Positions 1 to 64,000 of a stretch of 64,000 nucleotides of DNA are shown one piece after another. The notes beneath the pieces are model-generated. The model saw nothing but the letters and a program-made list of their open reading frames with translations. It had not been told where the DNA came from and did no database searches. The position numbers were made by a program, and so were the translations under genes. The stretch comes from an uncultured archaeon. Its GTDB lineage: Archaea; Asgardarchaeota; Hermodarchaeia; Hermodarchaeales; Hermodarchaeaceae. The DNA is taken from the NCBI GenBank assembly GCA_964347045.1, contig CAYFXC010000003.1:51669-115668 (forward strand), given 5' to 3'. How positions within the stretch are numbered: the stretch's first letter is position 1; each line of letters starts with the position of its first letter.

Positions 1-2
1 AT

Positions 3-1121
3 ACAGGAACTACATGGGACCTAGTAGTGTACTATAATGATACCTATCACAATTTACCAATAATTGGTGGCAATCTCACAGTAACTATCCCTCAACTCAA
101 TTTCGAAAATATGGACATGCTTGACAATAGAAATGGATATTATTCGTTTACTGTTCCTGCCCTCTTATTAGACAACAGACTCGAAATCGAAATAAACGCA
201 CCAGGTGGTTTACTATATGCTTCTGATACCGAACAAATTATTGTCTATGTCAGACTGGGGCAAGTGGCTCAGGTTACTATAACACTTGGTCTTGTTGCCG
301 CGGTGATTGGAATTGTCATGATTATATTGTGGTTAGCTTATACACGAGTCTTGGCAATTCCTTGGCTTGTCCGGAAGATGCGTAAAATGAGCCGAACCAT
401 TGACAAAGGAAAAACACCCAAACTTTCAAAGAGTGATGTTGGTCGGATTGGCTCTCGATCAGATTTGATGGCTCATATTGCCGAACCTGCCTATGAGACC
501 ATTAGAATACCAATTCCTGCAGCAGTCCTACCTGCGGTAATTGAACATGAAGAACGTTATGCAGAGGATGAAGCCATCTGGGCCGATTTAAAGAAATTGC
601 CACAACTAGAATACGACCAAAAACTTGAATTATTCCAAGAAATGAAACGCATCCCTGCGACCGAACGCGTATGGTTCCTCGAAGACCTAAAACAACAAAT
701 GGCTGATGGTACCCGATTTGCTCGGAAAGCCAAAGAGCCCACTCTTGCACCAGAGCTTGAAAAGGAAATAGAAGAACGATTGAAACAATTTCCCCAATTA
801 AGTAAGGCGGAAAAAGACCGCATCACCAAACAACTTCGTAATGTTCCCAAAGAGGAATGGGAGGAAGTATTCAACACTCTCGCAATTGCATCTAAACCAG
901 AGGTTATTGAAGGTGATGAAGTTCTTCGTCCTGATGAATTACCAGCTATAACTGTAGAAGAACGGGAAAAATTACTTGAAGAATTGAAAGGGTTATCCGA
1001 GGAAGAACGGCGAAAAGTATTGCAAACATTTCGAGAGAAAAAAACCAAGGAAACTGCAGAAGGAGAGGTCGTTAAGGGTGAAAAAGAATTTGAAGTTGAC
1101 GAATCAGACGACAAACAATAG
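3..1121 (+). CDS. Membrane-anchored protein, probably 5' partial, with an extracellular N-terminal part, one TM helix and an E/K-rich cytoplasmic tail
   Basis: The frame of the 27..1121 ORF stays open back to the window edge. It has a hydrophobic helix (LGLVAAVIGIVMIILWLAY) followed by a long charged, coiled-coil-like tail. Confidence 0.5.
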   Translation, partial: TGTTWDLVVYYNDTYHNLPIIGGNLTVTIPQLNFENMDMLDNRNGYYSFTVPALLLDNRLEIEINAPGGLLYASDTEQIIVYVRLGQVAQVTITLGLVAAVIGIVMIILWLAYTRVLAIPWLVRKMRKMSRTIDKGKTPKLSKSDVGRIGSRSDLMAHIAEPAYETIRIPIPAAVLPAVIEHEERYAEDEAIWADLKKLPQLEYDQKLELFQEMKRIPATERVWFLEDLKQQMADGTRFARKAKEPTLAPELEKEIEERLKQFPQLSKAEKDRITKQLRNVPKEEWEEVFNTLAIASKPEVIEGDEVLRPDELPAITVEEREKLLEELKGLSEEERRKVLQTFREKKTKETAEGEVVKGEKEFEVDESDDKQ

Positions 1122-1224
1122 GGTACTCAAAACCATATGATAAAACTATGATAACACTGTCGCAAAAGGGGATGGAATCGGTTGTTCACCACATTTTGTC
1201 TTTCCCCTAATGGAGAAGAGAAAT

Positions 1225-2019
1225 TTATGGTGACCCTGTGAATATTGTTTTGAGAAGTGTAAACATTCCGAGGATGATGATGGTGCTTCCGATGAGGTGA
1301 GTCATGCGGTGACTGGGTGTGCGTTTGACGAAGTAGCTCGCGAGGGGGGTGCCGATGAATGAACCGAGTACGAGGGGTAGGGCTAGGTTGAAGAAGAGGG
1401 GGTCGAGGATGAGGTGTCCGAAAGTGATGTAGAGAATGACAGCGGTGAGACTGGTGAAGGTTTCGGAGACCATGGAGGTGCCGATGGCTTGTTTGCCGTT
1501 TCGACCATGCAACATTTGTCCGCCTGCCACAATAGGTGTGTAGCCTCCAGCGCTGATTCCTTTGTTGATAGCTGCGAGTAGACCGATGGCGAAGATCCGT
1601 CCTGTGGTGATGCGCCAATGAATGTCAGTTAGTACCATTATGCCAATGAGAGTTAAAGCGATTCCAATATATATTTGGAGGAAATCCAAGTGCACGATGA
1701 AGAAACTGAGAAAAATGGTTACAGCTATAATCGCCCCGATAATTCCTGCTAGAGAAAGGTTGAATGCGATTTTGGTGTCATCGGATGTTTTGGTGAAGGT
1801 AACATTCCCATGAAGGTGATAATAGATAGCAGTAATAATAGCAGCGATGATTTGGGAAAGCAAAATGGCGGGGATGGCTTCTAAAATTGGAAAGTTGAGC
1901 AGAATGAGAAGTGGTGTGAGAAGTGTGCCATAACCGATGCCGATGGAGGCATCGAGGAATGCAGCGATAAGGCTGAGAAGGAACAGAATGATTGGAATAA
2001 GAAGCCAGTATATTATTAT
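1225..2019 (-). CDS. TauE/SafE-family (DUF81) anion exporter membrane protein
   Basis: It is polytopic and hydrophobic, with Gly-rich motifs (INKGISAGGYTPIVAGG). The listed ORF starts at TTG 1863, but the same frame stays open to 2019 and encodes the family-typical N-terminus FLDASIGIGYGTLLTPLL. There is no ATG/GTG/TTG in that extension. Confidence 0.7.
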   Translation of the reverse strand: MIIYWLLIPIILFLLSLIAAFLDASIGIGYGTLLTPLLILLNFPILEAIPAILLSQIIAAIITAIYYHLHGNVTFTKTSDDTKIAFNLSLAGIIGAIIAVTIFLSFFIVHLDFLQIYIGIALTLIGIMVLTDIHWRITTGRIFAIGLLAAINKGISAGGYTPIVAGGQMLHGRNGKQAIGTSMVSETFTSLTAVILYITFGHLILDPLFFNLALPLVLGSFIGTPLASYFVKRTPSHRMTHLIGSTIIILGMFTLLKTIFTGSP

Positions 2020-2736
2020 TCACCATTGATGGTGTTTCGGTAAAGAAAAGCGGGCTGTTTTATTTGTTTTTAGTTTTTTGGAGGATTGAACACAGCTGTT
2101 TTTTCAGGACATTCTAAGATATAATGATTTTCATTGGAAGTATGCTCTCAAAGGGTGTGTTATCAATAGAAATAAGACCACACTTGCATAGATGTTGTTG
2201 CATACAATCCCCTAACCCAGCAGAGAATAGGACTCACAGTAAAGCCTCGAACCCGAAACGAAACTAAAGAAGAGAATACAGTGAATCTGAATAGTGAGAA
2301 AGATAAAGCAAAGATAATCGAGGCGCGATAAGCATTCGCCTGTGAGCCTTGGATTTGTGTATATGTGGAAACTGCCGAATATGGCGATTTTTTCCTCACT
2401 AGTTTGCACTATTATGAAAAAGTGTGTATCCCATCGAGGCAATAACCACAAACTGGAAGATGCGCTCTAGTCACAGTAAGGAGTATGATAATGATGACGA
2501 TGTCATGCATTTGCGTATCAAATTTAGATAATTAAGATGGTTTGAGAAGGAGGAATAGTAAATTAAACAAGACTGATATGCATTTGGTAGAGAAGCGCTT
2601 GATGCGTACTATAAAATCTCCAATGATTTGCGATGTTTGGATGATAAATGCCGTTCCTCTGGAGGACCGTAAATACTATTAGGTGGGGCTTCCTGCGTAT
2701 GTTACCTAAGACTAGCTGCTTTTTGGTGGTTTACAC

Positions 2737-3504
2737 ATGACGAAACCTAATGACGGTGAATTGATGTTAAATCTCATTAAGGAACGTCACGCTATACGCG
2801 ACTTTATCACCGACCAACCGGTGAGTGATGAACTCCTCTTCAAGATTATCGAAGCTGGAGGATACGCTCCCAGCGCTGAAAACCAACAACCTTGGCGTGT
2901 TATTATCGTCCGAGACAAAGCTATACAGCGTCGCATTGGAGAAATTGCTGTATTACGGACCATTGAATTATTTGGACGAATCACTCCTCGCCAAGAAATC
3001 GAACGACGCCTTCATTATGTAGAAGCGTTACCAAGCCGGGAGCGAACCATTGATTGGCTCATCACTGGTAGGAGATTTGAGTACATCAAGGGTGAACCAG
3101 AAACTGATGGCGCACCTATTCTCCTTGTATTGGTCGTTGAATCAACACATGTTGGTAATTCACAACCCACACTACGTGGAACGGGTGGTGTCTATGGATG
3201 GAGTAGCTTGCGCCATTCTATTATTGCCGGAAGTATGTTTATGCAAAACTGCTGGCTTGCAGCGTCTGCCCTGGGTTTAGGGGCTTGTGTGTCCAGTGTA
3301 CAACTAGATCACTATGATGATATCCGTGAGATTTCCGAATTACTCAATATTCCACAACCCCATTGGACACCCATCATGTGCCTTGCCATTGGCTATCCCA
3401 AATTGCCCCGAACTCGTGGGCCCCCACGTCAGCGACCTGAAGAAATCACTTTTGTTGACACATGGGGTAAGAACTGGCAACCCCAAAAGAAGACTGGAAA
3501 GTAA
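2737..3504 (+). CDS. Nitroreductase-family flavoprotein
   Basis: It has RHAIRDF near the N-terminus and the PSAENQQPWRVIIV motif, and its length is typical of the family. Confidence 0.8.
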   Translation: MTKPNDGELMLNLIKERHAIRDFITDQPVSDELLFKIIEAGGYAPSAENQQPWRVIIVRDKAIQRRIGEIAVLRTIELFGRITPRQEIERRLHYVEALPSRERTIDWLITGRRFEYIKGEPETDGAPILLVLVVESTHVGNSQPTLRGTGGVYGWSSLRHSIIAGSMFMQNCWLAASALGLGACVSSVQLDHYDDIREISELLNIPQPHWTPIMCLAIGYPKLPRTRGPPRQRPEEITFVDTWGKNWQPQKKTGK

Positions 3505-3521
3505 TCGAGGCGAGTTAACCG

Positions 3522-4064
3522 ATGGATCAATTCAAAACATTACAGGAATTCATTGTCGAATGGATGGATGCGCTTTGGTGGAGCATGCGTGACCGTATTG
3601 GAGCTCTCTCCATGATTGAAACCTTACAAAACTCTTGGCAAACTGCGGGGCGAAAAGTAGGAGAAATTGGTAAAGCCGAAGGTCTAAACATCATCAAAAC
3701 GGTTGAAGCCGCCCATTCCATTTTTGGACGCACAGTCACAGTTCAAAACAACACCGTTCTGGTCACCACCTGTCCAATCTGGGATAAGATTCTGGCAGGT
3801 CAACTTGAATATGGGCTCCGTTGTGAGGAATTCATATGTGCCCCATACCTTACTGGCATAAAAGATGTCTTTGGAGCGAAGGAAGCCATTGTTGAAACCA
3901 ATCTCCGGTTGGCACATGTAACTCGCGCCCGATTAGAATACAAGCTCAAAAAACTAAAAACAGCGAATACCACGGATCCCAAAAACCAAGCGCAGATTTC
4001 AGAACTTAAAAAACAACTCAGCCAACAACCTGCAACACCTGCTTGCATTTTCCATGTAAAATAA
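3522..4064 (+). CDS. Hypothetical protein
   Basis: This is a 180-aa ORF tightly spaced after the nitroreductase gene. I recognise no family. Confidence 0.45.
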   Translation: MDQFKTLQEFIVEWMDALWWSMRDRIGALSMIETLQNSWQTAGRKVGEIGKAEGLNIIKTVEAAHSIFGRTVTVQNNTVLVTTCPIWDKILAGQLEYGLRCEEFICAPYLTGIKDVFGAKEAIVETNLRLAHVTRARLEYKLKKLKTANTTDPKNQAQISELKKQLSQQPATPACIFHVK

Positions 4065-4389
4065 CTGCTTTATCAACCCAACAATTCCAAGTCTGGCACT
4101 ATTGATTTTACTAGCACAAGCCGCTCTATTTCGCTAGGATTGACTTTCAAATAGATAAACTTAATTTCACGGTAAGCAAACGTTTCAAAAACTACTTCCT
4201 AGTTTCTTGGACATGATAGTGCCTAAAATCACCTTACGGTTTTCTGCTTCTCCTGATTCCCCTTCATTATCTGTAATCTTTTTTGAATCTCAATAGATCC
4301 TGAAAATGATTGCACATCCAGTTGCGAATGGTTCTTAAGCAAAACCCCCCAATGGCGACCTACTAATCAACTGCGATACTAACCACTCG

Positions 4390-5781
4390 GTGTCACGAAT
4401 GGCTTCGAAAGCCGCTAAAAAGCAAATTGAACCAGTCTTTTCCCCAATGTCTATTGTTCTAATCGGGGCAAGTGATAAACTCCGTTCCTTCGGATTCCAA
4501 GTTGCTCGTTCACTCATCCGCAATTTCGATGGGCCAGTTCACTACGTCAATCCCACCGAAGCAAGTGTCCTCGGATCACCAACCTTTGCCACTATCAGTG
4601 AAGTTCCCGAAGGCTCCCATCTCTGGGTCATAACCATACCCACAAAAGATTTTGCAAAAACAATTCGACTGATAGGAAAACGCCAACCCGTGGGAATCAT
4701 CCTACTTTTTGAACTTCCACAGACCCATTTCGATGTTGCCCGTAAAGCAATATCCAAAGTGCCTTGTCCTGTTATAGGTCCAAGAAGCGCCGGATTTTAC
4801 AATTCGTCAACTGCCTTCGACCTGATACCGCTTCCACCTGAAGTACTTCCACGACCTCGAAAAGGATTCGCAGGGATAATCACCGATAATCGTGATGTTG
4901 CTTATGGGTTGCTTGAACAGGTAACCAAATATCGGTGCGGGGTATCCCTTTTTGTTGATCTTGGCGAATCTCTTGGAACTACTGAAACCGATGTGCTTGC
5001 TTTTCTAGCCAAAGATAGTGAAACTCGTGTCATTCTTCTTGGCGCAGGTCAAATATCGAACTCCTTGAAATTTCGAACTGCCATCCGAAATGCCCATCGG
5101 GTAAAGAAACCTGTGATTGTTTCACTTTGGCCACAAGATCTCACTCGTCAACTTGGGCTACACCGCCGAACTGGAAAAACAATTACTCCCTTAACAATCG
5201 ACCTAGCAAAACAACACAACTTGATGATCACATCATCTTGGGGGCGTGCGGTGGACCTTGCACTCCTTTGTCAAACCCAACCTCTCCCCGAAGGCTTAGG
5301 AGTTGTAGCGATTTCTAATTTTGGTGCATATTGCGTCTATGCCGCGAGTGCCCTCCATGATTCATCATTGCAATTAGCCAAACTCCAACCCAACACCCTT
5401 ACAGCTCTCAAGGAAAATCTCCCTCCCTACTGCCGCAACGACAATCCCATTGGCTTGTATGCCAACGCAGACGAAGAACGATTAGACACCACGCTTCGCA
5501 TTGTCCTTGCTGATCCCAACACTCACAGCGTCCTTATTGCCCTCCTTCCCAATTCACCCAACATTGACCCTGATTATCTCTATGTCATGCTCGGACAACG
5601 CCTCAAAGCTCTCAAAATCCCCAAAACTATCATTGGTGTCATTCCGGCTACAGAGCGCGACAATCTCCTCATAGGAAGTCTCGAGCGCCTTAATATCCCC
5701 ATCTTTTCAAACTCCCACCGAGCGGTTACAACCCTAGAAAACGCATATTTACTCAACACCCTTCTCAAATCCAAAAAATAG
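4390..5781 (+). CDS. CoA-binding-domain protein, a paralogue of the ADP-forming acyl-CoA synthetase alpha subunit that appears to lack the phospho-His motif
   Basis: It has an N-terminal CoA-binding signature (SIVLIGASDKLRSFGFQV...VNP) and the same overall architecture as the ORF at 6098..7507. No SHTGA-type motif is visible. Confidence 0.6.
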   Translation: MSRMASKAAKKQIEPVFSPMSIVLIGASDKLRSFGFQVARSLIRNFDGPVHYVNPTEASVLGSPTFATISEVPEGSHLWVITIPTKDFAKTIRLIGKRQPVGIILLFELPQTHFDVARKAISKVPCPVIGPRSAGFYNSSTAFDLIPLPPEVLPRPRKGFAGIITDNRDVAYGLLEQVTKYRCGVSLFVDLGESLGTTETDVLAFLAKDSETRVILLGAGQISNSLKFRTAIRNAHRVKKPVIVSLWPQDLTRQLGLHRRTGKTITPLTIDLAKQHNLMITSSWGRAVDLALLCQTQPLPEGLGVVAISNFGAYCVYAASALHDSSLQLAKLQPNTLTALKENLPPYCRNDNPIGLYANADEERLDTTLRIVLADPNTHSVLIALLPNSPNIDPDYLYVMLGQRLKALKIPKTIIGVIPATERDNLLIGSLERLNIPIFSNSHRAVTTLENAYLLNTLLKSKK

Positions 5782-5793
5782 GAGTGGGTACCA

Positions 5794-6006
5794 ATTTACA
5801 AAGCATATGTCTTAATCAAAGTAGCCCCCCACCAAGAAGATAACATCCTTCGCGAACTCAGCAAATTTGCCGCCATATCCGAAGCACACAAACTATTCGG
5901 GTTATACGATGTTATTGTTGAAATCGAACGAAAGGGAATGCGCGATATTATGGAAACGGTTTCGAAAATTCGTGCTATTAAAGGTGTACTCGATACGATA
6001 ACTAAC
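5794..6006 (+). CDS. Stand-alone Lrp/AsnC-type ligand-binding (RAM) domain protein; the start codon is uncertain
   Basis: The open frame 5782..6003 (stop TAA 6004-6006) reads ..IYKAYVLIKVAPHQEDNILRELSKFAAISEAHKLFGLYDVIVEIERKGMRDIMETVSKIRAIKGVLDTIN. This is collinear with the 76-aa RAM-domain ORF at 21013..21243. It has no ATG/GTG/TTG upstream of the conserved beta1 strand, and ATT at 5794 is the nearest near-cognate codon. Confidence 0.5.
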
Positions 6007-6097
6007 CTTGTAGCAGATTTCGAAATGGATGTCCATGGCGCTCCGCTCTAAGAGACAAACGGCGTATATCGAAACGAAGGTTCATCGAGGGGCTTAC

Positions 6098-7507
6098 ATG
6101 AAATCAGACTTGGAACCGTTTTTCAATCCAAAAACGGTTGCCGTCGTCGGAGCTTCTGCACGAAAAGCGAGTGTAGGCGGGGTGATTTTTCGTAATTTCC
6201 TCAAACCCGCCTTCAAGGGCGTAGTCTATCCCATTAACCCTCGTGCAACCGAAGTACTCGGCATTCCGAGTTATGAGCGGGTATCATCCGTTCCTGAACC
6301 TGTTGATCTCACCGTTATAGCTGTTCCCGCGGGAATTGTACCAAAAATTATGGAAGATTGTGAAGAAAAGGGGGTTAAAGCCGTCATCATTATTAGCGGC
6401 GGCTTCAAAGAAATCGGAACTGAAGGTGCCTACCTCGAAGAGCAAGTCATCCAAATCGCCAAACGAAGCGGGATTCGAGTAATTGGTCCCAATTGTATTG
6501 GTATATATGATACCAATACCGGAGTTGACACCACATTTCTTCCAGCATCTCGGATGGGAAGACCAGGAAAAGGATACATAAGCTTCATCAGTCAAAGTGG
6601 TGCATTTGCGGCAGCTGTTTTAGATATTAACGCACAATCCGGACTCGGAGTAAGCCGCGTCATCAGCTTTGGCAATAAGGCAGATGTCAACGAAATTGAT
6701 CTCATTAAGTTTCTTGGCACCGACAGGGAAACTCGAGTCATTATCGAATACCTAGAAGGACTTTCACCGAGTACAGGAAGTTCATACATCCAAACTGCAA
6801 AAATTGTAACAAGTCAAAAACCGATCATCGTTGTGAAAGCTGGACGTTCAAAACGAGGTTCCGTGGCTGCAGCTAGTCACACGGGCGCATTAGCTGGTGA
6901 TGCCCGGCTCTATGATTTTGCATTCCACCAAGCAGGAATTCTCTCAGCTCAGGACTTCGAAGATGGATTTGAAATGGCAAAAACTTTAGCAACACAGCCT
7001 CCTGCAAAAGGTAATCGCGTGCTTGTTGTCACAGATGCCGGAGGAGCAGGAGTCATGACTGTCGATGCCTGCGAAGCCCTAGGATTAACCGTTCCTGAAC
7101 CCCCTGAAAAAGAAATGCAAATTCTTCGTGAAGCTTTTCCAAGCTATTGCAGCGTCAATAATCCCATTGATCTCACCGGTGACACCGATGCCGAACGCTA
7201 TCAAATCGCTTTTGACACACTTCTTGGAACAGCTCATTATGATGGGGCCATTGCCATCGTAATGATGCAAATTCCTTTGTTAGATCTTGATATCGTCGAT
7301 CGATTAGTTGCAATTGTCCGAAAATATGACAAACCATTAGTTGCTCTAACGGCTGGAGGACGATTCACAATGAAAGGTGCTCAGCTCCTCGAAGAAGCAG
7401 GAATTCCCACCTTACCAACTCCAGCCAGAGCAGCAAAAGCCATTTGGGCGCTGGTGGAATACGGGCAACATCTGAGGAAAATCCATTCGCAAAAGAAATC
7501 AAAGTAA
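6098..7507 (+). CDS. Acetyl/acyl-CoA synthetase (ADP-forming), alpha subunit
   Basis: It carries PKTVAVVGAS, YPINP, the IISGGFKE motif and the phospho-His motif AASHTGALAGD. I prefer the internal ATG at 6098, which is preceded by GAGGGG, over the listed 6029 start. Confidence 0.8.
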   Translation: MKSDLEPFFNPKTVAVVGASARKASVGGVIFRNFLKPAFKGVVYPINPRATEVLGIPSYERVSSVPEPVDLTVIAVPAGIVPKIMEDCEEKGVKAVIIISGGFKEIGTEGAYLEEQVIQIAKRSGIRVIGPNCIGIYDTNTGVDTTFLPASRMGRPGKGYISFISQSGAFAAAVLDINAQSGLGVSRVISFGNKADVNEIDLIKFLGTDRETRVIIEYLEGLSPSTGSSYIQTAKIVTSQKPIIVVKAGRSKRGSVAAASHTGALAGDARLYDFAFHQAGILSAQDFEDGFEMAKTLATQPPAKGNRVLVVTDAGGAGVMTVDACEALGLTVPEPPEKEMQILREAFPSYCSVNNPIDLTGDTDAERYQIAFDTLLGTAHYDGAIAIVMMQIPLLDLDIVDRLVAIVRKYDKPLVALTAGGRFTMKGAQLLEEAGIPTLPTPARAAKAIWALVEYGQHLRKIHSQKKSK

Positions 7508-7607
7508 TTTTTTTTCCTTCATAAGATTGGACAACGGTACTGTTTATAATTACATAAGTTTACCATTGCTTTATTCAACTTTCCTCGTGTAGGCGAGGTG
7601 TACACTT

Positions 7608-8768
7608 TTGATCAATGTAAGTATTGTTGGTGCTGGACAAACAAAGTTCGGACGGCACAACGATTACAATTTACGTGAACTCTTCGCTTTAGCAGCCTAT
7701 GAGGCCATCGAAGACGCTGGTATTACACCCAAAGATGTTGAAGCGGCATTCATAGGTAACCTATCTGCAGATCAATTTAATCGACAATCACACATTGCTC
7801 CAATGATGGCCGATGCTGCAGGAATGACGGGAATTACTGCTACTAAATGTGAAGCTGCTTGCGCCTCGTCAGCTACGGCGTTACGAGCCGCAATTCTTGC
7901 CATCGAATCTGGGCAACATGATGTGGTCATGGCTGCGGGCGTCGAGAAGATGACTGACCTCCCGACTCCGGGGGTCATTGAGATATTAGCAATGGCGGCT
8001 GACCAGCCCTTTGAGGCAGAACCTGGAATTACGTTTCCGGGAATTTTTGCCCTCTTGGCAGTTGCTCATATGGCGAAATATGGTACAACTAAAGAGCAAA
8101 TGGCAGCGGTTGCTGTCAAGAATCATGCCAACGCGATGCACAATCCCTTAGCGCAATATCAAAAAGAAATCACTATTGATACGGTGTTATCAGCACGTCT
8201 GGTCGCTTGGCCATTGGGTCTCTTTGATTGTTCTCCCATCACTGATGGAGCTGCTGCAGTGATTCTTACACGAAATAAATTGGCGAGAAAATTCACTGAC
8301 ACTCCTGTGAAAATCAAGGCCTCTGCGCAGGCAAACGATACAATGGATATGTGTGATCGCGCTGACCTTACAACTCTCTATTCCGCAAGAATAGCCGCGC
8401 AAAGAGCATATAAACAAGCGAAGATAGGTCCACAAGATATCGACTTTGCAGAAGTTCACGACTGCTTCACTATAGCCGAAATCATTGCCACCGAAGACCT
8501 TGGCTTCTTCACACCAGGAATGGGTGGGCAAGCTGTCGAAGAGGAATATACCGCAATAGATGGCGAGTTCGCAATCAATACCAGTGGTGGACTCAAAGCC
8601 AAAGGACACCCAGTCGGTGCCACTGGGGTAGCTCAAATTATTGAATTGTACCATCAACTACGAAACGAAGCTGGTAAACGACAAGTCGATTCGCCCAACT
8701 ATGGACTTGCCCATAACGTCGGAGGGTCAGGAGCCACAGCCGTAGTCCATATTTGTGAACGATGGTGA
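7608..8768 (+). CDS. Archaeal-type thiolase (acetyl-CoA C-acetyltransferase family)
   Basis: It has the active-site Cys context CEAACASSATAL and the C-terminal motifs GHPVGATG and NVGGSGA. The start codon is TTG. Confidence 0.85.
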   Translation: MINVSIVGAGQTKFGRHNDYNLRELFALAAYEAIEDAGITPKDVEAAFIGNLSADQFNRQSHIAPMMADAAGMTGITATKCEAACASSATALRAAILAIESGQHDVVMAAGVEKMTDLPTPGVIEILAMAADQPFEAEPGITFPGIFALLAVAHMAKYGTTKEQMAAVAVKNHANAMHNPLAQYQKEITIDTVLSARLVAWPLGLFDCSPITDGAAAVILTRNKLARKFTDTPVKIKASAQANDTMDMCDRADLTTLYSARIAAQRAYKQAKIGPQDIDFAEVHDCFTIAEIIATEDLGFFTPGMGGQAVEEEYTAIDGEFAINTSGGLKAKGHPVGATGVAQIIELYHQLRNEAGKRQVDSPNYGLAHNVGGSGATAVVHICERW

Positions 8769-9166
8769 TCAAGATGAGCGATGAAACAACAATCAAAAAA
8801 TACTTTGAATTAATTAATGAGCAAAAACTGTGTGCGGTACATTGTGCAAGCTGTGATTCCCTTCATCTACCACCAAGGCTTTTTTGTCCAAATTGTAACC
8901 GCAAGACCACTGATTGGACTCAATTAAGCGGGGAAGGTACTATCCGTTCATTCACTGTCATTCACATTGCTGGAACGAAATATGATAGAGACGTCCCGTA
9001 CATCGTGACAATTGTTGCTTTGAAGGAGGGACCTTCTGTATGTGCTCGGTTGATTGGTCTTGATCCGCTCAAACCAGAGGATATCCATGTCGGTGATCCA
9101 GTTGTTGCTGACTTCGAAGAAATTCCAGAAAAGAAGACAATGCGCCTAATCTTTCGTCCTGCATAG
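8762..9166 (+). CDS. DUF35 OB-fold/zinc-ribbon protein (thiolase-associated scaffold)
   Basis: It has a Zn ribbon (CASCDS...CPNCN) followed by an OB-like C-terminus. It overlaps the thiolase stop in an ATGGTGA arrangement. Confidence 0.8.
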   Translation: MVIKMSDETTIKKYFELINEQKLCAVHCASCDSLHLPPRLFCPNCNRKTTDWTQLSGEGTIRSFTVIHIAGTKYDRDVPYIVTIVALKEGPSVCARLIGLDPLKPEDIHVGDPVVADFEEIPEKKTMRLIFRPA

Positions 9167-9192
9167 CGTTCCAACGTTCACCAAGTTCTTGA

Positions 9193-10521
9193 TTACTTCT
9201 TGAGTCCAAGATATCGAATTGTTGAAATTGCAAAGACTTTGGTGACTTTGAGTAAATCGTCAATGGGCACATATTCGTCAGCTATATGAGCAAAGGTCAT
9301 ATTTCCTGGACCATAGGCCACTGTTGATTCGATTCCTGCTTTTCGAAGTAGGCGACCGTCTGTGGCGAATGGTAATAAGAAGTGGACTGATGGCCCAGCT
9401 ATCTCGTTTGAAGCATTAAATACCGTAGTCACGAACTTGTTGTGTTCAAAGTTGCGAATTGAGTTACCTGTAAAGGACTCAATGATTTCTATTTTACAGA
9501 TTTCCGACATACCTAGCTGCTCAGCATGAGCCTGAATGAAGTCAATCATCTCATGAGGTTGTTGACCGGGTAAAATTCGAAAATCAATTTGTGTCTCACA
9601 GCGATCTGGTACAACGTTTGCGGCGACTCCTCCTGTTATTGTTCCAATGTTCATGGTGGTCGTTGTGAGTCCTTCTATTCCCGCTGAAATCGGATTGGGT
9701 TCATCTCCTTGGTGGATAAACGAGTTCATTAGTTGCGGGTCAATATTAAGGCTGGCAGCGAGTTGGTTTATAATAGCCTCGCGAGTAATAGGTGGAGGTA
9801 TCGTTGGAGGCTTATCATCTAGAAGAGCTTGAAGCAGTTTTAGCATCATCGAGATGGCATTCTTTCCTGCCCCTGGAATACTGCCATGTGCCTTCTCCCC
9901 CTTTGTGGTTACTTTCACCCAAATTGGTCCCTTCTCACCGATGTTCACTGCGAATCCAAGTTGTCCAATACCTGACGGTTCAGCAACTATTGCTGCATCT
10001 GCGTTAATTTTCTCCCAGATATTGTCAATGCACCACATTGTTCCCAGCTTGCCTTGCCGTTCCTCATCTCCCACAGCATTGAGGATGAGTGTACCCATCA
10101 AGGGGACTTCAAGATCATACAAGGCGCTGATTGCTATTGCCTGGCAAGCGATCCCTCCTTTCATATCTACTGCACCCCGCCCATAGATTCGATCATCACG
10201 AATTCTTGCCGCAAAGGGATCCACCGTCCAATCCTCTCCAGGTGGTACAACGTCCACATGACCATTGAACAGAATCCGTTTCCCCTTATTCACTTCCCAT
10301 GTCGCTACTAGATTCTCGATATTTGGGTGCGATTCAAAATACTCGGTTTGGATTCCGCGCGTTGCCAGTGTTTTACCCACACAATACGCAACTTCTGCTT
10401 CGCCTCTTGTTTTCCGGTCCCAACTGGGTATCTTAATCAGATCCTGGCATAATTTCACTAGTTCATCTCGAAGCTTATCTATGTGGTTAAGCACTTTTTC
10501 TTCCCATTCATTTACCGTCAT
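9193..10521 (-). CDS. M20-family metallopeptidase / deacylase (ArgE/DapE-like)
   Basis: It has the HVDVVP, GRGAVDMKGG and GDEE motifs. I prefer the internal ATG (MTVNEWEEKV) as the start. Confidence 0.8.
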   Translation of the reverse strand: MTVNEWEEKVLNHIDKLRDELVKLCQDLIKIPSWDRKTRGEAEVAYCVGKTLATRGIQTEYFESHPNIENLVATWEVNKGKRILFNGHVDVVPPGEDWTVDPFAARIRDDRIYGRGAVDMKGGIACQAIAISALYDLEVPLMGTLILNAVGDEERQGKLGTMWCIDNIWEKINADAAIVAEPSGIGQLGFAVNIGEKGPIWVKVTTKGEKAHGSIPGAGKNAISMMLKLLQALLDDKPPTIPPPITREAIINQLAASLNIDPQLMNSFIHQGDEPNPISAGIEGLTTTTMNIGTITGGVAANVVPDRCETQIDFRILPGQQPHEMIDFIQAHAEQLGMSEICKIEIIESFTGNSIRNFEHNKFVTTVFNASNEIAGPSVHFLLPFATDGRLLRKAGIESTVAYGPGNMTFAHIADEYVPIDDLLKVTKVFAISTIRYLGLKK

Positions 10522-10642
10522 AGCCTTTACAAAGCGACCATATCCAGATAGGTAATGAAAAACCTTGAGGGTGTTCGACGCTTCAACCAAACATCTTATA
10601 CTGGTCAAGGTTCCTCATTCTCTTAACAGGAGATTTCTCTCT

Positions 10643-11626
10643 ATGGATCAGGGAGTAAATGTCGAAGAACGATTATGCGGCATCTCAGAGAAGGCCCAAT
10701 TTGCCATGCTCTTAGACATACTTACACCCAAACCTGGAAACGTTCATCGCTACAGGGATCATCCTGATACTCGGTTTATCCATTTTGCTGCCAGCATCAC
10801 CCGATTGGGACACCCTTTACTCCAAACAGCCCAGTGGGGGTACCAATTCAGTATTAAAAATCATGAATCATCAAGAATTGGGGAACTAATTAAACTCGCT
10901 GTTCAAGCTTCAATGGAACCCCATGGAAAAAACACGCTACTTGGAACCATTCTCCTTTTTGTTCCTCTCGCGGCTGCAGCGGGTCATGAAATTACCCGAC
11001 CCCGCCAATCGAAAATGACGCTTCACCAAAGTGTAGCCCGCATTCTAAATAATACAGGTGTCGAAGATGCCATAGAACTGGTTCGGGCATTACAGATAGC
11101 TAGTCCTGGAGGCGCTATTCCTAAATCAGCTGAATGGACCGATAAGCCCCAAGCCTTTGATTTTCAATCACCGCATACAATTGAATTAATTCGACGAGAA
11201 AAGTATACCCTTTGTGATTTACAGGCGTTAGCCGCTGATTACGATTCCATTGCGCTAGAATATACAACAAATTTCGCATATACCTTTGACAAGCTTTATC
11301 CAGAAGTGGCAAAGGCTCTAAACCGCCATTCACGTACCGAGGACGCTGTTCTTGCATCTTATTTATGGGCCTTGGGTGACCGACCAGACTCATTCATTCA
11401 GCGAAAGAATGGTTCTCAAATTGCGAAAGATGTAATGCAACGGGCTCAGAAAGTCTATACCCGCATTATGAAAATGCCAGAGACCGGATGGTTAAAACAG
11501 ATAACACCCTTCGATGACTACTTACGTTCAGAAGCTTCCCAGCTAAATCCAGGAACCACTGCAGATCTACTCTCAGCAGCACTTTTTCTTGCATTACTTC
11601 TTGGTAATATAAAGTCCATACTCTGA
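10643..11626 (+). CDS. Triphosphoribosyl-dephospho-CoA synthase (CitG/MdcB) family protein
   Basis: It has a KPGNVHR motif near the N-terminus and a C-terminal NPGTTADL motif. I prefer the ATG at 10643. Confidence 0.65.
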   Translation: MDQGVNVEERLCGISEKAQFAMLLDILTPKPGNVHRYRDHPDTRFIHFAASITRLGHPLLQTAQWGYQFSIKNHESSRIGELIKLAVQASMEPHGKNTLLGTILLFVPLAAAAGHEITRPRQSKMTLHQSVARILNNTGVEDAIELVRALQIASPGGAIPKSAEWTDKPQAFDFQSPHTIELIRREKYTLCDLQALAADYDSIALEYTTNFAYTFDKLYPEVAKALNRHSRTEDAVLASYLWALGDRPDSFIQRKNGSQIAKDVMQRAQKVYTRIMKMPETGWLKQITPFDDYLRSEASQLNPGTTADLLSAALFLALLLGNIKSIL

Positions 11627-11635
11627 TGAATTCGA

Positions 11636-13126
11636 TTACGGTTCCCACTTGAAAGGATGCTTGGCATACTCTTTATCACTGAGCAATTCATCGATGCTTG
11701 GTCGTCCTTCAATGGCTCGGCGTATAGCGTGACGCATCGCTTTGTAGTTGTTGATGAGAATCCGTTTTCGGTCAACGGCCGTGGGGTGAACAAACACCGT
11801 TGCCACAATTACCAGTGTTTCTACAGCTGATTTGGGTATGAATCCTTCTTCAACTGAATCCATTACAGCTTTAGCGCATCCTGTTTGAGCTGGGCCTCCA
11901 AAAAGACTTGCTTGGTGCATGCTTCGATTAGCAACAGTAGGAACAAGCAAGGTTTCGGGTTTCACCATTAAATTAGGTTCTAAAATCGCAAGAAGGGGTT
12001 CCATTCGTTCTTTTGGTGCCGCTTTAGCCTGAGCAAACGCGTATCCAACCGGGCCATCCTTGCGGCCAATCATTAGATCAATATGGGCCACCTCAGCTCC
12101 AGTCCCTGCTAGTCCTTCACCAACCTTAAGAGAGAAGTCTTTCACTTGGTCTGGAGTAAATCCAAATGCACCAAATCGCGCTTCTAAGGGCTGTTTCGGT
12201 TCGACTTCAATAGTTACCTCTTTGGGTTTGATTTTTCCCAGTTTTTCCAGTTCTATGCGAATTTCTTCACGGTTTTCATAAGAAAGAACACCACCGAATG
12301 TCAATGGGAGCCGTGGTTTTCCAACGGGAACTCCCATCATTTTCAATCCGGCTTTTGCACCTGCTGCGCCCGAAGCGACAATTAGGCGAGTAAGTTTCTG
12401 CAACTTCAGCTGTAAAGCTCTGGCATCGGCGAAGTTGTTACTTTGAACTTTTTTGAGCATATCGACCCAAATGTCGCCAATGAGTTGTGCGCTTGCAAGA
12501 ATAGCTCCAGAACATCCTGATGCGAGTGCAGGAAATACCACTTCATCATGTCCTACTAAAACGTTGATTTTCGAGCCTACTTTTTCTAAGATTGCTAGGA
12601 TGAGCTTAAGTTGTCCGCTTGAATCTTTAATGCCCACGATATTATCAAGGTCTGCCAAGTCCTCAACGATTTGCCATGGCATATCTAGTCCAGTACATTG
12701 GGGGATGTTGTAGAGGAGAATGGGTAATCCAACATCATTGACGAGGCGGTAATGCTCATATAAACCTCGAAGCGTTGGACGCAAATAATACGGGGTGACA
12801 ACAAGACAGGCGTCTGCCCCCGCTTTTTGCGCAGACTCAACGAGGTCAATGGTTGTTTTGGTGTTACTTGCGCCTGCCCCTGCGATTACTGGGACTTTAC
12901 CTGCCGCTTCATCAACAGCGAGTTCGATGAGCAGTTTATGTTCTGCAATTGTCAAGCTTGTGAATTCACCAGTTGTGCCTGCTGGGACTAGACCAGTGAC
13001 CCCAAGGTCATCGATACAATGGCGAATGAGCCGACGGAAGACCGTTTTATCTACTTGGGATCCGTCCTTTGTAAACGGCGTAACGAGTGCAGGATTTATG
13101 CCACCTGGTTTAAACCCCATTTCCAA
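11636..13126 (-). CDS. Fusion protein: DapA/DHDPS-family class I pyruvate aldolase (N-terminal) plus formaldehyde-activating enzyme Fae (C-terminal)
   Basis: The N-terminal part has PAGTTGEFTSLT, VVTPYY and the Schiff-base Lys context VGIKDSSG. The C-terminal ~165 aa read GAEVAHIDLMIGRKDGPVG...LLVPTV...FGGPAQ...VFVHP...KHPF, which is collinear with Fae. Confidence 0.8.
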   Translation of the reverse strand: MEMGFKPGGINPALVTPFTKDGSQVDKTVFRRLIRHCIDDLGVTGLVPAGTTGEFTSLTIAEHKLLIELAVDEAAGKVPVIAGAGASNTKTTIDLVESAQKAGADACLVVTPYYLRPTLRGLYEHYRLVNDVGLPILLYNIPQCTGLDMPWQIVEDLADLDNIVGIKDSSGQLKLILAILEKVGSKINVLVGHDEVVFPALASGCSGAILASAQLIGDIWVDMLKKVQSNNFADARALQLKLQKLTRLIVASGAAGAKAGLKMMGVPVGKPRLPLTFGGVLSYENREEIRIELEKLGKIKPKEVTIEVEPKQPLEARFGAFGFTPDQVKDFSLKVGEGLAGTGAEVAHIDLMIGRKDGPVGYAFAQAKAAPKERMEPLLAILEPNLMVKPETLLVPTVANRSMHQASLFGGPAQTGCAKAVMDSVEEGFIPKSAVETLVIVATVFVHPTAVDRKRILINNYKAMRHAIRRAIEGRPSIDELLSDKEYAKHPFKWEP

Positions 13127-13143
13127 ACTCTCCTCTAGATTTG

Positions 13144-14091
13144 TTAGGGCTGAGGGATGGCTAGGTCTTTGGCTCCAATTTTGGACAGTTTCGCTTCTGG
13201 ATAATTATCTTGAATAATGTTCCGTACAATTTCAGCCCATTTGACCTTTTCACGGGCTAGAAAGCTAAGTCCCTCAATAGAAGACCAGGGTGTATATAAT
13301 GCCATACTTGGTCCCGGCTCAAACTTATAGTAAACTGGTTGGACGCACCGCGTGATTTCTGGAGCTTCATAGAAACGATTGAAGCCACCGAAACTTGGCA
13401 TCAACATTATGTGGATGTCGATGGGGAAATCTGTTGCTTGGCGAATAGCAGCTAGCTGTGGTATCGTCATGTCAGCAACAGGATTGAAACTTCCTGCACC
13501 TAGTTCTTGAAGTAATTTGCCTCCCGCCGGTGATGCATGACCTGCAAATATACTGACCTTGAATGTGATATCCTTAGGGATTTCCCCAATTTCCTTGAGT
13601 TTGTTTAGAGCCCATAGAAGTCCTTCATCAATGACTAAAAACCCTCGAAAACCTAACTCAATACCGCGTTTGATATCTGTGATTACTTCCACTAGTTTAT
13701 CGGCACCTCGAAATCGCATTCCTGAGAGTATACCATCTGGGGTTGCGACTTGACGACCTATGTCCCAGCTTGTTCGGGGACCGGGAGTTAAGATAACTTC
13801 CATTTTTGCGTCATGGGCTAGTTGAGCAAATTTCCTAAGTTCTTTGTCATCGAGCAGGGTCGCTCCCATAACTACACTAATAAGGCGGTGGACGGCGACA
13901 TCTCGCTTCTCCGACTCCTCTATCAGTGCTTCTAAGACCTCAGGGCGTTCTACACCAGAGATTTCAATACGATAGCCGGCTCCATCTGGAAACCGCTTCT
14001 CGCTTGTTGGTAAATCAAAAGCATCTTGTCCAGGTAACCCAATTTTCTCAAGGGCTTTCCGGACCTTTTCATAAGATTTCAGGCTCACCAT
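13144..14091 (-). CDS. Hypothetical enzyme-like protein (alternating alpha/beta pattern, possibly a barrel)
   Basis: This 315-aa ORF starts 18 nt downstream of the DapA-Fae stop on the same strand. I recognise no family. Confidence 0.45.
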   Translation of the reverse strand: MVSLKSYEKVRKALEKIGLPGQDAFDLPTSEKRFPDGAGYRIEISGVERPEVLEALIEESEKRDVAVHRLISVVMGATLLDDKELRKFAQLAHDAKMEVILTPGPRTSWDIGRQVATPDGILSGMRFRGADKLVEVITDIKRGIELGFRGFLVIDEGLLWALNKLKEIGEIPKDITFKVSIFAGHASPAGGKLLQELGAGSFNPVADMTIPQLAAIRQATDFPIDIHIMLMPSFGGFNRFYEAPEITRCVQPVYYKFEPGPSMALYTPWSSIEGLSFLAREKVKWAEIVRNIIQDNYPEAKLSKIGAKDLAIPQP

Positions 14092-14302
14092 GAAGGTTCC
14101 CTCGGATAGGTGGGTTTTGTTTGTTGCTGTTTAAAAAAGGTTGCACATGTTGCGTTATGGGAGGTTTTTTCAAGTGCTGGTGAGAAAGCATACCCGGCTC
14201 CATCTTCATGGCTATCTTAAACCCACCGAGGCCTCCGTACTGGAGTTGCGAGGAAAGTGGGTTCAGTCTAGATGGAGCCACACCTTCCCCCTTTAGCTGA
14301 CT

Positions 14303-15457
14303 TTGTCTGAGTTGAGACTCTTGGAGATTGATGATCTGATCACATCAGCATTGCTCATCGACAAAGACATCCTTCTTCGAAATATCCAAACAATGGCGGA
14401 AAAATCCCGCGGCAACGATATTCCCCTTCGTCCTCATGTTAAAACTCACCAATGCCTTGAAATCGCCAACCTCCAAACCGGGTATGGCGCAAAAGGGCTA
14501 ACTGTTTCTACCATTGGAGAAACATCAGTTTTCGTTATCCATGGATTCTCCGATGTAACTTTAGCCTATCCCATTATACCGGACAAATTCCCCTCACTAG
14601 TGAAATTAACTCAAAAAGCACATGTGAATGTATTAGTTGACAGTCCAACTATCATCACGATGCTGGATGCATGTTGCATCGGGGCTGATATACACCTGAA
14701 TGTATTAGTCAAAATCGATTACGGCCATCATCGATGTAGTGTTGAACCTTCAAAGACGGAAGCACTCACTATGGCTGGGCAAATAGCTTCTGCTTCTCAT
14801 CTAGCCTTTGGAGGAATTTTAACTCACGCTGGACACGCATACACAGCTAAGTCTAAGGATGAAATTAGGAATATTGCTGACACCGAACAAAATGTGATAA
14901 TCGAATTTTCTGAAAAACTTCAAAGCAATGGACTAACACTTGAAACAGTATCTATTGGGTCAACACCTACTGCCATGGCAGCACCAAAATTCAAAAAGGA
15001 GATAACTGAGATTCGTCCCGGAAACTATGTCTTTGACAATAGTCAAATCTCATTAGACTCTTGTCATCATACTGACTGTGCACTTTCTGTACTAACCAAT
15101 GTGGTAGGTGTTCAGGACTCACATATGGTTGTAGATGCAGGTGCTACAACGTTATCTAAAGACACTGGCACGACCCAAACGCTGTCAAGCTGGGGTTATG
15201 GGGTAGTTCTACATCCCAATGAAACAACCAGTTCTGCTGATGTAAAGATTGTTAATCTATCACACGAATATGGCAAGATCGCGTTCACAAAACCTTCTCC
15301 CCCTCGTCCCTTTTCGCCCGGAGATCACCTAAGAATAATTCCAAATCATTCCTGTCACCCTACTAACCTATATGATCAATACAATGTCGTTGATGACAAC
15401 CGAGTCATTGCCACCTGGCCCATCTACCGCACTCGTCTTAGCTCTAAACTAGTTTAA
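14303..15457 (+). CDS. PLP enzyme of the D-serine dehydratase-like / D-threonine aldolase family (alanine-racemase N-terminal fold)
   Basis: It has the RPHVKTHQC PLP-lysine motif and the family-typical length. Confidence 0.65.
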   Translation: MSELRLLEIDDLITSALLIDKDILLRNIQTMAEKSRGNDIPLRPHVKTHQCLEIANLQTGYGAKGLTVSTIGETSVFVIHGFSDVTLAYPIIPDKFPSLVKLTQKAHVNVLVDSPTIITMLDACCIGADIHLNVLVKIDYGHHRCSVEPSKTEALTMAGQIASASHLAFGGILTHAGHAYTAKSKDEIRNIADTEQNVIIEFSEKLQSNGLTLETVSIGSTPTAMAAPKFKKEITEIRPGNYVFDNSQISLDSCHHTDCALSVLTNVVGVQDSHMVVDAGATTLSKDTGTTQTLSSWGYGVVLHPNETTSSADVKIVNLSHEYGKIAFTKPSPPRPFSPGDHLRIIPNHSCHPTNLYDQYNVVDDNRVIATWPIYRTRLSSKLV

Positions 15458-15483
15458 AGCCAATCAACGGAAGCGTTAAAGAA

Positions 15484-16425
15484 ATGAATCAGACGTATAC
15501 CATTCCACCTGATTTCCAGAAACGTTTCCAAACGCTCCTTGGCCGTGAATTTCCAAAATTTATTGAGAATATTTCTCAGCCTCTTGTAAACTTTGTCCGC
15601 ATCAATACTCTCAAAATCGACCTTAAATCAGGAATTGATCAGCTAAAACGCCTTGGAATAGCTGTCTCTCCTCTTCCCTGGTATCCTGCTGGCTTTCGAG
15701 TTTCTGGCGCTCATGACCTACTCCCCTTCACAAAAGAATACTCCTTTGGGTGGTATTACATCCAAGAAGGAGGAAGTATGCTCCCTCCTGTCGTTTTAAA
15801 CCCCCAACCACAACATGTAGTCCTCGATTTATGCGCCGCACCCGGTTCCAAAACAACTCAAATGGCACAAATGATGAACAACGAAGGAGCTATTGTAGCA
15901 AATGATCGATCATTTCGCCGGCTCACAAGTTTTGGGCACAACATCCAAGTTTGCGGTGTCATTAACACCATTACGTTATGTCAAGATGGCCGCCGTCTCT
16001 CAACCCGACTTCCCCTTCACTTTGATCGGATTTTAGTTGATGCACCGTGTACTGCTTCAGGACTTCTTCGCAGCAAGCTTCCAACCTTTGAGTTTCCAGA
16101 TCTCCAACGTATCCTTGGTATTCAAACAGTGCAGAAAGGGCTTCTTACATCAGCCTTTCGTCTGCTTAAACCTGGAGGATTACTTGTCTATTCAACGTGC
16201 AGTCTACACCCTGAAGAAAACGAAGCGGTTATCGATCATCTTCTTCGCAGCGTACCTACTGCAGTAATCGAACCTCCAAGACTCGTTGGTCTTCAAAGTC
16301 ATCCTGGTATTATTCAATGGAATGATGCTCATTACCAAAATGTCATCAAAAAGTGTCTGCGAGTTTATCCTCATGATAATGATACGGATGGCTTCTTTAT
16401 CGCTCTTATTAGGAAGAAACCCTAA
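15484..16425 (+). CDS. NOL1/NOP2/Sun-family RNA cytosine-C5 methyltransferase
   Basis: It has the SAM motif DLCAAPGSKT and the catalytic motifs DAPCTASG and YSTCSL. Confidence 0.85.
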   Translation: MNQTYTIPPDFQKRFQTLLGREFPKFIENISQPLVNFVRINTLKIDLKSGIDQLKRLGIAVSPLPWYPAGFRVSGAHDLLPFTKEYSFGWYYIQEGGSMLPPVVLNPQPQHVVLDLCAAPGSKTTQMAQMMNNEGAIVANDRSFRRLTSFGHNIQVCGVINTITLCQDGRRLSTRLPLHFDRILVDAPCTASGLLRSKLPTFEFPDLQRILGIQTVQKGLLTSAFRLLKPGGLLVYSTCSLHPEENEAVIDHLLRSVPTAVIEPPRLVGLQSHPGIIQWNDAHYQNVIKKCLRVYPHDNDTDGFFIALIRKKP

Positions 16426-16886
16426 TGTCCCAAACCAAATCATTAACAGTTGACCTCGAAAGGGAAGCGCATGTATGGCACCTTCTCTTTACTCAGTTTG
16501 GAATTCCCAAACTTGTTGGTTACAGGCTTTTAAAATCTGGACGAAAACGCATTCGACTTATCAGTACCGCTGCCTTCAACCTTCTATCCGAACTACCATA
16601 TACTGGATCAACTGGACTTTATATTGGCGAATACTCACCGAACGCTTTTCGGTTGTCAATGGACGGAGCCCATCTTCTTGGCCCTCATGCTGTGAAGCAA
16701 AGAGTCGAGTTAAATGATGAGCAAGCAGAAGCTTGGCTTCAAGGGGAATCGATTAATTATGAAGACAAACAAAGAGGATATGTAATCGTTGTCCACAATA
16801 ACACCATCCTAGGCTGTGGAAGCCTCTCTCAGGGTACACTCCGTAGCTTTATACCCAAGATTCGACGACCTAAACACAAACGCTAA
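16425..16886 (+). CDS. Putative RNA-binding accessory protein (PUA-like or RsmF C-terminal-like)
   Basis: Its start overlaps the methyltransferase stop by 1 nt (TAATG). The assignment rests on context and a weak resemblance only. Confidence 0.4.
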   Translation: MSQTKSLTVDLEREAHVWHLLFTQFGIPKLVGYRLLKSGRKRIRLISTAAFNLLSELPYTGSTGLYIGEYSPNAFRLSMDGAHLLGPHAVKQRVELNDEQAEAWLQGESINYEDKQRGYVIVVHNNTILGCGSLSQGTLRSFIPKIRRPKHKR

Positions 16887-16893
16887 CATCCTG

Positions 16894-18279
16894 GTGGAGA
16901 ACAAAGTGTCTGTGACCATTACCATTTATGGAGGCGCAGGAGAAATCGGCGCCAATAAGATCCTAATCGAAGATCAAGGGCATGATGTGAAGTTCTTTCT
17001 TGATTTTGGAAAATCCTTTGAAACAATGCGCGAGTTCTATGATTTTCCTGTTTCCCCTCGTTCCCTTGAAGAATTAATACAAGTTGGTGCAACTCCCGAC
17101 ATTCCCAATTTATATTATCAGCCTTCCGAAAACGATTACCCCTCCACCGACATCGATGCGGTAATTTTATCCCATGCACATACGGATCACAGTGGATATC
17201 TTCCTCTACTTAATCGGAGCATTCCTATCTACATGGGCGAATGTACACGTATCATCTTTGAAGCCCGATTAGAAGGAGCACGAAAAGCTTTCGACACTGA
17301 TATCGAAGGACAAACAATATCGACTTTTCAAACTGGAGCGCGTATTAAGATTGGAGACGTGGAAGTTCAACCAGTACATGTGGACCACAGTATTCCTGCA
17401 GCCTATGGGTTTATCATCCATTGTTCCGAAGCTACCCTTGTATACACAGGTGACTTTAGACGTCATGGAACGCTTCCTCAACTAACTGAGAATTTTGTAC
17501 AAGCTATTCAGACTACAGGACCTCCAGATGTTGTTCTTAGTGAGGGTACAAATATGGCCAAGGCTGAACTAGCGACTGAACAGGAAGTCCTCCAAAAAGC
17601 GTCTACAATCATTGGTGGGTGTAAAGGTCTAACAATCGCAGATTTCTCTGAACCCGATTTTGATCGCTTTCGAACCATGCAATCCGCCGCTGAAGCAAAC
17701 GATCGTGAACTGGTGGTTGAGCCGCGAAGATTCTGGATACTTCACGCGATTAATCAATGCCGAGGCCTCAAAAAACCAAGCATTGCACGAAAAACGGCAA
17801 TCCGCTGGTTTGATGGTGAGAAAAAACGGGTATCTAAATACGAAAAATTGCTCCAAGAGGCTGATCCTCCCATTAAAGACTTTACTGATCGCGGTGTCAC
17901 AGCGAAGGCGCTTCATAAACATCCTACACGGTATGTATTCTGCAGCAGCTTTGGTAGCATTAGTACCATCCAGAAAATCAAACCACCTGAATCTGGTATA
18001 TATCTTCTCAGTGCTTCAGAGCCCTTTAATGAAGAAAGTGAAATTAGTTTTGATAAGCTTCTCAATTGGCTCGCTTTATCTGGACTTGCAATGTATTCTG
18101 CCCATTGCTCAGGACATATTCATCCACTGCAACTCTGTCAGACACTTGAAGAAATGCAACCCAAACAAGTGGTGCCCATTCATACCGAATCGCCTCAACT
18201 CTTTCAGAAGTTCATGAAATCCACCGGAATTCCTATTCAAATTCCTAAAAAGGCTATTCCCTTGAAATTCTCTTCCTGA
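16894..18279 (+). CDS. Metallo-beta-lactamase / beta-CASP ribonuclease (archaeal RNase J-like)
   Basis: It has the HAHTDHSG motif and the N-terminal IYGGAGEIGANK. I prefer GTG 16894 because the listed 16816 start overlaps the upstream gene. Confidence 0.7.
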   Translation: MENKVSVTITIYGGAGEIGANKILIEDQGHDVKFFLDFGKSFETMREFYDFPVSPRSLEELIQVGATPDIPNLYYQPSENDYPSTDIDAVILSHAHTDHSGYLPLLNRSIPIYMGECTRIIFEARLEGARKAFDTDIEGQTISTFQTGARIKIGDVEVQPVHVDHSIPAAYGFIIHCSEATLVYTGDFRRHGTLPQLTENFVQAIQTTGPPDVVLSEGTNMAKAELATEQEVLQKASTIIGGCKGLTIADFSEPDFDRFRTMQSAAEANDRELVVEPRRFWILHAINQCRGLKKPSIARKTAIRWFDGEKKRVSKYEKLLQEADPPIKDFTDRGVTAKALHKHPTRYVFCSSFGSISTIQKIKPPESGIYLLSASEPFNEESEISFDKLLNWLALSGLAMYSAHCSGHIHPLQLCQTLEEMQPKQVVPIHTESPQLFQKFMKSTGIPIQIPKKAIPLKFSS

Positions 18280-18350
18280 AACCAATTTTGAACAGATTTC
18301 TCTTATACCCGAAATAGATTTTAGCAGGTTCACAGGAACCGTGCTTTATT

Positions 18351-19631
18351 ATGTCCTTTCTAAGAGGCGTTCTTAGCGGAGATCCTGCAAAATCAGCTGC
18401 GAAACATGAGAAACGGGCTAGAATGCATCAAGCCGAAGGTAATGAATCAAAAGCTGCCGATGAATGGGCTGCCGCAGGACGCGATTACATAAAGATTCCC
18501 GATTATCAACATGCTTATGACGCCTTTTTACAAGCAGCACAATTTTATCTTGCTGTTAAGGATGATAAGCGAGAGAATGCAATTCTTTTTGATGCCGTGG
18601 ATGCGGCTATTACAAACCAAGATTTCACAGCAGCATCAGGGGCTTTAAACCAGGTAACCCGCATAGGTACTAGAAAAAATGATGATGCACTACTGATTCG
18701 AGCTTACTCTCTCCAAACCATTCTGTTATTTGCTGCTAATGATTTAGCGAAATCGAAGCAGACTCATCGTGAGGCAGAAAAAATCGAGAAACGCTTAGGT
18801 CAGAAAAAAATTAAAACAGCTCTTTTTCCCATTGCATCCCTCCTCGTTAACCGTTTTATTGAAGGAGAGGTTGTTCCTAAGGATATTCAACTCCCCGCCC
18901 GTGTTGACGAGTCAGAAACAGTAAATCAATTAATTACAGATCTCCTCTCACTCTATCAAGATACACAATCTGCAACTCTAAAATTAAAACTGGACAAAGA
19001 AGAAGTCAAAATCAAAGAGCGCGTCTCTGGACGCGTTACAATCTCCTTTTCAGCCCCGGCACAAATTATTGACACTCAGATTTCACTTCCCTCAAATATT
19101 GCACTGCTGGAAACATTGACCATTCCCCTTGGATCAAAGAAGAAATTCAAGATTCCATTCTCACTGGAACCCCGGTTACCAGGCACCTTTGATGTCGGGC
19201 CACTGACAATCCTTTTTCAAATAGATCATCAGCAATTTCAATTTAGATCCAATCTATCCCAATTGAAAATCACTGCTGCCAAACCTCGAATTAACCTGGT
19301 CGCAAAACCGGTCATTTCTCCTCATTCTCAAGAGGAATTCGAGCTTTCTCTACGTGTTGAAAACACCAGCCATGGCGATGCCTCTGATTTAGCTATCAAT
19401 ATAAGCCTACCACCTACTCTTCTTCTCAAAACTGGGACACTAGAAAAACGTATACTCGCTCTTCCTGCCCAACAGCATGTCCAATTCCCCCTATTCCTTA
19501 TTGCTACCAAAGCAGGCACTCATGAAGGCGTAATGACGTGTATATTCCAAGGTCCAAGTGGACGAAGCCAAAAAATAGAGAATAAGTTTTCAGTAGAAAT
19601 TTTACCCCGGGTCCGAAAGGAAAAAGATTAA
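18351..19631 (+). CDS. Hypothetical protein with an all-alpha TPR/SNAP-like N-terminus and two beta-sandwich-like C-terminal modules
   Basis: The call is based on composition and a periodic pattern. There is no signal peptide. Confidence 0.45.
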   Translation: MSFLRGVLSGDPAKSAAKHEKRARMHQAEGNESKAADEWAAAGRDYIKIPDYQHAYDAFLQAAQFYLAVKDDKRENAILFDAVDAAITNQDFTAASGALNQVTRIGTRKNDDALLIRAYSLQTILLFAANDLAKSKQTHREAEKIEKRLGQKKIKTALFPIASLLVNRFIEGEVVPKDIQLPARVDESETVNQLITDLLSLYQDTQSATLKLKLDKEEVKIKERVSGRVTISFSAPAQIIDTQISLPSNIALLETLTIPLGSKKKFKIPFSLEPRLPGTFDVGPLTILFQIDHQQFQFRSNLSQLKITAAKPRINLVAKPVISPHSQEEFELSLRVENTSHGDASDLAINISLPPTLLLKTGTLEKRILALPAQQHVQFPLFLIATKAGTHEGVMTCIFQGPSGRSQKIENKFSVEILPRVRKEKD

Positions 19632-19676
19632 TGAACTGCCTTAGCCGCTGTCAACTATGAATAGGGGTTAACAACT

Positions 19677-20975
19677 ATGCGAGCACTTCTTCTAGCAGGC
19701 GGTGAAGGCAAACGCATGTGGCCACTTGTTGATACATGCCCTAAACCACTAATCGATATCGGTGGTAAACCAGTCATAGAGTGGATAATTAAAGATATGC
19801 GTGCAGCAGGAATTCGTGACATCGTCGTATCCCTCGGATATCGCGGGGAGCAGATTCGCGATTTTCTAGGACAGGGTCACAAATTCGGTGTAAAAATTGA
19901 ATATGTAGTTCAGAAAGAACCTCGAAGTGTCACAGATTCTATTCTTGTCGCGAGAGAAGAATTACAGGGTGAAGATGCATTTTTCATCGTCAACGCGGAT
20001 ATCCTGGGCGAACCTACAATGTTTCGGCGTGCCCAACGACATTTCAAAGATCTTGGTGCCGAAGTTGTCATCAGCCTCACTTTAACAAACAATCCTCAGT
20101 TCTATGGAATTGCAGAAATTAACGAACGTGCTCGAATCAAACGTTTGGTCGAAAAGCCTCAACCTTCTGAAATCCAAAGTCGCTATGCAGTCGCGGGGAT
20201 TTACGTGGTTCAGTCTAATATATTCAATTTGCTCGAAAATACAAAGGATTTGACCACCACCTTTCAACAGCTTATTGATAAGAGGAAAGAGGTCTATGGT
20301 TCCGTTTGGGAACGAGATTGGGTGGAAATATCTTACCCCTGGGATCTCATTCGTGCCAATCGGTTCGTTCTCGATAAAGTGTTAACAGGTAAAGGGTCTT
20401 TTATCGCCTCATCTGCTGATGTACAACAGCCCAGTAGAATCGAAGGTTCCGTTCACATCTCTGAAGGCGTTGTAATTCGTCCCCATTCAACAATACGAGG
20501 ACCCACCTATATTGGTCCTAACACCTACATTGGAAATAATGTACTAGTTCGAGAATACACCGCTTTAGGCTCCAATGTCTTAGTGGGGTTTGGTGTTGAA
20601 ATCAAAGAAAGTCTCATCTTTGATGAAACCAAAATTGGCCGCTTATGTTTTGTGGGTGACAGTGTAGTGGGACGTAACGTGGATATTGGGGCAGGCGCAC
20701 AGCTTGTTAATCGTCCGGTTGCTGGAGAATCAATTTCATCTGTCATAAAAGGTAAATCAGAAGTTGTACCTCGAGTGAAATACGGCGCGGTGATTGGAGA
20801 TAATGCCATCCTGAGTCCCAATGTTTCCATATATCCTGGAGTGAAGGTTGGAACTAATTCTATTGTGCTACCTGGCACCATTCTTTCAGGGGATATTCCT
20901 GCTGACACAGAAGCAAAAACTACTCACAAAGTTGCATTTCGTGCTTTAGGTCAAAGAAAAGAGAAAAAGACTTAA
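19677..20975 (+). CDS. Sugar-1-phosphate nucleotidyltransferase with a C-terminal left-handed beta-helix (GlmU-like, archaeal type)
   Basis: It has LLAGGEGKRMWPL at the N-terminus and hexapeptide repeats in the C-terminal third. Confidence 0.8.
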   Translation: MRALLLAGGEGKRMWPLVDTCPKPLIDIGGKPVIEWIIKDMRAAGIRDIVVSLGYRGEQIRDFLGQGHKFGVKIEYVVQKEPRSVTDSILVAREELQGEDAFFIVNADILGEPTMFRRAQRHFKDLGAEVVISLTLTNNPQFYGIAEINERARIKRLVEKPQPSEIQSRYAVAGIYVVQSNIFNLLENTKDLTTTFQQLIDKRKEVYGSVWERDWVEISYPWDLIRANRFVLDKVLTGKGSFIASSADVQQPSRIEGSVHISEGVVIRPHSTIRGPTYIGPNTYIGNNVLVREYTALGSNVLVGFGVEIKESLIFDETKIGRLCFVGDSVVGRNVDIGAGAQLVNRPVAGESISSVIKGKSEVVPRVKYGAVIGDNAILSPNVSIYPGVKVGTNSIVLPGTILSGDIPADTEAKTTHKVAFRALGQRKEKKT

Positions 20976-21012
20976 AGGCTTTTAGGATGTCCGTCCCAAA
21001 CGGTGATTCGGA

Positions 21013-21243
21013 GTGGCTGTAGTTCTTGCCTATGTCCTTATCTTAGCAAAATCCGGACGCGAATTTGATATAATCGAGAGCCTAAAAGAATTCAAGCAAG
21101 TCAAAGAGGCACGAACCACGTTAGGTTCATGGGACATCATTGCCGCTGTGGAATCTGATTCCATGGAAGATCTCTATGTGCTTGTAGAACGAATACGAGC
21201 CCTTAGAAACGTCGAACGTACATCTACCCTCATTACGAGATAA
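21013..21243 (+). CDS. Stand-alone Lrp/AsnC-type ligand-binding (RAM) domain protein
   Basis: It is 76 aa with a beta-alpha-beta-beta-alpha-beta pattern (AYVLILAKSG...WDIIAAVES...). Confidence 0.6.
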   Translation: MAVVLAYVLILAKSGREFDIIESLKEFKQVKEARTTLGSWDIIAAVESDSMEDLYVLVERIRALRNVERTSTLITR

Positions 21244-21366
21244 TTAAGCCGCCTCCCGTTCTTTATTTCCAACCAGCCCATTTTTATCATCACATTCCTC
21301 AGGAACTAATTAACAAAAGAGTGCCTTTTTGGGGCTTCTTCCTTCCCCCTGACGAGGTAGAATTTC

Positions 21367-22407
21367 ATGACTGATGCATTTCCACCTTCAACAGAAGAAT
21401 TCGATACAATTGAGGAACGGGCGGGAGATGCGAAATTCTTCCTAACTCTTGGAAGTGGAACCTTCTTAATCTTAGGCGCTCTCCTACTTCTACCTCATCT
21501 CGCCAATTATTTTGGTTTAATTCTCCTTCCTCCAAATGTAGCCCTTGCTTCGCTCATGGCTGGATTAGGTTATCTCCTTCCCGGATTTGTTCTATTCGCC
21601 TGGGGTTTAGGAAAAATCTTTCGTGGAAAGGATCTGACTTTTCAGCAAGTTTGGCAAGCCCGAGTGCAAATTGGGGATGTCAAGCGAACCCTTCGCTTCC
21701 TCGTCTTTGTTACATTCTTTATCATCCTGCTTGTAGTTCCCGTGCTCATCGGGCTGTCTATCCTTGACATTATGAATGCCATCATTATGTGGGCACTTAC
21801 TGTCTTTGGACCATTAGGAATTTATGTCGGAGTTTTCATTATTAGTATCTTTGGTAATTTCACTGTCATTTTTCCCGTTCCTTACTTGTTTATTATTCTC
21901 TTAATTGCCCTCCAACCAGGATTCACACTGTTAGATGCTCTGCTGCTTGGCATAGTGGCTGGCGCCGGAGCAGCTATTGGAGAAACAGTTGCCTGGCTAC
22001 TCGGGCGTAGTCAGAGCGGATCCTTGGAAGAATCACCTACTGGGCAAAAGATTTTAAAAATCCGTGGACAAATCGAACGCGGCTATGGGGGGCTATTGAT
22101 CTTCATCTATGCTGCAACACCACTACCTGATGACATCCTCCTCATCGCTCTTGGGGCAACGAAATATCCGCTATGGAAAGCTCTCGTTTTTTGTTTCTTC
22201 GGAAAAGTTGCACTTGCATTATTAATTACTTTGGGAGCGCAGTTACCCTTTCTACAACCCATTTTGTTCCAAATTTTTGGAGGAGGTTCAGATCCTCTCA
22301 TGGATACCCTCTATCTCATTCTCGGTATCGCTTTGATTGGTCTATTCTTTTTACCATGGGGAACCCTGCTAAGGAAGATTCGTGGCACATCAGAGGAGAC
22401 GAAATAA
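21367..22407 (+). CDS. Polytopic membrane protein, DedA/VTT (SNARE-associated)-like
   Basis: It has multiple TM helices and a region resembling a VTT domain. The assignment is tentative. Confidence 0.5.
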   Translation: MTDAFPPSTEEFDTIEERAGDAKFFLTLGSGTFLILGALLLLPHLANYFGLILLPPNVALASLMAGLGYLLPGFVLFAWGLGKIFRGKDLTFQQVWQARVQIGDVKRTLRFLVFVTFFIILLVVPVLIGLSILDIMNAIIMWALTVFGPLGIYVGVFIISIFGNFTVIFPVPYLFIILLIALQPGFTLLDALLLGIVAGAGAAIGETVAWLLGRSQSGSLEESPTGQKILKIRGQIERGYGGLLIFIYAATPLPDDILLIALGATKYPLWKALVFCFFGKVALALLITLGAQLPFLQPILFQIFGGGSDPLMDTLYLILGIALIGLFFLPWGTLLRKIRGTSEETK

Positions 22408-23055
22408 ATAGATTCGCTCTAATAAGCCAAAAATACGGCCCTTAGCAATGATCTGAATTTTGAAGCCGACATTTTTTGTAAGTGAAATTATCCGTGGCAA
22501 TAAAGCAGCGGAACTTAGCAGCATCTGGATTTCACCGTTTTTGGCTAGCACTTGTCGTGCATTGCTAAGAAACTGATCAAATAGCTCGTACTTAGAACCA
22601 GCACACCATCCTTTTGCCATCCAGCTTTGAGCATCAAACCGGAAATAAGGGGGGTTGAATAAGATGATATCAAATGTTTCGTCCTTTACTGGAGAGAATA
22701 AATCACCTAAAAGGACTCTAACTCGGCTCTCAATTCCATTTAGTCGCAAAGTAGCTTGGGCACATTGAACCGCTAAGGGACTGATATCCGTTGCTGTCAC
22801 AGGTTGTGTTATCTGTGCCGCCGCGGCTGCGATGGCTCCTGACCCAGTGCCAATTTCAAGCACCCGTCTTCTAGGTTTTAATTTCATGTGTCGAATAAAA
22901 AAGGAGGTTGTTTGACCCAAAATCGGGTTGAACACTTGGGGGCAAATCTGTACGCGAAGTCCGTTAATCATTGTTACTTTTTCATAATGTACTCGACGAT
23001 GGAAGAGTTCCAATAACCATGCGATTAGCCTTGGATATTGTGATTGGGCTAACAT
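22390..23055 (-). CDS. SAM-dependent methyltransferase with an NPPY motif (HemK/PrmC/Mtq2-like)
   Basis: It has VLEIGTGSGAIA (motif I) and FNPPYF (motif IV). I prefer the internal ATG (MLAQSQYP). Confidence 0.75.
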   Translation of the reverse strand: MLAQSQYPRLIAWLLELFHRRVHYEKVTMINGLRVQICPQVFNPILGQTTSFFIRHMKLKPRRRVLEIGTGSGAIAAAAAQITQPVTATDISPLAVQCAQATLRLNGIESRVRVLLGDLFSPVKDETFDIILFNPPYFRFDAQSWMAKGWCAGSKYELFDQFLSNARQVLAKNGEIQMLLSSAALLPRIISLTKNVGFKIQIIAKGRIFGLLERIYLFRLL

Positions 23056-23184
23056 GATTAGATATCCTTCTTTTGTTTCATTCACAAGAGCATAATTGTT
23101 TAGTTTTCCCCTAAAACAACTAGGAGCTGATATGCTACCCCACAAGGTTTTAAACTATTCAATCTAAGGTGACACTGATGCAGA

Positions 23185-23649
23185 ATGGCGCTCGGCGGAT
23201 TTGACTTCTTAGCAGCTGAAAAAGACACCTCTAAGAAAATTGAGGAACTTGCGCAAGTTCTTGAAAGGGTGGCAACCATTTTTCTCAACGGCGTTGGCTC
23301 ACTTGAAAAACAAATAGATGATTTGCGAAATCGGTTATCTATAATTGAAACACAAGTTGATACAGTTCTTCGTATGGGTGGACCCAAAGGAGCACCAACA
23401 GTTACCGCCGCCACCAGTGTAGGAGAACCGCCTAAAGCCGGACCAACTCCTAGTCCTGGAATGCCGCCTTCACAAGCTAGTCCCGGTTCTTCTCCAGGTC
23501 TGGCAGCACCTCCTCAAGCGCCAACATCACCGATGGGTGCTGCGGCCTCCGGCGGGCTAGGAATTCGTGCTCAAATGCAAGGTGAACTTCAATCATTTCT
23601 TGCTCGACGCCGTGCGGCGCTTGAATCCATGATGGAAAATGAAGAATAG
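23185..23649 (+). CDS. Hypothetical protein with a coiled-coil N-terminus, a Pro/Ser/Ala-rich linker and a C-terminal amphipathic helix
   Basis: The call rests on the ORF and its composition only. Confidence 0.4.
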   Translation: MALGGFDFLAAEKDTSKKIEELAQVLERVATIFLNGVGSLEKQIDDLRNRLSIIETQVDTVLRMGGPKGAPTVTAATSVGEPPKAGPTPSPGMPPSQASPGSSPGLAAPPQAPTSPMGAAASGGLGIRAQMQGELQSFLARRRAALESMMENEE

Positions 23650-23661
23650 CAGCGTCTTGCC

Positions 23662-24300
23662 CTATTCATTTTTAAAGAATTGGCTTAAATCCTGTTGACC
23701 TTTCTGTGGTTCGGAATTTAATTTTTCACGAGTATTAAGCAGGCGTTTTAGTTTTTGCATATCTGCTTCCATCTCTGGGGTTAGATTTTGATTATACAAT
23801 CCTGCCGCAGGGTGATACATTACAAAATAGGTGCGTCCTCCGCGTTTGAAGGTTTTTCCATGCATGGTTCCCATTCTTACAGTTGTTTCAAGAATGGTTT
23901 CTGTTGGAACTCGACCGACCAACGCAATAACTCGAGGTTTTATAAAATCTAATTGGCGTAAAAGGAATGGAAAACAGGCTTTTCGTTCATCAGCGAATGG
24001 TTGTCGATTTTCTGGAGGACGACACTTTACGATGTTTGTGATGAAAACCATCGCTCTCGGGATTCCGGCTTCTTCTAGCAATTTGGTAAGTAATTTTCCT
24101 GCCGCTCCAACAAACGGCTCACCTTGAAGATCCTCTTGTCTTCCTGGTGCCTCGCCGATTATAACTAATTGGGCTTCTTGAGGCCCAACTCCCGGCACTG
24201 CTTGTGTCCGGGATTTCGAAAGTATACATTTACGACATTCTAATATCTCGTGTCGTAGAAGGATCCATTGGTCTGAACTCATCGTCTCACCACTTACCAA
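23662..24300 (-). CDS. Family 4 uracil-DNA glycosylase
   Basis: It has N-terminal Cys residues (ECRKC), GEAPGRQEDLQGEPFVGAAG and a YHPAA motif. Confidence 0.85.
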   Translation of the reverse strand: MVSGETMSSDQWILLRHEILECRKCILSKSRTQAVPGVGPQEAQLVIIGEAPGRQEDLQGEPFVGAAGKLLTKLLEEAGIPRAMVFITNIVKCRPPENRQPFADERKACFPFLLRQLDFIKPRVIALVGRVPTETILETTVRMGTMHGKTFKRGGRTYFVMYHPAAGLYNQNLTPEMEADMQKLKRLLNTREKLNSEPQKGQQDLSQFFKNE

Positions 24301-24339
24301 GCATCAACAGGGTGGAGAGGGTACATCTTCCTCTTAATG

Positions 24340-25188
24340 CTATTCGGTTGGGGTTGTTGCACGAACTCGTCGTCGCTTGCGGAATGCATAGAAGAGAACT
24401 AAGCCTAGAAAAATCCCTGCAGGTAAAATGATGGTTACAATCTTGTTAACCAATGATGTATCAACAGGAATGGTAATGACTTGACTACTGATGAATTCGT
24501 CAAAATAATACATTGAAACGTTTGCAGGGAACATACCGAAATCATATACGTGAGTAACATTAGGCATTAGTGGAATTGCTACTGTATTCGATCCAGGTAG
24601 AATTTCGACTTCTTGTGAAGAGTTTACAAATTTTGATCCAAATACTTCAATACGAACTGATTTTATCTCGTTGACGCGATTTTCAATTGAGACCAAAAGG
24701 AGTCCTATTTGGTTCTGTGAAAAGACGCTTCCAGGCACAACATTTGTGATGCTTGCAACAGGAATCACAGTGATCGGGTATTGCTCGTATAAGAACGAGA
24801 AATCACCAACACTAATCTCAAAGGTAGCAATGTGAACTCCCAAAGTAGCGGTCTCATTTACTTTGTACTCAACGACGACAGTCATTGACTCTTCAGGTCC
24901 GATTGTGAAGTTCACAAGTTCTATGAGTGGATTAATTGGGCTTTGGCTTCGGATTTCGCCTATTTGGTCAGAAAACCGTGCCCACCCATCAAGTGAGATA
25001 TTTAACAAGTTATGGACGGTTGCTTGTACTTGCCCACTTGATGCTTGAGGTATTTCATAGGGGACTTGAACATCGGTGATTTGGATATTCGGTTGAGCCG
25101 CAACCGGTGTGTAGGCGGGTAAACCCAGAATTGAGGCGATGAACAACGTTGCAATCAAAAGGGTACAAATGCGAAGTGAGAGTTTCAC
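24340..25188 (-). CDS. Secreted or cell-surface protein with an N-terminal signal/anchor and a C-terminal TM anchor
   Basis: It has a hydrophobic N-terminus, a beta-rich body, and a C-terminal TM helix followed by a basic tail (RKRRRVR). Confidence 0.5.
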   Translation of the reverse strand: MKLSLRICTLLIATLFIASILGLPAYTPVAAQPNIQITDVQVPYEIPQASSGQVQATVHNLLNISLDGWARFSDQIGEIRSQSPINPLIELVNFTIGPEESMTVVVEYKVNETATLGVHIATFEISVGDFSFLYEQYPITVIPVASITNVVPGSVFSQNQIGLLLVSIENRVNEIKSVRIEVFGSKFVNSSQEVEILPGSNTVAIPLMPNVTHVYDFGMFPANVSMYYFDEFISSQVITIPVDTSLVNKIVTIILPAGIFLGLVLFYAFRKRRRVRATTPTE

Positions 25189-25344
25189 TAGTTAGCCACC
25201 TTGTTGTTTACTGGTCTTGGGGTTCAGAGCCAATGTCTAATGTGTCTTTTAAAGTCTTTCTGCCTAGGACGGAACGAAAATCTTCTCCCTCCTTAGACAT
25301 GCTCGAAGGCAGTTCTCCAAGTAACTAATTCGGCATGTTTAAAT

Positions 25345-25381
25345 AAAGCAGTATTACTGCTTTGCCGGACTATATATAGTC
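25345..25381. promoter_or_regulatory. Candidate PadR operator plus TATA box: a 19-nt palindrome and a 14-nt palindromic TATA element
   Basis: AAAGCAGTA-T-TACTGCTTT lies at 25345..25363 with 9-nt perfect arms. GACTATATATAGTC lies at 25368..25381. Both sit 27-63 nt upstream of the padR ATG. Confidence 0.45.
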
Positions 25382-25407
25382 ACACGATATATTCGGAGTA
25401 GAGTTGA

Positions 25408-25830
25408 ATGACTGAAGCACCTACCGACAAAACAAATGATAAGATTCGAGAATGGTCTCGTGAAATCAATCGTGGCATTCTTGAGTTCTGGGTACTCACC
25501 TTATTGCGGCAAGAAAGCCTTTATGGAGCGCGTATCAGCGCTCTTATCGATGACATGTCGGCAGGGCACATTCAAATGGAACCCGGAACCATCTATCCCT
25601 TACTCAATCGTCTTGCAGAAAAAGGGTGGATTGTTGGCAACACCAAAATCCACAGTGAAGGTCGAGGGCCCTTGCGTCGGTACTATCGGTTAACCAAAGA
25701 TGGTGATCAATTACTCCAAGCAATGATCGACCATTACTTTGATACATGTGAAGCCCTCTTCCAATTAATGGCATCTGAGTTCCAGTCTGTCCGTAAACGC
25801 TTATCTTCAATAACGGAGGAAATTGATTAA
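25408..25830 (+). CDS. padR: PadR-family winged-helix transcriptional regulator
   Basis: It has the ILEFWVLTLL...YG...GTIYPLLNRLAEKGWI signature. Confidence 0.85.
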   Translation: MTEAPTDKTNDKIREWSREINRGILEFWVLTLLRQESLYGARISALIDDMSAGHIQMEPGTIYPLLNRLAEKGWIVGNTKIHSEGRGPLRRYYRLTKDGDQLLQAMIDHYFDTCEALFQLMASEFQSVRKRLSSITEEID

Positions 25831-28083
25831 ATGTCAGCAAAAATTCAACTTCGTGTAGTCTCTCTTCCAAGCGATGAAGCTGGACGTGGAATTGTCCGTG
25901 TTGACCCCAAGGTCATGGAACGCCTTGGCGTGACGTCGGGGGACATAGTTGAGATTACAGGAAAAAAGAATACTGGTGCTCGCGTTTGGCGTGGTCAATC
26001 CATTCATGCGGGTTCAGGAAAAATCTTCATGGATGGTCTGGTCCGAAGCAACGCTGGTACTGGGATTGGAGAATTTGTCGAAGTCAAACGAATTGATCCA
26101 TCACCTGCTAAAGGAGTCGAACTTGCACCTGCACAACGAGGTGTTCGAATTGTCGCGGAAGGCGATGCCGTAAAACCGAGCTTAAATCAACGACCAGTTG
26201 CTCAAGGTGATATTGTTAGTACTGCGGGATCAGGCACCATTCGGAGTGGCGATTATTCAGTTTTCGAAGCTATGATGCGTGGTGCAGGAGCACCCTTTGC
26301 CCTTGGAGAAATCAAGTTCGTGGTTACTAAAACCACTCCTAAAGGCATTGTTAAGATTACCGAAGATACGGTTATTCAGATTCAACCCGAAGCCGTCGAT
26401 ATTACTGTAAAAGCTCCCATTGTCACCTACGAAGATATTGGAGGGCTTGATGAGGCTATTGACCGCGTTCGCGAGATGATTGAACTTCCTTTGAAACACC
26501 CGGTGCTCTTTGATCGATTGGGAATTGATCCACCAAAAGGAGTCCTACTATTCGGACCACCTGGTACGGGTAAAACTCTTCTAGCACGTGCTGTAGCCAA
26601 TGAATCTGATGCAACATTCATTTCCATTAATGGTCCTGAAATTATGAGTAAATTTTATGGCGAATCTGAAAAACGCCTACGGGAACTATTTGATAAAGCA
26701 TCTGAACGTGCTCCTAGCATCATCTTCATTGATGAAATCGACAGCATTGCTCCTAAACGTGAAGAAGTACAAGGGGAAGTAGAACGTCGTGTTGTAGCCC
26801 AGCTCCTTGCACTCATGGATGGTCTTCAAGCCCGAGGCCGAGTCATCGTCATTGCGGCCACTAACCGCCAAGATGCATTAGATCCAGCGTTACGTCGCCC
26901 CGGTCGCTTTGACCGCGAAATTGAAATCCCAGTACCAACACGCACGGGACGCAAGGAAATTCTTCTTATCCACACACGTGGTATGCCCTTAGCTAAAGAT
27001 GTGAATCTAGATACACTTGCTGATTCCACACATGGAATGGTAGGCGCTGATTTGGCTGCAATTGCCCGTGAAGCGGCAATGAATACGTTGCGCCGGATTC
27101 TTCCACGAATCAATTTGGATGAGGATCAACCTCTTCCATCAGATATTATTGAAAGTCTTGAAGTCACAGGTGAAGATTTTGACGAATCATTACGACGTGC
27201 AGAACCTTCTGCTCTTCGCGAAGTGTATCTAGAAATCCCCAAAGTATCATGGGAGGACGTGGGAGGACTAAAAGAAGTAGAAGATGAATTACGCGAAGCT
27301 GTTGAGTGGCCTCTAAAATACCCTGCTAAATTTGAAAAAGTCGGGGTTCAACCACCTAAAGGAATTCTTCTCGTTGGACCACCTGGTGGTGGAAAGACAT
27401 TACTAGCAAAGGCTGTTGCCACCGAAAGTGAAGCCAACTTCATTGCCATCCGAGGACCTGAGATTTTCAGCAAATGGGTGGGAGAATCTGAGAAAGGAAT
27501 TCGGAAAATCTTTCGCAAAGCACGACAAGTTGCGCCTAGTATAATCTTCTTTGACGAGCTTGATAGCCTTGCTCCCGCAAGAGGTCAATGGCAAGGAAGC
27601 CACGTCTATGAATCCGTTCTTAATCAACTCCTTGCAGAGATGGATGGAATGGAAGAGCTCAAAAACGTCGTTGTAATTGGTGCCACCAATCGACCTGAAA
27701 TCATTGATAAGGCACTCCTCCGCCCTGGACGCTTTGACCGAATCATCATGGTCCCAGCACCAGACATGGAAGCTCGGATAGAAATTCTCAAGGTTCATAC
27801 ACGAAAAATGCCCATCGATGACGATGTAGACCTTATAAAAATCGCTAAGGAAACCGAAGGCTACTCTGGTGCTGATATCGCAAACCTTATCCGTGAAGCT
27901 GGCATGTACGCAATTCGAAACGAAGAAAAACTGACTACTGTCAATGCCAAGCACTTTGAAGCAGCTAGGGCTAAAATCAAACCCAGCATCACTCCTGAAA
28001 TGCTCAAAGCCTACAAAGATTACATCGACGTGATGTCCACAAAACGTGATGCTATCGACACCACGCCTGGTCCTTATACCTAA
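25831..28083 (+). CDS. cdc48: CDC48/VCP/p97-type AAA+ ATPase (double-psi barrel N domain plus D1 and D2)
   Basis: It has two Walker A motifs ([16 protein letters not shown]), two Walker B motifs ([16 protein letters not shown]) and SRH regions. Its ATG directly abuts the padR stop (TAAATG). Confidence 0.95.
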
Positions 28084-28095
28084 AAACTTAAACAT

Positions 28096-28114
28096 CCGGC
28101 TCTCCCTGAGCCGG
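28096..28114 (+). terminator. Stem-loop followed by a T-rich tract downstream of cdc48
   Basis: The stem-loop is CCGGCTC-tccct-GAGCCGG, followed by aaatccctttctttt. Confidence 0.4.
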
Positions 28115-28152
28115 AAATCCCTTTCTTTTCATCAAAATGGCGCTTGCCAGCC

Positions 28153-28212
28153 CTATAAAAGGTTTATAAGGGCAATGGCTACGTTATAAACAGTCTTTAA
28201 AAAGTTTATAAA
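28153..28212 (+). promoter_or_regulatory. Cluster of TATA-like boxes upstream of tbp
   Basis: The boxes are ctataaaa, tttataag, gttataaa and tttataaa. GGAGG lies at 28231-28235 and the TTG start at 28244. Confidence 0.4.
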
Positions 28213-28243
28213 GCACACTCCGCCGGTCTGGGAGGTATTCATC

Positions 28244-28795
28244 TTGCCAAAGAGACCTAAATACAAAATAGAAAATGTAGTTGCAAGCGTCGAAGTCGAC
28301 GCAAAAATTGATCTCAATCTTCTTGCCCGTAAACAGCGGGATGCTGAATATAACCCCGAACAGTTTCCTGGGTTGATGCTCCGTGTGAAAAATCCAAAGG
28401 CTACTATTCTCGTCTTTAATAGCGGACGGATGGTCATCACAGGATTACGACGAGAGAGCGAAGCAGAGAAGGCCGTCGAAAACGTGATTGCCAAGATACG
28501 GAAAGCAGGGATCACAGTCTCCGGTAAACCCAAAATTACTATCCAAAATATCGTCGCTTCAGGTGATTTACACAGCCGCGTGGATCTCGATATGGCACAG
28601 ATGGCCCTAGAACGCTGTTTGTATGAACCCGAAGTCTTCCCGGGGCTTATCTACAGAATGAAGACTCCTAAAGCCGTTTTCCTAATCTTTAGTAGTGGAA
28701 GGATTGTTTGCGCTGGTACAAACAAAGAGACAATCACCCGCAAAGCAATCTATCTTTTAGCAGATCACATGCGTGATCTTGGGCTAATCGAATAA
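28244..28795 (+). CDS. tbp: TATA-box-binding protein
   Basis: It has two direct repeats (IENVVASVEV.../IQNIVASGDL...) and EQFPGL/EVFPGLIYRM motifs. Confidence 0.95.
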   Translation: MPKRPKYKIENVVASVEVDAKIDLNLLARKQRDAEYNPEQFPGLMLRVKNPKATILVFNSGRMVITGLRRESEAEKAVENVIAKIRKAGITVSGKPKITIQNIVASGDLHSRVDLDMAQMALERCLYEPEVFPGLIYRMKTPKAVFLIFSSGRIVCAGTNKETITRKAIYLLADHMRDLGLIE

Positions 28796-28828
28796 ATTGG
28801 AAGCCACTTTTTGGATCAAAAATATGGG

Positions 28829-29887
28829 TCATTCGTAAAGCTGACCAAGGGACTGTACACATTCTACTACTAATTGAACCGTTGATTCCAAATCTGAAAA
28901 CTGAATCATCGAGTTCGTCGTATGGAAATAACGTGTCGGCACAAGCAAAGCCGTTGTTTTACTGCCGGCTTTTGCTATTTCAACGGCTGCGGCATCAGTG
29001 CCAAAATGAACGGGCGCACGTAATGCGACCTCCTGCAATGGTATTCGATGCTTCTCAGCGATTTTAGCAATCCATGTATTCATCGTCTGAGAGGTCACAT
29101 GATATTGATCCGCTTTCAACAAGGTGGGTCCTTGACCCAGCTTAACAGGAATCAGACCCGGTTTAATGTCAGGATGATCCTCTGTTGGTGACACATCAAA
29201 GGCGATTCCAAAGTCTGGTTCAACCCTGAATGCCACAGATTTCGCTCCACGAGTTCCCAGTTCTTCTTGAACCGAAGCTACACCCACTACTTGCATTGCC
29301 AACTTCTCATTTTGGATTCGGCGAAAGGTTTCTATCATGGCCACCAGCCCTACCCGATTATCAAAACAGTTACCGAGAAATCGACCATTTGCGAGTTCAA
29401 TAAAATGTTTCTCTGCTGTAACATACTGCCCAATTTCAAATCCCATTGATTGCGCGTCATCAAAACTGTCTGCCCCACAATCAATGAACATTTGATCAAA
29501 TTCCGGTCGATAACCCTGTTGTAATTCTTTCATCGGAATAATGTGTGGGGCGACCAGGCCCACAACACCAGGTTTTTTCCCTTGATTTCCATGGACGATT
29601 ACCCGTTGCCCAAGAATGTTCCATCGGTGACCGACAAGTCGAGTAAACCGAAGGTATCCGTTATTGTCAATGTGAGTCAAAAGGAGTGCCCAATCTTCAT
29701 CTTGATGGGCAATCAGCATCAATGATTTTGCTTCCCTTCCATGTCGATTTACAATCACATTACCAAGGGCATCAACACGAAGTTCATCAACATAGGGTTC
29801 TAACTCTCGAGTGACAATCTGCCGAACTTCATTTTCACGACCTGGAGGCGCATCAGCAAGAACTAACTCATGTAACAAATCACGCAT
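28829..29887 (-). CDS. M42-family aminopeptidase (TET/FrvX-like)
   Basis: The length and motifs (DALGN, AHQDE, DNRVG, QEELGTRGA) are typical of M42. Confidence 0.85.
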   Translation of the reverse strand: MRDLLHELVLADAPPGRENEVRQIVTRELEPYVDELRVDALGNVIVNRHGREAKSLMLIAHQDEDWALLLTHIDNNGYLRFTRLVGHRWNILGQRVIVHGNQGKKPGVVGLVAPHIIPMKELQQGYRPEFDQMFIDCGADSFDDAQSMGFEIGQYVTAEKHFIELANGRFLGNCFDNRVGLVAMIETFRRIQNEKLAMQVVGVASVQEELGTRGAKSVAFRVEPDFGIAFDVSPTEDHPDIKPGLIPVKLGQGPTLLKADQYHVTSQTMNTWIAKIAEKHRIPLQEVALRAPVHFGTDAAAVEIAKAGSKTTALLVPTRYFHTTNSMIQFSDLESTVQLVVECVQSLGQLYE

Positions 29888-29890
29888 TTC

Positions 29891-30589
29891 TTATCTATCC
29901 TTACGATTGAGAATTTCAATTAACCGCGGAGGAAAATCAGTAATGATCCCATCAACACCGAAATCAATGAACTGATGCATCTCCTCAGGTTCATTTATCA
30001 CCCACGGATTAACCTTCAACCCCATTCGATGAGCTATACGAACAAACTGAGCATCAACCAAATGCAACTGAGGATTAATCGCAGAGCAACCCAATCCTTT
30101 TGCAACATCGACTGGGTTCTGCAAATCATACTCATACAAAAGGGCTGTAGCAATTTCATCGTTTAGGTTTCGGATCTTTTTCAATACCGGCTGAATAAAA
30201 GAAGAAATCATTATTCGATGAAGCAAATCATATTCTTGGATGAGATGTAGAAGTTGTGATTCGATATCGACTATTTTCACATCCAGATTGATTCTTAACT
30301 CATCGTATGATCTTACCAACTCAAAGAATTCAACCAAGGTAGGAATTCTTTCTGTGTCACTAACTTTCAAACCTTTTAGCTCATCCCAGGTGTGCTCTGC
30401 TACCTTACCGACTCCGTTGGAAAGACGTTCCAATGAAAAATCATGAATGAGAGCGAGTACCCCATCACTTGAACTACGGACATCACATTCAATACAATCT
30501 ACTCCCCAAGAAATGGCGGTTTGAAATCCTGTGAGGGTGTTTTCAAACGGGCCCGTTCCGACTCCTCGATGGGTAATCACCTGAACCAT
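29891..30589 (-). CDS. Glycerophosphodiester phosphodiesterase
   Basis: It has ITHRG, IECDVR and the HDFSLER motif. Confidence 0.85.
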   Translation of the reverse strand: MVQVITHRGVGTGPFENTLTGFQTAISWGVDCIECDVRSSSDGVLALIHDFSLERLSNGVGKVAEHTWDELKGLKVSDTERIPTLVEFFELVRSYDELRINLDVKIVDIESQLLHLIQEYDLLHRIMISSFIQPVLKKIRNLNDEIATALLYEYDLQNPVDVAKGLGCSAINPQLHLVDAQFVRIAHRMGLKVNPWVINEPEEMHQFIDFGVDGIITDFPPRLIEILNRKDR

Positions 30590-30803
30590 AGGATTACCTC
30601 GCGAATAATACGCGCGTTTATTATTTCAAATGACTATCAGTTTTAACGCTTATGTGATATTGCTGATATGCAAGATTAAAGGTGCTCCCATTTCAAAGGC
30701 CGTCAAATTCAATATAGATTTTTTAGAATATCGCTGAATGAATATTATTTCGACTGAAAAGTCAAAACTAACGTAATTTCGAATGAAATGGTTGAAAAAA
30801 CAA

Positions 30804-31199
30804 CTACTCTTCAGTTTTTTCCGCCTGCTCTGGCTCCTCTGATACTACGAATAAATGCTCATCATTCAAGGTGAAAGCGGCTAATTCAAACTTACCTGTC
30901 ATGGTTATTGCTTTCTTTGGGCAAACCGCCTCACAGGTTCCACACCAAATACAGCGGTCGAAGCGAAATTGGGGCTTCTTTTTGGTTTTAGTCTTCGTGG
31001 CTTCAACCATTTCGATGGCTGTTGCAGGGCAGTCGCGGCTGCAGAGTCCGCAGCCGGTGCATTTTTCGATATCGTGTTCGATTTTACCGCGGAGGCGTTC
31101 GGGGCGAACGGCTTCTTGAAAAGGATAGCGAATCGTGGCAGTTTTTCGTCTGAGGACGGTGCCAAGAATTTCGCCTTCCATTGCTCCAGGTCGTGGCAT
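30804..31199 (-). CDS. 2x[4Fe-4S] ferredoxin-type subunit of a group-4 hydrogenase / complex-I-like module (MbhN/NuoI-like)
   Basis: It has CTGCGLCSRDCP and CIWCGTCEAVCP, and it lies immediately downstream of the NuoH-like gene. Confidence 0.8.
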   Translation of the reverse strand: MPRPGAMEGEILGTVLRRKTATIRYPFQEAVRPERLRGKIEHDIEKCTGCGLCSRDCPATAIEMVEATKTKTKKKPQFRFDRCIWCGTCEAVCPKKAITMTGKFELAAFTLNDEHLFVVSEEPEQAEKTEE

Positions 31200-31211
31200 T
31201 TTTTTACACTC

Positions 31212-32393
31212 CTAAGGTAAGATGGCGACAATCCAGTCCATGATGAATGGCCAGGCTAAAAGGATGCCGACCATGAGGAGGCTGAAGGGAATAACCCATT
31301 TCCAGCTATCACGGGCGATTTGGTCAATTCGCCATCGAGAGAAGAGGGCTTTCATATTGGATAGGATCAAGACAATGGCGGTGGTTTTGACGATGAACCA
31401 GAAAGCGTAGTAAATGGCTGCAATTGCAGGATTGAGTAATAAGGGCATATTGGTGATAATCCAAGCCATATAATGTCCAGAGTTGATGGTGATCCCATGC
31501 ACGAAACCACCATTGGCAATGAAGATGAAGAAGATTTCTGGTCCAAGAGGGCCTCCCAGGAAAACGGCTGTACCCAATGCGGAGGCGAGGAGAACTTCAA
31601 AGTTATTGGAGAGTCGGAAGAAGGCAAGTTTCTTCCCGGAGAATTCGGTTTCCCAACCGCCAACAATTTCAGTTTCAGCAATGGGTGCATCAAAGGGTAT
31701 GCGTTCGGCTTCTGCTTGTGCAGCGATCAGGAAGACAATGAAGAGTCCAATGAATGCTGGGTTAAAGATTAGGGGTAACCCAAGGTTTGCTTGGTATACG
31801 ACGACGCCTGTAAGGCTCAAACTCCCTGCTACCATTCCCGCCGCAAACAGTGCGAGGAGTAACGGAATTTCATATGCGAGCATCTGGACGATGCCACGTA
31901 CTGCTCCAGTAAAGCCAAACCGGTTTGACGATGACCAGCCGGCGATAAACAGCATTATGGTGAACATAGTGCTGAAGAAGCCGATCATAAGTAAATCGCC
32001 TTCAAAATACATGATGCCCGTTACTGTAAAGAATGGCGTCTGAGAAATCGCTATCGGAACTAGCATAAGCACGGAGATGGGAATTGCCAAAGCTAGAATG
32101 GGGGTCAGCGTAAAGCCGATTTTATCTGCGGCTACTGGGGTTACATCCTCTTTAGCCATCAACTTGACAAAATCTGCGAAGGGTTGAAGGATGCCTCGCC
32201 AGCCTGTATGTAATGGACCGATGCGGTGGTGTTGGTCGGCATAGAATTTGCGGTCAATCCATTCAATATAGAAGGCATATCCTGTTAGGAACAGGAACCC
32301 AGGAAAGATTATAATCATCAGTAGTGTGACGATTGCATTCAATGGTGGGGGTAATAGCACCTGCACATTGCGCACTCTCCAGTGGGTCATCAA
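31212..32393 (-). CDS. Integral membrane subunit MbhM/EchB/NuoH-like
   Basis: It is a polytopic protein with NuoH-type motifs (DRKFYADQHHRIGP.., AEAERIPFD, E..GG..TEFSG). Confidence 0.85.
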   Translation of the reverse strand: MMTHWRVRNVQVLLPPPLNAIVTLLMIIIFPGFLFLTGYAFYIEWIDRKFYADQHHRIGPLHTGWRGILQPFADFVKLMAKEDVTPVAADKIGFTLTPILALAIPISVLMLVPIAISQTPFFTVTGIMYFEGDLLMIGFFSTMFTIMLFIAGWSSSNRFGFTGAVRGIVQMLAYEIPLLLALFAAGMVAGSLSLTGVVVYQANLGLPLIFNPAFIGLFIVFLIAAQAEAERIPFDAPIAETEIVGGWETEFSGKKLAFFRLSNNFEVLLASALGTAVFLGGPLGPEIFFIFIANGGFVHGITINSGHYMAWIITNMPLLLNPAIAAIYYAFWFIVKTTAIVLILSNMKALFSRWRIDQIARDSWKWVIPFSLLMVGILLAWPFIMDWIVAILP

Positions 32394-32584
32394 TATGATT
32401 CGCTTCTGCTAAAAAAGCCTTTTACTACCACAAGATTTTGCAGACACACAAGTTATACGATACTTATAACCAAGAAAATTATAGAATAGTTCAAGCTGTG
32501 GTGAAACAATTGCTCGACTTTCTCCAAGCTGGGCAATGAATGGGTATCCTCTTTGAAAAGCGATAATGGGACGTCGAATAAGAA

Positions 32585-33118
32585 ATGAGTGGTGTTCAAA
32601 ATTCTCGACTTGAAACGCTTCTCCTCATGGGCAGTAAAGCCTTCAAAGCTCAGACTTTACCTGTTGAAATTATCACTCGTCTCAACGCGGCCCTGGATCG
32701 AAATATGAGAATCATTGTTGGTGAAGCGCCTGGTGCAAATCATGTCTTCCAAGACTATTTGGCATCACAAAACTACCGCAACGTACTCGTTGGTCATGCA
32801 CGAAGCATTCGCTACAATGCAGGAAACTGGGAGACTAAACAATATGGCGACAATGTTCGTGAACGGGAAAAAGGAATGATTTCCGAATGCGATGAAGCCA
32901 TCATCATCTGGGTCAACAACAGCAGCGTCATCGCCACCAACCTCGAACGCCTTAAAGAACTCGGCATACCCACCTTTCTCTACGAATATTCTCAATCAAC
33001 ACAAAAAGCCCAAGCAGGTATGCTCGATCCCTCTCGTACCTATGACCCTAACTACCGCCGGTACAAATACTTCAAACGAAAAAATGCAAGCAACTACGAT
33101 ATGCCCCTAAACGGTTAA
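32585..33118 (+). CDS. Hypothetical Rossmann-like protein, possibly of the SLOG superfamily (DUF2493/YpsA-like)
   Basis: It shows a strand-loop pattern: LLLMGSKAF, RIIVGEAPGANHVFQDYL, DEAIIIWV. This resemblance was judged by eye only. Confidence 0.35.
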   Translation: MSGVQNSRLETLLLMGSKAFKAQTLPVEIITRLNAALDRNMRIIVGEAPGANHVFQDYLASQNYRNVLVGHARSIRYNAGNWETKQYGDNVREREKGMISECDEAIIIWVNNSSVIATNLERLKELGIPTFLYEYSQSTQKAQAGMLDPSRTYDPNYRRYKYFKRKNASNYDMPLNG

Positions 33119-33285
33119 TACTGATTTAACTTTCGAGTATTTTCATGGCTTCGTTTGGTCAAAAACGTCTTTTCATGGTAATGTGAAAGTGTGTTGTTCC
33201 ATCCCAACCAAAAGTTACTCTTTTTACCGTAAATACAGTAAAATTTATATTTAATGGAGTAATTTCGCAAAATGGTGAAAGCCAA

Positions 33286-33984
33286 GTGAAACGTTGGCCT
33301 CGAGTAAAAACTGTTGCTATCGCCGCCTTGATATCATTGGCAATTTTTTCTATAACGATTCTCAATTACCCTGAACCGTTGGTCCGTCGATTATCTTGGC
33401 TGACTCATCCAGGTGCCTATGCTATCTATACACGAGGACGGACCTACGAATTGACCAATGGGTCAATCCGTATGGACGTCATTGACGGCACACCAATTAC
33501 CACATCTATCCAAGTTTCAACATGGAACGGTTCACATTGGTGCACTCCAACCATTTTCCATGATCTCCCCATCCATCATTCTACCTCTTTTTGGGTAGCC
33601 AATGATCTTCTTGTCGGTGGTAGGCTCAACAACCTTATCATTAATCACACTTCGGAAATCCTTGAAATATGGCACGATTATGATGAAGCTGACGAAGGCA
33701 ACTCCGGACAATACGTTGTAAGTGTCAAATCCGTCACCCCAGGCCTCAGCCTCTTCGTTGGACGCTTTGCCGTCGAATGCGGATTAGTTACCGGCTGGTA
33801 CTACCCCGAATTCTACCGCCTATACGAAACCAACCTATTCCTCGGCATCTACACCCTCTTTATAGGCTACCCCATCTTCGGAATACTCGTCTTAGCCCCT
33901 GTCATCCTCATGATTACCTCAATCCTTCTCATCTACGAAGGCTTACGCTACCTCCAACACTTACCACGCAAATCCTTGAAATAA
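33286..33984 (+). CDS. Membrane protein with an N-terminal anchor, a beta-rich extracytoplasmic domain and two C-terminal TM helices
   Basis: The call is based on the hydrophobicity pattern. The start codon is GTG. Confidence 0.5.
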   Translation: MKRWPRVKTVAIAALISLAIFSITILNYPEPLVRRLSWLTHPGAYAIYTRGRTYELTNGSIRMDVIDGTPITTSIQVSTWNGSHWCTPTIFHDLPIHHSTSFWVANDLLVGGRLNNLIINHTSEILEIWHDYDEADEGNSGQYVVSVKSVTPGLSLFVGRFAVECGLVTGWYYPEFYRLYETNLFLGIYTLFIGYPIFGILVLAPVILMITSILLIYEGLRYLQHLPRKSLK

Positions 33985-34091
33985 AACTGAATTAAATGAA
34001 CCATCGATGCTAACTCATCAAAAGAAAATCTAATTTTGTAATCACTTGAAAGCGTAGAATCCAAAAACCCTGGAAACCTATAACTTACAGA

Positions 34092-35135
34092 ATGAAATGT
34101 CCACTCAAGGATCAAGGACTTGAACGCGGAGCCTGTCAAACCAGAACCTGTGATGGTCAGTCACAGCCTGCCTGTCAGGTAACCCTTCGAAAAAACAAAA
34201 ACGGAATGTTCGAACGACTTATACGATCTATGCATCTCAGTCGACCGGAAGACTACTTTTCCGTATACCAGAGTGGATGCAATCACACGTGTTTGAAATG
34301 TCATTCGGCGGAGTTCAGTAAAACAGCAAATGGCGAATGGATTTCCACACATGAATTAGCCCTCATTTCAAAAGACTATCGTCAAGAAGTAACTGTTTGG
34401 GAACCTCGAGAACGGGCAACCATGTGGCACGCAGGAACCCTTTGTAAGCATTGTGGATCCTGTCGACTCACCGGTCTTCACTCACCCCAATGCCCACAGA
34501 CACTAGACCCAACGCAAATTACCCGATCTGTCCAAGGCTATGGTCCTGCACGCAATATCATCGCCTTTACTGGGGGCGACTTAGGTTGTCACCCTGAGTA
34601 TTACGCTGAAGCAGCCCACGCCATCAAAACCGCTGCAGGAAACAATATGTGGGTGCTCTTCGAAACTAATGGGTATGCCTTAACACAACCGAATCTACAA
34701 ATTCTCAAGGACGGTGGTGTCGATGCCTTCTGGCTCGACATCAAAGCCCACAATCCCAAGATATACAAAAAACTCTGCGGCACCTCCAATAAAACAGTCT
34801 TAGACTCCATATCGTTGAGCCATGATGCAGGGTTTGTGCTTGAAATCCTCACCCTCTACATCCCCGGATGGGTGGAAACCGACCAACACACCGCCATTGC
34901 CCAACTCATCGCTGAAACTGACCCCACCATTCCTACAACACTCCTCGCCTTCTTTCCAACCTACCACCTTTCCCACGAAAAACCTCCTTCTCTTCAAGAA
35001 ATAGTCCAAAGTGCCCAAGCCATGCAACAACAAGGCCTAACCAACCTACGTCTAGGCAACATCGGCGTTTTTGTCAAAACCCAGTACGACTACGAATTTC
35101 TCACCACAAACTTGACAGACATATCCATCGGGTGA
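34092..35135 (+). CDS. Radical SAM protein (PflA-related, COG2108-like) with extra N-terminal Cys residues
   Basis: It has the CX3CX2C motif CNHTCLKC, a FTGGD motif and WLDIKA. Confidence 0.7.
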   Translation: MKCPLKDQGLERGACQTRTCDGQSQPACQVTLRKNKNGMFERLIRSMHLSRPEDYFSVYQSGCNHTCLKCHSAEFSKTANGEWISTHELALISKDYRQEVTVWEPRERATMWHAGTLCKHCGSCRLTGLHSPQCPQTLDPTQITRSVQGYGPARNIIAFTGGDLGCHPEYYAEAAHAIKTAAGNNMWVLFETNGYALTQPNLQILKDGGVDAFWLDIKAHNPKIYKKLCGTSNKTVLDSISLSHDAGFVLEILTLYIPGWVETDQHTAIAQLIAETDPTIPTTLLAFFPTYHLSHEKPPSLQEIVQSAQAMQQQGLTNLRLGNIGVFVKTQYDYEFLTTNLTDISIG

Positions 35136-35429
35136 AACAAAAAATCTAATCATAGCTATCGGCATACTCGATGTTCACGACCCGATAAGGCCACCAAGCT
35201 ACTACCGACCCCAAGCTTTTCCTCTTTCAACTCTTCACGATTCTGCTCCTGAATCCACGTCCATGGCTTCTTCTCCTCCAATCCATAAAAATACCCAAAG
35301 ATAATTCCGTTCAAACTGAACACGTAGCCTAATTAGCCATCACCATAAACACCCCCATTTTTCTGCCATAACATTTAACAACTGATGCTAATCTGAAACA
35401 TCATCATCACAGATTATTAGGGTAAGTCC

Positions 35430-36701
35430 ATGGTTCACCAAATCTTCAGACGGAATCTCGATAAATGCTGGAATTGTGGGTTTTGTACTGAAACGGTAGA
35501 TTGTCCGAGTCCCCAAGTATGTATTGGATGCCAAGCATGCTACTTGGCATGCTATAGAGAAGCTATCGAACCAATTGAACAAACATTGGACAATGAAATT
35601 ACAATTATGCTGGATGAAAAGCCTGTTACTGTACCAAGCCAAGTCACTATTAAAACGGCTCTTGAAACGCTGGGCATCCGATTTTCCCGGTTTCCTGATT
35701 CACACGACCTATTTACCCCTTGCCAGACTGGTGGGTGTTATTCCTGTTTAGTTTCCGTTGATGGTGAAATTCTTCCCTGCTGTCACACACCAGTAAAATC
35801 GGGTCAACACATTCGAACAAAGATAGCCGACGATTTCGTACCCCGCAGAATTGTTGGATGGTATAGCCCTCACCCAGTTGGCGGGGTTGGAACTCCGTGG
35901 AGTGCGAAAAATCTTGGCAGAACCCGGCACTCATACATTGAAGTAGCTTGTTTCAGCGCAGGGTGCAACCTTAGATGTAAAACTTGTCAGAACTTTGATA
36001 CAACCTATAATAGTCGTGCACCAGCCGTCACGCCCAATGAAGCTGCCGAAATCCTAACGAAACTTCGTCAGAAATCCCATGTCAACCGTCTTGCTATTTC
36101 GGGTGGTGAACCGACCCTCAACCGAAAGTGGCTGATCGAGTTTTTCAAGGAACTCAATCATCTCAACCCAGACCCGAAAGCCCGGTTGCATTTGGACACT
36201 AATGCCTCAATTCTGACTCCCGATTACATTGATGAACTAATATTGGCAGGTATAACTGACATTGGACCTGATCTGAAAGCCGTTCAGGTTGCTACTTACC
36301 AAACAATCACAAATATTTCCGACCCTAATCTAGCCCAAAAATATCTGGATACATCTTGGGCCGCTGTCAAACATCTGGCCAATCATTATTATCCAAATCA
36401 AATCTTCATGGGTGTTGGATTACCTTACAACGCGGCATTCTTTCCCTCTCAACAACAGAAAGAAACCGAACTTCACCAATGGGGAACCCGACTACATGCC
36501 ATTGATGATCGAATCCAAGTTTGCATTCTCGATTACCGTCCAACCTTCCGACGCCGAGATATCCACCGTCCAACAATTGAAGAAATACGAGCTGTCAAGA
36601 AGTTACTCGAAGGAGTAGGACTCCAAACAGTCATCGCCCAAACACAACTCGGTCACCTACCTCCCAAACAACCAGCGCCTGATCGTACACTGCCTCGATA
36701 G
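35430..36701 (+). CDS. Radical SAM protein fused to N-terminal 4Fe-4S ferredoxin-like and NuoG-type 2Fe-2S (Fer2_4-like) domains
   Basis: It has CWNCGFC...CP and CIGCQAC..C. It then has ITIMLDEKPVTVPS...CQTGGCYSCLVSVDGEILPCCH, followed by the radical SAM motif CNLRCKTC and ISGGEPTLN. Confidence 0.75.
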   Translation: MVHQIFRRNLDKCWNCGFCTETVDCPSPQVCIGCQACYLACYREAIEPIEQTLDNEITIMLDEKPVTVPSQVTIKTALETLGIRFSRFPDSHDLFTPCQTGGCYSCLVSVDGEILPCCHTPVKSGQHIRTKIADDFVPRRIVGWYSPHPVGGVGTPWSAKNLGRTRHSYIEVACFSAGCNLRCKTCQNFDTTYNSRAPAVTPNEAAEILTKLRQKSHVNRLAISGGEPTLNRKWLIEFFKELNHLNPDPKARLHLDTNASILTPDYIDELILAGITDIGPDLKAVQVATYQTITNISDPNLAQKYLDTSWAAVKHLANHYYPNQIFMGVGLPYNAAFFPSQQQKETELHQWGTRLHAIDDRIQVCILDYRPTFRRRDIHRPTIEEIRAVKKLLEGVGLQTVIAQTQLGHLPPKQPAPDRTLPR

Positions 36702-36814
36702 GGGCGTTCGAACTCACTGATGCATTCTAGCGAGATGAATGAAATCAGAGGCGCAGATAGACCTCTACCTTTCCAACCATTTAATTAGCTTTTTAGATAA
36801 AAGCGAAAAAAGAA

Positions 36815-37216
36815 CTACTCCTCTTTATCAAAATTGAGGGAGACCGAATTAATACAATAGCGTAACCCCGTCTTTTCTCTCGGGCCATCATCAAACACAT
36901 GTCCAAGATGCCCCCCACAATTCTTACATAGGACTTCTATTCGTCGCATACCATGCGAAAGATCGAGTTTCTCTTCAATTTTGTCTTTATCCAAGGCCTC
37001 ATAGAAGCTCGGCCAACCACAACGCGAATCAAATTTGGCTTCCGATGAAAAGAGTTCCACACCACACCCCGCACACTTGTAAGTACCCTTCTCTTTATAG
37101 TTCCAATACACACCACTAAAAGGTCGTTCTGTGCCCTTCTCGCGCAATACCCGATACTCTTCTTTTGATAATTTCCTCTTCCACTCTTCTTCGGATAACT
37201 CTCTTGCCTTCTTCAT
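36815..37216 (-). CDS. msrB: Peptide-methionine (R)-S-oxide reductase MsrB
   Basis: It has the zinc Cys pairs CAGC and CKNC, GWPSF, HLGHVFDDGP and the catalytic RYCINS. Confidence 0.9.
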   Translation of the reverse strand: MKKARELSEEEWKRKLSKEEYRVLREKGTERPFSGVYWNYKEKGTYKCAGCGVELFSSEAKFDSRCGWPSFYEALDKDKIEEKLDLSHGMRRIEVLCKNCGGHLGHVFDDGPREKTGLRYCINSVSLNFDKEE

Positions 37217-37356
37217 TTCAATCTATTATCTAGCAGCGACAAATCACTAATTGCCTTTCGCAATTACTAGCACCAACTGACTCGGAATCCTTCCTCAGCT
37301 GGTATGATTCAAGGAGATCCGAACTTGATGAGTGGTTCTTCGAAAGCCTAGAAAGA

Positions 37357-37623
37357 ATGAAACTAGAAGTAAGCGAATCTGGCTACGGCAATGTGAAACT
37401 ATCACGACCCTTCGATATTGAATATATACGGCGATTCTTCCAAGACATGGACGTCTATACAGAAGCCAACCTGGCCAGCATCATCGTGAAAAAGAATAGC
37501 AATATCTTCATCTATGCAGAACCAAACGACAGCCAAAGAATCGCCTTCGGCCCAGTCATGGACTATGAGCTCCTCGTCTTAGTCTTCAAATACATACGAC
37601 AGGTCATGACCCGCAACGCATAA
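37357..37623 (+). CDS. Hypothetical small protein
   Basis: This is an 88-aa ORF with no recognisable family. Confidence 0.35.
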   Translation: MKLEVSESGYGNVKLSRPFDIEYIRRFFQDMDVYTEANLASIIVKKNSNIFIYAEPNDSQRIAFGPVMDYELLVLVFKYIRQVMTRNA

Positions 37624-37681
37624 AGCCCAAGAAGATCTAATCCTTCTCTAAGTTCACTTTCAGACATTGGTCAAAGTTCCT

Positions 37682-38647
37682 CTAGGAGAGTTTGGTTTGA
37701 CGTAGTTTTGTTGAAGGTGTTTCACTCAGTTCCTCTTCATTCATGAGATTGCTGATAGAAAGGTTGATGTCATCTACCGCGGTGCGATTGAAGGTGACTA
37801 GGCCGGCTTCCCAGGATTGTCCTCCGGTTGATGTTGGGATGAAATTCATTGATGTGATGAGTGCGATACGTCGATCGATAAGGATAATTTTTGCATGAAC
37901 CCTGTCATTCTTAATCAAATTTACTCCTGCCTTCTGGAGCCGGTTATGGCATTTCATTTTTGCAGTCTTATAAACCTCGACTCGGTCAAGTTCTGGTGGA
38001 CGAGTGATAAGAGTCACGTTTTTACCCTTCTGGGCTGAAAAACGGATTGTATCACTGAGATCACAATCTTGGACAAAAGGATTTACAACAATAACTTCTG
38101 TTTTCGCTAAGTCAATGAGATTTTTAGATAGCTGATCCAGCTTCGACCCTGTCAGGTAAAAATGCTCTGCGTTCATATCGAATTGAAGTTTTAAAAGATG
38201 AATCCACTTCTTGATCCAAGCAATGAGCTCGTCTTGTTGTTCCTCCTTGAAAATGCCTTGAACAGGTTTCTCAATTTCTTCTTGCGGTTCTTCTTCTAAT
38301 GGTTGAGTATGTATCTTCAAGAATTGTTGATATTCCCTATTAAGCTCAGCGCGAAGTGTGTAGGTCTCATTGGGTTGCTTTGTAATCTCTTTGGCATCAG
38401 ACAGCTCTTGCAGGACATCATTAAGGGTTTGACGTGAGAGGCCTGTAATATCGCGAATTGTTCCCCAGGGAAGCGGACCATATTCCGCAAGAACTCTAAT
38501 CACCCATCCCTTCCACGTGCCCCAATAGGTTGGTTTTTCTCCCTCGTGGCTTTTTCCCAGTATGTTTCGCCAGTCCGCAATGATTTTTTCTTTAATCTTC
38601 TTCGCGCCTTCAACAATTTGCTTACGTGGACCCACCATATTCCACAC
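37682..38647 (-). CDS. Winged-helix DNA-binding domain fused to a single-HKD phospholipase-D-family (Nuc-like) nuclease domain
   Basis: It has the wHTH-like WGTIRDITGLSRQTLNDVLQELSDAKEI and the HKD motif HAKIILIDRRIALITSMN (HxKxxxxD...SxN). Confidence 0.65.
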   Translation of the reverse strand: MWNMVGPRKQIVEGAKKIKEKIIADWRNILGKSHEGEKPTYWGTWKGWVIRVLAEYGPLPWGTIRDITGLSRQTLNDVLQELSDAKEITKQPNETYTLRAELNREYQQFLKIHTQPLEEEPQEEIEKPVQGIFKEEQQDELIAWIKKWIHLLKLQFDMNAEHFYLTGSKLDQLSKNLIDLAKTEVIVVNPFVQDCDLSDTIRFSAQKGKNVTLITRPPELDRVEVYKTAKMKCHNRLQKAGVNLIKNDRVHAKIILIDRRIALITSMNFIPTSTGGQSWEAGLVTFNRTAVDDINLSISNLMNEEELSETPSTKLRQTKLS

Positions 38648-38891
38648 ACCTCACATCTAGTACTTTTCTCAACGAAAATACTATAAGAAACTGCTTACAG
38701 CCACTTCACACTCTACTGGTAGTTGAAAAATCATTAGCTCCTCTCCTTTTTTCGATAAAAGTGTGTTAATGCTCCTCTAATTCTGGAAAACCAGCCGTAA
38801 CGCATATAAAATAGTCAAAATACGCGCACCACTCGCACTCCTCTCATCCGAATTTGGCGTCTTAAATACGCCACTAAGAGGTCACCAGTGG

Positions 38892-40862
38892 ATGACCGAT
38901 TCCCAAAATCAACCTCAACATGCTCCGCATCCCCCAACTTCTTTTCTTCCCCGTTCTACACACAGCCCCGAAGCTCAACACCTTCTCAATATCTATGGAT
39001 TCACCGCTTGGAATACTCTCGAACGCGACCTCAACCGCCACCCCTATCTTAGACACCGCACTACCTTCCCCCTAGCCTACACACACGCCCTCTGGCACCG
39101 TATCCTCACTGCTGCTCGTAATGACGGACACCTCACCGACACCACCTACAAATCCCTCGAAACTATCACCGGCATCCCCGCTGGACGACTCCGCGACTGG
39201 CGTCTCGGCGAAAAAGAACCCCACCTCGAACGCACTCTCCAAATCCACGAAACCGCCCGACAATACTGGGAACACACCCTCCCCCAAGAAGCCAAACAAC
39301 ACCTCATTGATCCCTCCCTTGTCTACACCACCTTCCACCCCCTCCTTGACCACACCGAAACACATACTCTCGAAGCCCCTACCACCGGCATCAAAACCCT
39401 CTATCACCACAACAAAAACCAACGCCTCATAATCGCCGAACTCAAACCCTACCACAAAACCGGACCCCAACAACTCCGCACCATCGCCCACGCAATCATT
39501 GAACATCGATCTGAACTCGAACACAAACTCACCAAACGGCTAAATCTCCCCAACACCCACGAAGAACTCCGGATCGCCGTCGACCACGGCACCCTCTACC
39601 TCTGGCGCAAAACCACCCACCCCGACCACTGGCTCAACACCTATAGAAACGAACTCCTCTACCTTACACCCAAAATCAAAGAAGACCTCATCAACAAGGC
39701 ACGACGCCACCTCAACGTCAATACCCAACAACTCGGACAACTCCTCGCCCAACTCACCGACCACAAAGGTGAACGAAGCCACACTCCACGAGCCGCACCC
39801 TACGAACTCACACACTTCAGTCCCAGTCTCCACGGCAACACCCTCCACCTTCTCCTCGACGCAGCCGACCAAACGGTCGATGCAATCAAACCGTATATTA
39901 CCCAAATCGGACGCATCGCCAACCACGAAAAAGGTGGAGGTATCCAAAATCCACGTTTCCCCCAAGGCAGAGAACTCGACATATTACGCGCACGTCTTCT
40001 TGCTATCGGACTCAGCGATTGTCATATCCACAAAGACACTCGTGTAATGTCTTATCATGAAAACGATCTAAATCGCATTAGGTATGTGACTAGTTTATTC
40101 CGAAGACTAGGGGATTGTACTTACAAACTTGAATTCCTCCGGGGAAATCGCACCCGTCTAACCATAACTGCTCCTGTGGGACGGCTTCTCGAATATTGGG
40201 GCGTCCCACGCGGCGATAAGCATCTTTACCCTAATGCTAGATTACCCGAAGTGGTTCGTTTGGGGAAACCCAAAGTGAAGCAAGCCTACCTCGCTGAAGT
40301 AATCCCCGAAGATGGATTTTTTGTCAATCGCGCAGGTGCTTACAAATTTGGGATTAAACGAGCCCAAATTCTCGACGCCGGTTTAAAATCAAAAATTTAT
40401 GGCTATCCTACAAAAATTACTCCGAAACATACAGGTTTGATTAAAAAATATGGAGTAAAGCGAAAACAAGCAATACGGGACAATAGACCACGAAACGAAA
40501 TAACATTGACAAAAGGGAGGTTAAAAGAATTAATCAGAAAAGGAGAAACGCAAAAAGATCAACACATAGCTCAACAATTGGAAGTAATAATCAAGACAAA
40601 TCCTTCTCAGTTACTTAAAGACGAAAAGGAGCTGGCAGAAAGCTTAGGGATCAAGATGCAAATGATTTTCAAAGAACTTAAACTCCAAGAATCTGGGCGA
40701 GTCTCTACCCTCTGGGAAATCTATACCAAATCCTCAACAGACACTCTTCAATGGGCAACCCTTGCAGAACCAAGCTCTGGAGAAAAACAGAGTGCAGTGA
40801 GAGATTGGATTATCAAATACCAAGGAAAGAATTCTATAGATTCTACTAAGGCGGAGCTATAG
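38892..40862 (+). CDS. Large hypothetical protein whose C-terminal half carries two LAGLIDADG-like motifs about 100 aa apart; the N-terminal ~360 aa are H/T/P/L-rich
   Basis: The motifs are LLAIGLSDCH and YLAEVIPEDGFF, spaced as in double-motif LAGLIDADG enzymes. There is a possible HTH (TITGIPAGRLRDW). The nucleotide composition of the 5' 1.1 kb is extreme. Confidence 0.4.
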   Translation: MTDSQNQPQHAPHPPTSFLPRSTHSPEAQHLLNIYGFTAWNTLERDLNRHPYLRHRTTFPLAYTHALWHRILTAARNDGHLTDTTYKSLETITGIPAGRLRDWRLGEKEPHLERTLQIHETARQYWEHTLPQEAKQHLIDPSLVYTTFHPLLDHTETHTLEAPTTGIKTLYHHNKNQRLIIAELKPYHKTGPQQLRTIAHAIIEHRSELEHKLTKRLNLPNTHEELRIAVDHGTLYLWRKTTHPDHWLNTYRNELLYLTPKIKEDLINKARRHLNVNTQQLGQLLAQLTDHKGERSHTPRAAPYELTHFSPSLHGNTLHLLLDAADQTVDAIKPYITQIGRIANHEKGGGIQNPRFPQGRELDILRARLLAIGLSDCHIHKDTRVMSYHENDLNRIRYVTSLFRRLGDCTYKLEFLRGNRTRLTITAPVGRLLEYWGVPRGDKHLYPNARLPEVVRLGKPKVKQAYLAEVIPEDGFFVNRAGAYKFGIKRAQILDAGLKSKIYGYPTKITPKHTGLIKKYGVKRKQAIRDNRPRNEITLTKGRLKELIRKGETQKDQHIAQQLEVIIKTNPSQLLKDEKELAESLGIKMQMIFKELKLQESGRVSTLWEIYTKSSTDTLQWATLAEPSSGEKQSAVRDWIIKYQGKNSIDSTKAEL

Positions 40863-40888
40863 AAAATGCTGAGAGGCAATCAAGGCAA

Positions 40889-42094
40889 TTAACGGCGCCA
40901 AGCTTTGATTCGGTTCCGTTCTTCTCGACTCTTCTCTTGGAACCATGCCCAGGGCTTCTCTTCTTGCTTCCCATCGGGGTATGAAAGTATAATTCGGTCA
41001 GTGCAGGAGAAGCAGGGGTCTATCGAAGCCAGGGCGATGGGGATGTCGGCGATTTTGCCGCCTTTGAGCATTTCGATGACGCTGGGGATGTTGGCGTAGG
41101 TGGGGGCGCGGGCTTTGTGGCGTTCGGGTTTGTCGGTGCCGTTGCTGACGACGTAGTGGAGGACTTCGCCGCGGGGGGCTTCGAAGGTGCTGAGGGCGTG
41201 GCCGGGTGGGATGCGGCGGGGGGTGCGGGTGCTGATGTCGCCTGTGGGGAGGGTGGTGAGCCAGTGGGTGACGGTGGTGCAGGCGTCGAGGGTTTCGAGC
41301 ATGCGGACGACGACGCGGCCGGCGACGTCGCACATGTCGGAGGTGCGGACTTCCCAGGTGGTGCCGAGGGTTTCTTGGTAGGGGGTGCGGGGTTGGGTGG
41401 CGCGGACGTCCCAGTCGATGTTGGAGGCGCGGGCGGTGGGTCCGGTGGCGCAGAGGGCTTTGCCGACGTCGGTTTTGAGGATGCCGACGCCGATGGCGCG
41501 GTCGAGGATCGTTTGTTCGGCTAACACGAGTTTGATGTAGTGGTTGACGCGGTCTTTGATTTTTTCCAGGCGGTCTACCATGCTGGGGATTTGGCTTTTC
41601 TCGATGTCGTGGCGGACGCCGCCGATGATGTTGTTGGCGTAGTTGACGCGGTTCCCACAGATTTCTTCGATCATGTCCATGCTTAATTCGCGGTCCCGCC
41701 AGGAATAATGGAACAGGGTATCCCAGCCGATTTCGTGGCCGGCTATGCCGAGCCAGAGGATGTGGCTGTGGATGCGGTTGAGCTCGTTCATGATGGCACG
41801 AATGTACAAACCCCGTTTGGGAACATCCAAGTCCAGAATCTCTTCGACGGCTTGAACATATGTTGTGGTGTGGGCTTGAGAGCAAATCCCGCAAATGCGT
41901 TCGGCGAGGTAAATGTTTTGGCTAAAACTTCGACTTTCAAAGGCTTTTTCGATGCCGCGATGGACATAGCCGATTCGCGCTTCGACGTCGACAACAATTT
42001 CTCCGTCGACGGTGATGGTGAAGTTTTCCGGCTCCTTGAGTGCGGGGTGTTGGGGACCGATGGGGATGGTCATCGTTGTGGGTGGTTTAGCCAT
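40889..42094 (-). CDS. Group 4 (Mbh/Ech-type) [NiFe]-hydrogenase large subunit, NuoD homologue
   Basis: Both Ni-Fe ligand motifs are retained: RICGICSQAH near the N-terminus and DPCFSCTDR near the C-terminus. A tail of about 34 aa follows the second motif. Confidence 0.9.
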   Translation of the reverse strand: MAKPPTTMTIPIGPQHPALKEPENFTITVDGEIVVDVEARIGYVHRGIEKAFESRSFSQNIYLAERICGICSQAHTTTYVQAVEEILDLDVPKRGLYIRAIMNELNRIHSHILWLGIAGHEIGWDTLFHYSWRDRELSMDMIEEICGNRVNYANNIIGGVRHDIEKSQIPSMVDRLEKIKDRVNHYIKLVLAEQTILDRAIGVGILKTDVGKALCATGPTARASNIDWDVRATQPRTPYQETLGTTWEVRTSDMCDVAGRVVVRMLETLDACTTVTHWLTTLPTGDISTRTPRRIPPGHALSTFEAPRGEVLHYVVSNGTDKPERHKARAPTYANIPSVIEMLKGGKIADIPIALASIDPCFSCTDRIILSYPDGKQEEKPWAWFQEKSREERNRIKAWRR

Positions 42095-42108
42095 AGTGGG
42101 TCAACTAC

Positions 42109-42122
42109 CTGAAAGCTTTCAG
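42109..42122. promoter_or_regulatory. Perfect 14-nt palindrome in the 5' leader of the hydrogenase large-subunit gene
   Basis: CTGAAAGCTTTCAG lies 15-28 nt upstream of the start codon at 42094. Confidence 0.35.
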
Positions 42123-42333
42123 TGTAGTCACTTCATGCCTTTTTCTTCCTTAAGAAATTAACCGTCAAACAAAGTTATACCCGGCTTTATATACCACGGC
42201 TGGGCTTTGAAGACCATCAACGAGGCCGAAATGATTCCAAACTTTGAGGTTAGATTGCTCTGTAAGAGTGGTTGGATGGGTGTCCCACATTTCTTTGAAT
42301 CGAGAAAAAGCATGGTATTCAAAATGCAAAAGA

Positions 42334-43161
42334 TTAGTTGTTTGGTTTTTTAGATAGGCGTGTGTAGCCGTAGATAATGACTAAGGTGATGCTGTAGATG
42401 GAGTACAGTATAATGATAGCAAGAAAGTACCATTGTAACTGAATGAGACCTAAGATTTCTACGAATAGGGCAAGTGAGAAGTTGAACGAAGCGTGGAAAA
42501 TAATGGCGCCCAATACGCTGCCATTGGTGTTATTTACAATCCATGTGATAATGATGGATATGAACACAATTAATATGATGAAACCTAGAAAATTAAGGAA
42601 ATCAAATTGTCCCTCCTCAAGTCCAAGTAGCAGATAAATGGGTAAATGCCAGAATCCCCAGAATACCCCAAGAATGAGGCTTGACCCTAAGGCGTTAAAC
42701 CGTGATTGCAGGCGTGGTAATGCGAATCCCCGCCAACCCAGTTCTTCTCCAGTAGCACCAATCACCACACTACCAATTAACCAAAACAAACCAATAATCC
42801 CGTCAAAGGGCATATGAGGTCCAGGGATTGGATTGCCAAGACCTATGTATAGCCCTATGGTAAGAAGAGCAATCGCGAAAGGAGAAAAAGCTGCAAGATA
42901 CCAACCAATTCCGATTCTCCATATCCCCATTTTTCCTACTAATTTCCTGATTCCGTTCCATTCTTTCAGAATTAATAATATCACGATGAATGCGGCAATG
43001 CTTGGAGCCCAGGGAGGAAGAAGTTGGAGCACAGGAAGTGGTATTACTACCGCAATACCACTTGCCCCAATAAAAAGTACAAAAGTTAGAACAAAGAACC
43101 ACAAGAGAACAGATCCACTCGAGGATATCCGTGTTTCAGTGGCGGTCGTTTCAAGTGTCAT
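42334..43161 (-). CDS. CPBP-family (CAAX/Abi) intramembrane metalloprotease
   Basis: It has GEELGWRGF, FWGFWHLP and HASFN motifs in a polytopic protein. Confidence 0.85.
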   Translation of the reverse strand: MTLETTATETRISSSGSVLLWFFVLTFVLFIGASGIAVVIPLPVLQLLPPWAPSIAAFIVILLILKEWNGIRKLVGKMGIWRIGIGWYLAAFSPFAIALLTIGLYIGLGNPIPGPHMPFDGIIGLFWLIGSVVIGATGEELGWRGFALPRLQSRFNALGSSLILGVFWGFWHLPIYLLLGLEEGQFDFLNFLGFIILIVFISIIITWIVNNTNGSVLGAIIFHASFNFSLALFVEILGLIQLQWYFLAIIILYSIYSITLVIIYGYTRLSKKPNN

Positions 43162-43539
43162 AATATTTCAAGGCAAAACAATTGAAAGTTATTCAAATAC
43201 CTTCATAAACCGGCTAGTTCAGAATTTTCTATGACAAATCTAACCTTCTTTACAAGTTTTATTACTGTAACCTAGGTGTTGGTCTGAAAAATTTCGAAAC
43301 GATCTATTGTCTGGCTTTTTGGTACCAAGGTAATTTGGATTTGGCCAATGGTTTCCCTAAGAAATTAACTGTCAGACTATGATATACTTGATTATTTTTA
43401 GGGCGCATTCTGGTCATGAAACCCCTAGAACCCTTTCTCGTCTTTCTAAAATTTAGATAACGAGTATTTTACTAGTTCATAGAAAAAAGATTGACAGGTG
43501 CCCCCAAGAGGGGACACCAATGAAGGAAGTTCCCTTAAT

Positions 43540-43920
43540 CTACCTAAAAGCGTCTCTGACGAAGAAAAGATAGATGACGATGATGAGCGGGATGGCCACG
43601 ACGATCAATTGTGAGAAGTCAAGAAAACCAGAATTATAGAAACCATAGATGCCAATGATTAGGGCAATAATGTTGTAGAACATTGTGATCATCCAGGCCC
43701 ACCCTTTCAGACCCCAGAGTCCCCAGAAGAGAATAAGACCAATGATTCCCCAGATAATCATGAATGCACCGATTGCCATTAAGATTATCCCAATAATTGG
43801 GATGGCTAAGCCAGCCATCAGTGAGAGAGCACCAATCGCAAGCATTGCAATTGCGCCAAGTAGTTGTAGAATGGCGATGATAGTTACGCCCGTTGGACGT
43901 TCAGCCATTTTTTTCACCAA
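43540..43920 (-). CDS. Small integral membrane protein (four predicted TM helices)
   Basis: This is a 126-aa, strongly hydrophobic ORF. Confidence 0.5.
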   Translation of the reverse strand: MVKKMAERPTGVTIIAILQLLGAIAMLAIGALSLMAGLAIPIIGIILMAIGAFMIIWGIIGLILFWGLWGLKGWAWMITMFYNIIALIIGIYGFYNSGFLDFSQLIVVAIPLIIVIYLFFVRDAFR

Positions 43921-44285
43921 TTTAGTTTTGGACTATGAATTACCTTACAACAGAAGCTACTTCTGTTATAGAAGTAATTATCCCTCGGTCCTACTATTCT
44001 CCTTATAAATTAGGCAGGTCCGTCAAAGGATTCAAAGAAAAGCTTCTTTTTTTCTTAAACACAAGAGTTTTTCTCACAAATATTTCTCAACGTAGTATTC
44101 TGAACACCAACCAATTTGAATTCAACAAGTAATACTTGATGCGGATTCAAATGGGGTCCAGAAATCTGAGAAAGACATTTGAGCGATACCTCATTTAATG
44201 CGTCTCCCCAGAAGCTTTTGTTAACTCTCAAGCGTCTTAAATAGGAGATAATCCTAACAGTCTCTAGTCGTGGAGAGTACGAAAT

Positions 44286-46682
44286 ATGCCTGAATTAACA
44301 CCAAACCAACTTCGCGCCAGATGTAAATCAAAGGACTTTGAATGCAAAACGAGTGCTGAGCTATCTCTCCTAGAAGGGGTCGTGGGTCAACCACGGGCTC
44401 TAAACGCGCTAAAATTTGGTTTAGAGATTCCCGATAAAGGTTTTAACATTTATGTGGCTGGAAGCCCAGGCACAGGTCGACACACGGCGACGAAACGGTA
44501 CCTTGAAGAACTTAAGGCTCAACTGCGTGAAGTCCCTTCAGATTGGTGTTATGTGACCAATTATAAGAATCAGTTCAGACCGAAAGCCTTGGAGTTTCCT
44601 GCCGGAATGGGGAAGGTGTTTGTTGCGAAGATTGATCAATTTATCGAGGCGGCGCGAACATCGATTCAACGAATGTTGGAAAGCGAAGAATACGCTCAGC
44701 AGCGTGAAGAACTTACTCGTTCGTTTGAAACTCAACGAGATGAATTAACTGAAGAGATGCGTGGAAAAGCTCAAGATGCTGGCTTTATGTTGCAAGGAAC
44801 ACAGACGGGATTGCTGATGGTGCCAGTAATTCAAGGAAAACCGATTGGACCTGATATGATTCCTAAGTTGAAGCCCGAAGTTCGGAAGGAAATTGAAGCT
44901 AAACGGAACGCCCTTGAAACTGAGCTTCGTTCGGCTTTTCGAAAATTACGCCAGCTCGAACGAGATTTATTTGAACAGCTTCGTCAAATGGAAGAAAAGG
45001 CTGTGCGCTTTACACTTGAACCATTAATCAACGAAATTGAAGAAGAATTCACTGGCAATGAAAAATCCGTGAGCTGGATTAACGAATTAGCTGATGATAT
45101 GATTGAAAATTTGAATCAATTCATTGGGCGACAACCTCAAGGGATGCCTCCTGAGCTTCTGATGCGCATGCCCTCACCTGAAGATTTTGCCAATCGCTAT
45201 AAAGTCAATCTAATTGTGGATAACTCAGAAATAGAAGGTGCTCCGGTAGTTACTGTAACTAATGCTGCGTATAATCGTCTCTTTGGGTTAATTGAAAAAG
45301 AGCCCCGATTTGGTGCGTTGGTAACAGATACTACTATGATTCGTGGAGGTTATTTACATCAGGCAAATGGTGGTTATATTGTAATTCCGGTTCGTGAACT
45401 TCTAATGGCACCTGCATCATATCAGGCATTGAAACGGGCTTTACAAAATGATCAGATTGTCATTGAGGAAGCCTCAGAAGCAATGGGGTTTCTTACTGTG
45501 AAAACATTACATCCTGAGCCAATACCACTGAAAATAAAGGTAGTTTTGATTGGTGAGCCACTGTGGTATCAGCAATTGTATCAGTTAGATCCTGATTTTC
45601 GTGAATTGTTCAAAGTTAAAGCAGATTTTGATACATCCATGGAACGCAATGAACAAACTGTCAAAATCTATGGAGACTTTGTTTGTACACTCACTGAAAA
45701 AGAAAATCTTTTGTCGCTTGATGCTGAAGCGATTGCGGAAGTAGTCGATTTCAGTTCAAGACTAGCGGATGATCAAAATAAACTGTCAACCCGTTTTGAT
45801 ATTGTCGCAGACATTATCCGCGAAGCAAACTTCTATGCAAAGAAATCTGGGAAAAATACAATTGGTTTATCGTATATCAAAAAGACCGTGGATGAACGGT
45901 TCTTCCGCTCGAGTTTGTATGCTGAGAAAGTTCGTGAATATATCAAGAAAGGTGTCATTTTAATAGACACAAAGGGTGAAAAAGTCGGGCAAATCAATGG
46001 CTTGTCCGTGCTTTCTCTAGGAGATTTTAGTTTTGGGCAACCTTCGCGTATCACTGCTACAGTCGCACCGGGGCGGGGACAAGTCATAGATATTGAACGT
46101 GAAGCACAACTCAGTGGACCAATCCAAATTAAAGGGGTGCAAATCCTCACAGGATTTCTTCATGAAGTATTTGGCCAAGACAAACCCTTGAGCCTTTTAG
46201 CTCGTATTACCTTCGAACAAAGTTATGGTGGAGTTGATGGTGACAGTGCAAGTAGCACTGAGTTATATGCCATGCTCTCGGCGTTATCCGATGTTCCGAT
46301 TCAACAACGATTTGCTGTCACGGGTTCAGTCAACCAACATGGACACGTCCAAGCAATCGGTGGAGTAAATCAGAAAATTGAGGGCTATTTTGCTGTTTGT
46401 AAGGAAATGGGCTTAACTGGTGACCAAGGAGTGTTGGTTCCTGAATCAAACGTACAAAATCTCATGTTGAAAGATGAAGTGATTGAGGCTGTACAAGCTG
46501 CTAAGTTTCACATCTACTCGGTGAGAACCATCGAGGAAGGAATTGAATTGCTCACAGGTGTTCCTGCGGGTAAAACGCAAGCAGATGGAGCCTATCCTGA
46601 GAATTCGATATTCGGGCGTGTCGATAAACGGTTACAGGAAATGGCCAATATCATGCGAGAACATAATCGTCCCGCTAACTAA
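44286..46682 (+). CDS. Lon-related protease (COG1067 / LonC-like) with degenerate AAA motifs
   Basis: The C-terminal S16 domain has the Ser context GDSASS and the Lys context GGVNQKIEG. The Walker A-like motif GSPGTGRHT has Arg in place of Lys. The Walker B position reads IVIPVRE. There is a long helical insertion. Confidence 0.8.
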   Translation: MPELTPNQLRARCKSKDFECKTSAELSLLEGVVGQPRALNALKFGLEIPDKGFNIYVAGSPGTGRHTATKRYLEELKAQLREVPSDWCYVTNYKNQFRPKALEFPAGMGKVFVAKIDQFIEAARTSIQRMLESEEYAQQREELTRSFETQRDELTEEMRGKAQDAGFMLQGTQTGLLMVPVIQGKPIGPDMIPKLKPEVRKEIEAKRNALETELRSAFRKLRQLERDLFEQLRQMEEKAVRFTLEPLINEIEEEFTGNEKSVSWINELADDMIENLNQFIGRQPQGMPPELLMRMPSPEDFANRYKVNLIVDNSEIEGAPVVTVTNAAYNRLFGLIEKEPRFGALVTDTTMIRGGYLHQANGGYIVIPVRELLMAPASYQALKRALQNDQIVIEEASEAMGFLTVKTLHPEPIPLKIKVVLIGEPLWYQQLYQLDPDFRELFKVKADFDTSMERNEQTVKIYGDFVCTLTEKENLLSLDAEAIAEVVDFSSRLADDQNKLSTRFDIVADIIREANFYAKKSGKNTIGLSYIKKTVDERFFRSSLYAEKVREYIKKGVILIDTKGEKVGQINGLSVLSLGDFSFGQPSRITATVAPGRGQVIDIEREAQLSGPIQIKGVQILTGFLHEVFGQDKPLSLLARITFEQSYGGVDGDSASSTELYAMLSALSDVPIQQRFAVTGSVNQHGHVQAIGGVNQKIEGYFAVCKEMGLTGDQGVLVPESNVQNLMLKDEVIEAVQAAKFHIYSVRTIEEGIELLTGVPAGKTQADGAYPENSIFGRVDKRLQEMANIMREHNRPAN

Positions 46683-46741
46683 TCGTCGTATCGCAATTCA
46701 CTTTTAAGCAACATCCACACAAGCCCTTTTAGGGAAGCCGG

Positions 46742-49615
46742 ATGTCTTCCAGCGGAGAGACTCAACTTGCACCAAAGACCATTCTCAACCCACACAGTCA
46801 GTCAGTCTCCAAAATAGCTCAACAACTGAACACCGATTTAAATCATGGACTTATGAGTGGTGAAGCACAAAGACGTTTAGAGTTCTTTGGACCAAATCAG
46901 CTCCCCAAGATTCGAGGTTCCTTTTGGCGTGTATACCTCGCTCCAATTCTTAATGGTTTAATCCTCATCTATTTGGTTGTAATTGTTATCTTATCTGCCA
47001 TTGTCATCTTCTTTAACACACCAGGAACCTCCAATGTAATAATCTGGATCATTATCATCGCCTTTAACGCATTCTTAGCCATTATTCAACAATTTCGGGC
47101 GCAGAAGAAATTGGAAGCGCTCCATTCGTTGACGACTGATACAACAATGGTTATACGAGAAGGAATAAAGAGTGAAATTCCTGCGCACACGGTTGTTCCT
47201 GGCGATATAGTCGTATTAGCACAAGGTGACCGAATACCTGCAGATGGACGGCTTTTAGAAGCAAATCAACTCACCTCTGTGGAAGCCTCACTAACTGGTG
47301 AAAGTGCCCCTGTCACAAAAATTGTTTCACATTCCCCCTTAGAATTAGAAACACCACTACATGAACGCTATAATATGGTTTATAGTGGGACATATGTAGC
47401 TACAGGTTCAGGTAACTTTGTTGTAACGGGAACGGGGGAAGCAACTGAAATTGGGGAAATAAGTCAAGGTTTGGAAACATTAAACACCGGGGATATTCCA
47501 CTTCGCCGGAAAGTCAACCGCCTAGCAATTTACCTTGGAGCCGCTGCCATTTTTCTAGCTGTGTTAGGTTTTGCTTCATACCTAGTCTTCCCCCGACCTA
47601 TTGATGGTGTCATTCTTACTCCACCTGAAGTTGCTGTTGAAGCAATAATTAACGCGATGACAGTGATGCCGATTAATATCCCTCTCCTTACCACTATTGT
47701 CTTACTCACAGGGGTATTAGCCATGGCCGGTGTCGGTGTCATTGTTAGTGATCTTTCTGCCGTTGAGAGTTTGGGTCGGGTTAGCATAATCTGTACAGAT
47801 AAAACCGGTACCCTCACCCGCAGCGAGATGATGGTAAGCCTGATCTGGGATTCCTCTCATCTTTTTCAAGTTACCGGCGAAGGCTTTGAACCCAAAGGGG
47901 AGATTTTACTTGTTAGTGATCCTAACTCCAACCCAAATGTTGTATCCGCGTCATCAATTGAAATTGAAGATTATAACCAACTGGCATTATTAATTCGGGC
48001 TGGAGTGCTCAATAATGATGCCCAAATCGTGCAAGAAGAAGCAACGGAAGGTGGAACATTACAATGGCGGGCTATAGGTGATCCAACTGAGGCGGCTCTC
48101 CTCGTCTTACTCAATAAGAGCGGCATTGACGAAAGTTCCTTACGGGCCGCATACACCTTCAAACAAGATTATCCCTTCGATTCTCGGCTCAAACGAATGA
48201 CACGGATATTTTCTCATCCAGAAGGTGGATACATTGCCTTCATTAAAGGAGCGACTGATATTTTGCTTTCGCGATGTAAACAAATAGGCGATGATCGGAA
48301 AGCTCAGCGGCTCACTAAGAAACAAGCCAAAGAAATTGAGCGTTATGCCAATAAATTTGCCGCTGGGGGTTATCGCGTTCTTTCCTTTGCCATCCGACGA
48401 TTTAATCAGTTGCCTAAAGGTCGAGGACAAGCCCTCAGAAAGAATATCGAGAAGAATCTGACATTTGTGGGGTTTGTATGTATTGTAGATCCACCTCGTG
48501 AAGGGGTTCGTGAAGCAGTCGTTGAGGTGTCCAATGCAGGCGTTAAAACTGTCATGATCACTGGTGATGCTGCAGCGACCGCGGAAACTATTGGCCGACA
48601 ACTAGCAATCGTTGGAAAAGATGATCTTGTTATCGAAGGCAAAGATGCTACTAATGTATCTGATGAAAAATTCGATCGAGTAAGCGTTTTTGCACGAGTT
48701 GATCCAGAAGATAAGCAAATTATTGTTGAACGCTACAAGAAAGCAAAACGTGCTGTCGCTGTTACTGGCGATGGCGTTAACGACGCGCTCGCTTTAAGCA
48801 TGAGTGATGTTGGAATTGCCATGGGAATCACTGGTACAGATGTGGCAAAAGAAGCATCAGACATGATCATCGCTGATGATAGCTATAATTCAATCGTGGA
48901 CGGCGTTCGTCAGGGTCGAGGGCTCTTCAGCAAGATTCGGGTGATGATCTTTTTCTATATTTGTATTAATGTTGGTGAATCTATTCTTTTCTTTGGAACA
49001 TTTCTCCTAGGAATCCCCTTCCTTACACCAACTCAACACATCTTTTTGACTATCTCTAGCCACACATGGCCTGGTCTTGCTTTAGTGTTTGATCGTACGG
49101 CAAAATATATCATGGAGGAAAAGCCCCGTGACACTGAATCCATTATCACAAAACGAATTGGATATTATCTGCTCCTAAATGCGCTACTCATTTTCATTGG
49201 TGCAGCAAGTGCATTCTATTTCACCTTTAGTTCCTTGCTTCTCGGAAGCACCTTTCTTGAGCCATATAGTCCAGAGGCTTTTTACAAAAGCCTTACAATG
49301 ACTATAGCTGTTCTCCTCTTTGCAGAATCCCTGATGATTTTAAGCATTCGCCGAATTAACCAATCCTTATGGCGTTCAATTCGCTTTGAAAGCTTTTGGC
49401 TTATTTATATCCTGATCGGACTTGTCTTTCTCATGTTTGCGGGGTTGATGTATATCCCCGAAGTCAATATCTTCCTAGCATCTCTGGGTATCGATTTTCA
49501 ATTCATACCATTAGCTCCCATCGACTGGCTTGTTACGTTCCTTCTTGCATCGCCAGCAATCTTCGGTATGGAAGCTGTAAAATGGGTTTGCCGTAAACGA
49601 GGTATCATTTTCTAA
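46742..49615 (+). CDS. P-type cation-transporting ATPase (type II-like, Ca2+/cation)
   Basis: It has TGES, ICTDKTGTLT, KGA, DPPR, MITGD and VTGDGVNDALAL, with about 10 TM segments. Confidence 0.9.
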   Translation: MSSSGETQLAPKTILNPHSQSVSKIAQQLNTDLNHGLMSGEAQRRLEFFGPNQLPKIRGSFWRVYLAPILNGLILIYLVVIVILSAIVIFFNTPGTSNVIIWIIIIAFNAFLAIIQQFRAQKKLEALHSLTTDTTMVIREGIKSEIPAHTVVPGDIVVLAQGDRIPADGRLLEANQLTSVEASLTGESAPVTKIVSHSPLELETPLHERYNMVYSGTYVATGSGNFVVTGTGEATEIGEISQGLETLNTGDIPLRRKVNRLAIYLGAAAIFLAVLGFASYLVFPRPIDGVILTPPEVAVEAIINAMTVMPINIPLLTTIVLLTGVLAMAGVGVIVSDLSAVESLGRVSIICTDKTGTLTRSEMMVSLIWDSSHLFQVTGEGFEPKGEILLVSDPNSNPNVVSASSIEIEDYNQLALLIRAGVLNNDAQIVQEEATEGGTLQWRAIGDPTEAALLVLLNKSGIDESSLRAAYTFKQDYPFDSRLKRMTRIFSHPEGGYIAFIKGATDILLSRCKQIGDDRKAQRLTKKQAKEIERYANKFAAGGYRVLSFAIRRFNQLPKGRGQALRKNIEKNLTFVGFVCIVDPPREGVREAVVEVSNAGVKTVMITGDAAATAETIGRQLAIVGKDDLVIEGKDATNVSDEKFDRVSVFARVDPEDKQIIVERYKKAKRAVAVTGDGVNDALALSMSDVGIAMGITGTDVAKEASDMIIADDSYNSIVDGVRQGRGLFSKIRVMIFFYICINVGESILFFGTFLLGIPFLTPTQHIFLTISSHTWPGLALVFDRTAKYIMEEKPRDTESIITKRIGYYLLLNALLIFIGAASAFYFTFSSLLLGSTFLEPYSPEAFYKSLTMTIAVLLFAESLMILSIRRINQSLWRSIRFESFWLIYILIGLVFLMFAGLMYIPEVNIFLASLGIDFQFIPLAPIDWLVTFLLASPAIFGMEAVKWVCRKRGIIF

Positions 49616-49690
49616 GAATTGATACCCTTAACACAAACTTTTTTTTCTCTCATACTTGTACACCAAGAACAATTTCAAGGTGAACATATT

Positions 49691-50803
49691 ATGGTTGATG
49701 AGCGCATTTCTCGGCTAGCTCAACTTACTGTTGAATATTCTCTCGACGTCAAAAAGGGTGATTTGGTTGGTGTCAGTGCACCCGCATTCGCTGAGCCTCT
49801 GGTCGTTGAATTAACCAGAGAAATCATGAAAGCTGGAGGGCATCCTTTTACTCGTATTTATCTTCCGCGTTCTCAAGAAATCTTCTACAGATATGCCCAA
49901 GACCACCAACTCGACTATCTTAACCCACTCCTTCTTGACATGGTTGATAAGCTTGACAACTACATCGTCATCTTCTCATCTGATAACCGGAAAGCCATGA
50001 CTAATGTGGATCCAGCTAAACAAGCTCGTGTTGCCAAAGCGCAAACTGAACTCAATAAAAGATTCACAGCTCGACTTAAACAGGGTTGGTATGCTCTAAT
50101 CCCTTATCCTTCAGCAAGCCTCGCGCAAGAAGGCAACATGGGAACTGAAGAATACGAAGATTTTGTTTATAGTGCTTGTCTAGTTGACAAACCCAACCCT
50201 GTCAAACTCTGGAAACAAATTAGTAACAAACAAGCGAAAATTACGGCGTATCTGAATTCAAAAAATATCCTCCGTGTTATAGGCGACGATATCGACTTGA
50301 CAGCGAAAATCACTGGCCGAAACTGGGTCAATGCAGACGGACACATGAATATGCCTGATGGCGAGATTTTTACAACGCCTCTTGAAGACAGTGTTGAGGG
50401 AACGATTCGCTTTTCCTATCCTGGTATCTTTATGGGTAAGGAAGTTGAAGATATCTCATTAACTTTTAAGAAAGGCGTGGTAGCAAAAGCTACTGCTGAA
50501 AAAGGGCAAGATCTCCTTAATCATATTCTTGGGATTGACGAAGGTGCAAAGCGATTAGGAGAGTTCGCGATCGGAACGAATCCTGGTATAACGAAATTTA
50601 CAAAAAACATATTGTTTGACGAGAAACTAACGGGAACCATTCACTGTGCTCTCGGAAACGCATTCGAAGAAAGTGGAGGGAAAAACGAATCAGCGATACA
50701 CTGGGATATTCTCGCGGATATGTCTAAGGGAGGAAAAATCTTCGCAGATGATGAACTATTCTATAAGAATGGCAAGTTTTTGATGAAAGTAATTGATCAA
50801 TGA
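49691..50803 (+). CDS. M29-family aminopeptidase (AmpS/PepS/aminopeptidase T-like)
   Basis: It has GEFAIGTNPGI, ILFDEKLTGTIHCALG and HWDI motifs. I prefer the ATG at 49691. Confidence 0.8.
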   Translation: MVDERISRLAQLTVEYSLDVKKGDLVGVSAPAFAEPLVVELTREIMKAGGHPFTRIYLPRSQEIFYRYAQDHQLDYLNPLLLDMVDKLDNYIVIFSSDNRKAMTNVDPAKQARVAKAQTELNKRFTARLKQGWYALIPYPSASLAQEGNMGTEEYEDFVYSACLVDKPNPVKLWKQISNKQAKITAYLNSKNILRVIGDDIDLTAKITGRNWVNADGHMNMPDGEIFTTPLEDSVEGTIRFSYPGIFMGKEVEDISLTFKKGVVAKATAEKGQDLLNHILGIDEGAKRLGEFAIGTNPGITKFTKNILFDEKLTGTIHCALGNAFEESGGKNESAIHWDILADMSKGGKIFADDELFYKNGKFLMKVIDQ

Positions 50804-50816
50804 TATCCCCTGGCTC

Positions 50817-51047
50817 TCACTTTGTCGGCACAGACTCCATCTTGAAAATAACTTTGCAGCCTTTCAATGTGGCGTGGACTTGGTTAGCCACTTCAACCAT
50901 GTCCTGTACAGAACCATTTTCATCCCACTCGATAACGAAATCATAGTTGCCAGCGACAGGTTGAAATCCCATACGCATTAATCGTTCTGCAACTTCGCTA
51001 GGAGCAGCCCCCTCGCTACTCACATAGATTGTTAGGTAACTTCTCAT
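50817..51047 (-). CDS. Hypothetical small protein
   Basis: This is a 76-aa ORF with no recognisable family. Confidence 0.35.
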   Translation of the reverse strand: MRSYLTIYVSSEGAAPSEVAERLMRMGFQPVAGNYDFVIEWDENGSVQDMVEVANQVHATLKGCKVIFKMESVPTK

Positions 51048-51199
51048 GATTTTAAAGCCTCCAAAGTTATGTGAATCCTGTACGTAGGCTTTTTATTCCT
51101 ACTCAATGCGGCATCATCTTTGAACATAATGTATTGTGACGGAAAATCCGAAGGCTATATGTACACAAACCATGGCAAACCTTTGTTTGGGCGACTCTA

Positions 51200-51772
51200 A
51201 TGTCACATAAGCCACGTCTTCCCCCCGGTCAACGTTGGATCACAGGGTTCCCCGTTCGTAATGTAGAACGGATGCCAGATTCCTTTGACCCGAACACTTG
51301 GACTCTGACTGTGGATGGCAAGATTGAAAAACCCCACATCTTTTCCTATGAAGAACTCCGTGCATTGCCAGTATCCACTCAAATAAGTGATTTCCATTGC
51401 GTTGAAGGGTGGTCGGTGCCTGACAACAAATGGGAAGGTGTTCTCTTTAAGGAAATTGCTAAACATGTAAAACCCAAACTCTCTGCAAGATTTGTTTTAT
51501 TTCATGCTGAGCATGAATATTCCTCTGCCATTGCCCTTGATGTTGCCATGGAAAATGATGTCATCTTAGCCTGGAATCGTAATGATGAACCGCTCCGCAT
51601 TGAAGATGGCGGGCCTCTCCGTCTTATAGTTCCAAGATTGTATGCTTGGAAAAGCGTCAAATGGGTTCGTCGCATTGCCTTTCTCGAGGAAGTAGAACTT
51701 GGCTTTTGGGAAAAGCGCGGATATCACCAGGATGCAGATCCCTGGCTCAACCAGCGATTTGCCGAAAGCTAG
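51200..51772 (+). CDS. Molybdopterin-binding oxidoreductase domain protein (sulfite oxidase / YedY-MsrP family)
   Basis: It has FHCVEGWS and the surrounding fold pattern. Confidence 0.75.
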   Translation: MSHKPRLPPGQRWITGFPVRNVERMPDSFDPNTWTLTVDGKIEKPHIFSYEELRALPVSTQISDFHCVEGWSVPDNKWEGVLFKEIAKHVKPKLSARFVLFHAEHEYSSAIALDVAMENDVILAWNRNDEPLRIEDGGPLRLIVPRLYAWKSVKWVRRIAFLEEVELGFWEKRGYHQDADPWLNQRFAES

Positions 51773-51795
51773 GAGGTTTTTTTTAAAAAAAGAGG

Positions 51796-51817
51796 TTAAG
51801 GCCCTTGCGGGCCTTAA
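51796..51817 (+). terminator. Perfect 9-bp stem-loop after the molybdoenzyme gene
   Basis: TTAAGGCCC-ttgc-GGGCCTTAA is preceded by a T8/A7 tract. Two further hairpins follow (GAAGAGA..TCTCTTC and GATCCG..CGGATC). Confidence 0.45.
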
Positions 51818-52096
51818 GGACTGGGACGAAGAGAAGTTTATCTCTTCATGATCCGTTGCGGATCTGGGAGAGCTCAAACACTTCTTGTGGTGGATTTGAG
51901 TATAAGGTTAGGTACTTCAATGGTATGTGTCTACATATCACCTACTTCTAGGTCTGCATATTATGGGGGCATTTAAAGAAAAAGTCTACAAAGCGGGTTG
52001 TTAGTTGCAAAAGCTTTTGATGAGGATTATCTGTCCAGATGCTAGATGAATTGTTAGGCACCAAGAATTTATGGTCGTATGCTGGTGTTAGTGTTT

Positions 52097-52795
52097 ATGG
52101 CTGCGAAAACCGTTCGGAAAGTTTTAGATGATTTCTACTGGATTGTTGCACGTGAAGGTATGTTGCCCGATAGCAACATATTCCTGGTTAAACATGGAAA
52201 CTATTTTGTGCTATTTGATGCGGGCATTCATCATTTTTTCAATGACACAGTCGCCGCGATTAACGAATTAGGATTGGAGCTAAAGCAAATGGATCGATTA
52301 ATACTGACCCATACGCATTTAGATCATTCAGGGTCAACTCCTGAGTTTAAGGGTCGATTAAAAGATCTTGAAGTTTGGGTATCGGAAGAAGAAGGAGTTC
52401 TTCTGGAGCAAGGTGACGACACTATTGTTTTGGGAAACATGTTAGGGCAACAATTACCACCCATACCTGTGGCGAAAAAGCTCCACGACGGAGATGTCAT
52501 CGAAGTGGGTCCCTATTCCTTTCAAGTTTTGTTGACGCCCGGTCATAGTGCGGGAAGTCTGTGTTTCTTCGAACCTAAGCATCAATTGCTGATTTCTGGA
52601 GATGTGGTTTTTCGCCATGGATCCTTTGGGCGTGTTGACTTTCCAACAGGGAATGGTACTGTTTTGAAGCAATCTATTGAACGATTAGCAGCCCTCCCTG
52701 TTGAAATGTTACTCCCTGGACATATGGGGATTGCTTTGAAAGACGGACAGCGAGAAATCAAGTTATCCCTTCAATTTGCCCGACAAGTACTCTAG
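52097..52795 (+). CDS. Metallo-beta-lactamase-fold hydrolase (glyoxalase II-like)
   Basis: It has the THTHLDHSG motif and TPGHS. The start is uncertain (52079 or 52097). Confidence 0.75.
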   Translation: MAAKTVRKVLDDFYWIVAREGMLPDSNIFLVKHGNYFVLFDAGIHHFFNDTVAAINELGLELKQMDRLILTHTHLDHSGSTPEFKGRLKDLEVWVSEEEGVLLEQGDDTIVLGNMLGQQLPPIPVAKKLHDGDVIEVGPYSFQVLLTPGHSAGSLCFFEPKHQLLISGDVVFRHGSFGRVDFPTGNGTVLKQSIERLAALPVEMLLPGHMGIALKDGQREIKLSLQFARQVL

Positions 52796-52855
52796 CTAAA
52801 TTCTGATAGAATGAGGCGAGGACTTAAGTGAGAATGAAAGGTGTAACCGGATAGT

Positions 52856-53653
52856 ATGGTGCTTGAGATAGGAAAAAACCGCAGTCGGATAGTCGCTTAC
52901 TTAGCAGTATTCATGGCCTTAGTTACAGTTTTTGATGCCATTCCTATGCTTCCAGGGTTCTACGGTGGCATCTGGGACTCTTGGGTTTTTTTGCTCGCAC
53001 CAATTATTGGAGCTTTGCTTGGTCCGCTTATTGGTATGATAGCAGTGGGATTGGGAAGTTTACTTGGTCATATGATTTACTTCCGAGACCCTTTCGAGCT
53101 TCTTTTCATGCTGGGTGCAGTTGTAGGAACAGCTAGTGCTGCGCTCATTTTTCAACGCCGCTGGAAGCCTGTCCTAATCTTTTACACAATACTACTCGGT
53201 GGATACTTTCTTTATCCTGTAACCTGGATGCTTCCTCTCATCGGAATCTGGGACATTCTTCTGGCGTATGTCTTACTCCTGCTTTTTTCGGTGTTAATAA
53301 GCAATCAGTGGTGGCCCACAGATCAATGGAAAGATATTTGGCTCCTGTTAATGTTTGCCACAGTTATTGGGCTCGAAGCAGACATTCTTTTCCGTGTTTT
53401 TATTCTCGTTCCAGGACAAACTTATTGGCTTTTTTATGGATTGACGCTCGACGCTCTCTACTGGATGTGGCTCACCGCAGGAATAATTACGCCTACTAAA
53501 GTTGCTCTGGGTACACTATTTACAGTCACTATTGGTTATAGTCTTCTTCGTCTTCTTCCACGAACTGAGATTGGTCTGACCGAATATTATGGAACTCTAA
53601 AGACAGCTCCTCCTATTCATGAGGAAGAAAAAACCAATAATAAACGAACATGA
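52856..53653 (+). CDS. Polytopic membrane protein (function unknown)
   Basis: This is a hydrophobic 265-aa ORF. Confidence 0.5.
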   Translation: MVLEIGKNRSRIVAYLAVFMALVTVFDAIPMLPGFYGGIWDSWVFLLAPIIGALLGPLIGMIAVGLGSLLGHMIYFRDPFELLFMLGAVVGTASAALIFQRRWKPVLIFYTILLGGYFLYPVTWMLPLIGIWDILLAYVLLLLFSVLISNQWWPTDQWKDIWLLLMFATVIGLEADILFRVFILVPGQTYWLFYGLTLDALYWMWLTAGIITPTKVALGTLFTVTIGYSLLRLLPRTEIGLTEYYGTLKTAPPIHEEEKTNNKRT

Positions 53654-53821
53654 AAACATGTTTCATCTCAATCAATCCGTAACGATACATAATAGGATTT
53701 CAACGACTATTCTAGCTAATTTCCATGGAACATTATTGTCTATCGTGACCCAGAAGGTTTTTACGGGTAGATTCCTAGCCTGAAGGCAGTCTCAGATTTA
53801 TCGGTATCGAGGTTGACGGAT

Positions 53822-55429
53822 ATGGCTAAATTACCTAAATTAAACACTAAAATTAAATCAGTCACGATTTACCGAAATGGTGCTAAAATCGAGCGGACAG
53901 GTGTAATTGAATTAAAACCAGGTATTCATAAACTCGAAATTGCTAATCTAACACGCTTTTTAGACAAGGAAAGTGTTCGCGTTTCGGGTCGTGGACACGC
54001 CACTATCGTTGGCTTCGACACGGTTGACACAACCGTCGAAGTAAGTGGATATTCCAAACTGGATACACTGATCAAGAAGCGAGAAAATTTGCAGAAACAA
54101 CTTGCTCAAACCCAGAGTGAACTCGAACGTATAACTCGGCGTGTGACCTTCTATTCCCAAGTACTTGAAAATTCTGCAGGTGAATTCTCTCGGTGGATTC
54201 CTGCAGGAGAAAGTAATGTTGATCAATTAAGCTCCCTTGAATCCTTGGTGACAACACAACTAGATACACTCTACAAGCATCAATTCAAATTACACGAGGA
54301 CCGAGAAAAGATTCAAAAAGAAATTTCAATGGCAACTCGGGAAATCGATAAGTTCCGCAGCGAAGTCAACCAATATGAAGTTTCTAACAGCATTTTGATT
54401 AATGTTAAAGCTCATAAACTCGGAAAGTGTGAATTCAACATTTCCTATTTTGTGGAAAACGCCTATTGGGAACCAACTTATGATTTTATCCTCTCTGAGG
54501 ATTCAACGGATGTTACAATGTACACTGTTGTACAGAATAATACTCAGGAAGACTGGGATGGTGTGAATCTAACAGTTTCAACTGCTTCAAGGCGTACAGC
54601 AAAAATTACTGAACCATCTCCGTACTTTGTGTCAATCTATACCCCTCCACCGCCACGCCCAAGGAGAACGATGGCAAAGGAAAGAAAACTAGCAGCTCCT
54701 GCCGCTACCGGGGCTATTGACGACGAATTAGAAGCTGAGGAATTAGCAATGATACCGGAGGAACCACTTCCAGAAATGGCTCCACCCCCCGTCACAGCTA
54801 TGGCTATGGATATTGGCGGAGTATATGTGTTTGTACTCCCTAATCGAGTAAAGGTAGCTGCAGATGGAGAACCTCATGCATTTCCAACAAGCCATATCCA
54901 ACTAGAAGCTGACAGGAAATTCTTCTGGAATGCCGTAGACTTCGCCGAAGCAATTGAAGCAACCACTATCGAAAATGCTGACACTGTTTTACTCCCCGGT
55001 CGAGCGCGAATCTACTTCTTGGACGAATATCTCGGTGAAACCCATCTTAACCTCGTAGCTCCTAATGAGAAAGTCGATGTGGGTATGCGCTTTTCGTATG
55101 ATCTCAAAGTGGAAAAGAAACTAGTTGCGAAAAGTACAGAAAAGAAGGGATTACTCAAAGGGAATGTCGCACGAGATTACGCCTATGAACTGACCATTAC
55201 CAACTACCGGAAGAAAATGAGTACTGTAAAGATAATGGATCGCATTCCTCATAGCGATTCAGAAATCATCAAGATAGAAGACCGGAAATACTCTCCTCAA
55301 CCCTCTAAAGATGAGCTTGGGATTCTCACTTGGGAAATTGAAATTCCAAAAGAAGGTGAAACAAAAATCATCTATTCCTTCAAAGTGGAGTATCCGCGTG
55401 GTGAAACAATCACGCCACCATTACCCTAG
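53822..55429 (+). CDS. DUF4139/DUF4140-type protein (TIGR02231-like)
   Basis: It has an N-terminal VTIYRNGAKIERTG pattern, a coiled-coil segment, a Pro/acidic linker and a large beta-rich C-terminus. The start is TTG 53813 or ATG 53822. Confidence 0.55.
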   Translation: MAKLPKLNTKIKSVTIYRNGAKIERTGVIELKPGIHKLEIANLTRFLDKESVRVSGRGHATIVGFDTVDTTVEVSGYSKLDTLIKKRENLQKQLAQTQSELERITRRVTFYSQVLENSAGEFSRWIPAGESNVDQLSSLESLVTTQLDTLYKHQFKLHEDREKIQKEISMATREIDKFRSEVNQYEVSNSILINVKAHKLGKCEFNISYFVENAYWEPTYDFILSEDSTDVTMYTVVQNNTQEDWDGVNLTVSTASRRTAKITEPSPYFVSIYTPPPPRPRRTMAKERKLAAPAATGAIDDELEAEELAMIPEEPLPEMAPPPVTAMAMDIGGVYVFVLPNRVKVAADGEPHAFPTSHIQLEADRKFFWNAVDFAEAIEATTIENADTVLLPGRARIYFLDEYLGETHLNLVAPNEKVDVGMRFSYDLKVEKKLVAKSTEKKGLLKGNVARDYAYELTITNYRKKMSTVKIMDRIPHSDSEIIKIEDRKYSPQPSKDELGILTWEIEIPKEGETKIIYSFKVEYPRGETITPPLP

Positions 55430-55451
55430 ATGAATCTCTGTGGTTAATTAA

Positions 55452-56039
55452 ATGTCATATTACGATGAACCGAAGAAGCGTATTATCTCTTCAATGGATT
55501 CTCGTCAGACTCTCCATTATGTCCTCAAATCTTCTCTTCATCATCACGGATGGAAATTAGAAGTGAGGGAGTTGAAAGGGCCACTTCTTTTCAAGGTAAT
55601 CAGACATCCAATACATCCTTCTTATTACAAGCTACAATCACTCAACTCACAGAAAATCAATCCGATGAAAATCAAATCCTTATTGTTCGAAGATACTTTT
55701 CGGTACGTTCTGTATGATGGAAATAAGGAGCAAGTATCAATTCTTTCCGACCAAAATTCTCCTGAGGTTTTGTTTCGTAATCACCAACGAAAAACCATTG
55801 CCCGATTCTCGCCCCTAAGCTCTGAGGTGGTTTTATTACGTACTCCAAGAGCAACTGTTGCTCGTCTTCGATTCAAAGAAAAACCAACGCCTTTGAGTTT
55901 TAAAGTCGAATGCGAGGCTGAAGTAGGTCTTCAATGGCTATTCGCTCTCATTCTCTATTCAGTCGCTCATATAGAAAATACAAAACCAACTCCACATCCA
56001 GAGAAAACAGAACTGGAAGAGGATGAAAAAACTGAGTAA
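55452..56039 (+). CDS. Hypothetical protein, possibly with a Tubby/LURP-one/scramblase-like fold
   Basis: It has a beta-rich body ending in a hydrophobic helix (LQWLFALILYSVAHI). The resemblance is weak and was judged by eye. Confidence 0.35.
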   Translation: MSYYDEPKKRIISSMDSRQTLHYVLKSSLHHHGWKLEVRELKGPLLFKVIRHPIHPSYYKLQSLNSQKINPMKIKSLLFEDTFRYVLYDGNKEQVSILSDQNSPEVLFRNHQRKTIARFSPLSSEVVLLRTPRATVARLRFKEKPTPLSFKVECEAEVGLQWLFALILYSVAHIENTKPTPHPEKTELEEDEKTE

Positions 56040-56131
56040 CACATCTGTAACTCCTTAATCTTTTAGAATAAGGAACACCCAACCTCTTCATTGAAGCTAG
56101 TATTCAGATAACCTGGATGTGTAAGTTTCAT

Positions 56132-56902
56132 ATGCAAATCGAAGTATTAGGAAGCTCATCCTTCATTCCCACCCTAAAAGGCAGCTGGTCTAGCTTCTTT
56201 GTTAATCTTGGAAAGGGTGATCGAATCCTCATTGATGCTGGCACCCGACGCCTTCTCGGTCTACGGAAAGACGTTCTTTCTATAAACCACATCTTCATTA
56301 CCCATCGTCACCCAGACCATGTCATGTTTCTCGGTGCATTATTACGTCGCATGAAACGAAACAAACGTAAAAAACCACTAACGATATTCTGCCCTGTTAA
56401 TGCGTTCTATCATGTAATCGGATACATCCGCTTCTATAATCCGAAAGGTGTTCCAGATTTTGTTAATTTCGAAACTTTTACGCCTGGGAAACCCGAATAT
56501 CTCATTTCACTTTCCAAATCCAACACGGAAATGTGGGCTGCCGCTGCTTGTCATACAACGATGGCAGCAGGATATGGCATTATTCAAGGAGACACCAAAG
56601 TAGTTATTGTACCTGATACTGCTCCAAATTGTAAACCACTTTTGGCGTTGGCAAAGGGTGCCCGTGCACTATTTCATGATACCACGTTTCCCACTGCTAA
56701 ATACGGCTTCGCAGTAGCAAAAGGACATTCAAGTCCAGAAGGTGCTGGCTTGGATGCCGAAAAGGCTAGAGTGCAAACATTAGTGTTAATTCATACTAGT
56801 CGCGCGCGTTCTCGTGACGCACATACTCTCTTTGCAGGTGCTGCGAGATATTTTGGTGGCGAAATTCAAGTAGGTTCAGATACTTCGACATTTACATTTT
56901 AA
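56132..56902 (+). CDS. Metallo-beta-lactamase-fold hydrolase (RNase Z-like)
   Basis: It has the ITHRHPDH motif. I prefer the ATG at 56132. Confidence 0.7.
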   Translation: MQIEVLGSSSFIPTLKGSWSSFFVNLGKGDRILIDAGTRRLLGLRKDVLSINHIFITHRHPDHVMFLGALLRRMKRNKRKKPLTIFCPVNAFYHVIGYIRFYNPKGVPDFVNFETFTPGKPEYLISLSKSNTEMWAAAACHTTMAAGYGIIQGDTKVVIVPDTAPNCKPLLALAKGARALFHDTTFPTAKYGFAVAKGHSSPEGAGLDAEKARVQTLVLIHTSRARSRDAHTLFAGAARYFGGEIQVGSDTSTFTF

Positions 56903-57921
56903 TGTACAAAGCAAGAAATGGTTCCTTGATGACCTCTTCTCATTCAAAAAGAAAAATCCCGACTGTTGCTTGTTTAGGCGAAGTAATCATTGATTTTATT
57001 GCCGAAGAAATTGGAACCCTAGACACAGTCAGTTCTTTTTCTAAGTATCCAGGAGGCGCTCCTGCCAACGTTGCTGTGGGAGTTGCAAGATTGGGTGTTG
57101 CTACTGGATTCATCGGAAAGGTAGGTTTTGACGCTTTTGGAGACTATTTAATTTCTATACTTAAACAAAATGGAGTGGACATAAGGGGCATCACTCAAAC
57201 CAAGGACGCACCGACAGCAGTAGCTTTTGTGAGTCGTTCTACATCCAAAGACCGTGATTTCCTTTTCTACCGTAATCCGTGTGCTGATCTTCTTTTGAAA
57301 AAATCTGAGCTCCCACGGGACTGGTTGACTCAAATTAAGTATTTGCATATCGGTGGTGTGAGTCTAACCCAAGAACCAAGTCGACAAGCAACCATGTATG
57401 CAACAAAAGTTGCTAAACAGAGTGGGGTGAATGTTACTTTTGATCCCAATCTAAGAGTAGATCTTTGGTCAAATGGGCTTCCTGAATGTCGTAAAGTGAT
57501 TCACTCAATCCTTGAAAATACCGATGTCTTTCTTCCCTCTTATGAAGAATTACTGACGCTCATGGCCACTGATAATTTAAACAAGGCATTACTCCGTGCA
57601 CACGATATGGGGCCTTCTATAATTGTTGTAAAAATGGGATCCGATGGGAGTTTAGTCTCAGAGACAAGTCATAAAGGGGAATATCGACAATTTACTCAAT
57701 CTGCTATTGATGTGAAGGTAGTAGATACAACGGGAGCAGGTGATGCCTATGATGCGGGTTTCATTGTAGGGCTTGTTCACGAATTATCAATTGAAGAGGC
57801 AGTTCTATGGGGGACTGCTGTAGCATCTCTTGTGATTACAAAAATTGGTGCAATGACAGCTCTTCCAACAAAAACCGAACTAGCCAATTTCCTAGATGGC
57901 TTTGAGAGAATTGGTTGCTAG
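56902..57921 (+). CDS. PfkB-family carbohydrate kinase
   Basis: It has an N-terminal GEVIIDF motif, GGAPANVA, and the C-terminal DTTGAGDAYDAGF. Confidence 0.85.
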   Translation: MYKARNGSLMTSSHSKRKIPTVACLGEVIIDFIAEEIGTLDTVSSFSKYPGGAPANVAVGVARLGVATGFIGKVGFDAFGDYLISILKQNGVDIRGITQTKDAPTAVAFVSRSTSKDRDFLFYRNPCADLLLKKSELPRDWLTQIKYLHIGGVSLTQEPSRQATMYATKVAKQSGVNVTFDPNLRVDLWSNGLPECRKVIHSILENTDVFLPSYEELLTLMATDNLNKALLRAHDMGPSIIVVKMGSDGSLVSETSHKGEYRQFTQSAIDVKVVDTTGAGDAYDAGFIVGLVHELSIEEAVLWGTAVASLVITKIGAMTALPTKTELANFLDGFERIGC

Positions 57922-58532
57922 GCAACACAATATCGAAAAACGACATGACGACCGGCGGTTTCTGAATCACGAATTATCCGAATTACATCGCCAGGTCGGG
58001 CGCCAATTGCCTTTGCAGCAGGATCTCCTGCCTTGATTTTGGGTAATTGCATCCGGTCAATTCCATATTCTTTCTCAATCGCTTCAATTTCTTTTTGAGT
58101 AATAATATCGTGCTCTGGAACCAGATCATGTTGAAAAAGATCGATTGAAAGAAATCGGTGATGTAAAAGTTCAACATCCATTTCTTTGGCTTCACGTCGA
58201 GCGGCATAGGTGTATCGTTCTCCGCCAATGATGATAGCGTGTGTAAACTCGCCAATATCTCGCGCTTTTATTGTATTTCGTAAAATTTCAACACCAACTG
58301 TGGGTGTATCGAGAATAACCCGAACCAATAGATTGGCTTTCGATTTCTCGATTGTCTTTTTAGCATGGATATCAATAACCCCTTCTTTTTCTCCTTCAAC
58401 TCGCTTTGTAATCTTATATCCTCGTCGCTCAATAAGTCGCTTAAGGTAATTGAACTGCTTGTCTGTTAACACAAATCTCACCAAAGATTCCGGAGTTTTT
58501 CCCACGCTCGCTTCGCGACAGAGGATGAACAA
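57918..58532 (-). CDS. rpoH: RNA polymerase subunit H / Rpb5 homologue with an extra N-terminal domain of about 125 aa
   Basis: The C-terminal 75 aa ([69 protein letters not shown]) are a textbook RpoH/Rpb5 C-domain. The N-terminal part is collinear with the eukaryotic Rpb5 N-domain ([28 protein letters not shown]). Its stop shares a CTAG with the pfkB stop. Confidence 0.8.
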   Translation of the reverse strand: [204 protein letters not shown]

Positions 58533-58568
58533 CTTATAAACATTTGTATCCTCTGGGTTTCTCTTCTC

Positions 58569-59363
58569 CTAATGGACGGGTTTGAGTAAGGATTTCCGGT
58601 AATCATGAGGGTCAATCTGTGATGACAATATCTCGATTTCTCTCTCCGAAGGAGGCGCTGTTACTTCAAACTTATCAGGAATTTTAAACAAAAAACCAGT
58701 TTGTTCTTGCACTTGTCTCAGCCCTATACCTGGATGAATTGATTTTAGAAATATTCTTCTGTCACTCCTATTAAATTGAAAAACGCATAAATTTGTAACA
58801 ATAACATCTGGCCCTCCGTGTCGGTGTCCCTTTGCTGCAGAAATCCATCCAGGGCTTGTTATAAATGGGACCTGCTTTACTAGGCTACGCTGGCTATGAT
58901 TCGTTCGCCATGAAACAATCCGTCGAAAGCTTCGAATCATAAGTGGGCCACCCGCTCCTCCAGGCAAACGAACTTTTGGTTGTGTCGGGTCTTTGCCAAT
59001 TATGCTCATGTTCAAATTCCCAAACTGATCAATCTGAACACCACTAAGAAAAGCCACATCCATTCGACCGTTGTTCGCTAAATCAAATATCTCAGGGAAA
59101 GTAATTGCGTTCTCACAATCATCAAAGAGATGTGGATCACCAGTGGAAAAGGGTAGAGTATGAGGCTTTGGATTAATAGTTCCAAGAATTGTGAAATACA
59201 ACAGGTTAGGTGCATGTGTTGCTTTAGCAAGCAGTGTTGCGAGCATTTGCACTGGGCTTGCCACTCCTGTAAAAACTCGGTCTCCATCTTTTAATTGACG
59301 GGCCAATGTTGACAAAATCAGTTCATCAAAGCTATAATCCCTAGATAATTTTGTCATTTGCAT
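58569..59363 (-). CDS. Family I CoA-transferase, subunit B (glutaconate/3-oxoacid CoA-transferase-like)
   Basis: The call rests on family-typical length and pattern, and on pairing with subunit A 3 nt upstream. Confidence 0.75.
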   Translation of the reverse strand: MQMTKLSRDYSFDELILSTLARQLKDGDRVFTGVASPVQMLATLLAKATHAPNLLYFTILGTINPKPHTLPFSTGDPHLFDDCENAITFPEIFDLANNGRMDVAFLSGVQIDQFGNLNMSIIGKDPTQPKVRLPGGAGGPLMIRSFRRIVSWRTNHSQRSLVKQVPFITSPGWISAAKGHRHGGPDVIVTNLCVFQFNRSDRRIFLKSIHPGIGLRQVQEQTGFLFKIPDKFEVTAPPSEREIEILSSQIDPHDYRKSLLKPVH

Positions 59364-59366
59364 CCC

Positions 59367-60266
59367 CTAATTCACTGAATTAGCTTGAGGCGTTCTCCAA
59401 CTAGGAGGTAGCCCCACTTTTTCCAAAAAGGTTTGATGATCAGAACAGGCATGGATATATTCTTGCAGATACTCATCGAAGCCTTTCTGAGTTTGAGCTT
59501 TTTCTTGGTAAAATGAAATATGTGCGGTATCTGTTTCGTATTTTTTATTGAGTGCGGTGGGTGTAGCACCGTACGGAACTATCGATATTGCATCAACAAG
59601 AAAATGAGGAATTGCGATTTGACTCGGTTCAAATATTTCCGACTCTATGCCCTCTTCGACTGTGACTAATACTTTATTACATGCTTGGGCTGTGGTTAAC
59701 GTGAAATTTGTCCATGGTTCAAGCAGGCGCACATTTCCTTTCGAGTCCGCTGAGTGAGCATGGAGCAATAAAACATCGGGACGTAAAGCTGGAACTATGA
59801 TGATCGTTTCTTTTGGGTCATAGGGGGACTGCATCAAAAGATAATCTTTACGAATGGAGAGTAAATCAGATCCCCGAAAATCTGGTAGTGGGATGAATGG
59901 AATACCAAATGCTCCTGCGCGTAGAGCCATGCAGATGGCATAACCCATACTTTCCTTTACACGAATCAATCTATTTTCGACAGCTTCTCGGAAACGGCGC
60001 ATTGTTGCAAAACCATTTTGGGTCATAAAACCCAGAAAATAGAATTCGAGTTCTGAAACAGTACCAGCTCCAACGAGCTGATCTATGGCTAAACCATTAG
60101 GTGCACTAACAATTCGGAGATCTCGGAGCTCAGCGCGGATAATCTCATGAACTGCAGCCATAGGTAAGCGGTTGATCAGTAATCCTTCCAAATAGATATG
60201 GCTCTTATGAGAGATGTTCTGACGTACTAGCTGGTGTAGCGACGTGAACTTATGGGATTTAGACAT
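59367..60266 (-). CDS. Family I CoA-transferase, subunit A
   Basis: It shows the typical AtoD/GctA-like pattern and is adjacent to subunit B. Confidence 0.75.
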   Translation of the reverse strand: MSKSHKFTSLHQLVRQNISHKSHIYLEGLLINRLPMAAVHEIIRAELRDLRIVSAPNGLAIDQLVGAGTVSELEFYFLGFMTQNGFATMRRFREAVENRLIRVKESMGYAICMALRAGAFGIPFIPLPDFRGSDLLSIRKDYLLMQSPYDPKETIIIVPALRPDVLLLHAHSADSKGNVRLLEPWTNFTLTTAQACNKVLVTVEEGIESEIFEPSQIAIPHFLVDAISIVPYGATPTALNKKYETDTAHISFYQEKAQTQKGFDEYLQEYIHACSDHQTFLEKVGLPPSWRTPQANSVN

Positions 60267-60325
60267 GATTAATCCAACCAGGGCTTTTTTTCAAATGGTC
60301 GATTTTTTGGAGATGCGGCGCTTAG

Positions 60326-61342
60326 TTATTTGGTATTTTCTTTGGGTTCCGTAATGCGGATCCAGCCTTTCCTTATCACCCAAATTAGTGGGATGATAAT
60401 TGCTGGAACAACAATCAGTAACTGAATTTGCCAAGTATACACAGGAATCCCGTATGGTAGATAGAATAGGGGCAAGGGCCAAAAGACGTTATACATCCCT
60501 AGGATGTTCGCAACAAGGGATGGAACCGCAACGGTAACAGTAATTGCAGTCAAGATCACGATTACCCGGTTCAAGCGATTGGCGAGTAATATCGAATGTA
60601 ATGAGACAAGGTCCGTTAGGTTGCGTGCATTAATCTCCAGAGCTTGTTGTTGTCGTTCTAGTTCTGAAATAGTTGTGCTAAGAAGTGCTCTCAACTCATC
60701 TGTTAGTTGCAAATTGCGCGGAACGTGTTGAAGCATCATATCGATGAATTGACGCTGAGAGGTAAGATGTTGGTAAAATTCGTTTTGAAGAGAGCGAATT
60801 CGCTGGATTTCTGAAAGTAATGTATTGATGTCGATATCAGCGTATCTCGATTCCAATTCTTTGGTTGCTTCTACAATTTGATTAATTATTAGTGCGTTTC
60901 GCTCTATAATTTCTTGTACAATACGAACAGCAACTAAAGATGGATTCACTTGTTGTCCGGAAGTCACAAGGTTTCTAAGGGTTTCTTCAACTTCAACAAT
61001 GGCATCATCTGGGATTCTCTTGCCAACGGTAGCAACCATTTTCTCTCCTAATAATATCAGAACTGGTTCTGAATGCTGTATTGGTTCTAGAACTATGGTT
61101 GGTACATGAAATGCTGAGTAGTCATAAAATCTATGATAACGACCTTTGTGTGATTGTTCTAAAACGCGGGAGAGGCTTTTTGAATCAACTGACAAGAACA
61201 AACCTAGTTCACTATACTCCTCTGCGATGGGGTCTACAGCAGAAAGCCAAATGAAATCAGTTTTCCTCCAGATTTTCTGGAAATCTTCACCTTTTGCTAG
61301 TTTATGAAACTCATTGTTTCTGGTATAGTACACTTGTAGCAT
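60326..61342 (-). CDS. corA: CorA-family divalent cation channel with a non-canonical pore-loop motif
   Basis: It has a cytoplasmic alpha/beta plus coiled-coil domain and two C-terminal TM helices. The loop reads ILGMYNVF where YGMNF is expected. I prefer the ATG at 61342. Confidence 0.75.
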   Translation of the reverse strand: MLQVYYTRNNEFHKLAKGEDFQKIWRKTDFIWLSAVDPIAEEYSELGLFLSVDSKSLSRVLEQSHKGRYHRFYDYSAFHVPTIVLEPIQHSEPVLILLGEKMVATVGKRIPDDAIVEVEETLRNLVTSGQQVNPSLVAVRIVQEIIERNALIINQIVEATKELESRYADIDINTLLSEIQRIRSLQNEFYQHLTSQRQFIDMMLQHVPRNLQLTDELRALLSTTISELERQQQALEINARNLTDLVSLHSILLANRLNRVIVILTAITVTVAVPSLVANILGMYNVFWPLPLFYLPYGIPVYTWQIQLLIVVPAIIIPLIWVIRKGWIRITEPKENTK

Positions 61343-61429
61343 AGTGATCCTAAACCTCCACAATTTGGCTGGACCAACAATTCATGTATTAGGAGGAGGG
61401 GGTATTAAAAGATTGAAAATTAGCACGAC

Positions 61430-62536
61430 CTACTTCATTCGACGTGAAAGTGTTATAGTCTCACCCTTTAGTTCTAGAAGTCCTGCCCGGACAAGTTCTT
61501 GTACACGTCGTCGGGCTTCGTAAATACCCACACCTAGAATCTTACTCATCTCTTCAAGGGTGCGTTGACCAGTTTCACGCACCAATAAGTAAATTCGATA
61601 TTTAGAATCTTTTTCAAGAGCTTTTTTCAAATGGTCCAGCTCAACTTCCAAATCGTTGACTCGCCGCCGTAAAACAGTTGTATCTTGCACGGCTTCTCGT
61701 TGTACAATTTCTACAGTTCGAAGTTTAGATGCCTCTTCTTGAGCGTCTTGAGCCAAATCCTTTTTCACAAGTATGTCTTTTTGCAGAGCAACCAGTTCTA
61801 CATCGCGTTTTTTAATGACTTCACGTAACTTCCCAATCTGTTCAGCCATTGCCTCTAGCTGAATTAACAGGTGCTCTTCTCGCTCTTTTGATGTGTTTTC
61901 TAAATTTTTGTGATCTTTTTCAAGTTTCAGAAGCTTCTGTGTAGCCTCTGAAAGTTCCCCTTTTGTTCCTTTGAGCTTTTTCGTCTTATCTTTTTCGCTA
62001 ATAGTGACCTTGTTCAATTCAGTTTCTAAGTCAGTTATCTGCTTTTGTAGTTCTGCGTTATCATTATTTGCTTGATCAAGTTGTTGAGTAAGGGAGGCTA
62101 CCTGTTCATTAAGAACTGCTTTCTTAGTGCTAGTTTCATCAACTTGATTTAGAAGATCAGCAACCTGCTTAGAAATCTCTTGATTCTCATGTTTTACTTT
62201 CCTAAATTCAGCAGTTAACGATGTAATTTCATCACGCAATAGAGCTGTTTCATCTTCGATTTCTTCACTTATTGCTTCAACATGTTCTGCTGGCGTTTCG
62301 GTGACTTCTTTCTCCGATAAAATTTCTGACGGGTCGTCAATTAGTTCAGTATTTGGTTCTTCTGTGGGTTCTTCTGTGGGTTCTTCTGTGGGTTCTTCTG
62401 TGGGTTCTTCTGTGGGTTCAGAAACGGGCTCATCAACAGGTTCGATTGTGTATTCGCTTTTTTGTTCTCCTAGTTTTCGATATCTCCATTTCTTATCAGT
62501 TGAATTTGGTGAGTCCTCAGGCAGCTCAAATGGCAT
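61430..62536 (-). CDS. Acidic-repeat / long coiled-coil protein with a C-terminal winged-helix domain
   Basis: It has an (EPTE)n repeat, about 200 aa of heptad-like sequence, and the C-terminal RTLEEMSKILGVGIYEARRRVQELVRAGLLE. Confidence 0.55.
   Translation of the reverse strand: MPFELPEDSPNSTDKKWRYRKLGEQKSEYTIEPVDEPVSEPTEEPTEEPTEEPTEEPTEEPNTELIDDPSEILSEKEVTETPAEHVEAISEEIEDETALLRDEITSLTAEFRKVKHENQEISKQVADLLNQVDETSTKKAVLNEQVASLTQQLDQANNDNAELQKQITDLETELNKVTISEKDKTKKLKGTKGELSEATQKLLKLEKDHKNLENTSKEREEHLLIQLEAMAEQIGKLREVIKKRDVELVALQKDILVKKDLAQDAQEEASKLRTVEIVQREAVQDTTVLRRRVNDLEVELDHLKKALEKDSKYRIYLLVRETGQRTLEEMSKILGVGIYEARRRVQELVRAGLLELKGETITLSRRMK
62354..62419. repeat. Tandem 12-nt repeat, about 5.5 copies
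   Basis: The unit GGGTTCTTCTGT is repeated head-to-tail. It encodes EPTE repeats in frame on the minus strand. Confidence 0.9.
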
Positions 62537-62650
62537 ACGAATTCCCCTTTTAGTACTAGATTATCAATTCAAATACGCAAAAAACTTTGTGGCGCTCTTA
62601 TACAAGAGTATAGAATCTCGCGTAACACAAAATGTCAAAACTACTTCTTT

Positions 62651-63844
62651 TCAGTTCTCATTTTCGAAACAATAGGTTGTGGTTTGAAATTTGTTGGTAA
62701 GCGCATGCACTTCTTTTTTGACTTGTTTACGATCGGCTCCCTTAAGGCGTTTGGCGATTAATTGTGCAATAACTGGCATTTGCTCGTTTTTCATACCCCG
62801 CCGTGTAATTTCTTGTGACCCTAAGCGCACGCCTGCATCCGCAATGATATCTGCTGCTTCTAATTGGGCACAGAATTTTTGTCCCTGGGCATAGTTTTCT
62901 ACTTGCAATAATACTTGATGTGACTTTGTATATCCCCAATCTTCTCCAATTACCGGAATGTTCATCTCTACTAACGCTTGAGCTAACCTTTGTGAATTCT
63001 CGACAACCTGTTTTGCATAGTTTTTCCCAAAAGTGAGCAATTCAGCTAATGCAATAGCTAATGCTGCGACTCGATGATGATGGTAGTTATCAACTAGCAC
63101 AGGATAAGGACGTAATGTCAAATCAATTTGCTCAGCTAGTTCTGGATCTTTTTTCACTAGTACAATTCCTCCTTGAGGACCAAAAAACGTCTTATGTGTA
63201 CTCCCTAACATGATCTGTGCTCCTTCTTTGAAGGGGTTCTGGAACTGTTCACCTGCAATAAGACCAAGAACGTGTGATGCATCGTAAACTAATGTTGTTT
63301 CTACTTCTTTGCAAATTCGTGTAAGTTCAGCCACGGGATGGGGTTTCAAAAAAAAACTTGCCCCTAAGATTACAAGACGTGGACGTACACGTTCAATTAG
63401 CTCAATAGCACGCTTTACGTTCATTGTATACCGATCTGATAGATATGGAAAATAGTGAACCTCAAGTGGAAAACGTGCTTGTAGGTTCAATGGATATCCG
63501 CCGTTATCAAAATGTGAAATAACGATCGGGTCATTCGGTTGACACAAACCCATAATCACTGACATCAATGAAAGGTGTCCGGATAGGGGTCGAACATTAG
63601 CATATTGGGCGTGAAAAAGTTTCGTTGCGGCTTTAATTGCTAATTCCTCAACCTTCCTAGAATATTTTTGCCCACCATACCATGGTTCATCCCATGCATA
63701 TCGGTGTCCAAAATCAGAAGCTAGCATTGCCCGGACTTGTGGGCTGGTTAAATTTTCTGAGGGAATTAGGTTCAAACAATTCTGTCGCCATTGCTCGTGT
63801 TCACGAACGATTGAATGGATTGTTTGAGCAATTTCTGCACACAT
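62651..63844 (-). CDS. glyA: Serine hydroxymethyltransferase (archaeal type)
   Basis: It has LIPSENLTSP and the PLP-lysine motif GSTHKTFFGPQGG. Confidence 0.9.
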   Translation of the reverse strand: MCAEIAQTIHSIVREHEQWRQNCLNLIPSENLTSPQVRAMLASDFGHRYAWDEPWYGGQKYSRKVEELAIKAATKLFHAQYANVRPLSGHLSLMSVIMGLCQPNDPIVISHFDNGGYPLNLQARFPLEVHYFPYLSDRYTMNVKRAIELIERVRPRLVILGASFFLKPHPVAELTRICKEVETTLVYDASHVLGLIAGEQFQNPFKEGAQIMLGSTHKTFFGPQGGIVLVKKDPELAEQIDLTLRPYPVLVDNYHHHRVAALAIALAELLTFGKNYAKQVVENSQRLAQALVEMNIPVIGEDWGYTKSHQVLLQVENYAQGQKFCAQLEAADIIADAGVRLGSQEITRRGMKNEQMPVIAQLIAKRLKGADRKQVKKEVHALTNKFQTTTYCFENEN

Positions 63845-64000
63845 AATTACTCTACTCCGATTGAAGTTATTGTTGAATCTGGTTATATACTAATTAGAAT
63901 GTATGTACTTGAACAAGCTTTTTCAATTGATACATCTCAAAGCATTTTCTCATTGTAGTTGCAGGCGATGATTTTGACCGATGACGATACTTCCGAAGAG

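Follow-up and report, generated by a model that had tools for sequence, protein, structure and literature searches.

The window analysed here, a stretch of 64 kb from an Asgard archaeon, contains a gene in which an aldolase domain of the dihydrodipicolinate synthase/N-acetylneuraminate lyase (DHDPS/NAL) family is joined to a complete formaldehyde-activating enzyme (Fae). It forms the second half of a two-gene unit on the minus strand, the first gene of which encodes a 315-residue protein designated TIM-315. The features of the locus are as follows.

11636..13120, minus strand: DHDPS-Fae fusion gene including the stop codon, encoding 494 aa when read from its ATG (13118..13120)
12299..13108, minus strand: domain of the class I pyruvate aldolase type (DHDPS/NAL family), spanning residues 7-276 in the 496-aa numbering
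12125..12298, minus strand: inter-domain segment of about 58 aa with several conserved positions (ELEKLGKI..P.E.RF...TP..I.DF in the consensus of alignment A2)
11651..12124, minus strand: complete Fae domain, residues 335-492, with AHIDL, LEPNL, GPAQ and the C-terminal HPF tail
13128..13135, minus strand: Shine-Dalgarno-like sequence GAGGAGAG, read from the sequence, 7 nt 5' of the fusion ATG
13144..14091, minus strand: TIM-315, 315 aa, a (beta/alpha)8 barrel lacking a Pfam match, immediately 5' of the fusion gene and transcribed in the same direction
14303..15457: PLP enzyme gene with Pfam matches to Ala_racemase_N and D-ser_dehydrat

The open reading frame listing extended the fusion gene to an alternative TTG start at 13126 (11636..13126, 496 aa). 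The ATG at 13118..13120 is the likely start rather than this TTG; GAGGAGAG falls inside the 23-nt spacer that separates the TIM-315 gene from the ATG, and the homologues among the matches listed for the fusion protein are mostly 492-496 aa long. The first-pass annotation had described a single open reading frame joining two domains, and both Pfam and NCBIfam matches confirmed two complete domains within one uninterrupted gene; every one of the motifs that it had quoted (GTTGE, PYY, GIKDSSG, EVAHIDLMIG and KHPF) was found in the fusion protein. A frameshift or an assembly artefact was ruled out, as an identical fusion protein is present on two contigs, one of them from the Logan assembly of run ERR2564004, and as both domains lie in a single protein in each of the 120 best-matching homologue clusters, with identities of 60-91%.

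The N-terminal domain matched Pfam PF00701 (DHDPS) over residues 7-276 with an E-value of 6.7e-72. Its residues were mapped against Escherichia coli DapA, with which it shares 34% identity, and the codons of the Schiff-base lysine, of the residue at the position of Arg138 and of the Fae histidine were read directly in the DNA. The Schiff-base lysine is encoded by AAA at 12626..12628. The equivalents of K161, Y133, T44 and T45 (E. coli numbering) are invariant in 121 close homologues and that of Y107 is kept in 118 of them, so that the catalytic apparatus, earlier described as apparently intact, is indeed retained. In the wider set of 111 fused genes of other genomes (94 loci, at least 10 phylum-level groups) the Schiff-base lysine is present in 109. 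A lysine-pyruvate Schiff base or enamine is formed throughout the DHDPS/NAL family.

The fold and the Lys161/Tyr133/Thr44/Tyr107 set are thus common to the fusion and to DapA (TIGR00674; E. coli 1DHP, Bacillus anthracis 1XKY), and one alternative would be a genuine DapA (EC 4.3.3.7) of lysine biosynthesis, joined by chance to a housekeeping Fae whose activity is metabolically unrelated to it. In line with this, the NCBIfam dapA model TIGR00674 scored 230.7 bits, narrowly above its cut-off of 206.15, the top solved-structure matches were all DHDPS entries (E down to 2.5e-50), and 4-hydroxy-tetrahydrodipicolinate synthase is the label used by most sources that give the fusion a name. However, the position of Arg138, which in E. 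coli DHDPS binds the carboxylate of aspartate semialdehyde and is required for activity, is occupied by cysteine in the window protein (TGT at 12695..12697). Arginine was found in none of the 121 close homologues (cysteine in 110, valine in 7, threonine in 2 and alanine in 2) and in none of the 111 fused genes (cysteine in 71, valine in 22, threonine in 10, and others), whereas most of the DapA-type representatives of about 295 aa from the same search carry YN[VI]P[GS]RTG, i.e. with the arginine present. The residues corresponding to E. coli N248 and D187 differ as well, and the fusion clade has a signature of its own, PY[YF]L[KR]P, YNIPQ[CV]TG, GIKDSS, GHDE and ILAS, where the corresponding DapA motifs read PYYN[KR]P, ..RTG, G[IV]KEA[ST], SGDD and ISV[ATV]. 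With E. coli DapB as the query, phmmer detected no homologue across the 64-kb window and the 94 related loci (about 1.3 Mb), although dapA does not necessarily cluster with dapB. The conserved neighbours, described below, are uncharacterised TIM barrels and not lysine-pathway genes. An ordinary DapA, which the first-pass annotation had named as the finding that would undo its interpretation, therefore tends to be contradicted by the clade-wide lack of the semialdehyde-binding arginine and by the missing dapB. Judged from these residues, the fusion aldolase is probably not a lysine-pathway DapA, and we regard its being one, with an unconnected Fae, as very unlikely.

Outside DapA, the non-arginine residue at the Arg138 position is shared with the other pyruvate aldolases of the DHDPS/NAL family (N-acetylneuraminate lyase, archaeal KD(P)G aldolase and YagE/YjhH), which apply Schiff-base chemistry to aldehydes other than aspartate semialdehyde. 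None of the respective NCBIfam models claimed the fusion: nanA gave 136.5 bits against a cut-off of 382 and PRK04147 149 against 281, and Arch_KDGaldase (101 against 390) and HpaI-NOT-DapA (167 against 396.7) remained far below theirs. Among the 121 close homologues no variation occurs in the pocket residues GHDE, KDSS and ILAS, which are partly similar to the sugar-binding GxDE, K-x-T and S208 of N-acetylneuraminate lyase.

The C-terminal domain had been called a complete Fae (EC 4.2.1.147), and both models bear this out: PF08714 matched at positions 1-158 of 159 (E 9.3e-56, 188.7 bits against a cut-off of 27) and TIGR03126 scored 195.2 bits against an equivalog cut-off of 118. Fae of Methylobacterium extorquens (1Y5Y) aligned over 162 residues with an E-value of 1.7e-31, and its loops and C-terminal tail are kept in the fusion. 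The histidine of the AHIDL motif is encoded by CAT at 12083..12085. The AHIDL histidine and aspartate, LEPNL, GPAQ and the HPF tail are common to the window protein and to 45 single-copy forms classed as complete on these features; catalytic roles are ascribed to these motifs on the basis of the 1Y5Y/1Y60 structures. In lineages with tandem pairs of the fusion, neither Fae domain carries the full canonical feature set.

The known precedent is Fae-Hps of Methanosarcina and other methanogens (NF009833, 5,6,7,8-tetrahydromethanopterin hydro-lyase/3-hexulose-6-phosphate synthase), in which Fae is joined to a formaldehyde-releasing lyase. In both proteins the partner of Fae is a carbon-carbon lyase, and the logic common to both would be that formaldehyde stays bound to tetrahydromethanopterin (H4MPT) beside the enzyme by which it is released or consumed. 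The lyases themselves differ, as Hps is C-terminal, metal-dependent and of the OMP-decarboxylase fold, whereas the window fusion has a Schiff-base pyruvate aldolase N-terminal to Fae. The distinction from Fae-Hps drawn in the first-pass annotation was upheld by NF009833, which matched solely through the Fae part, aligned end to end at positions 2-161 of 392 only, and scored 162 bits where 274 are required.

The fusion occurs in Asgard archaea (Hod-, Hermod-, Loki-, Heimdall- and Thor-lineages), Bathyarchaeia, Korarchaeota and Thermoplasmata, and on the bacterial side in Anaerolineae and a small number of further phyla. Searches of the literature on Fae and tetrahydromethanopterin together with DapA or 4-hydroxy-2-oxobutanoate found no paper describing a fusion of a DapA-type enzyme with Fae. 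H4MPT-linked C1 genes have been reported in Bathyarchaeota, Thorarchaeota, Thermoplasmatales, Chloroflexi and Deltaproteobacteria (PMC5020050), and the host range of the fusion overlaps these lineages and thus fits the use of H4MPT. The fused architecture is retained down to 35% identity, and in duplicated fusions both domains are kept in both copies. As the fusion survives deep divergence as well as duplication, and the linker is partly conserved, the aldolase and Fae domains are, on sequence comparison, tightly tied.

A different reading of this tie would make Fae the sole important activity, removing formaldehyde from Hps in pentose synthesis or from demethylations, with the DHDPS-like domain serving mainly as an oligomerization scaffold. 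Such a role could account for the archaeon GCA_003560875.1, in which both tandem copies lack the Schiff-base lysine (ALADSS and GILDAT) and are otherwise kept, and it would agree with the interpretation of the fae genes widespread in Bathyarchaeia as a means of detoxification (PMC10321748). Against it, 109 of the 111 fused genes keep the lysine and the other catalytic residues, both copies of nearly every tandem pair among them, and a scaffold would have no need of invariant pocket motifs. We consider a mere scaffold very unlikely.

The 315-aa gene had been placed 18 nt downstream of the fusion, but with the fusion on the minus strand it lies upstream, at a distance of 17 nt from the TTG and 23 nt from the ATG. 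Its proposed partnership with the fusion was substantiated by gene linkage conserved in both domains of life. TIM-315 adjoins the fusion in 19 of the 94 loci searched from the fusion side, and a fusion gene lies within 6 kb in 53 of 80 metagenome loci found via TIM-315; the two are neighbours in Chloroflexi, Bathyarchaeia, Thermoplasmata and Myxococcota. The family comprises 2296 homologues, with 65-70% identity between Asgard, Bathyarchaeia and Chloroflexi members. Sequence searches of Pfam, NCBIfam and PDB gave no match to TIM-315, and Peptidase_U32 gave weak, non-significant matches in 12 of 63 members (best E 0.056). An AF2 model (pLDDT 88) was compared by Foldseek, and the top matches were class II aldolases with E-values of 3e-8 to 1e-6, although the fold similarity is weak, with TM scores of 0.43-0.57 among the leading hits and sequence identities of 9-14%. 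With YdjI (6OFU), AgaY (1GVF), FbaA and the sulfofructose-phosphate aldolase 8Q57, TIM-315 shares the barrel and no sequence match. The class II enzymes carry a His-His-His/Asp metal site; in TIM-315 the invariant residues include the histidines H68, H185 and H227, along with aspartate, glutamate and about 11 arginines. At the level of the fold only, the modelled TIM-315 resembles class II aldolases and epimerases of sugar phosphates and not amino-acid enzymes.

In Loki-lineages, Bathyarchaeia and some Chloroflexi, TIM-315 is replaced beside the fusion by a 428-aa protein, P428, which is a distant paralogue of it (hhalign E 6e-5 over 251 columns). P428 matched nothing in Pfam, NCBIfam or PDB; its model was poor (pLDDT 71), as it could draw only on homologues with 79% identity or more, and Foldseek on this model returned nothing below E 0.03. 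P428 is not encoded within the 64-kb window, and no relationship to it was found for the 426-aa protein encoded at 18351..19631.

The PLP enzyme at 14303..15457 was correctly recognized as D-Ser-dehydratase-like in the first-pass annotation, as its Pfam matches show. The gene is lineage-specific, turning up in five of the nine loci from the closest Asgard group and in none outside it, and the three-gene neighbourhood suggested earlier thus holds for the fusion and TIM-315 and fails for the third gene. The amino/hydroxy-acid theme that had been read from these neighbours is lost likewise, given this restricted occurrence and a TIM-315 fold unlike that of amino-acid enzymes. Genes of the transaldolase family are located upstream of the fusion unit in three or four Chloroflexi loci, and in one locus (L073) a xylose-isomerase-like TIM gene lies inside the operon. 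No recurrent pathway was seen among 20 wider operon neighbours (Chloroflexi, Heimdall and other loci), and no shikimate or pentose-pathway genes are conserved near the fusion. The remainder of the window holds housekeeping genes only, plus one SHMT, and neither lysine genes nor recognizable H4MPT genes. A CitG-like gene, which may be linked to H4MPT synthesis, adjoins the fusion locus; nothing useful on a link between CitG and methanopterin was found in the literature.

The recurrence of the fusion with an uncharacterised partner across anaerobic archaea and bacteria points to an undescribed formaldehyde-linked pathway. In the reading that we prefer, quite possible but put forward with reserve, the fusion would be a formaldehyde-coupled pyruvate aldolase within an uncharacterised module, made up of the DHDPS-Fae protein and a new TIM-barrel protein (here 13144..14091). 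The N-terminal domain would act as a class I aldolase via a lysine-pyruvate Schiff base or enamine, distinct from DapA, and the C-terminal Fae would interconvert free formaldehyde and methylene-H4MPT. The most economical guess for the aldolase step is pyruvate + HCHO <-> 4-hydroxy-2-oxobutanoate, to which the fused Fae would add HCHO + H4MPT <-> methylene-H4MPT, so that toxic free formaldehyde may be trapped or supplied on one particle, as in Fae-Hps. Formaldehyde as the substrate of the aldolase, the direction of flux and the role of the TIM barrel are what we infer in this proposal.

Some observations hint at sugar-phosphate chemistry that the simple 4-hydroxy-2-oxobutanoate model leaves unexplained. 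The fold of TIM-315 and the transaldolase-family genes of Chloroflexi both hint in this direction, and with a pocket partly like that of N-acetylneuraminate lyase a larger polyhydroxy aldehyde would suit better than formaldehyde. Alternatively, therefore, TIM-315 and/or P428 could add formaldehyde to, or remove it from, a sugar phosphate in the manner of Hps or a class II aldolase, together with Fae, which would supply or trap the formaldehyde through methylene-H4MPT, and with the DHDPS-like domain, which would interconvert pyruvate plus the resulting sugar aldehyde and a 2-keto-3-deoxy sugar acid; for example, C3 + C1 could give C4, and C4 + pyruvate a C7, DAHP-like compound. This would be consistent with the structural neighbours of the TIM-315 model (YdjI, tagatose- and fructose-bisphosphate aldolases, sulfofructose-phosphate aldolase and ketose 3-epimerases), with its invariant histidine, aspartate, glutamate and arginine residues, with gene linkage that holds from either side and extends to the paralogue P428, with the transaldolase-family genes directly upstream in Chloroflexi and the xylose-isomerase-like gene of L073, and with the invariant aldolase pocket. 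The low TM scores and identities of the fold matches argue against it, as do the lack of a sequence-level link of TIM-315 or P428 to any family and the lack of conserved shikimate or pentose-pathway genes nearby, and the specific route is speculative; on balance such chain-building appears unlikely.

Returning to the formaldehyde-coupled aldolase, a broader role is conceivable, if rather doubtful: in Asgard archaea, Bathyarchaeia and anaerobic Chloroflexi, the fusion, TIM-315 and P428 might constitute an undescribed route by which aldol chemistry at the oxidation level of formaldehyde links the Wood-Ljungdahl methylene-H4MPT pool with central carbon. It could take the form of a natural condensation of pyruvate and HCHO to 4-hydroxy-2-oxobutanoate, which could lead on to homoserine, or alternatively of C4 formation from C1 + C3 followed by the addition of pyruvate to give a 2-keto-3-deoxy-sugar-acid.

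Hosts of the fusion rank with the most abundant microbes of sediments, and the closest known relatives of eukaryotes are found among them. A large family appears to be mislabelled as DapA, and reconstructions of the lysine pathway in Bathyarchaeia and Asgard archaea that rely on this label may be wrong; likewise, the ‘fae’ reported across Bathyarchaeia may be the DHDPS-Fae fusion. Natural class I aldolases dedicated to formaldehyde would be of direct interest for synthetic C1 assimilation, for example in the engineered homoserine cycle, which has a 4-hydroxy-2-oxobutanoate aldolase step. Finally, gene order ties two abundant Pfam-less families, TIM-315 and P428, to the fusion in archaea and bacteria alike; with this tie, thousands of clusters and 60-70% identity between archaeal and bacterial members, the function of these partner families is directly testable.

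The fusion gene is a single ORF, and the first-pass annotation was right in joining a DapA-family aldolase to a complete Fae (formaldehyde-activating enzyme) domain within it, both assignments being borne out by Pfam, NCBIfam and 120 homologue clusters.

11636..13126, minus strand: single ORF of the DHDPS-Fae fusion

Its probable start is the ATG at 13118..13120, preceded 7 nt before by a GAGGAGAG motif read from the sequence, which gives a protein of 494 aa; most of the homologues listed measure 492–496 aa. In Pfam, the DHDPS domain spans residues 7–276 (E 6.7e-72) and the Fae domain is full-length (residues 335–492, E 9.3e-56), and the protein scored 195 bits against NCBIfam Fae TIGR03126 (cut-off 118) and 230.7 bits against NCBIfam dapA TIGR00674 (cut-off 206.15). 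Direct reading of the DNA placed the Schiff-base Lys codon (AAA) at 12626..12628 and the Fae His codon (CAT) at 12083..12085. An identical protein was found on two contigs of the collection, the one shown being a Logan assembly from a different run, and both domains lay within a single protein in all of the best 120 homologue clusters (60–91% identity). The fusion is therefore real, with neither a frameshift nor a stop between the domains, and an assembly artefact as its source is ruled out.

The nearest relatives carry the labels Promethearchaeota, Hodarchaeota or Hermodarchaeota, the window itself coming from an Asgard archaeon. The fused family extends to 35% identity and is hosted by Loki-, Heimdall-, Hermod-, Hod- and Thorarchaeota among the Asgard archaea, by Bathyarchaeia, Korarchaeota and Thermoplasmata among other archaea, and in bacteria by Anaerolineae/Chloroflexota together with one genome each of Thermodesulfobacteriota and Spirochaetota and two Myxococcota genomes. 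Where sources name the fusion, they usually call it 4-hydroxy-tetrahydrodipicolinate synthase and in a few cases formaldehyde-activating enzyme. No published description of a DHDPS-Fae fusion was found in the literature searched, and a large survey of Bathyarchaeia, in which fae is widespread, mentions none (PMC10321748). DHDPS-Fae is an undescribed Fae fusion, labelled DapA by most naming sources, and its module also takes in two uncharacterised families of proteins.

The catalytic set of the aldolase, initially described as apparently intact, held up in an alignment of 121 sequences to E. coli DapA, whose numbering is used here: K161, Y133, T44 and T45 were invariant in the fused clade and Y107 was present in 118 of the 121. 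In E. coli DHDPS, R138 holds the carboxylate of aspartate semialdehyde. Arg never occurred at this position, neither in the 121 close homologues (Cys 110, Val 7, Thr 2, Ala 2) nor in 111 fused genes of other genomes (Cys 71, Val 22, Thr 10, Ala 3, Leu 3, Met 1, Tyr 1). Among 150 representatives returned by an exhaustive search, most DapA-type proteins of ∼295 aa carried YN[VI]P[GS]RTG, whereas the fused clade has YNIPQ[CV]TG, and other motifs differed likewise:

PY[YF]L[KR]P in the fused clade, PYYN[KR]P in DapA
GIKDSS in the fused clade, G[IV]KEA[ST] in DapA
GHDE in the fused clade, SGDD in DapA
ILAS in the fused clade, ISV[ATV] in DapA

The clade motifs were also seen in a few unfused proteins of ∼298 aa (P0252, P0296 and P0379). 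The domain belongs to the DHDPS/NAL superfamily yet lacks a defining DapA feature, and it scored under the cut-off of every other DHDPS/NAL subfamily. The narrow pass of TIGR00674, which would favour a true DapA, most plausibly reflects similarity common to the family as a whole, and an ordinary DapA with lysine-pathway context, considered at the outset, appears very improbable in view of the R138 replacements, the clade-specific motifs and the failure of phmmer, queried with E. coli DapB, to find a DapB homologue either within the window or across ∼1.3 Mb of related loci. The domain is probably a different enzyme from DapA. GHDE, K-D-S and ILAS of the clade align with GYDE, K-Q-T and S208 of E. 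coli N-acetylneuraminate lyase, which we take only as a hint that the pocket may accept a hydroxylated aldehyde.

The Fae domain of the window has all features common to M. extorquens Fae (AHIDL, LEPNL, GPAQ and the RP...HPF tail). By analogy with the way of working of Fae-Hps, the bifunctional Fae and 3-hexulose-6-phosphate synthase, the aldolase domain would make or use formaldehyde, most simply by pyruvate + HCHO <-> 4-hydroxy-2-oxobutanoate, and Fae would exchange this formaldehyde with the methylene-tetrahydromethanopterin (methylene-H4MPT) pool. The lyase of Fae-Hps is of a different class and lies on the other side of Fae, and NCBIfam places the fusion outside that family. A formaldehyde-linked pyruvate aldolase coupled through Fae to the methylene-H4MPT pool is the function that we tentatively propose.

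Across the fused family, the Fae domain takes three forms. The complete form, that of the window gene, is found in 45 single-copy genes of Bathyarchaeia, Loki and the Hod/Hermod group; form B (29 genes) is without the His and the C-terminal tail and retains the loops; form A-del (31 genes) has His and tail but neither the LEPNL loop, which is deleted, nor GPAQ. The latter two mostly make up tandem pairs, in the order B then A, in Chloroflexi, Thor, Thermoplasmata, Korarchaeota and others (further pairs in L050, L054, L057, L066, L091 and other loci):

L011:9072-10502 and 11017-12486: tandem DHDPS-Fae pair
L013:8001-9290 and 9287-10684: tandem DHDPS-Fae pair

Copy 1 of these pairs is without the AHIDL His and tail, copy 2 without the LEPNL loop and GPAQ, and both retain the aldolase domain. 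Fae is a pentamer with sites between subunits. The losses in forms B and A-del are complementary, which gives the pairs the look of a subfunctionalised heteromer. A pyruvate Schiff-base aldolase without the DapA substrate-binding Arg has been kept joined to a complete Fae through deep evolution and gene duplication. Both tandem copies in archaeon GCA_003560875.1 (L014:6544-8004 and 8001-9449) have lost the Schiff-base Lys (ALADSS, GILDAT) and other catalytic aldolase residues, the sole such cases among the 111 fused genes. They would suit a domain acting only as scaffold, a role that seems highly doubtful with the Lys present in 109 of the 111 (94 loci); we regard it, like a true DapA function, as less likely. 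In L014, the pair is immediately preceded by a RibD_C (DHFR-fold) gene and followed by an IF-2B isomerase and a class II aldolase.

The 315-aa neighbour proved to be a conserved partner; it had been placed downstream but lies upstream on the shared minus strand.

13144..14091, minus strand: TIM-315, 315 aa, directly upstream of the fusion gene

TIM-315 matched nothing in Pfam or NCBIfam. Its 2296 homologues share 65–70% identity between Asgard, Bathyarchaeia and Chloroflexi, and it adjoins DHDPS-Fae genes in one Chloroflexi genome and one Bathyarchaeia contig and, overall, in 19 of the 94 loci (five lineages). Conversely, of 80 metagenome loci retrieved by TIM-315, 53 had a fusion gene ≤6 kb away; among the 61 with sufficient flanking sequence, the figure was 47. 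Gene order links the fusion to a new family of TIM-barrel proteins. The AlphaFold model is a (beta/alpha)8 barrel (pLDDT 88), for which Foldseek returned class II metal aldolases first, then methylisocitrate lyase, PanB and ketose 3-epimerases, the top matches reaching a TM of only 0.43–0.57 at 9–14% identity. Weak, non-significant Pfam matches to Peptidase_U32, a TIM-barrel family that includes anaerobic hydroxylases, occurred in 12 of 63 aligned TIM-315 members (best E 0.056), a lead only.

A second Pfam-less family of ∼428 aa, P428, occupies the TIM-315 position in 37 of the 94 loci.

L045:1219-2505, plus strand: P428 (also in L042, L048, L069, L007 and others)

It comprises at least 8000 clusters, every one 'hypothetical', and no copy is encoded in the window. 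P428 is directly upstream of and co-directional with DHDPS-Fae in Loki, Heimdall and two Chloroflexi loci (gap ≤26 nt in 9 of 11); the Bathyarchaeia mostly have the two genes in divergent orientation. Profile-profile comparison by hhalign (E 6.2e-5, probability 65%, 251 columns) shows that it is a distant TIM-315 paralogue extended at the N-terminus by a helical segment. In the main rival to a formaldehyde-linked pyruvate aldolase, the TIM barrels would carry out the formaldehyde reaction, with a sugar phosphate as substrate, and the aldolase would take a larger aldehyde; this reading agrees better with the fold of the partners and with the invariant aldolase pocket but is more speculative, and we consider it unlikely.

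The remaining neighbours are lineage-specific.

14303..15457, plus strand: D-Ser-dehydratase/D-Thr-aldolase-like PLP enzyme (Ala_racemase_N and D-ser_dehydrat; weak BhcC-like match)
10565..11626, plus strand: CitG-like gene (ATP:dephospho-CoA triphosphoribosyl transferase family), convergent with the fusion gene

The former, divergent from the fusion/TIM-315 two-gene unit, occurs in 5 of the 9 closest (Hod/Hermod) loci and in none outside this group; it therefore stands outside the conserved module, and the suggested three-gene neighbourhood was not upheld. The CitG-like gene, kept only in the closest Asgard relatives (Hod group), may serve methanopterin biosynthesis, as such genes occur in bacterial H4MPT gene islands; the literature searched gave no confirmation. 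In Bathyarchaeia, the neighbour is a tRNA methyltransferase. Three or four Chloroflexi loci carry a neighbouring transaldolase-family gene; in L011 and L054, a transaldolase/FSA-family gene immediately precedes TIM-315, and in L073 one gene separates the two. L073 (Anaerolineae) also carries a bona fide xylose-isomerase-like TIM-barrel gene (7723-8577, plus strand; AP_endonuc_2, E 8e-27) between two DHDPS-Fae genes, downstream of TIM-315. An M20-family peptidase gene lies near the fusion (9193..10608, minus strand), with related genes within a few kb of it in three Thorarchaeota loci. Neither lysine-pathway genes nor recognisable methanopterin C1-pathway genes were found within the window, which further encodes:

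62651..63844, minus strand: serine hydroxymethyltransferase
31212..32393 and 40889..42094, both minus strand: two complex-I-like/NiFe-hydrogenase-like membrane complex subunits
18351..19631, plus strand: 426-aa protein whose only matches are weak ones to trafficking families of the eukaryotic type (SNAP, E 3e-4; TRAPPC13_C, E 4e-4)

The 426-aa protein is conserved among Hod/Hermod relatives and may be an Asgard 'eukaryotic signature' protein.

Follow-up and report, generated by a model that had tools for sequence, protein, structure and literature searches.

A variable gene island behind the large-subunit gene of a dispersed Asgard [NiFe] hydrogenase, probably driven by a free-standing LAGLIDADG homing-endonuclease gene

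In an uncultured Hermodarchaeum (Asgard archaea), a core energy operon looks broken, yet its catalytic subunit is intact and the partner subunits are found elsewhere in the genome. On a 64,000-nt stretch of DNA (the window), the large-subunit gene of a [NiFe] hydrogenase lies 8.5 kb from the NuoH-like gene that would be expected to follow it. The original prediction, made from the sequence of this stretch, proposed either that a mobile or accessory island had broken up an operon, or that the lineage runs a dispersed hydrogenase. The question also bears on metabolic reconstructions, in which operon-context scoring of hydrogenases is affected by dispersed genes. The hydrogenase genes of the window and their upstream neighbour are the following.

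40889..42094, minus strand: [NiFe]-hydrogenase large subunit (LSU), intact, 401 aa, with PF00346 and PF00374
40890..41016, minus strand: functional LSU 3' end, covering the second Cys of DPCFSC, TDR, the 34-aa extension and the stop, the unit that recurs as relics
31212..32393, minus strand: NuoH/MbhM-like membrane subunit (PF00146), contiguous with the LSU gene in outgroups G025 and G035
30804..31199, minus strand: NuoI/MbhN-like 2x[4Fe-4S] subunit
42334..43161, minus strand: CPBP/Rce1-like protease gene upstream of the LSU gene, variable, present only in the window genome, G001 and G008

Open reading frames and Pfam domains confirmed the predicted positions of the LSU, NuoH-like and NuoI-like genes, and the gene upstream of the LSU gene is, as had been proposed, CPBP/Rce1-like. 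A 35-nt repeat is found upstream of this CPBP/Rce1-like gene and again upstream of the LSU gene. The LSU is NuoD-like and of the complex-I-like type of group 4, and is 81-87% identical across the genus. The Ni-Fe cysteines and the tail of about 34 aa that had been described were indeed found: RICGICS near the N-terminus and DPCFSCTDR followed by 34 aa, i.e. both CxxC motifs. The protein therefore has the N- and C-terminal CxxC Ni-Fe ligands and the cleavable C-terminal extension of a group 4 LSU. The genome contains a gene for a HycI-type protease, and, of the maturation genes searched for, HypA, HypC, HypD and HycI were found.

The absence of a small subunit near the LSU gene was also confirmed, no NuoB or NuoC gene being present within the window. 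These equivalents of MbhJ and MbhK were located on another contig of the same genome (C4), which carries NuoA, B and C and, divergently, J, K and three antiporter-like (Proton_antipo_M) genes, with hypD 3 kb away; NuoD, NuoH and NuoI are missing from that locus. The genome holds exactly three sets of B, C, D and H, among which only the D-type subunit of the window has retained the Ni-Fe cysteines. A group 4 partner set (NuoB-, C-, H- and I-like and antiporter-like subunits) is complete, distributed over two loci, one on the contig of the window (C3) and one on C4.

To establish which genes belong together, we compared more distant genomes of the phylum. A contiguous nuoA-B-C-LSU-H-I cluster occurs in other Asgard families: A-B-C-LSU are contiguous in G025, G035, G029 and G039, H-I follow directly in G025 and G035, and NuoB adjoins the LSU gene in 10 outgroup genomes from other families. 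NuoB of the four named outgroups shares 64-70% identity with the C4 copy and 39-47% with the remaining two. Similarly, the window NuoH is 44% identical to the LSU-linked copies of the outgroups, which its own-genome paralogues match at 32-36%. On the basis of this synteny, the C4 and window genes most probably pair as one complex, and the H and I genes belong to the complex of the LSU rather than to a different one. The hydrogenase is an 11-subunit, complex-I-like, group 4 [NiFe] enzyme.

The name 'Mbh-type' initially given to the module fits the order L-M-N (LSU, NuoH-like, NuoI-like), which is that of Thermococcales Mbh (mbhA-N). It is imprecise as regards the partners, since these are NuoA/J/K/L/M/N-like and make the complex complex-I-like. 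Mbh in the strict sense has contiguous mbhJ-K-L-M-N genes and an Mrp-type MbhA-I module, whereas here the J and K equivalents are on another contig, not upstream of L, and the membrane module consists of NuoA, J and K and three Proton_antipo_M subunits. By analogy with Thermococcales Mbh, the enzyme probably catalyses ferredoxin-dependent proton reduction. Asgard complex-I-like group 4 hydrogenases (bioRxiv 10.1101/2024.07.04.601786) share with it a NuoD-like LSU with both CxxC motifs and NuoA/B/C/H/I/J/K and antiporter-like partners without NuoEFG, a likeness at the level of the class that implies no 4j-q subgroup; they differ from the present case, in which the genes occupy at least two loci and a variable island separates the LSU gene from H-I.

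The C4-type NuoB gene is on a different contig from the LSU gene in all 14 genomes of the genus and in all four of the sister genus, and in each of these 18 searched genomes of the family A-B-C are found with J-K-L-M-N, near hypD, on another contig. The split of LSU-H-I from A-B-C/J-N is thus stable and family-wide, which supports the dispersed-hydrogenase alternative. The ancestral cluster, as reconstructed from gene order, is nuoJKLMN divergent from nuoA-B-C-LSU-H-I. It would have been broken twice in the family, first by the parting of LSU-H-I from A-B-C/J-N, and later, within the genus, at a hot spot just past the LSU stop, by which H-I would have been moved away from the LSU gene.

The length of the LSU-to-NuoH interval differs in every genome of the genus, between 2.4 kb and at least 23 kb (23 kb in G008), and so does its content, msrB being the only constant gene; yet the flanks are conserved, with a P-type ATPase and LonB on one side and NuoH-NuoI-GDPD-M42-TBP-CDC48 on the other. 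G006, for instance, corresponds to G002 plus a 4.0-kb insert (the endonuclease gene described below and three small ORFs) between the LSU stop and msrB. The idea that nothing is mobile, and that the hydrogenase genes simply have a stable, ancestrally dispersed organisation, could draw on the family-wide separation of B and C from the LSU gene and on the constant presence of msrB between LSU and H. It holds only for the B/C-to-LSU split and is refuted for the LSU-to-H gap by the variation just described and by the pseudogenised copies of the LSU end inside the interval; as an account of the locus, we consider it very improbable. Because the intervening genes differ from genome to genome, the objection that relatives might share the same interruption with the same genes also fails, and the mobile or accessory island is supported. 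Both alternatives of the original prediction are therefore borne out, at different levels. An artefact of assembly or binning of this metagenome-assembled genome is hardly credible: although the genome is a draft in 83 contigs and 89% complete, the window lies within one 180-kb contig, and the same flanks with the same kind of island are found in more than eight independently assembled genomes.

Between NuoH and the LSU gene, the window contains the following features.

32585..33984, plus strand: two ORFs without family match, 177 aa (common to G012) and 232 aa (unique)
34092..35135, plus strand: radical-SAM protein, glycyl-radical-activase-like, cargo common to G012, where the copy is 82% identical
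35203..35313, minus strand: LSU 3'-end relic (IIFGYFYGLEEKKPWTWIQEQNREE...), non-coding, in LSU orientation (nhmmer E 1.8e-14; tblastn E 7e-5, whole genome)
35430..36701, plus strand: radical-SAM protein carrying a 2Fe-2S (Fer2_4) domain at its N-terminus, cargo seen in this genome only
36815..37216, minus strand: msrB (PF01641), resident of the LSU-to-NuoH interval
37357..37623, plus strand: 88-aa ORF, which may not be a gene
37682..38647, minus strand: PLD-domain (single HKD) protein (PF13091), unique among the genomes compared
38892..40862, plus strand: predicted free-standing LAGLIDADG-type homing-endonuclease gene, 656 aa, convergent with the LSU gene

Domain searches confirmed the PLD, msrB and two radical-SAM gene calls, and gave no family hit in support of the labels 'SLOG-like' and 'wHTH'. 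msrB had been counted among the inserted genes, which is incorrect: it sits between LSU and NuoH in every genus member examined (82-88% identity in G001, G002, G003, G006, G011, G012, G013 and G014). The target-site duplications suggested at 32.4-32.6 kb and 40.86-40.89 kb were not found by blastn-short, repeat search or nhmmer. The PLD protein has no homologue in nine related islands. We considered that the cargo (PLD, radical SAM) might represent a defence system and rejected this, the DrmC/NucT-like matches of the PLD protein and the viperin-like matches being weak and below curated cut-offs.

Relics of the LSU 3' end were sought by nhmmer with a 129-column model of the LSU tail. The only repeat of this end in the window is the one at 35203-35313(-), whose DNA alignment extends from the R-I-I codons to the former stop. 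In total, 21 relics were found in eight genomes, all co-oriented with the LSU gene; they are about 120 nt long, many contain stop codons, and there are up to about four to five of them in the island of a relative. Mean identity of the 21 relics to the LSU consensus goes up at about -120 nt and down immediately after the stop. In G011, the native tail-to-msrB context runs on from a relic, not from the functional tail. G003, G011 and G012 have a short relic 20-230 nt beyond the endonuclease start. The window has none in the 244-nt spacer beside the endonuclease gene, its relic being 3.6 kb from the endonuclease start, with the PLD gene, msrB and a radical-SAM gene in between; and in G006, which has the endonuclease gene, nhmmer detected no relic at all. 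The endonuclease-adjacent relics are short and start at the W-A-W-F-Q codons, while most others start at the CxxC codons. There may be more than a single insertion point, or more than a single agent.

Could an integrase have produced this layout? One or more integrative elements would then have used the LSU 3' end as attachment site and carried a replacement end, tandem integration leaving the displaced ends behind. Many archaeal and bacterial integrative elements use tRNA gene ends in this way, co-oriented and sharply bounded repeats of about 120 nt after each gene block are the pattern expected of serial site-specific integration, and the cargo is diverse and differs between genomes. However, a domain search of the window's island ORFs and of 10 larger cargo proteins of related islands yielded no recombinase of the tyrosine or serine type, no transposase and no other integrase domain, and reading the remaining cargo by eye added none. 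Furthermore, the slots (0.5-3 kb) are too small for self-sufficient elements, and the sole gene recurrently beside the site is the LAGLIDADG gene, relatives of which show the relic pattern at four target genes. We thus regard an integrase as an unlikely cause. No tRNA gene or known RNA was found in the island.

The stop codon of the 656-aa ORF is 26 nt from that of the LSU gene. No Pfam family, including LAGLIDADG_1/2/3, matched the protein even at E <= 10, and a profile search of PDB sequences gave nothing relevant. The fold nevertheless confirmed the initial guess that it is LAGLIDADG-like. The C-terminal part (about 290 aa; AF2 model, pLDDT 82.7) is a double LAGLIDADG domain, with two alpha-beta-beta-alpha-beta-beta-alpha domains packed via two LAGLIDADG helices. 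The top Foldseek matches were I-Tsp061I, PI-SceI, the TliVMA intein endonuclease and I-DmoI (probability 1.0), together with WhiA. The motifs ARLIAIALSDGHIH and AYLAEVIPEDGYF are conserved in the family; with the register set by eye, without structural superposition, D376 does not vary across 19 family members and residue 474 is always acidic (D or E). The double fold and the acidic residue ending each motif are those of archaeal intron and intein LAGLIDADG endonucleases (I-Tsp061I, I-DmoI, PI-PfuI, TliVMA; Foldseek E 1.6e-5 to 1e-3). In contrast to these, the present gene is free-standing, the similarity is below Pfam and PDB profile detection, and there is an extra, separate N-terminal domain of about 330 aa, for which the model is confident (334 aa, pLDDT 87) and no PDB fold match was obtained (best E 0.58). 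Since there is no Pfam match, the predicted nuclease activity of the protein is based on the fold and the two conserved acidic residues; the gene may also still be mobile.

The gene is present at the LSU site in the window genome, G003, G006, G011, G012 and G013, absent in G002 and G008, and in G001 reduced to a decayed remnant 10 nt past a relic. No second copy was found in the window genome. Identity among the endonuclease proteins is 59-68%, compared with 82-94% for the LSU cores, and their divergence roughly scales with that of the hosts (81% versus 94%; about 62% versus about 84%), a pattern compatible with vertical inheritance with losses as well as with recent mobility. The family comprises about 25 genomic loci, all in Hermod- or Thorarchaeota or unnamed archaea, and none of the papers listed by a literature search combined LAGLIDADG with hydrogenase or with Asgard.

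More distant relatives of the ORF (36-43% identity; Hermod- and Thorarchaeota) are convergent against the stops of other genes: group-3 [NiFe] LSU genes (L057, L058, L064, L070), a FAD-oxidase gene (L069) and an MTHFR gene (L081). L066, which is 38% identical, likewise has MTHFR as its neighbour. Relics of the C-terminus of the respective target are found on the far side of the endonuclease gene at L057, L058, L064, L069 and L081; none was detected at L066. That relatives also adjoin MTHFR and FAD-oxidase genes, and that relics of these two targets occur there, fits a selfish element and not a hydrogenase partner. This argues against a domesticated LAGLIDADG protein, i.e. a WhiA-like regulator or maturation helper of the hydrogenase genes, with relics left by unrelated recombination at a fragile 3' end. 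Domestication would accommodate the WhiA match, the large N-terminal domain without known fold, the association with two different classes of [NiFe] LSU and the divergence in step with the hosts. Yet WhiA has lost its catalytic residues, while both acidic positions are conserved across the present family, and the gene is missing from the site in G002 and G008 and decayed in G001. We find this explanation improbable.

The explanation that best accounts for the data, and that we consider likely, is that the hot spot is driven by the free-standing homing-endonuclease gene, the island having grown because this selfish gene inserts at the disposable 3' end of the LSU gene. The enzyme would cut the gene within the codons for the last part of the DPCxxCxxR motif and for the C-terminal extension; the extension is removed by the maturation protease and therefore tolerates change. 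Repair from an occupied allele would bring in a replacement 3' end together with the endonuclease gene and leave the old end downstream as a non-coding relic. Repeated invasion followed by endonuclease decay would lead to a stack of relics of about 120 nt in one orientation, and the slots between them now contain unrelated genes. Recombination between the repeats could shuffle or delete slots. Standard homing copies an existing arrangement, and by itself leaves new duplications and the entry of cargo unexplained. The lack of a relic beside the gene in the window, the lack of any detected relic in G006 and the two kinds of relic start also count against this picture.

The closest known system is that of the fungal mitochondrial mORFs, which create gene hybrids in Glomus atp6, atp9, cox2 and nad3 (PMC3630166); Allomyces macrogynus atp6 is a further case, as cited there. 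As proposed here, a LAGLIDADG (or GIY-YIG) ORF has inserted at a host gene's 3' end and supplies it with a new C-terminal coding segment, while the original C-terminus persists downstream as an untranslated duplicate (PMC3630166). The presence/absence polymorphism at one site among close relatives that marks mORFs is also seen here, G002 and G008 being without the gene. The present case differs in several ways. It concerns an archaeal chromosome; the endonuclease gene runs towards the host ORF and is separate from it, with no in-frame fusion; the protein is three times the size, has the additional N-terminal domain and matches nothing in Pfam; what is targeted is the extension that the protease removes from a [NiFe] hydrogenase; and unrelated cargo genes accumulate among the relics. 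A lifestyle of replacing gene ends and stranding the old ones, described mainly in fungal mitochondria, would thus extend to archaeal chromosomes, and an unannotated family would be added to the predicted homing endonucleases. As a selfish strategy it looks neat, the target being the part of the hydrogenase that is cut off during maturation.

The relic arrays and the genes between them point to a possible route by which such elements give rise to variable genomic islands. Rhs/CdiA polymorphic-toxin loci contain orphan C-terminal modules, new 3' ends displacing old ones that pile up downstream. These loci and integron cassette arrays resemble the island by analogy only, in that cassettes are separated by a repeated element in one orientation. 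Unlike in these systems, what is repeated here is part of a coding sequence, and no toxin/immunity pairs, integron integrase or attC-like structure were found. A more speculative possibility, which we hold only tentatively, is that the relic stack acts as a gene-capture platform seeded by homing endonucleases. Each slot has the LSU body or a tail copy at one edge and a tail copy at the opposite edge, so that a gene landing in it would inherit portable homology arms. Endonuclease-stimulated or ordinary homologous recombination could then carry copies of that gene between Hermod- and Thorarchaeota genomes, which would amount to an integron-like cassette system without an integrase, exploiting the disposable, protease-removed peptide of an essential metalloenzyme.

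We also considered a joint transfer of tail and endonuclease between G006 and G012; this was not supported, their endonucleases being 60% identical, no closer than average. The tails of these two genomes are of the same type and 88% identical, a value based on 34 residues only, compared with 84% for the LSU cores, and LSU tails as such evolve faster than the core.

On the minus strand of the window, the hydrogenase genes were found where the original prediction had put them, with eight other genes between the large subunit (LSU) and the NuoH-like gene.

Features from the NuoI-like gene to the region upstream of the LSU, in window order
30804-31199, minus strand: NuoI-like gene, 2x[4Fe-4S]
31212-32393, minus strand: NuoH-like gene
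gap: 177-aa ORF and 232-aa ORF, both without a family match
gap: two radical-SAM genes
gap: msrB, minus strand
gap: 88-aa ORF
gap: PLD-domain gene, minus strand
gap, 38892-40862, plus strand: 656-aa ORF
40889-42094, minus strand: LSU, 401-aa product matching Complex1_49kDa and NiFeSe_Hases
upstream of the LSU: CPBP-type protease gene

As predicted, the LSU keeps both cysteine motifs, RICGICS and DPCFSCTDR, the latter followed by 34 residues to the C-terminus, and the stop codon of the 656-aa ORF lies 26 nt before that of the LSU. One of the radical-SAM proteins (35430-36701) has an N-terminal NuoG-like 2Fe-2S (Fer2_4) domain and was unique to this genome among the compared islands (the intervals between LSU and NuoH); its viperin-like matches were weak, far under any cut-off. 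Genes for TBP, CDC48, and LonB show that the host is an archaeon.

The genome search originally proposed for mbhJ/K and for hyp and hycI genes gave three sets of NuoB, NuoC, NuoD-like, and NuoH genes and one group-3-type small subunit. Two nuo-like clusters are complete (one on contig C5, one across C52/C2), and neither of their D subunits retains the Ni-Fe cysteines. Of the third set, which is divided between two contigs, NuoA, NuoB (with four cysteines), and NuoC lie on C4 with NuoJ, NuoK, and three antiporter-like genes divergent from them; D, H, and I are missing there, and the window on C3 has precisely these three (D being the LSU). The distance from the C4 cluster to hypD is 3 kb; hypA, hypC, and a gene for a hycI-type protease are at other places in the genome. 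With NuoA, J, K, and the antiporter-like genes, the subunit set is complex-I-like rather than Mbh-like, so that of the predicted Mbh-type module the H and I genes stood and the complex type did not. Complex-I-like Asgard group 4 hydrogenases with the same kind of subunit set have already been described (bioRxiv 10.1101/2024.07.04.601786), and the enzyme itself is of a known kind. A nuoN-like antiporter gene (C4, about 129590-129620; about 1590-1620 of the extracted locus L089) reads as a 290-aa and a 300-aa ORF owing to a run of N in the assembly, which is probably a scaffold gap and not a broken gene.

Four genomes of the phylum that belong to other families (G025, G035, G029, and G039) have A, B, C, and the LSU contiguous; H and I directly follow the LSU in G025 and G035, and the J-to-N genes are divergent and upstream in G035. 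NuoB of these four outgroups was 64 to 70% identical to the C4 copy and 39 to 47% identical to the other two copies of the genome, and outgroup NuoH was 44% identical to the window copy, compared with only 32 to 36% for the other NuoH copies of this genome. Together with the outgroup gene order, this indicated that H and I of the window belong to the same complex as the LSU and not to another one, and that the C4 genes supply the remaining subunits. Among 40 relatives surveyed, the C4-type NuoB adjoins the LSU in 10 outgroup genomes of other families, and the two are on different contigs in all genomes of the genus (14/14) and of its sister genus (4/4). The separation of B/C from the LSU is therefore stable and family-wide, and for this split the predicted alternative of a dispersed hydrogenase was correct. 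A LonB-like gene (window 44286-46682) divergently adjoins the LSU in most genomes of both genera, and this side is a new neighborhood gained by LSU-H-I on leaving the nuoA-B-C cluster. Only this genome, G001, and G008 have the CPBP gene between LonB and the LSU. The LSU and CPBP genes are each preceded by a copy of a 35-nt direct repeat (83% identical; window 42146-42180 and 43353-43387), perhaps a piece of promoter that was duplicated when the CPBP gene inserted.

The synteny comparison proposed for the gap gave another picture for the LSU-to-NuoH interval. Flanking genes are conserved throughout the genus (P-type ATPase, LonB, sometimes CPBP, and LSU on one side; NuoH-NuoI-GDPD-M42-TBP-CDC48 on the other), and the island content differs from genome to genome. 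The gap is about 2.4 kb in G002 (LSU, ~100 nt, msrB, one gene, NuoH), 6 to 7 kb in G006 and G003, 8.5 kb in the window, 14.6 kb in G012, 23 kb in G008, and more than 20 kb in G013. The G006 island corresponds to that of G002 with a 4.0-kb insert located after the LSU stop codon and before msrB. Counting msrB among the inserted genes was a mistake of the original prediction: present in this interval in every genus genome compared, it is the sole constant gene and so a resident. Cargo in related islands is of ordinary kinds, comprising flavodoxin-like (by eye), CorA, proteasome-alpha-like, TPR-nitrilase, and membrane proteins as well as F420-dependent and luciferase-like oxidoreductases; the order of the flavodoxin and 136-aa cassettes is reversed between G003 and G008. 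A scan of the 10 larger cargo proteins gave no integrase or transposase domain, and the interval contained no tRNA gene or Rfam match. Since the LSU-to-H interval does behave as a variable island, the choice between a disrupted operon and a dispersed hydrogenase is answered by both.

The 656-aa ORF had no Pfam, NCBIfam, or PADLOC match. Only 22 homologues were present in a large protein collection, none with a precomputed Pfam domain, and all named hosts were Asgard (Hod-, Prometh-, Hermod-, or Thorarchaeota). The first structural matches of its AlphaFold model (pLDDT 82.7) were LAGLIDADG homing endonucleases (I-Tsp061I, PI-SceI, the TliVMA intein endonuclease, and I-DmoI), in agreement with the initial guess; WhiA also matched. 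The family alignment contains two conserved LAGLIDADG-like motifs, ARLIAIALSDGHIH and AYLAEVIPEDGYF, with D376 invariant and an acidic residue at position 474 in every member. The N-terminal 334 residues were modeled confidently (pLDDT 87), and this model had no PDB match. At the LSU site, the putative endonuclease gene is present in six genomes, always convergent with the LSU and 0 to 92 nt from its stop codon, and absent in G002 and G008. The endonuclease proteins are 59 to 68% identical, compared with 82 to 94% for the LSU cores (81 versus 94% for the closest pair), a ratio that prolonged vertical inheritance with losses could explain as well as recent mobility.

Searching the relatives with the LSU gave, downstream of the full gene, many short additional matches covering residues ~355-401. 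With the last 79 LSU residues, tblastn found such a copy in the window at 35231-35305 (minus strand), between the two radical-SAM genes (E 7e-5, whole genome); its DNA could be aligned from the R-I-I codons through the former stop codon. A DNA model of 129 columns, built from tails and such relics, detected in the window the functional tail and one relic (35203-35313, minus strand, E 1.8e-14), and 0 to 4 relics per island overall, all in LSU orientation and many with stop codons. The mean identity of 21 relics to the LSU consensus was at background upstream of about -125 nt, 0.6 to 0.77 between about -115 nt and the stop codon, and 0.3 directly after it. The repeated unit therefore begins at the second Cys of the CxxC motif and includes the whole C-terminal extension with its stop codon. 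In [NiFe] hydrogenases this extension is removed by a maturation protease, and the unit is essentially the peptide that would be cut off here. Relics adjoining the endonuclease gene are short, and most others begin at the CxxC codons. A short relic is found no more than about 230 nt from the endonuclease start in G003, G011, and G012; in the G011 island, homology to the unoccupied G002 allele (tail to msrB) extends from the relic onward, resuming at the W-A-W-F-Q codons. G001 has a frameshifted remnant (last ~75 codons) of the endonuclease gene 10 nt past a relic, which is where the gene would sit when that relic was the working tail. The LSU tails of G006 (L042/L063) and G012 (L053/L060) share the type IIL[VI]DEKGN.EVKPW.WFQKVSRETREKEK.WRR and are 88% identical, with cores only 84% identical; the nearest core to that of G006 is G002 (94%), yet their tails differ (71%). 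This hints at tail replacement, from only 34 residues.

Relatives of the 656-aa ORF were found at 25 loci when one genome per prokaryote species was scanned, all archaeal, with Hermod- and Thorarchaeota as named hosts. Members at least 36% identical converge on the stop codon of their target gene, which is of four kinds: the group 4 LSU (L059, L061, L062, L063, L068), a group-3-type [NiFe] LSU with the sequence ...DPCLSCAVH|AVNG... (L057, L058, L064, L070), an FAD-linked oxidase (L069), and MTHFR (L081). Past the endonuclease gene are relics of each target's own C-terminus, in many cases a series of them with other genes in between (57% identity over 42 aa in L069; 69% over 74 aa in L081). One could imagine a hydrogenase-specific helper protein, but the recurrence of this pattern at other target genes argues against this. 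The data fit a family of mobile genes replacing the end of their target gene. L066 has the MTHFR neighbor of L081 and no detected relic, and distant Thorarchaeota members (26 to 30% identity) had no clear target. The features at the MTHFR and FAD-linked oxidase genes are at 5332-5553 and 6608-7543 in L081 (relic, and an endonuclease copy that is only a 177-residue remnant), at 6596-7711 in L066 (endonuclease relative only), and at 1165-1290 and 3431-5110 in L069 (relic and endonuclease relative).

We propose that the putative endonuclease would cut the unoccupied LSU 3' end, and that repair from an occupied allele would bring in a new tail together with the endonuclease gene. Repeated rounds, with decay of the endonuclease, could leave a stack of relics whose former endonuclease slots are now filled by cargo genes, and recombination between repeats might shuffle or delete slots, as in the cassette order of G003 versus G008. 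The closest described system is a mobile endonuclease ORF of fungal mitochondria, which supplies atp6, atp9, cox2, or nad3 with a foreign C-terminus, the native one remaining downstream (PMC3630166). In contrast, the Hermodarchaeum gene resides on an archaeal chromosome, is convergent with and separate from its target, and encodes a protein that is much larger and has a new N-terminal domain; its presumed target lies in the removable hydrogenase extension, and its islands are multi-relic arrays with cargo. Among the papers listed in a literature search on LAGLIDADG proteins together with hydrogenase and Asgard, none mentioned LAGLIDADG. The interest lies in the endonuclease family and the relic-and-cassette island that it apparently built, rather than in the hydrogenase.

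Third codon positions are nearly all C in window 41040-41790 (LSU codons ~100-350) and 38892-39940 (codons ~1-350 of the 656-aa ORF). The LSU has no T at this position over 200 consecutive codons (e.g., 44 C, 0 T, 3 A, and 3 G per 50 codons), compared with the usual ~10 C and 16 T in eleven neighboring genes. The skew tracks each gene's own coding strand and is weaker in the endonuclease-free G002.

Follow-up and report, generated by a model that had tools for sequence, protein, structure and literature searches.

A long-form Rpo5 of Hermodarchaeota with a nuclease-dead Mrr-type domain, a plausible ancestor of the lower jaw of eukaryotic Rpb5

Hermodarchaeota (Asgard) encode a long form of the RNA polymerase subunit Rpo5 (RpoH), in which an additional N-terminal domain precedes the C-terminal RpoH/Rpb5 domain on the same chain. 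The explanation that we favor, and regard as probable, is that this protein carries a nuclease-dead lower jaw of the Mrr type from which the N-terminal domain of eukaryotic Rpb5 descends. The protein itself is most likely a functional Rpo5 endowed with an archaeal "lower jaw," and the archaeal long form is plausibly ancestral to the eukaryotic N-domain. Textbooks present archaea as lacking the two-domain shape of Rpb5, and the jaw domain has long been held to be a eukaryotic invention. A census of PD-(D/E)XK families published in 2012 found Rpb5_N in eukaryotes only (PMC3424549). We found no earlier description of an archaeal long RpoH in the searchable literature.

The gene was identified in a stretch of 64,000 nucleotides (the window), where an uninterrupted open reading frame (ORF) of 204 aa with a TTG start occupies positions 57918..58532 of the minus strand. 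The original prediction adopted this full length. Two codons further downstream are better candidates for the start, TTG at 58484 (188 aa) and GTG at 58481 (187 aa), since all 61 homologues begin there and the position is aligned with an ATG in most orthologues. From these alignments, the true start is almost certainly one of the two. We thus describe the long rpoH/rpo5 gene as 57918..58484 (minus strand; TTG at 58484..58482, stop codon at 57918..57920), encoding 188 aa. The start of the 204-aa version was rejected because the longer ORF begins just downstream of a conserved BRE/TATA box, an invariant element that immediately precedes its start codon. Gene callers give lengths of 87, 187, 195, and 204 aa for this gene.

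The upstream element is a putative promoter (58533..58547, minus strand) made of a BRE and a TATA box (ACAAATG TTTATAAG) that fit the consensus. The sequence ACAAAYGTTTATAAG hardly varies among the window and 18 orthologous loci, while its flanks are variable, and this conservation points to a role as promoter. A second block (58498..58521, minus strand; CTGTCGCGAAGCGAGCGTGGGAAA), downstream of the TATA box and ahead of the start codon, is conserved across orthologues and probably corresponds to the transcription start site and 5' untranslated region. We rejected the possibility that this block is a structured RNA element, since the predicted hairpin is weak (6 bp) and shows no meaningful covariation. 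An Rfam scan of the whole window gave no matches.

The C-terminal part of the protein (57927..58142, minus strand) is a bona fide RpoH/Rpb5 assembly domain, as originally predicted for the last ~75 aa. It matches RNA_pol_Rpb5_C (PF01191) over residues 131 to 202 of the 204-aa ORF (E = 1.1e-26; 92.8 bits for a cutoff of 23.5) and reaches 99.7 bits with the NCBIfam RpoH equivalog NF007129, whose cutoff is 83. When compared by Foldseek with the Rpo5 chains of solved archaeal RNA polymerases (RNAPs), the modeled domain showed 48 to 51% identity, with a root mean square deviation (rmsd) of 1.2 to 1.6 Å and a TMt of 0.86 to 0.93. This domain is separated from the N-terminal one by the hinge RFLSI (58143..58157, minus strand), which lies between the two Pfam envelopes and where the pLDDT of the full-length model dips to 75.

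The N-terminal domain (58158..58484, minus strand; ~110 aa) is predicted by Pfam, profile, AlphaFold2/Foldseek, and hhalign comparisons to have an inactive PD-(D/E)XK fold of the Mrr type, equivalent to the jaw domain of Rpb5. Its AlphaFold2 model has a pLDDT of 89.7. The aspartate of the PD-(D/E)XK motif is kept in the window protein, in the beta-2 strand GVIDIHAK (58359..58382, minus strand), which aligns with the GGIDvia of Mrr; of the 42 archaeal long forms, 23 retain it. In the beta-3 strand LLVRVIL (58311..58331, minus strand), aligned with the iIQCK of Mrr, RxI takes the place of the catalytic (E/Q)xK. None of the 42 long forms has E or Q in the first of these columns (R in 21, W in 10, and others) or K in the second (I in 19, V in 8, L in 7, and others). 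Sequence and model together thus depict a catalytically dead PD-(D/E)XK nuclease fold.

Two elements of the domain correspond to regions of Rpb5 implicated in DNA binding. The loop DTPTVGV (58290..58310, minus strand) is in alignments the counterpart of yeast Rpb5 D-E-P86-S-V-G-V and a proposed DNA contact. Its glycine (G63 in the numbering of the 187-aa query) is invariant in the long-form family and V64 is nearly so; the proline equivalent to P86 is present in Hermodarchaeota and missing from some long-form subfamilies. The segment 58188..58217 (minus strand), aligned with yeast I-T117-P-S-A, is the counterpart of both the eukaryotic TPSA motif, which contacts downstream DNA, and the fT..A of Mrr. 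Within it, RYTYAA keeps the invariant T and A, with P and S replaced, and the family shows no variation at R89, T91, A94, and A98. In eukaryotic Rpb5, P86 and the TPSA motif have been assigned a role in contacting downstream DNA (PMC6690254).

The affinities of the N-domain were assessed with sequence families, profiles, and structures. Pfam places it in Mrr_cat (PF04471) and NA-iREase1 (PF22722) for all 15 family members analyzed. Mrr_cat matched every one of them at E ≤ 10 (best 4.5e-13), and it scored 34.5 bits on the window protein for a cutoff of 21. NA-iREase1 gave 22 to 24 bits on the window protein, below its gathering cutoff of 27 bits, and 30 to 45 bits on several relatives. The Pfam model of RNA_pol_Rpb5_N (PF03871), whose 89 positions include a eukaryote-specific insertion, did not match the window protein at E ≤ 10. 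It matched 2 of the 15 members (best 8e-4), and no archaeal form reached its cutoff (best score 17.8 bits versus 27). Profile-profile comparisons by hhalign recovered a link to both families: the archaeal N-domain scored 126 with Mrr (99.6% probability) and 61 with Rpb5_N (97.0%; P = 1.1e-10; 86 columns), while Rpb5_N scored 42 with Mrr (91.7%; P = 8e-7). By these scores, the archaeal domain appears intermediate between Mrr and Rpb5_N. The eukaryotic profile covers opisthokonts only, because the Rpb5 search made to diversify it returned only metazoan sequences among the matches listed and the additions from PDB alignments were from yeast, K. phaffii, and S. pombe. With the HMM of eukaryotic Rpb5_N, the scores of archaeal and Mrr domains interleave (medians of 14.7 and 9.5 bits, respectively).

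Searches of known structures gave eukaryotic Rpb5 as the closest relative. A single-sequence search of the PDB with the N-domain returned only noise (E > 0.4), but the 11 best matches of the N-domain-only profile were all eukaryotic Rpb5, in register, with E-values of 3e-6 for human, 1.9e-5 for Arabidopsis, and 2.5e-4 for yeast, and no chain of the Mrr family was among them. The full-length AlphaFold model, whose input contained no eukaryotic sequences (pLDDT 87, pTM 0.74), retrieved full-length Rpb5 chains at ranks 1 to 35 (E ~5e-15, TMq up to 0.84, 194 to 210 columns). When the N-domain model was used alone, the top match was yeast Rpb5 (1dzf); TMq values were 0.60 to 0.75 for Rpb5 chains (mostly 0.67 to 0.75) and 0.47 to 0.63 for the nucleases AF1548, EcoT38I, MspJI, and NucS. 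All three alignments to human Rpb5 that had been made by eye in the original prediction were recovered by HMMER or hhalign. Its identification of the N-domain with the Rpb5 jaw domain thus stands as regards domain order, hinge, orientation, and full-length superposition (TM of 0.84), but in sequence the domain misses the Rpb5_N cutoff and lies nearer to Mrr_cat. The description of the domain as "eukaryote-type" was too strong: the insertion of ~30 residues is absent, Rpb5_N fails to match, and hhalign favors Mrr (126 versus 61).

The long architecture is not a peculiarity of one genome. It occurs in a large archaeal family that includes Hermodarchaeota, Bathyarchaeia, Heimdallarchaeota, Hodarchaeales, and ~28 further clusters at 50% identity. 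Since Bathyarchaeia belong to TACK, the long form extends beyond the closest relatives of eukaryotes; Bathyarchaeia may have acquired it by ancient descent or by transfer. Complete Bathyarchaeota genomes with the long form include CP070649.1, CP070730.1, CP070835.1, and CP070683.1. Among Hermodarchaeota orthologues, dN/dS was 0.048 for the N-domain and 0.078 for the C-domain, revealing strong purifying selection on both. Some NCBI records shorten the long rpoH to 87 to 91 aa, which hides the N-domain, and surveys of annotated proteins therefore miss the long form. Proteins with the same N-domain and no Rpb5_C also exist among the relatives.

The gene lies between a PfkB gene and CoA-transferase genes, away from rpoB and rpoA, and the ORF map agrees with the original prediction on this point. 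The PfkB gene (56902..57921, plus strand) is convergent with the long rpoH and overlaps it by 4 nt, and two CoA-transferase genes are found upstream on the same strand as rpoH. Neither rpoB nor rpoA was found anywhere in the window. As a test of rpoB adjacency, we searched for ORFs of at least 900 aa adjoining the long rpoH and found none, either in the window or at the 42 long-form loci, unlike the control locus L044, which shows the order rpoH-rpoB-rpoA. The canonical archaeal rpoH usually lies immediately 5' of rpoB, an arrangement that is typical of non-Asgard archaea and not strictly defining. In Asgard genomes, rpoH unlinked from rpoB has been reported as normal and common (PMC10833476).

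This location could mean that the long protein is a paralogue working outside the polymerase, as an RNAP-docking regulator or a defense-related sensor, next to a canonical short RpoH encoded elsewhere. The resemblance of the N-domain to NA-iREase1, the inactive nuclease domain of NACHT defense proteins, and the relatives that have this N-domain without Rpb5_C fit such a role, and the Bathyarchaeota Rpo5 of PMC13257274 is only two accessions away from Rpo1, suggesting that some Bathyarchaeia have an operon-located rpoH. The original prediction had also considered a second, long paralogue, an idea for which no support emerged. The C-domain nevertheless scores above the RpoH equivalog cutoff and is conserved as expected for orthologues between phyla, both domains are under strong purifying selection, and the promoter has an invariant BRE/TATA element that conforms to the consensus. 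The genes on either side are metabolic, with no defense genes among them, and a NACHT/STAND context is absent around the gene. A C-domain-only search for short paralogues yielded 8 candidates in all, 7 of them proteins of 71 to 87 aa (six of 87 aa). Those from long-form lineages were rejected as separate paralogues, since they are truncated calls of the same long ORF; with only 8 candidates, this search says little on the absence of short paralogues. A scan with two sequence motifs detected no second C-domain locus in the genomes of 18 of 18 Hermodarchaeota species. PF01191 is a single-copy marker in archaea, which also speaks against a paralogue, and we consider this explanation distinctly unlikely. 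Less credible by far is an error of assembly or gene calling, or a recent acquisition from a eukaryotic or giant-virus donor. The sequence does come from a metagenome-assembled genome, and gene callers disagree on the start. However, dozens of assemblies made independently from different samples show this uninterrupted ORF with the same synteny and promoter (synteny and the invariant BRE/TATA box are kept in 18 independently assembled Hermodarchaeota genomes), so that the fusion does not result from misassembly, which the original prediction had named as a possible refutation. Compared with any eukaryotic or African swine fever virus (ASFV) Rpb5, the N-domain also resembles Mrr more and the C-domain is more archaeal in character, and the GC content of the gene (41%) is close to that of the window (44%). 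Error and recent transfer are effectively refuted already.

A more serious contender, which we still think improbable, is convergent fusion, where RpoH was fused independently in archaea and in the eukaryotic stem lineage, with a different Mrr-like PD-(D/E)XK domain in each case. Rpb5_N would then not descend from the archaeal long form, although the latter may still serve as a jaw or as a module that binds DNA. The much greater proximity of the archaeal N-domain to Mrr_cat than to Rpb5_N, whose cutoff it misses, would be expected in this case, as would the absence of the eukaryotic insertion and the poor separation of archaeal from Mrr domains by the Rpb5_N HMM. The patchy distribution, which includes TACK, fits horizontal transfer or independent histories as well as it fits descent from Asgard to eukaryotes. 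What convergence explains less well is that archaeal and eukaryotic forms share domain order, hinge length, and inter-domain geometry (TM of 0.84 over both domains) and have lost the same catalytic pair. Moreover, the archaeal profile is closer to Rpb5_N than Mrr is (61 versus 42), the N-domain profile matches Rpb5 alone in the PDB, with no chain of the Mrr family, and the long form occurs in Heimdallarchaeota and Hodarchaeales.

Under the reading of a functional Rpo5 with a lower jaw, the protein would be incorporated into the polymerase by its C-terminal assembly domain, which in the usual RpoH binds the largest RNAP subunit. The N-domain would dock on the jaw of Rpo1'', lengthening the lower jaw of the polymerase, and its P-x-VGV loop and the conserved helix start T-x-x-A would touch the downstream duplex DNA. 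By analogy with Rpb5, it might steady the open and elongation complexes. As for its origin, an Mrr-like nuclease domain would have joined RpoH within archaea and then lost the (E/Q)xK pair, and the eukaryotic Rpb5 N-domain would later have acquired the insertion of ~30 residues and diverged. That the jaw domain of Rpb5 was born in archaea by such a fusion of a dead Mrr domain with RpoH, and was then inherited by eukaryotes, seems to us an evenly balanced proposition.

Reviews and primary papers describe archaeal RpoH as devoid of the N-domain of Rpb5 (PMC3906176, PMC6690254). An archaeal Rpo5 that is conserved, selected, and widespread, and that carries a jaw-like domain, alters this view and provides an intermediate in sequence between Rpb5_N and Mrr nucleases. 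It would add a trait of the transcription machinery to the archaeal inheritance of eukaryotes, and it leads one to expect a structural difference in the RNA polymerases of Asgard archaea and Bathyarchaeia. If our reading is true, the long Rpo5 is a "eukaryotic signature" of transcription that had been overlooked, and some archaeal RNA polymerases already had a eukaryote-like lower jaw.

Among known systems, the closest is eukaryotic Rpb5 (RPABC1/ABC27), the subunit common to Pol I, II, and III (structures 1dzf and chain E of Pol II). In both, a single chain runs from an inactive PD-(D/E)XK-like N-domain through a hinge into the C-terminal assembly domain. The two superpose over their full length with a TM of 0.84 and an rmsd of 2.5 to 3 Å (for the predicted archaeal model), and share the collinear N-domain motifs RGY, P-x-VGV, and T-x-x-A, with the catalytic residues lost in both. 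They differ in the insertion of ~30 residues after helix 1 (positions ~32 to 60 in yeast), whose absence, seen as a gap in the hhalign alignment, explains why the archaeal N-domain has ~110 aa and that of Rpb5 ~140 aa. The identity between the N-domains is just 12 to 19% in the structural alignment, and the host of the long form is an archaeon with a single RNAP. The canonical archaeal Rpo5/RpoH (75 to 90 aa; 8cro_H, 4qiw_H, and 2waq_H) has an orthologous C-domain but lacks the N-terminal domain (PMC3906176, PMC6690254), and its gene usually adjoins rpoB, which is never the case for the long form (42 loci). Mrr_cat and NA-iREase1 are the best sequence-family matches of the N-domain, with which they share the core VGV..VR.L, gIlv....fT..A, and IEL. 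In contrast with Mrr_cat, the catalytic domain of type IV restriction endonucleases, the long forms lack (E/Q)xK (42 of 42) and the N-terminal DNA-recognition domain, are fused to an RNAP subunit, and have a fold nearer to that of Rpb5. Finally, Rpo13 of Sulfolobales sits beside Rpo5 and touches downstream DNA (PMC13257274, PMC7289017), and from this description it can be regarded as functionally analogous to an extension of the lower jaw, but it is an unrelated protein, small and helical, with a gene of its own, and is restricted to some Thermoprotei.

On the minus strand, 57918..58532 form one unbroken ORF that would encode 204 aa from a TTG. It ends in about 75 residues matching RNA_pol_Rpb5_C (Pfam, E = 1.1e−26), and the RpoH equivalog of NCBIfam matched it with 99.7 bits (cutoff of 83). 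Judged by sequence, the C-terminal domain is unambiguously that of RpoH/Rpb5, as the original prediction had it. The predicted context was also confirmed: the gene converges with that for a PfkB kinase, two CoA-transferase subunit genes lie upstream, and neither rpoB nor rpoA was found within the window. Long rpoH (−) and PfkB (+) share their last 4 nt, stop on stop (57918..57921), an arrangement kept in the orthologous loci L001, L045, and L048.

The predicted length of 204 aa had to be corrected. All 61 database homologues start 16 to 20 residues downstream, at a position where orthologues mostly carry ATG and then GTG, and the window TTG (58484) and then GTG (58481). About 50 nt upstream of this corrected start, ACAAAYGTTTATAAG is near-invariant across the window sequence and the 18 loci orthologous to it and looks like a putative BRE and TATA box. 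Given the starts of the homologues and the position of this element, the gene is 57918..58484 (−), encoding 188 aa. The 204-aa start was rejected, since no homologue begins there and the BRE/TATA-like element ends one base before its TTG. A second block conserved in the same sequences, CTGTCGCGRNGCGAG, follows the TATA box and precedes the start codon (58498..58547 on the minus strand for the two elements together). As an RNA structure it gave a weak hairpin without covariation, and it probably serves as an initiator, as a 5'-UTR, or as a protein-binding site.

The order CorA, two CoA-transferase genes, long rpoH, PfkB, metallo-beta-lactamase, and DUF4139 is repeated in genomes from separate assemblies, at protein identities of only 65 to 73%, and the full-length gene is present in 18 species-representative Hermodarchaeota-type genomes, which excludes a misassembled fusion. 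Among these orthologues, the N-domain had a dN/dS (Nei-Gojobori) of 0.048 and the C-domain one of 0.078, with only 17 to 20 usable pairs because dS is near saturation. The window also encodes a 368-aa ORF (61430..62536, minus strand) whose N-terminal part carries a run of EPTE repeats (EPTEEPTEEPTEEPTEEPTEE); its middle is long and coiled-coil-like, and its C-terminal end resembles a winged helix. In syntenic loci an unannotated gene of 272 to 322 aa takes its place. On a Hermodarchaeota-like metagenome contig (L045 and L046, 1..1142 in both), long rpoH is preceded, at a distance of 9 kb, by a tubulin/FtsZ-family gene (PF00091, 449 aa).

The N-terminal domain had been predicted to be of the eukaryotic Rpb5 type. 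Homology to Rpb5 was borne out, but Pfam assigns the domain elsewhere: residues 29 to 125 matched the restriction-endonuclease family Mrr_cat (34.5 bits; cutoff of 21), NA-iREase1 matched weakly, and RNA_pol_Rpb5_N gave no match for the window protein. Among 15 diverse family members, all matched Mrr_cat and 2 matched Rpb5_N (best E = 8e−4). The best matches of the full-length protein in the PDB were full-length eukaryotic Rpb5, with alignments reaching back to residues 47 to 75, and a search with the N-domain sequence by itself gave no match there. Since the strong C-domain may have pulled these alignments into the N-domain, a profile was built from 15 N-domain sequences only. Eukaryotic Rpb5, aligned in the right register, filled all of its top 11 PDB ranks (human, 3e−6; Arabidopsis, 1.9e−5; yeast, 2.5e−4), and no Mrr-family chain was among its matches.

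The 187-aa protein was modelled with AlphaFold2 from 44 archaeal sequences, without eukaryotic sequences or templates; the model was confident (pLDDT of 87, pTM of 0.74) and superposes on full-length Rpb5. Ranks 1 to 35 in the PDB were full-length Rpb5 of Pol I, II, III, and IV and the ASFV homologue (E down to 4.7e−15; query-normalized TM [TMq] up to 0.84; 194 to 210 aligned columns; rmsd of 2.5 to 3 Å), with agreement in both domains and in their mutual orientation. Short archaeal Rpo5 chains covered the C-terminal part only (TMq of 0.38, TMt of ~0.9, 48 to 51% identity), and the first non-Rpb5 match was the Mrr-like AF1548 (E = 2.9e−4, TMq of 0.42). The N-domain core is modelled as alpha-beta-beta-beta-alpha-beta-alpha-beta, as in PD-(D/E)XK enzymes. 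Modelled alone (pLDDT of 89.7), the domain had yeast Rpb5 as its top match (E = 7.2e−5), rather than a family structurally unrelated to Rpb5_N. Rpb5 chains gave TMq values of 0.60 to 0.75 (mostly 0.67 to 0.75), and NucS/EndoMS, AF1548, EcoT38I, and MspJI 0.47 to 0.63 with similar E-values. The preference of the predicted fold for Rpb5 over nucleases is real, if moderate.

The long form, with both domains on one polypeptide, extends beyond Hermodarchaeota to Bathyarchaeia, Heimdallarchaeota, and Hodarchaeales. A genome scan revealed it in 19 Bathyarchaeia genomes, 4 of them complete chromosomes (35 to 46% identity, most matches spanning both domains). An N-domain-only profile search of 1.84 billion representatives gave 466 matches. 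Among the best 150, over 40 also carry Rpb5_C (local C-domain HMM), and 28 of these are, by stricter criteria, compact long forms of 176 to 248 aa (27 without P0219). True eukaryotic Rpb5 appeared among the same matches at ~2e−6, beside intact Mrr enzymes. The compact protein P0219 (187 aa) passes Pfam Rpb5_N at 28.9 bits, carries a eukaryote-like 'FIFFPKIPKVGV', and appears eukaryotic or viral; a reduced eukaryote and a giant virus are both conceivable sources, and it could also be a further bridging form. An even longer architecture, with two tandem Mrr-like domains before Rpb5_C and a further N-terminal region, was found in P0104 (481 aa), P0124 (436 aa), and P0143 (378 aa). In the Rpo5-like P0148 (561 aa), a Cpn60/TCP-1 chaperonin segment splits Rpb5_C, perhaps through an insertion or because the gene call is chimeric. 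Eleven proteins of 190 to 280 aa (P0131, P0134, P0138, P0155, P0157, P0167, P0169, P0170, P0183, P0207, and P0236) form a family with a closely similar inactive N-domain (..RGYE..ID..AS..DEKILIRVIT..) and no detectable Rpb5_C. Three loci (L029, L012, and L020) have apparently wrong contig labels, likely from mis-binning or mislabelling: the long rpoH of a "Krumholzibacteriaceae bacterium" MAG is of the Bathyarchaeia type, and genes on "Thorarchaeota" and "Odinarchaeota" MAG contigs are of the Hermodarchaeota type (76 to 79% identity, same synteny).

The long gene might be a second paralogue beside a canonical rpoH. A C-domain-only search did return seven short "RpoH" proteins from these lineages, one with 71 aa and the other six with 87 aa. 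For two of them the locus proved to be the syntenic slot of long rpoH itself, where the 87-aa call and an uncalled gap of ~390 nt form one 187-aa ORF. The calls of "RNA polymerase subunit H" deposited in NCBI MAG annotations (L047, 2701..3264; L048, 2665..3264; P0372 to P0378 and P0388) begin at an internal Met of ...EMDVELLHH..., and a 91-aa Bathyarchaeia record has the same truncation pattern. The short calls were thus rejected as paralogues, being truncated annotations of the same ORF, and they conceal the N-domain from surveys relying on annotated proteins. No ORF of at least 900 aa, hence no rpoB, adjoins long rpoH in any of 42 long-form loci; the control locus L044 does show rpoH-rpoB-rpoA. 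In a published survey, rpoH-rpoB lies outside the conserved cluster of Asgard genomes (PMC10833476). Accession numbers in PMC13257274 hint at rpoH adjoining rpoB in some Bathyarchaeota, so these lineages, especially Bathyarchaeia, may also hold another rpoH. A functional Rpo5 is nevertheless favoured by the equivalog-level conservation of the C-domain, the strong selection on both domains, the putative invariant consensus promoter, and neighbours that are housekeeping rather than defence genes.

We conclude that the window encodes a real, conserved, and widespread archaeal Rpo5 of full-length Rpb5-like architecture. Archaeal RpoH has been described as the C-terminal domain only (PMC3906176; PMC6690254) and Rpb5_N as eukaryote-only (PMC3424549). 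We found no description of a long archaeal Rpo5 in openly accessible main texts, including Asgard genomics papers, a 2026 survey that followed domain changes in the small subunits of archaeal RNAP, and a 2026 archaeal fold census.

An Mrr-type domain that has become inactive is the best description of the N-domain; the Rpb5 jaw domain is its homologue and structurally closest relative, and is the more derived of the two. We compared by hhalign the N-domains of 42 archaeal long forms, 9 eukaryotic Rpb5_N (opisthokonts only; yeast sequence verified against 1dzf), and 31 catalytically intact Mrr. Archaeal versus Mrr gave a probability of 99.6% (P = 1e−23) and a score of 126, inflated because the Mrr set was drawn from the archaeal profile's own matches; archaeal versus Rpb5_N gave 97.0% (P = 1e−10, score of 61), and Rpb5_N versus Mrr 91.7% (P = 8e−7, score of 42). 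On these scores the archaeal domain is intermediate, nearer Mrr in sequence and linking Rpb5_N to nucleases better than their direct comparison. The eukaryotic Rpb5_N HMM gave medians of 14.7 bits for archaeal N-domains and 9.5 bits for Mrr domains with interleaved rankings, the archaeal subfamily P0118 being an outlier (42.5 bits).

Where Mrr has 'DGGIDvia...iIQCK', the archaeal domain aligns with 'idii...lirvi'. At the two catalytic beta-3 columns, all 42 long forms lack both E/Q and K, so the N-domain is nuclease-dead. Eukaryotic Rpb5_N is likewise nuclease-dead, its main difference being an insertion of ~30 residues after helix 1. That eukaryotes inherited their jaw domain from the archaeal long form, the most interesting reading if true, has in our estimation an even chance of being correct. 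The N-domain is predicted, most likely, to form a lower-jaw extension of RNA polymerase touching downstream DNA. The yeast Rpb5 loops DEP86SVGV and IT117PSA, reported to contact downstream DNA (PMC6690254), align with DTPTVGV and RYTYAA in the window protein.
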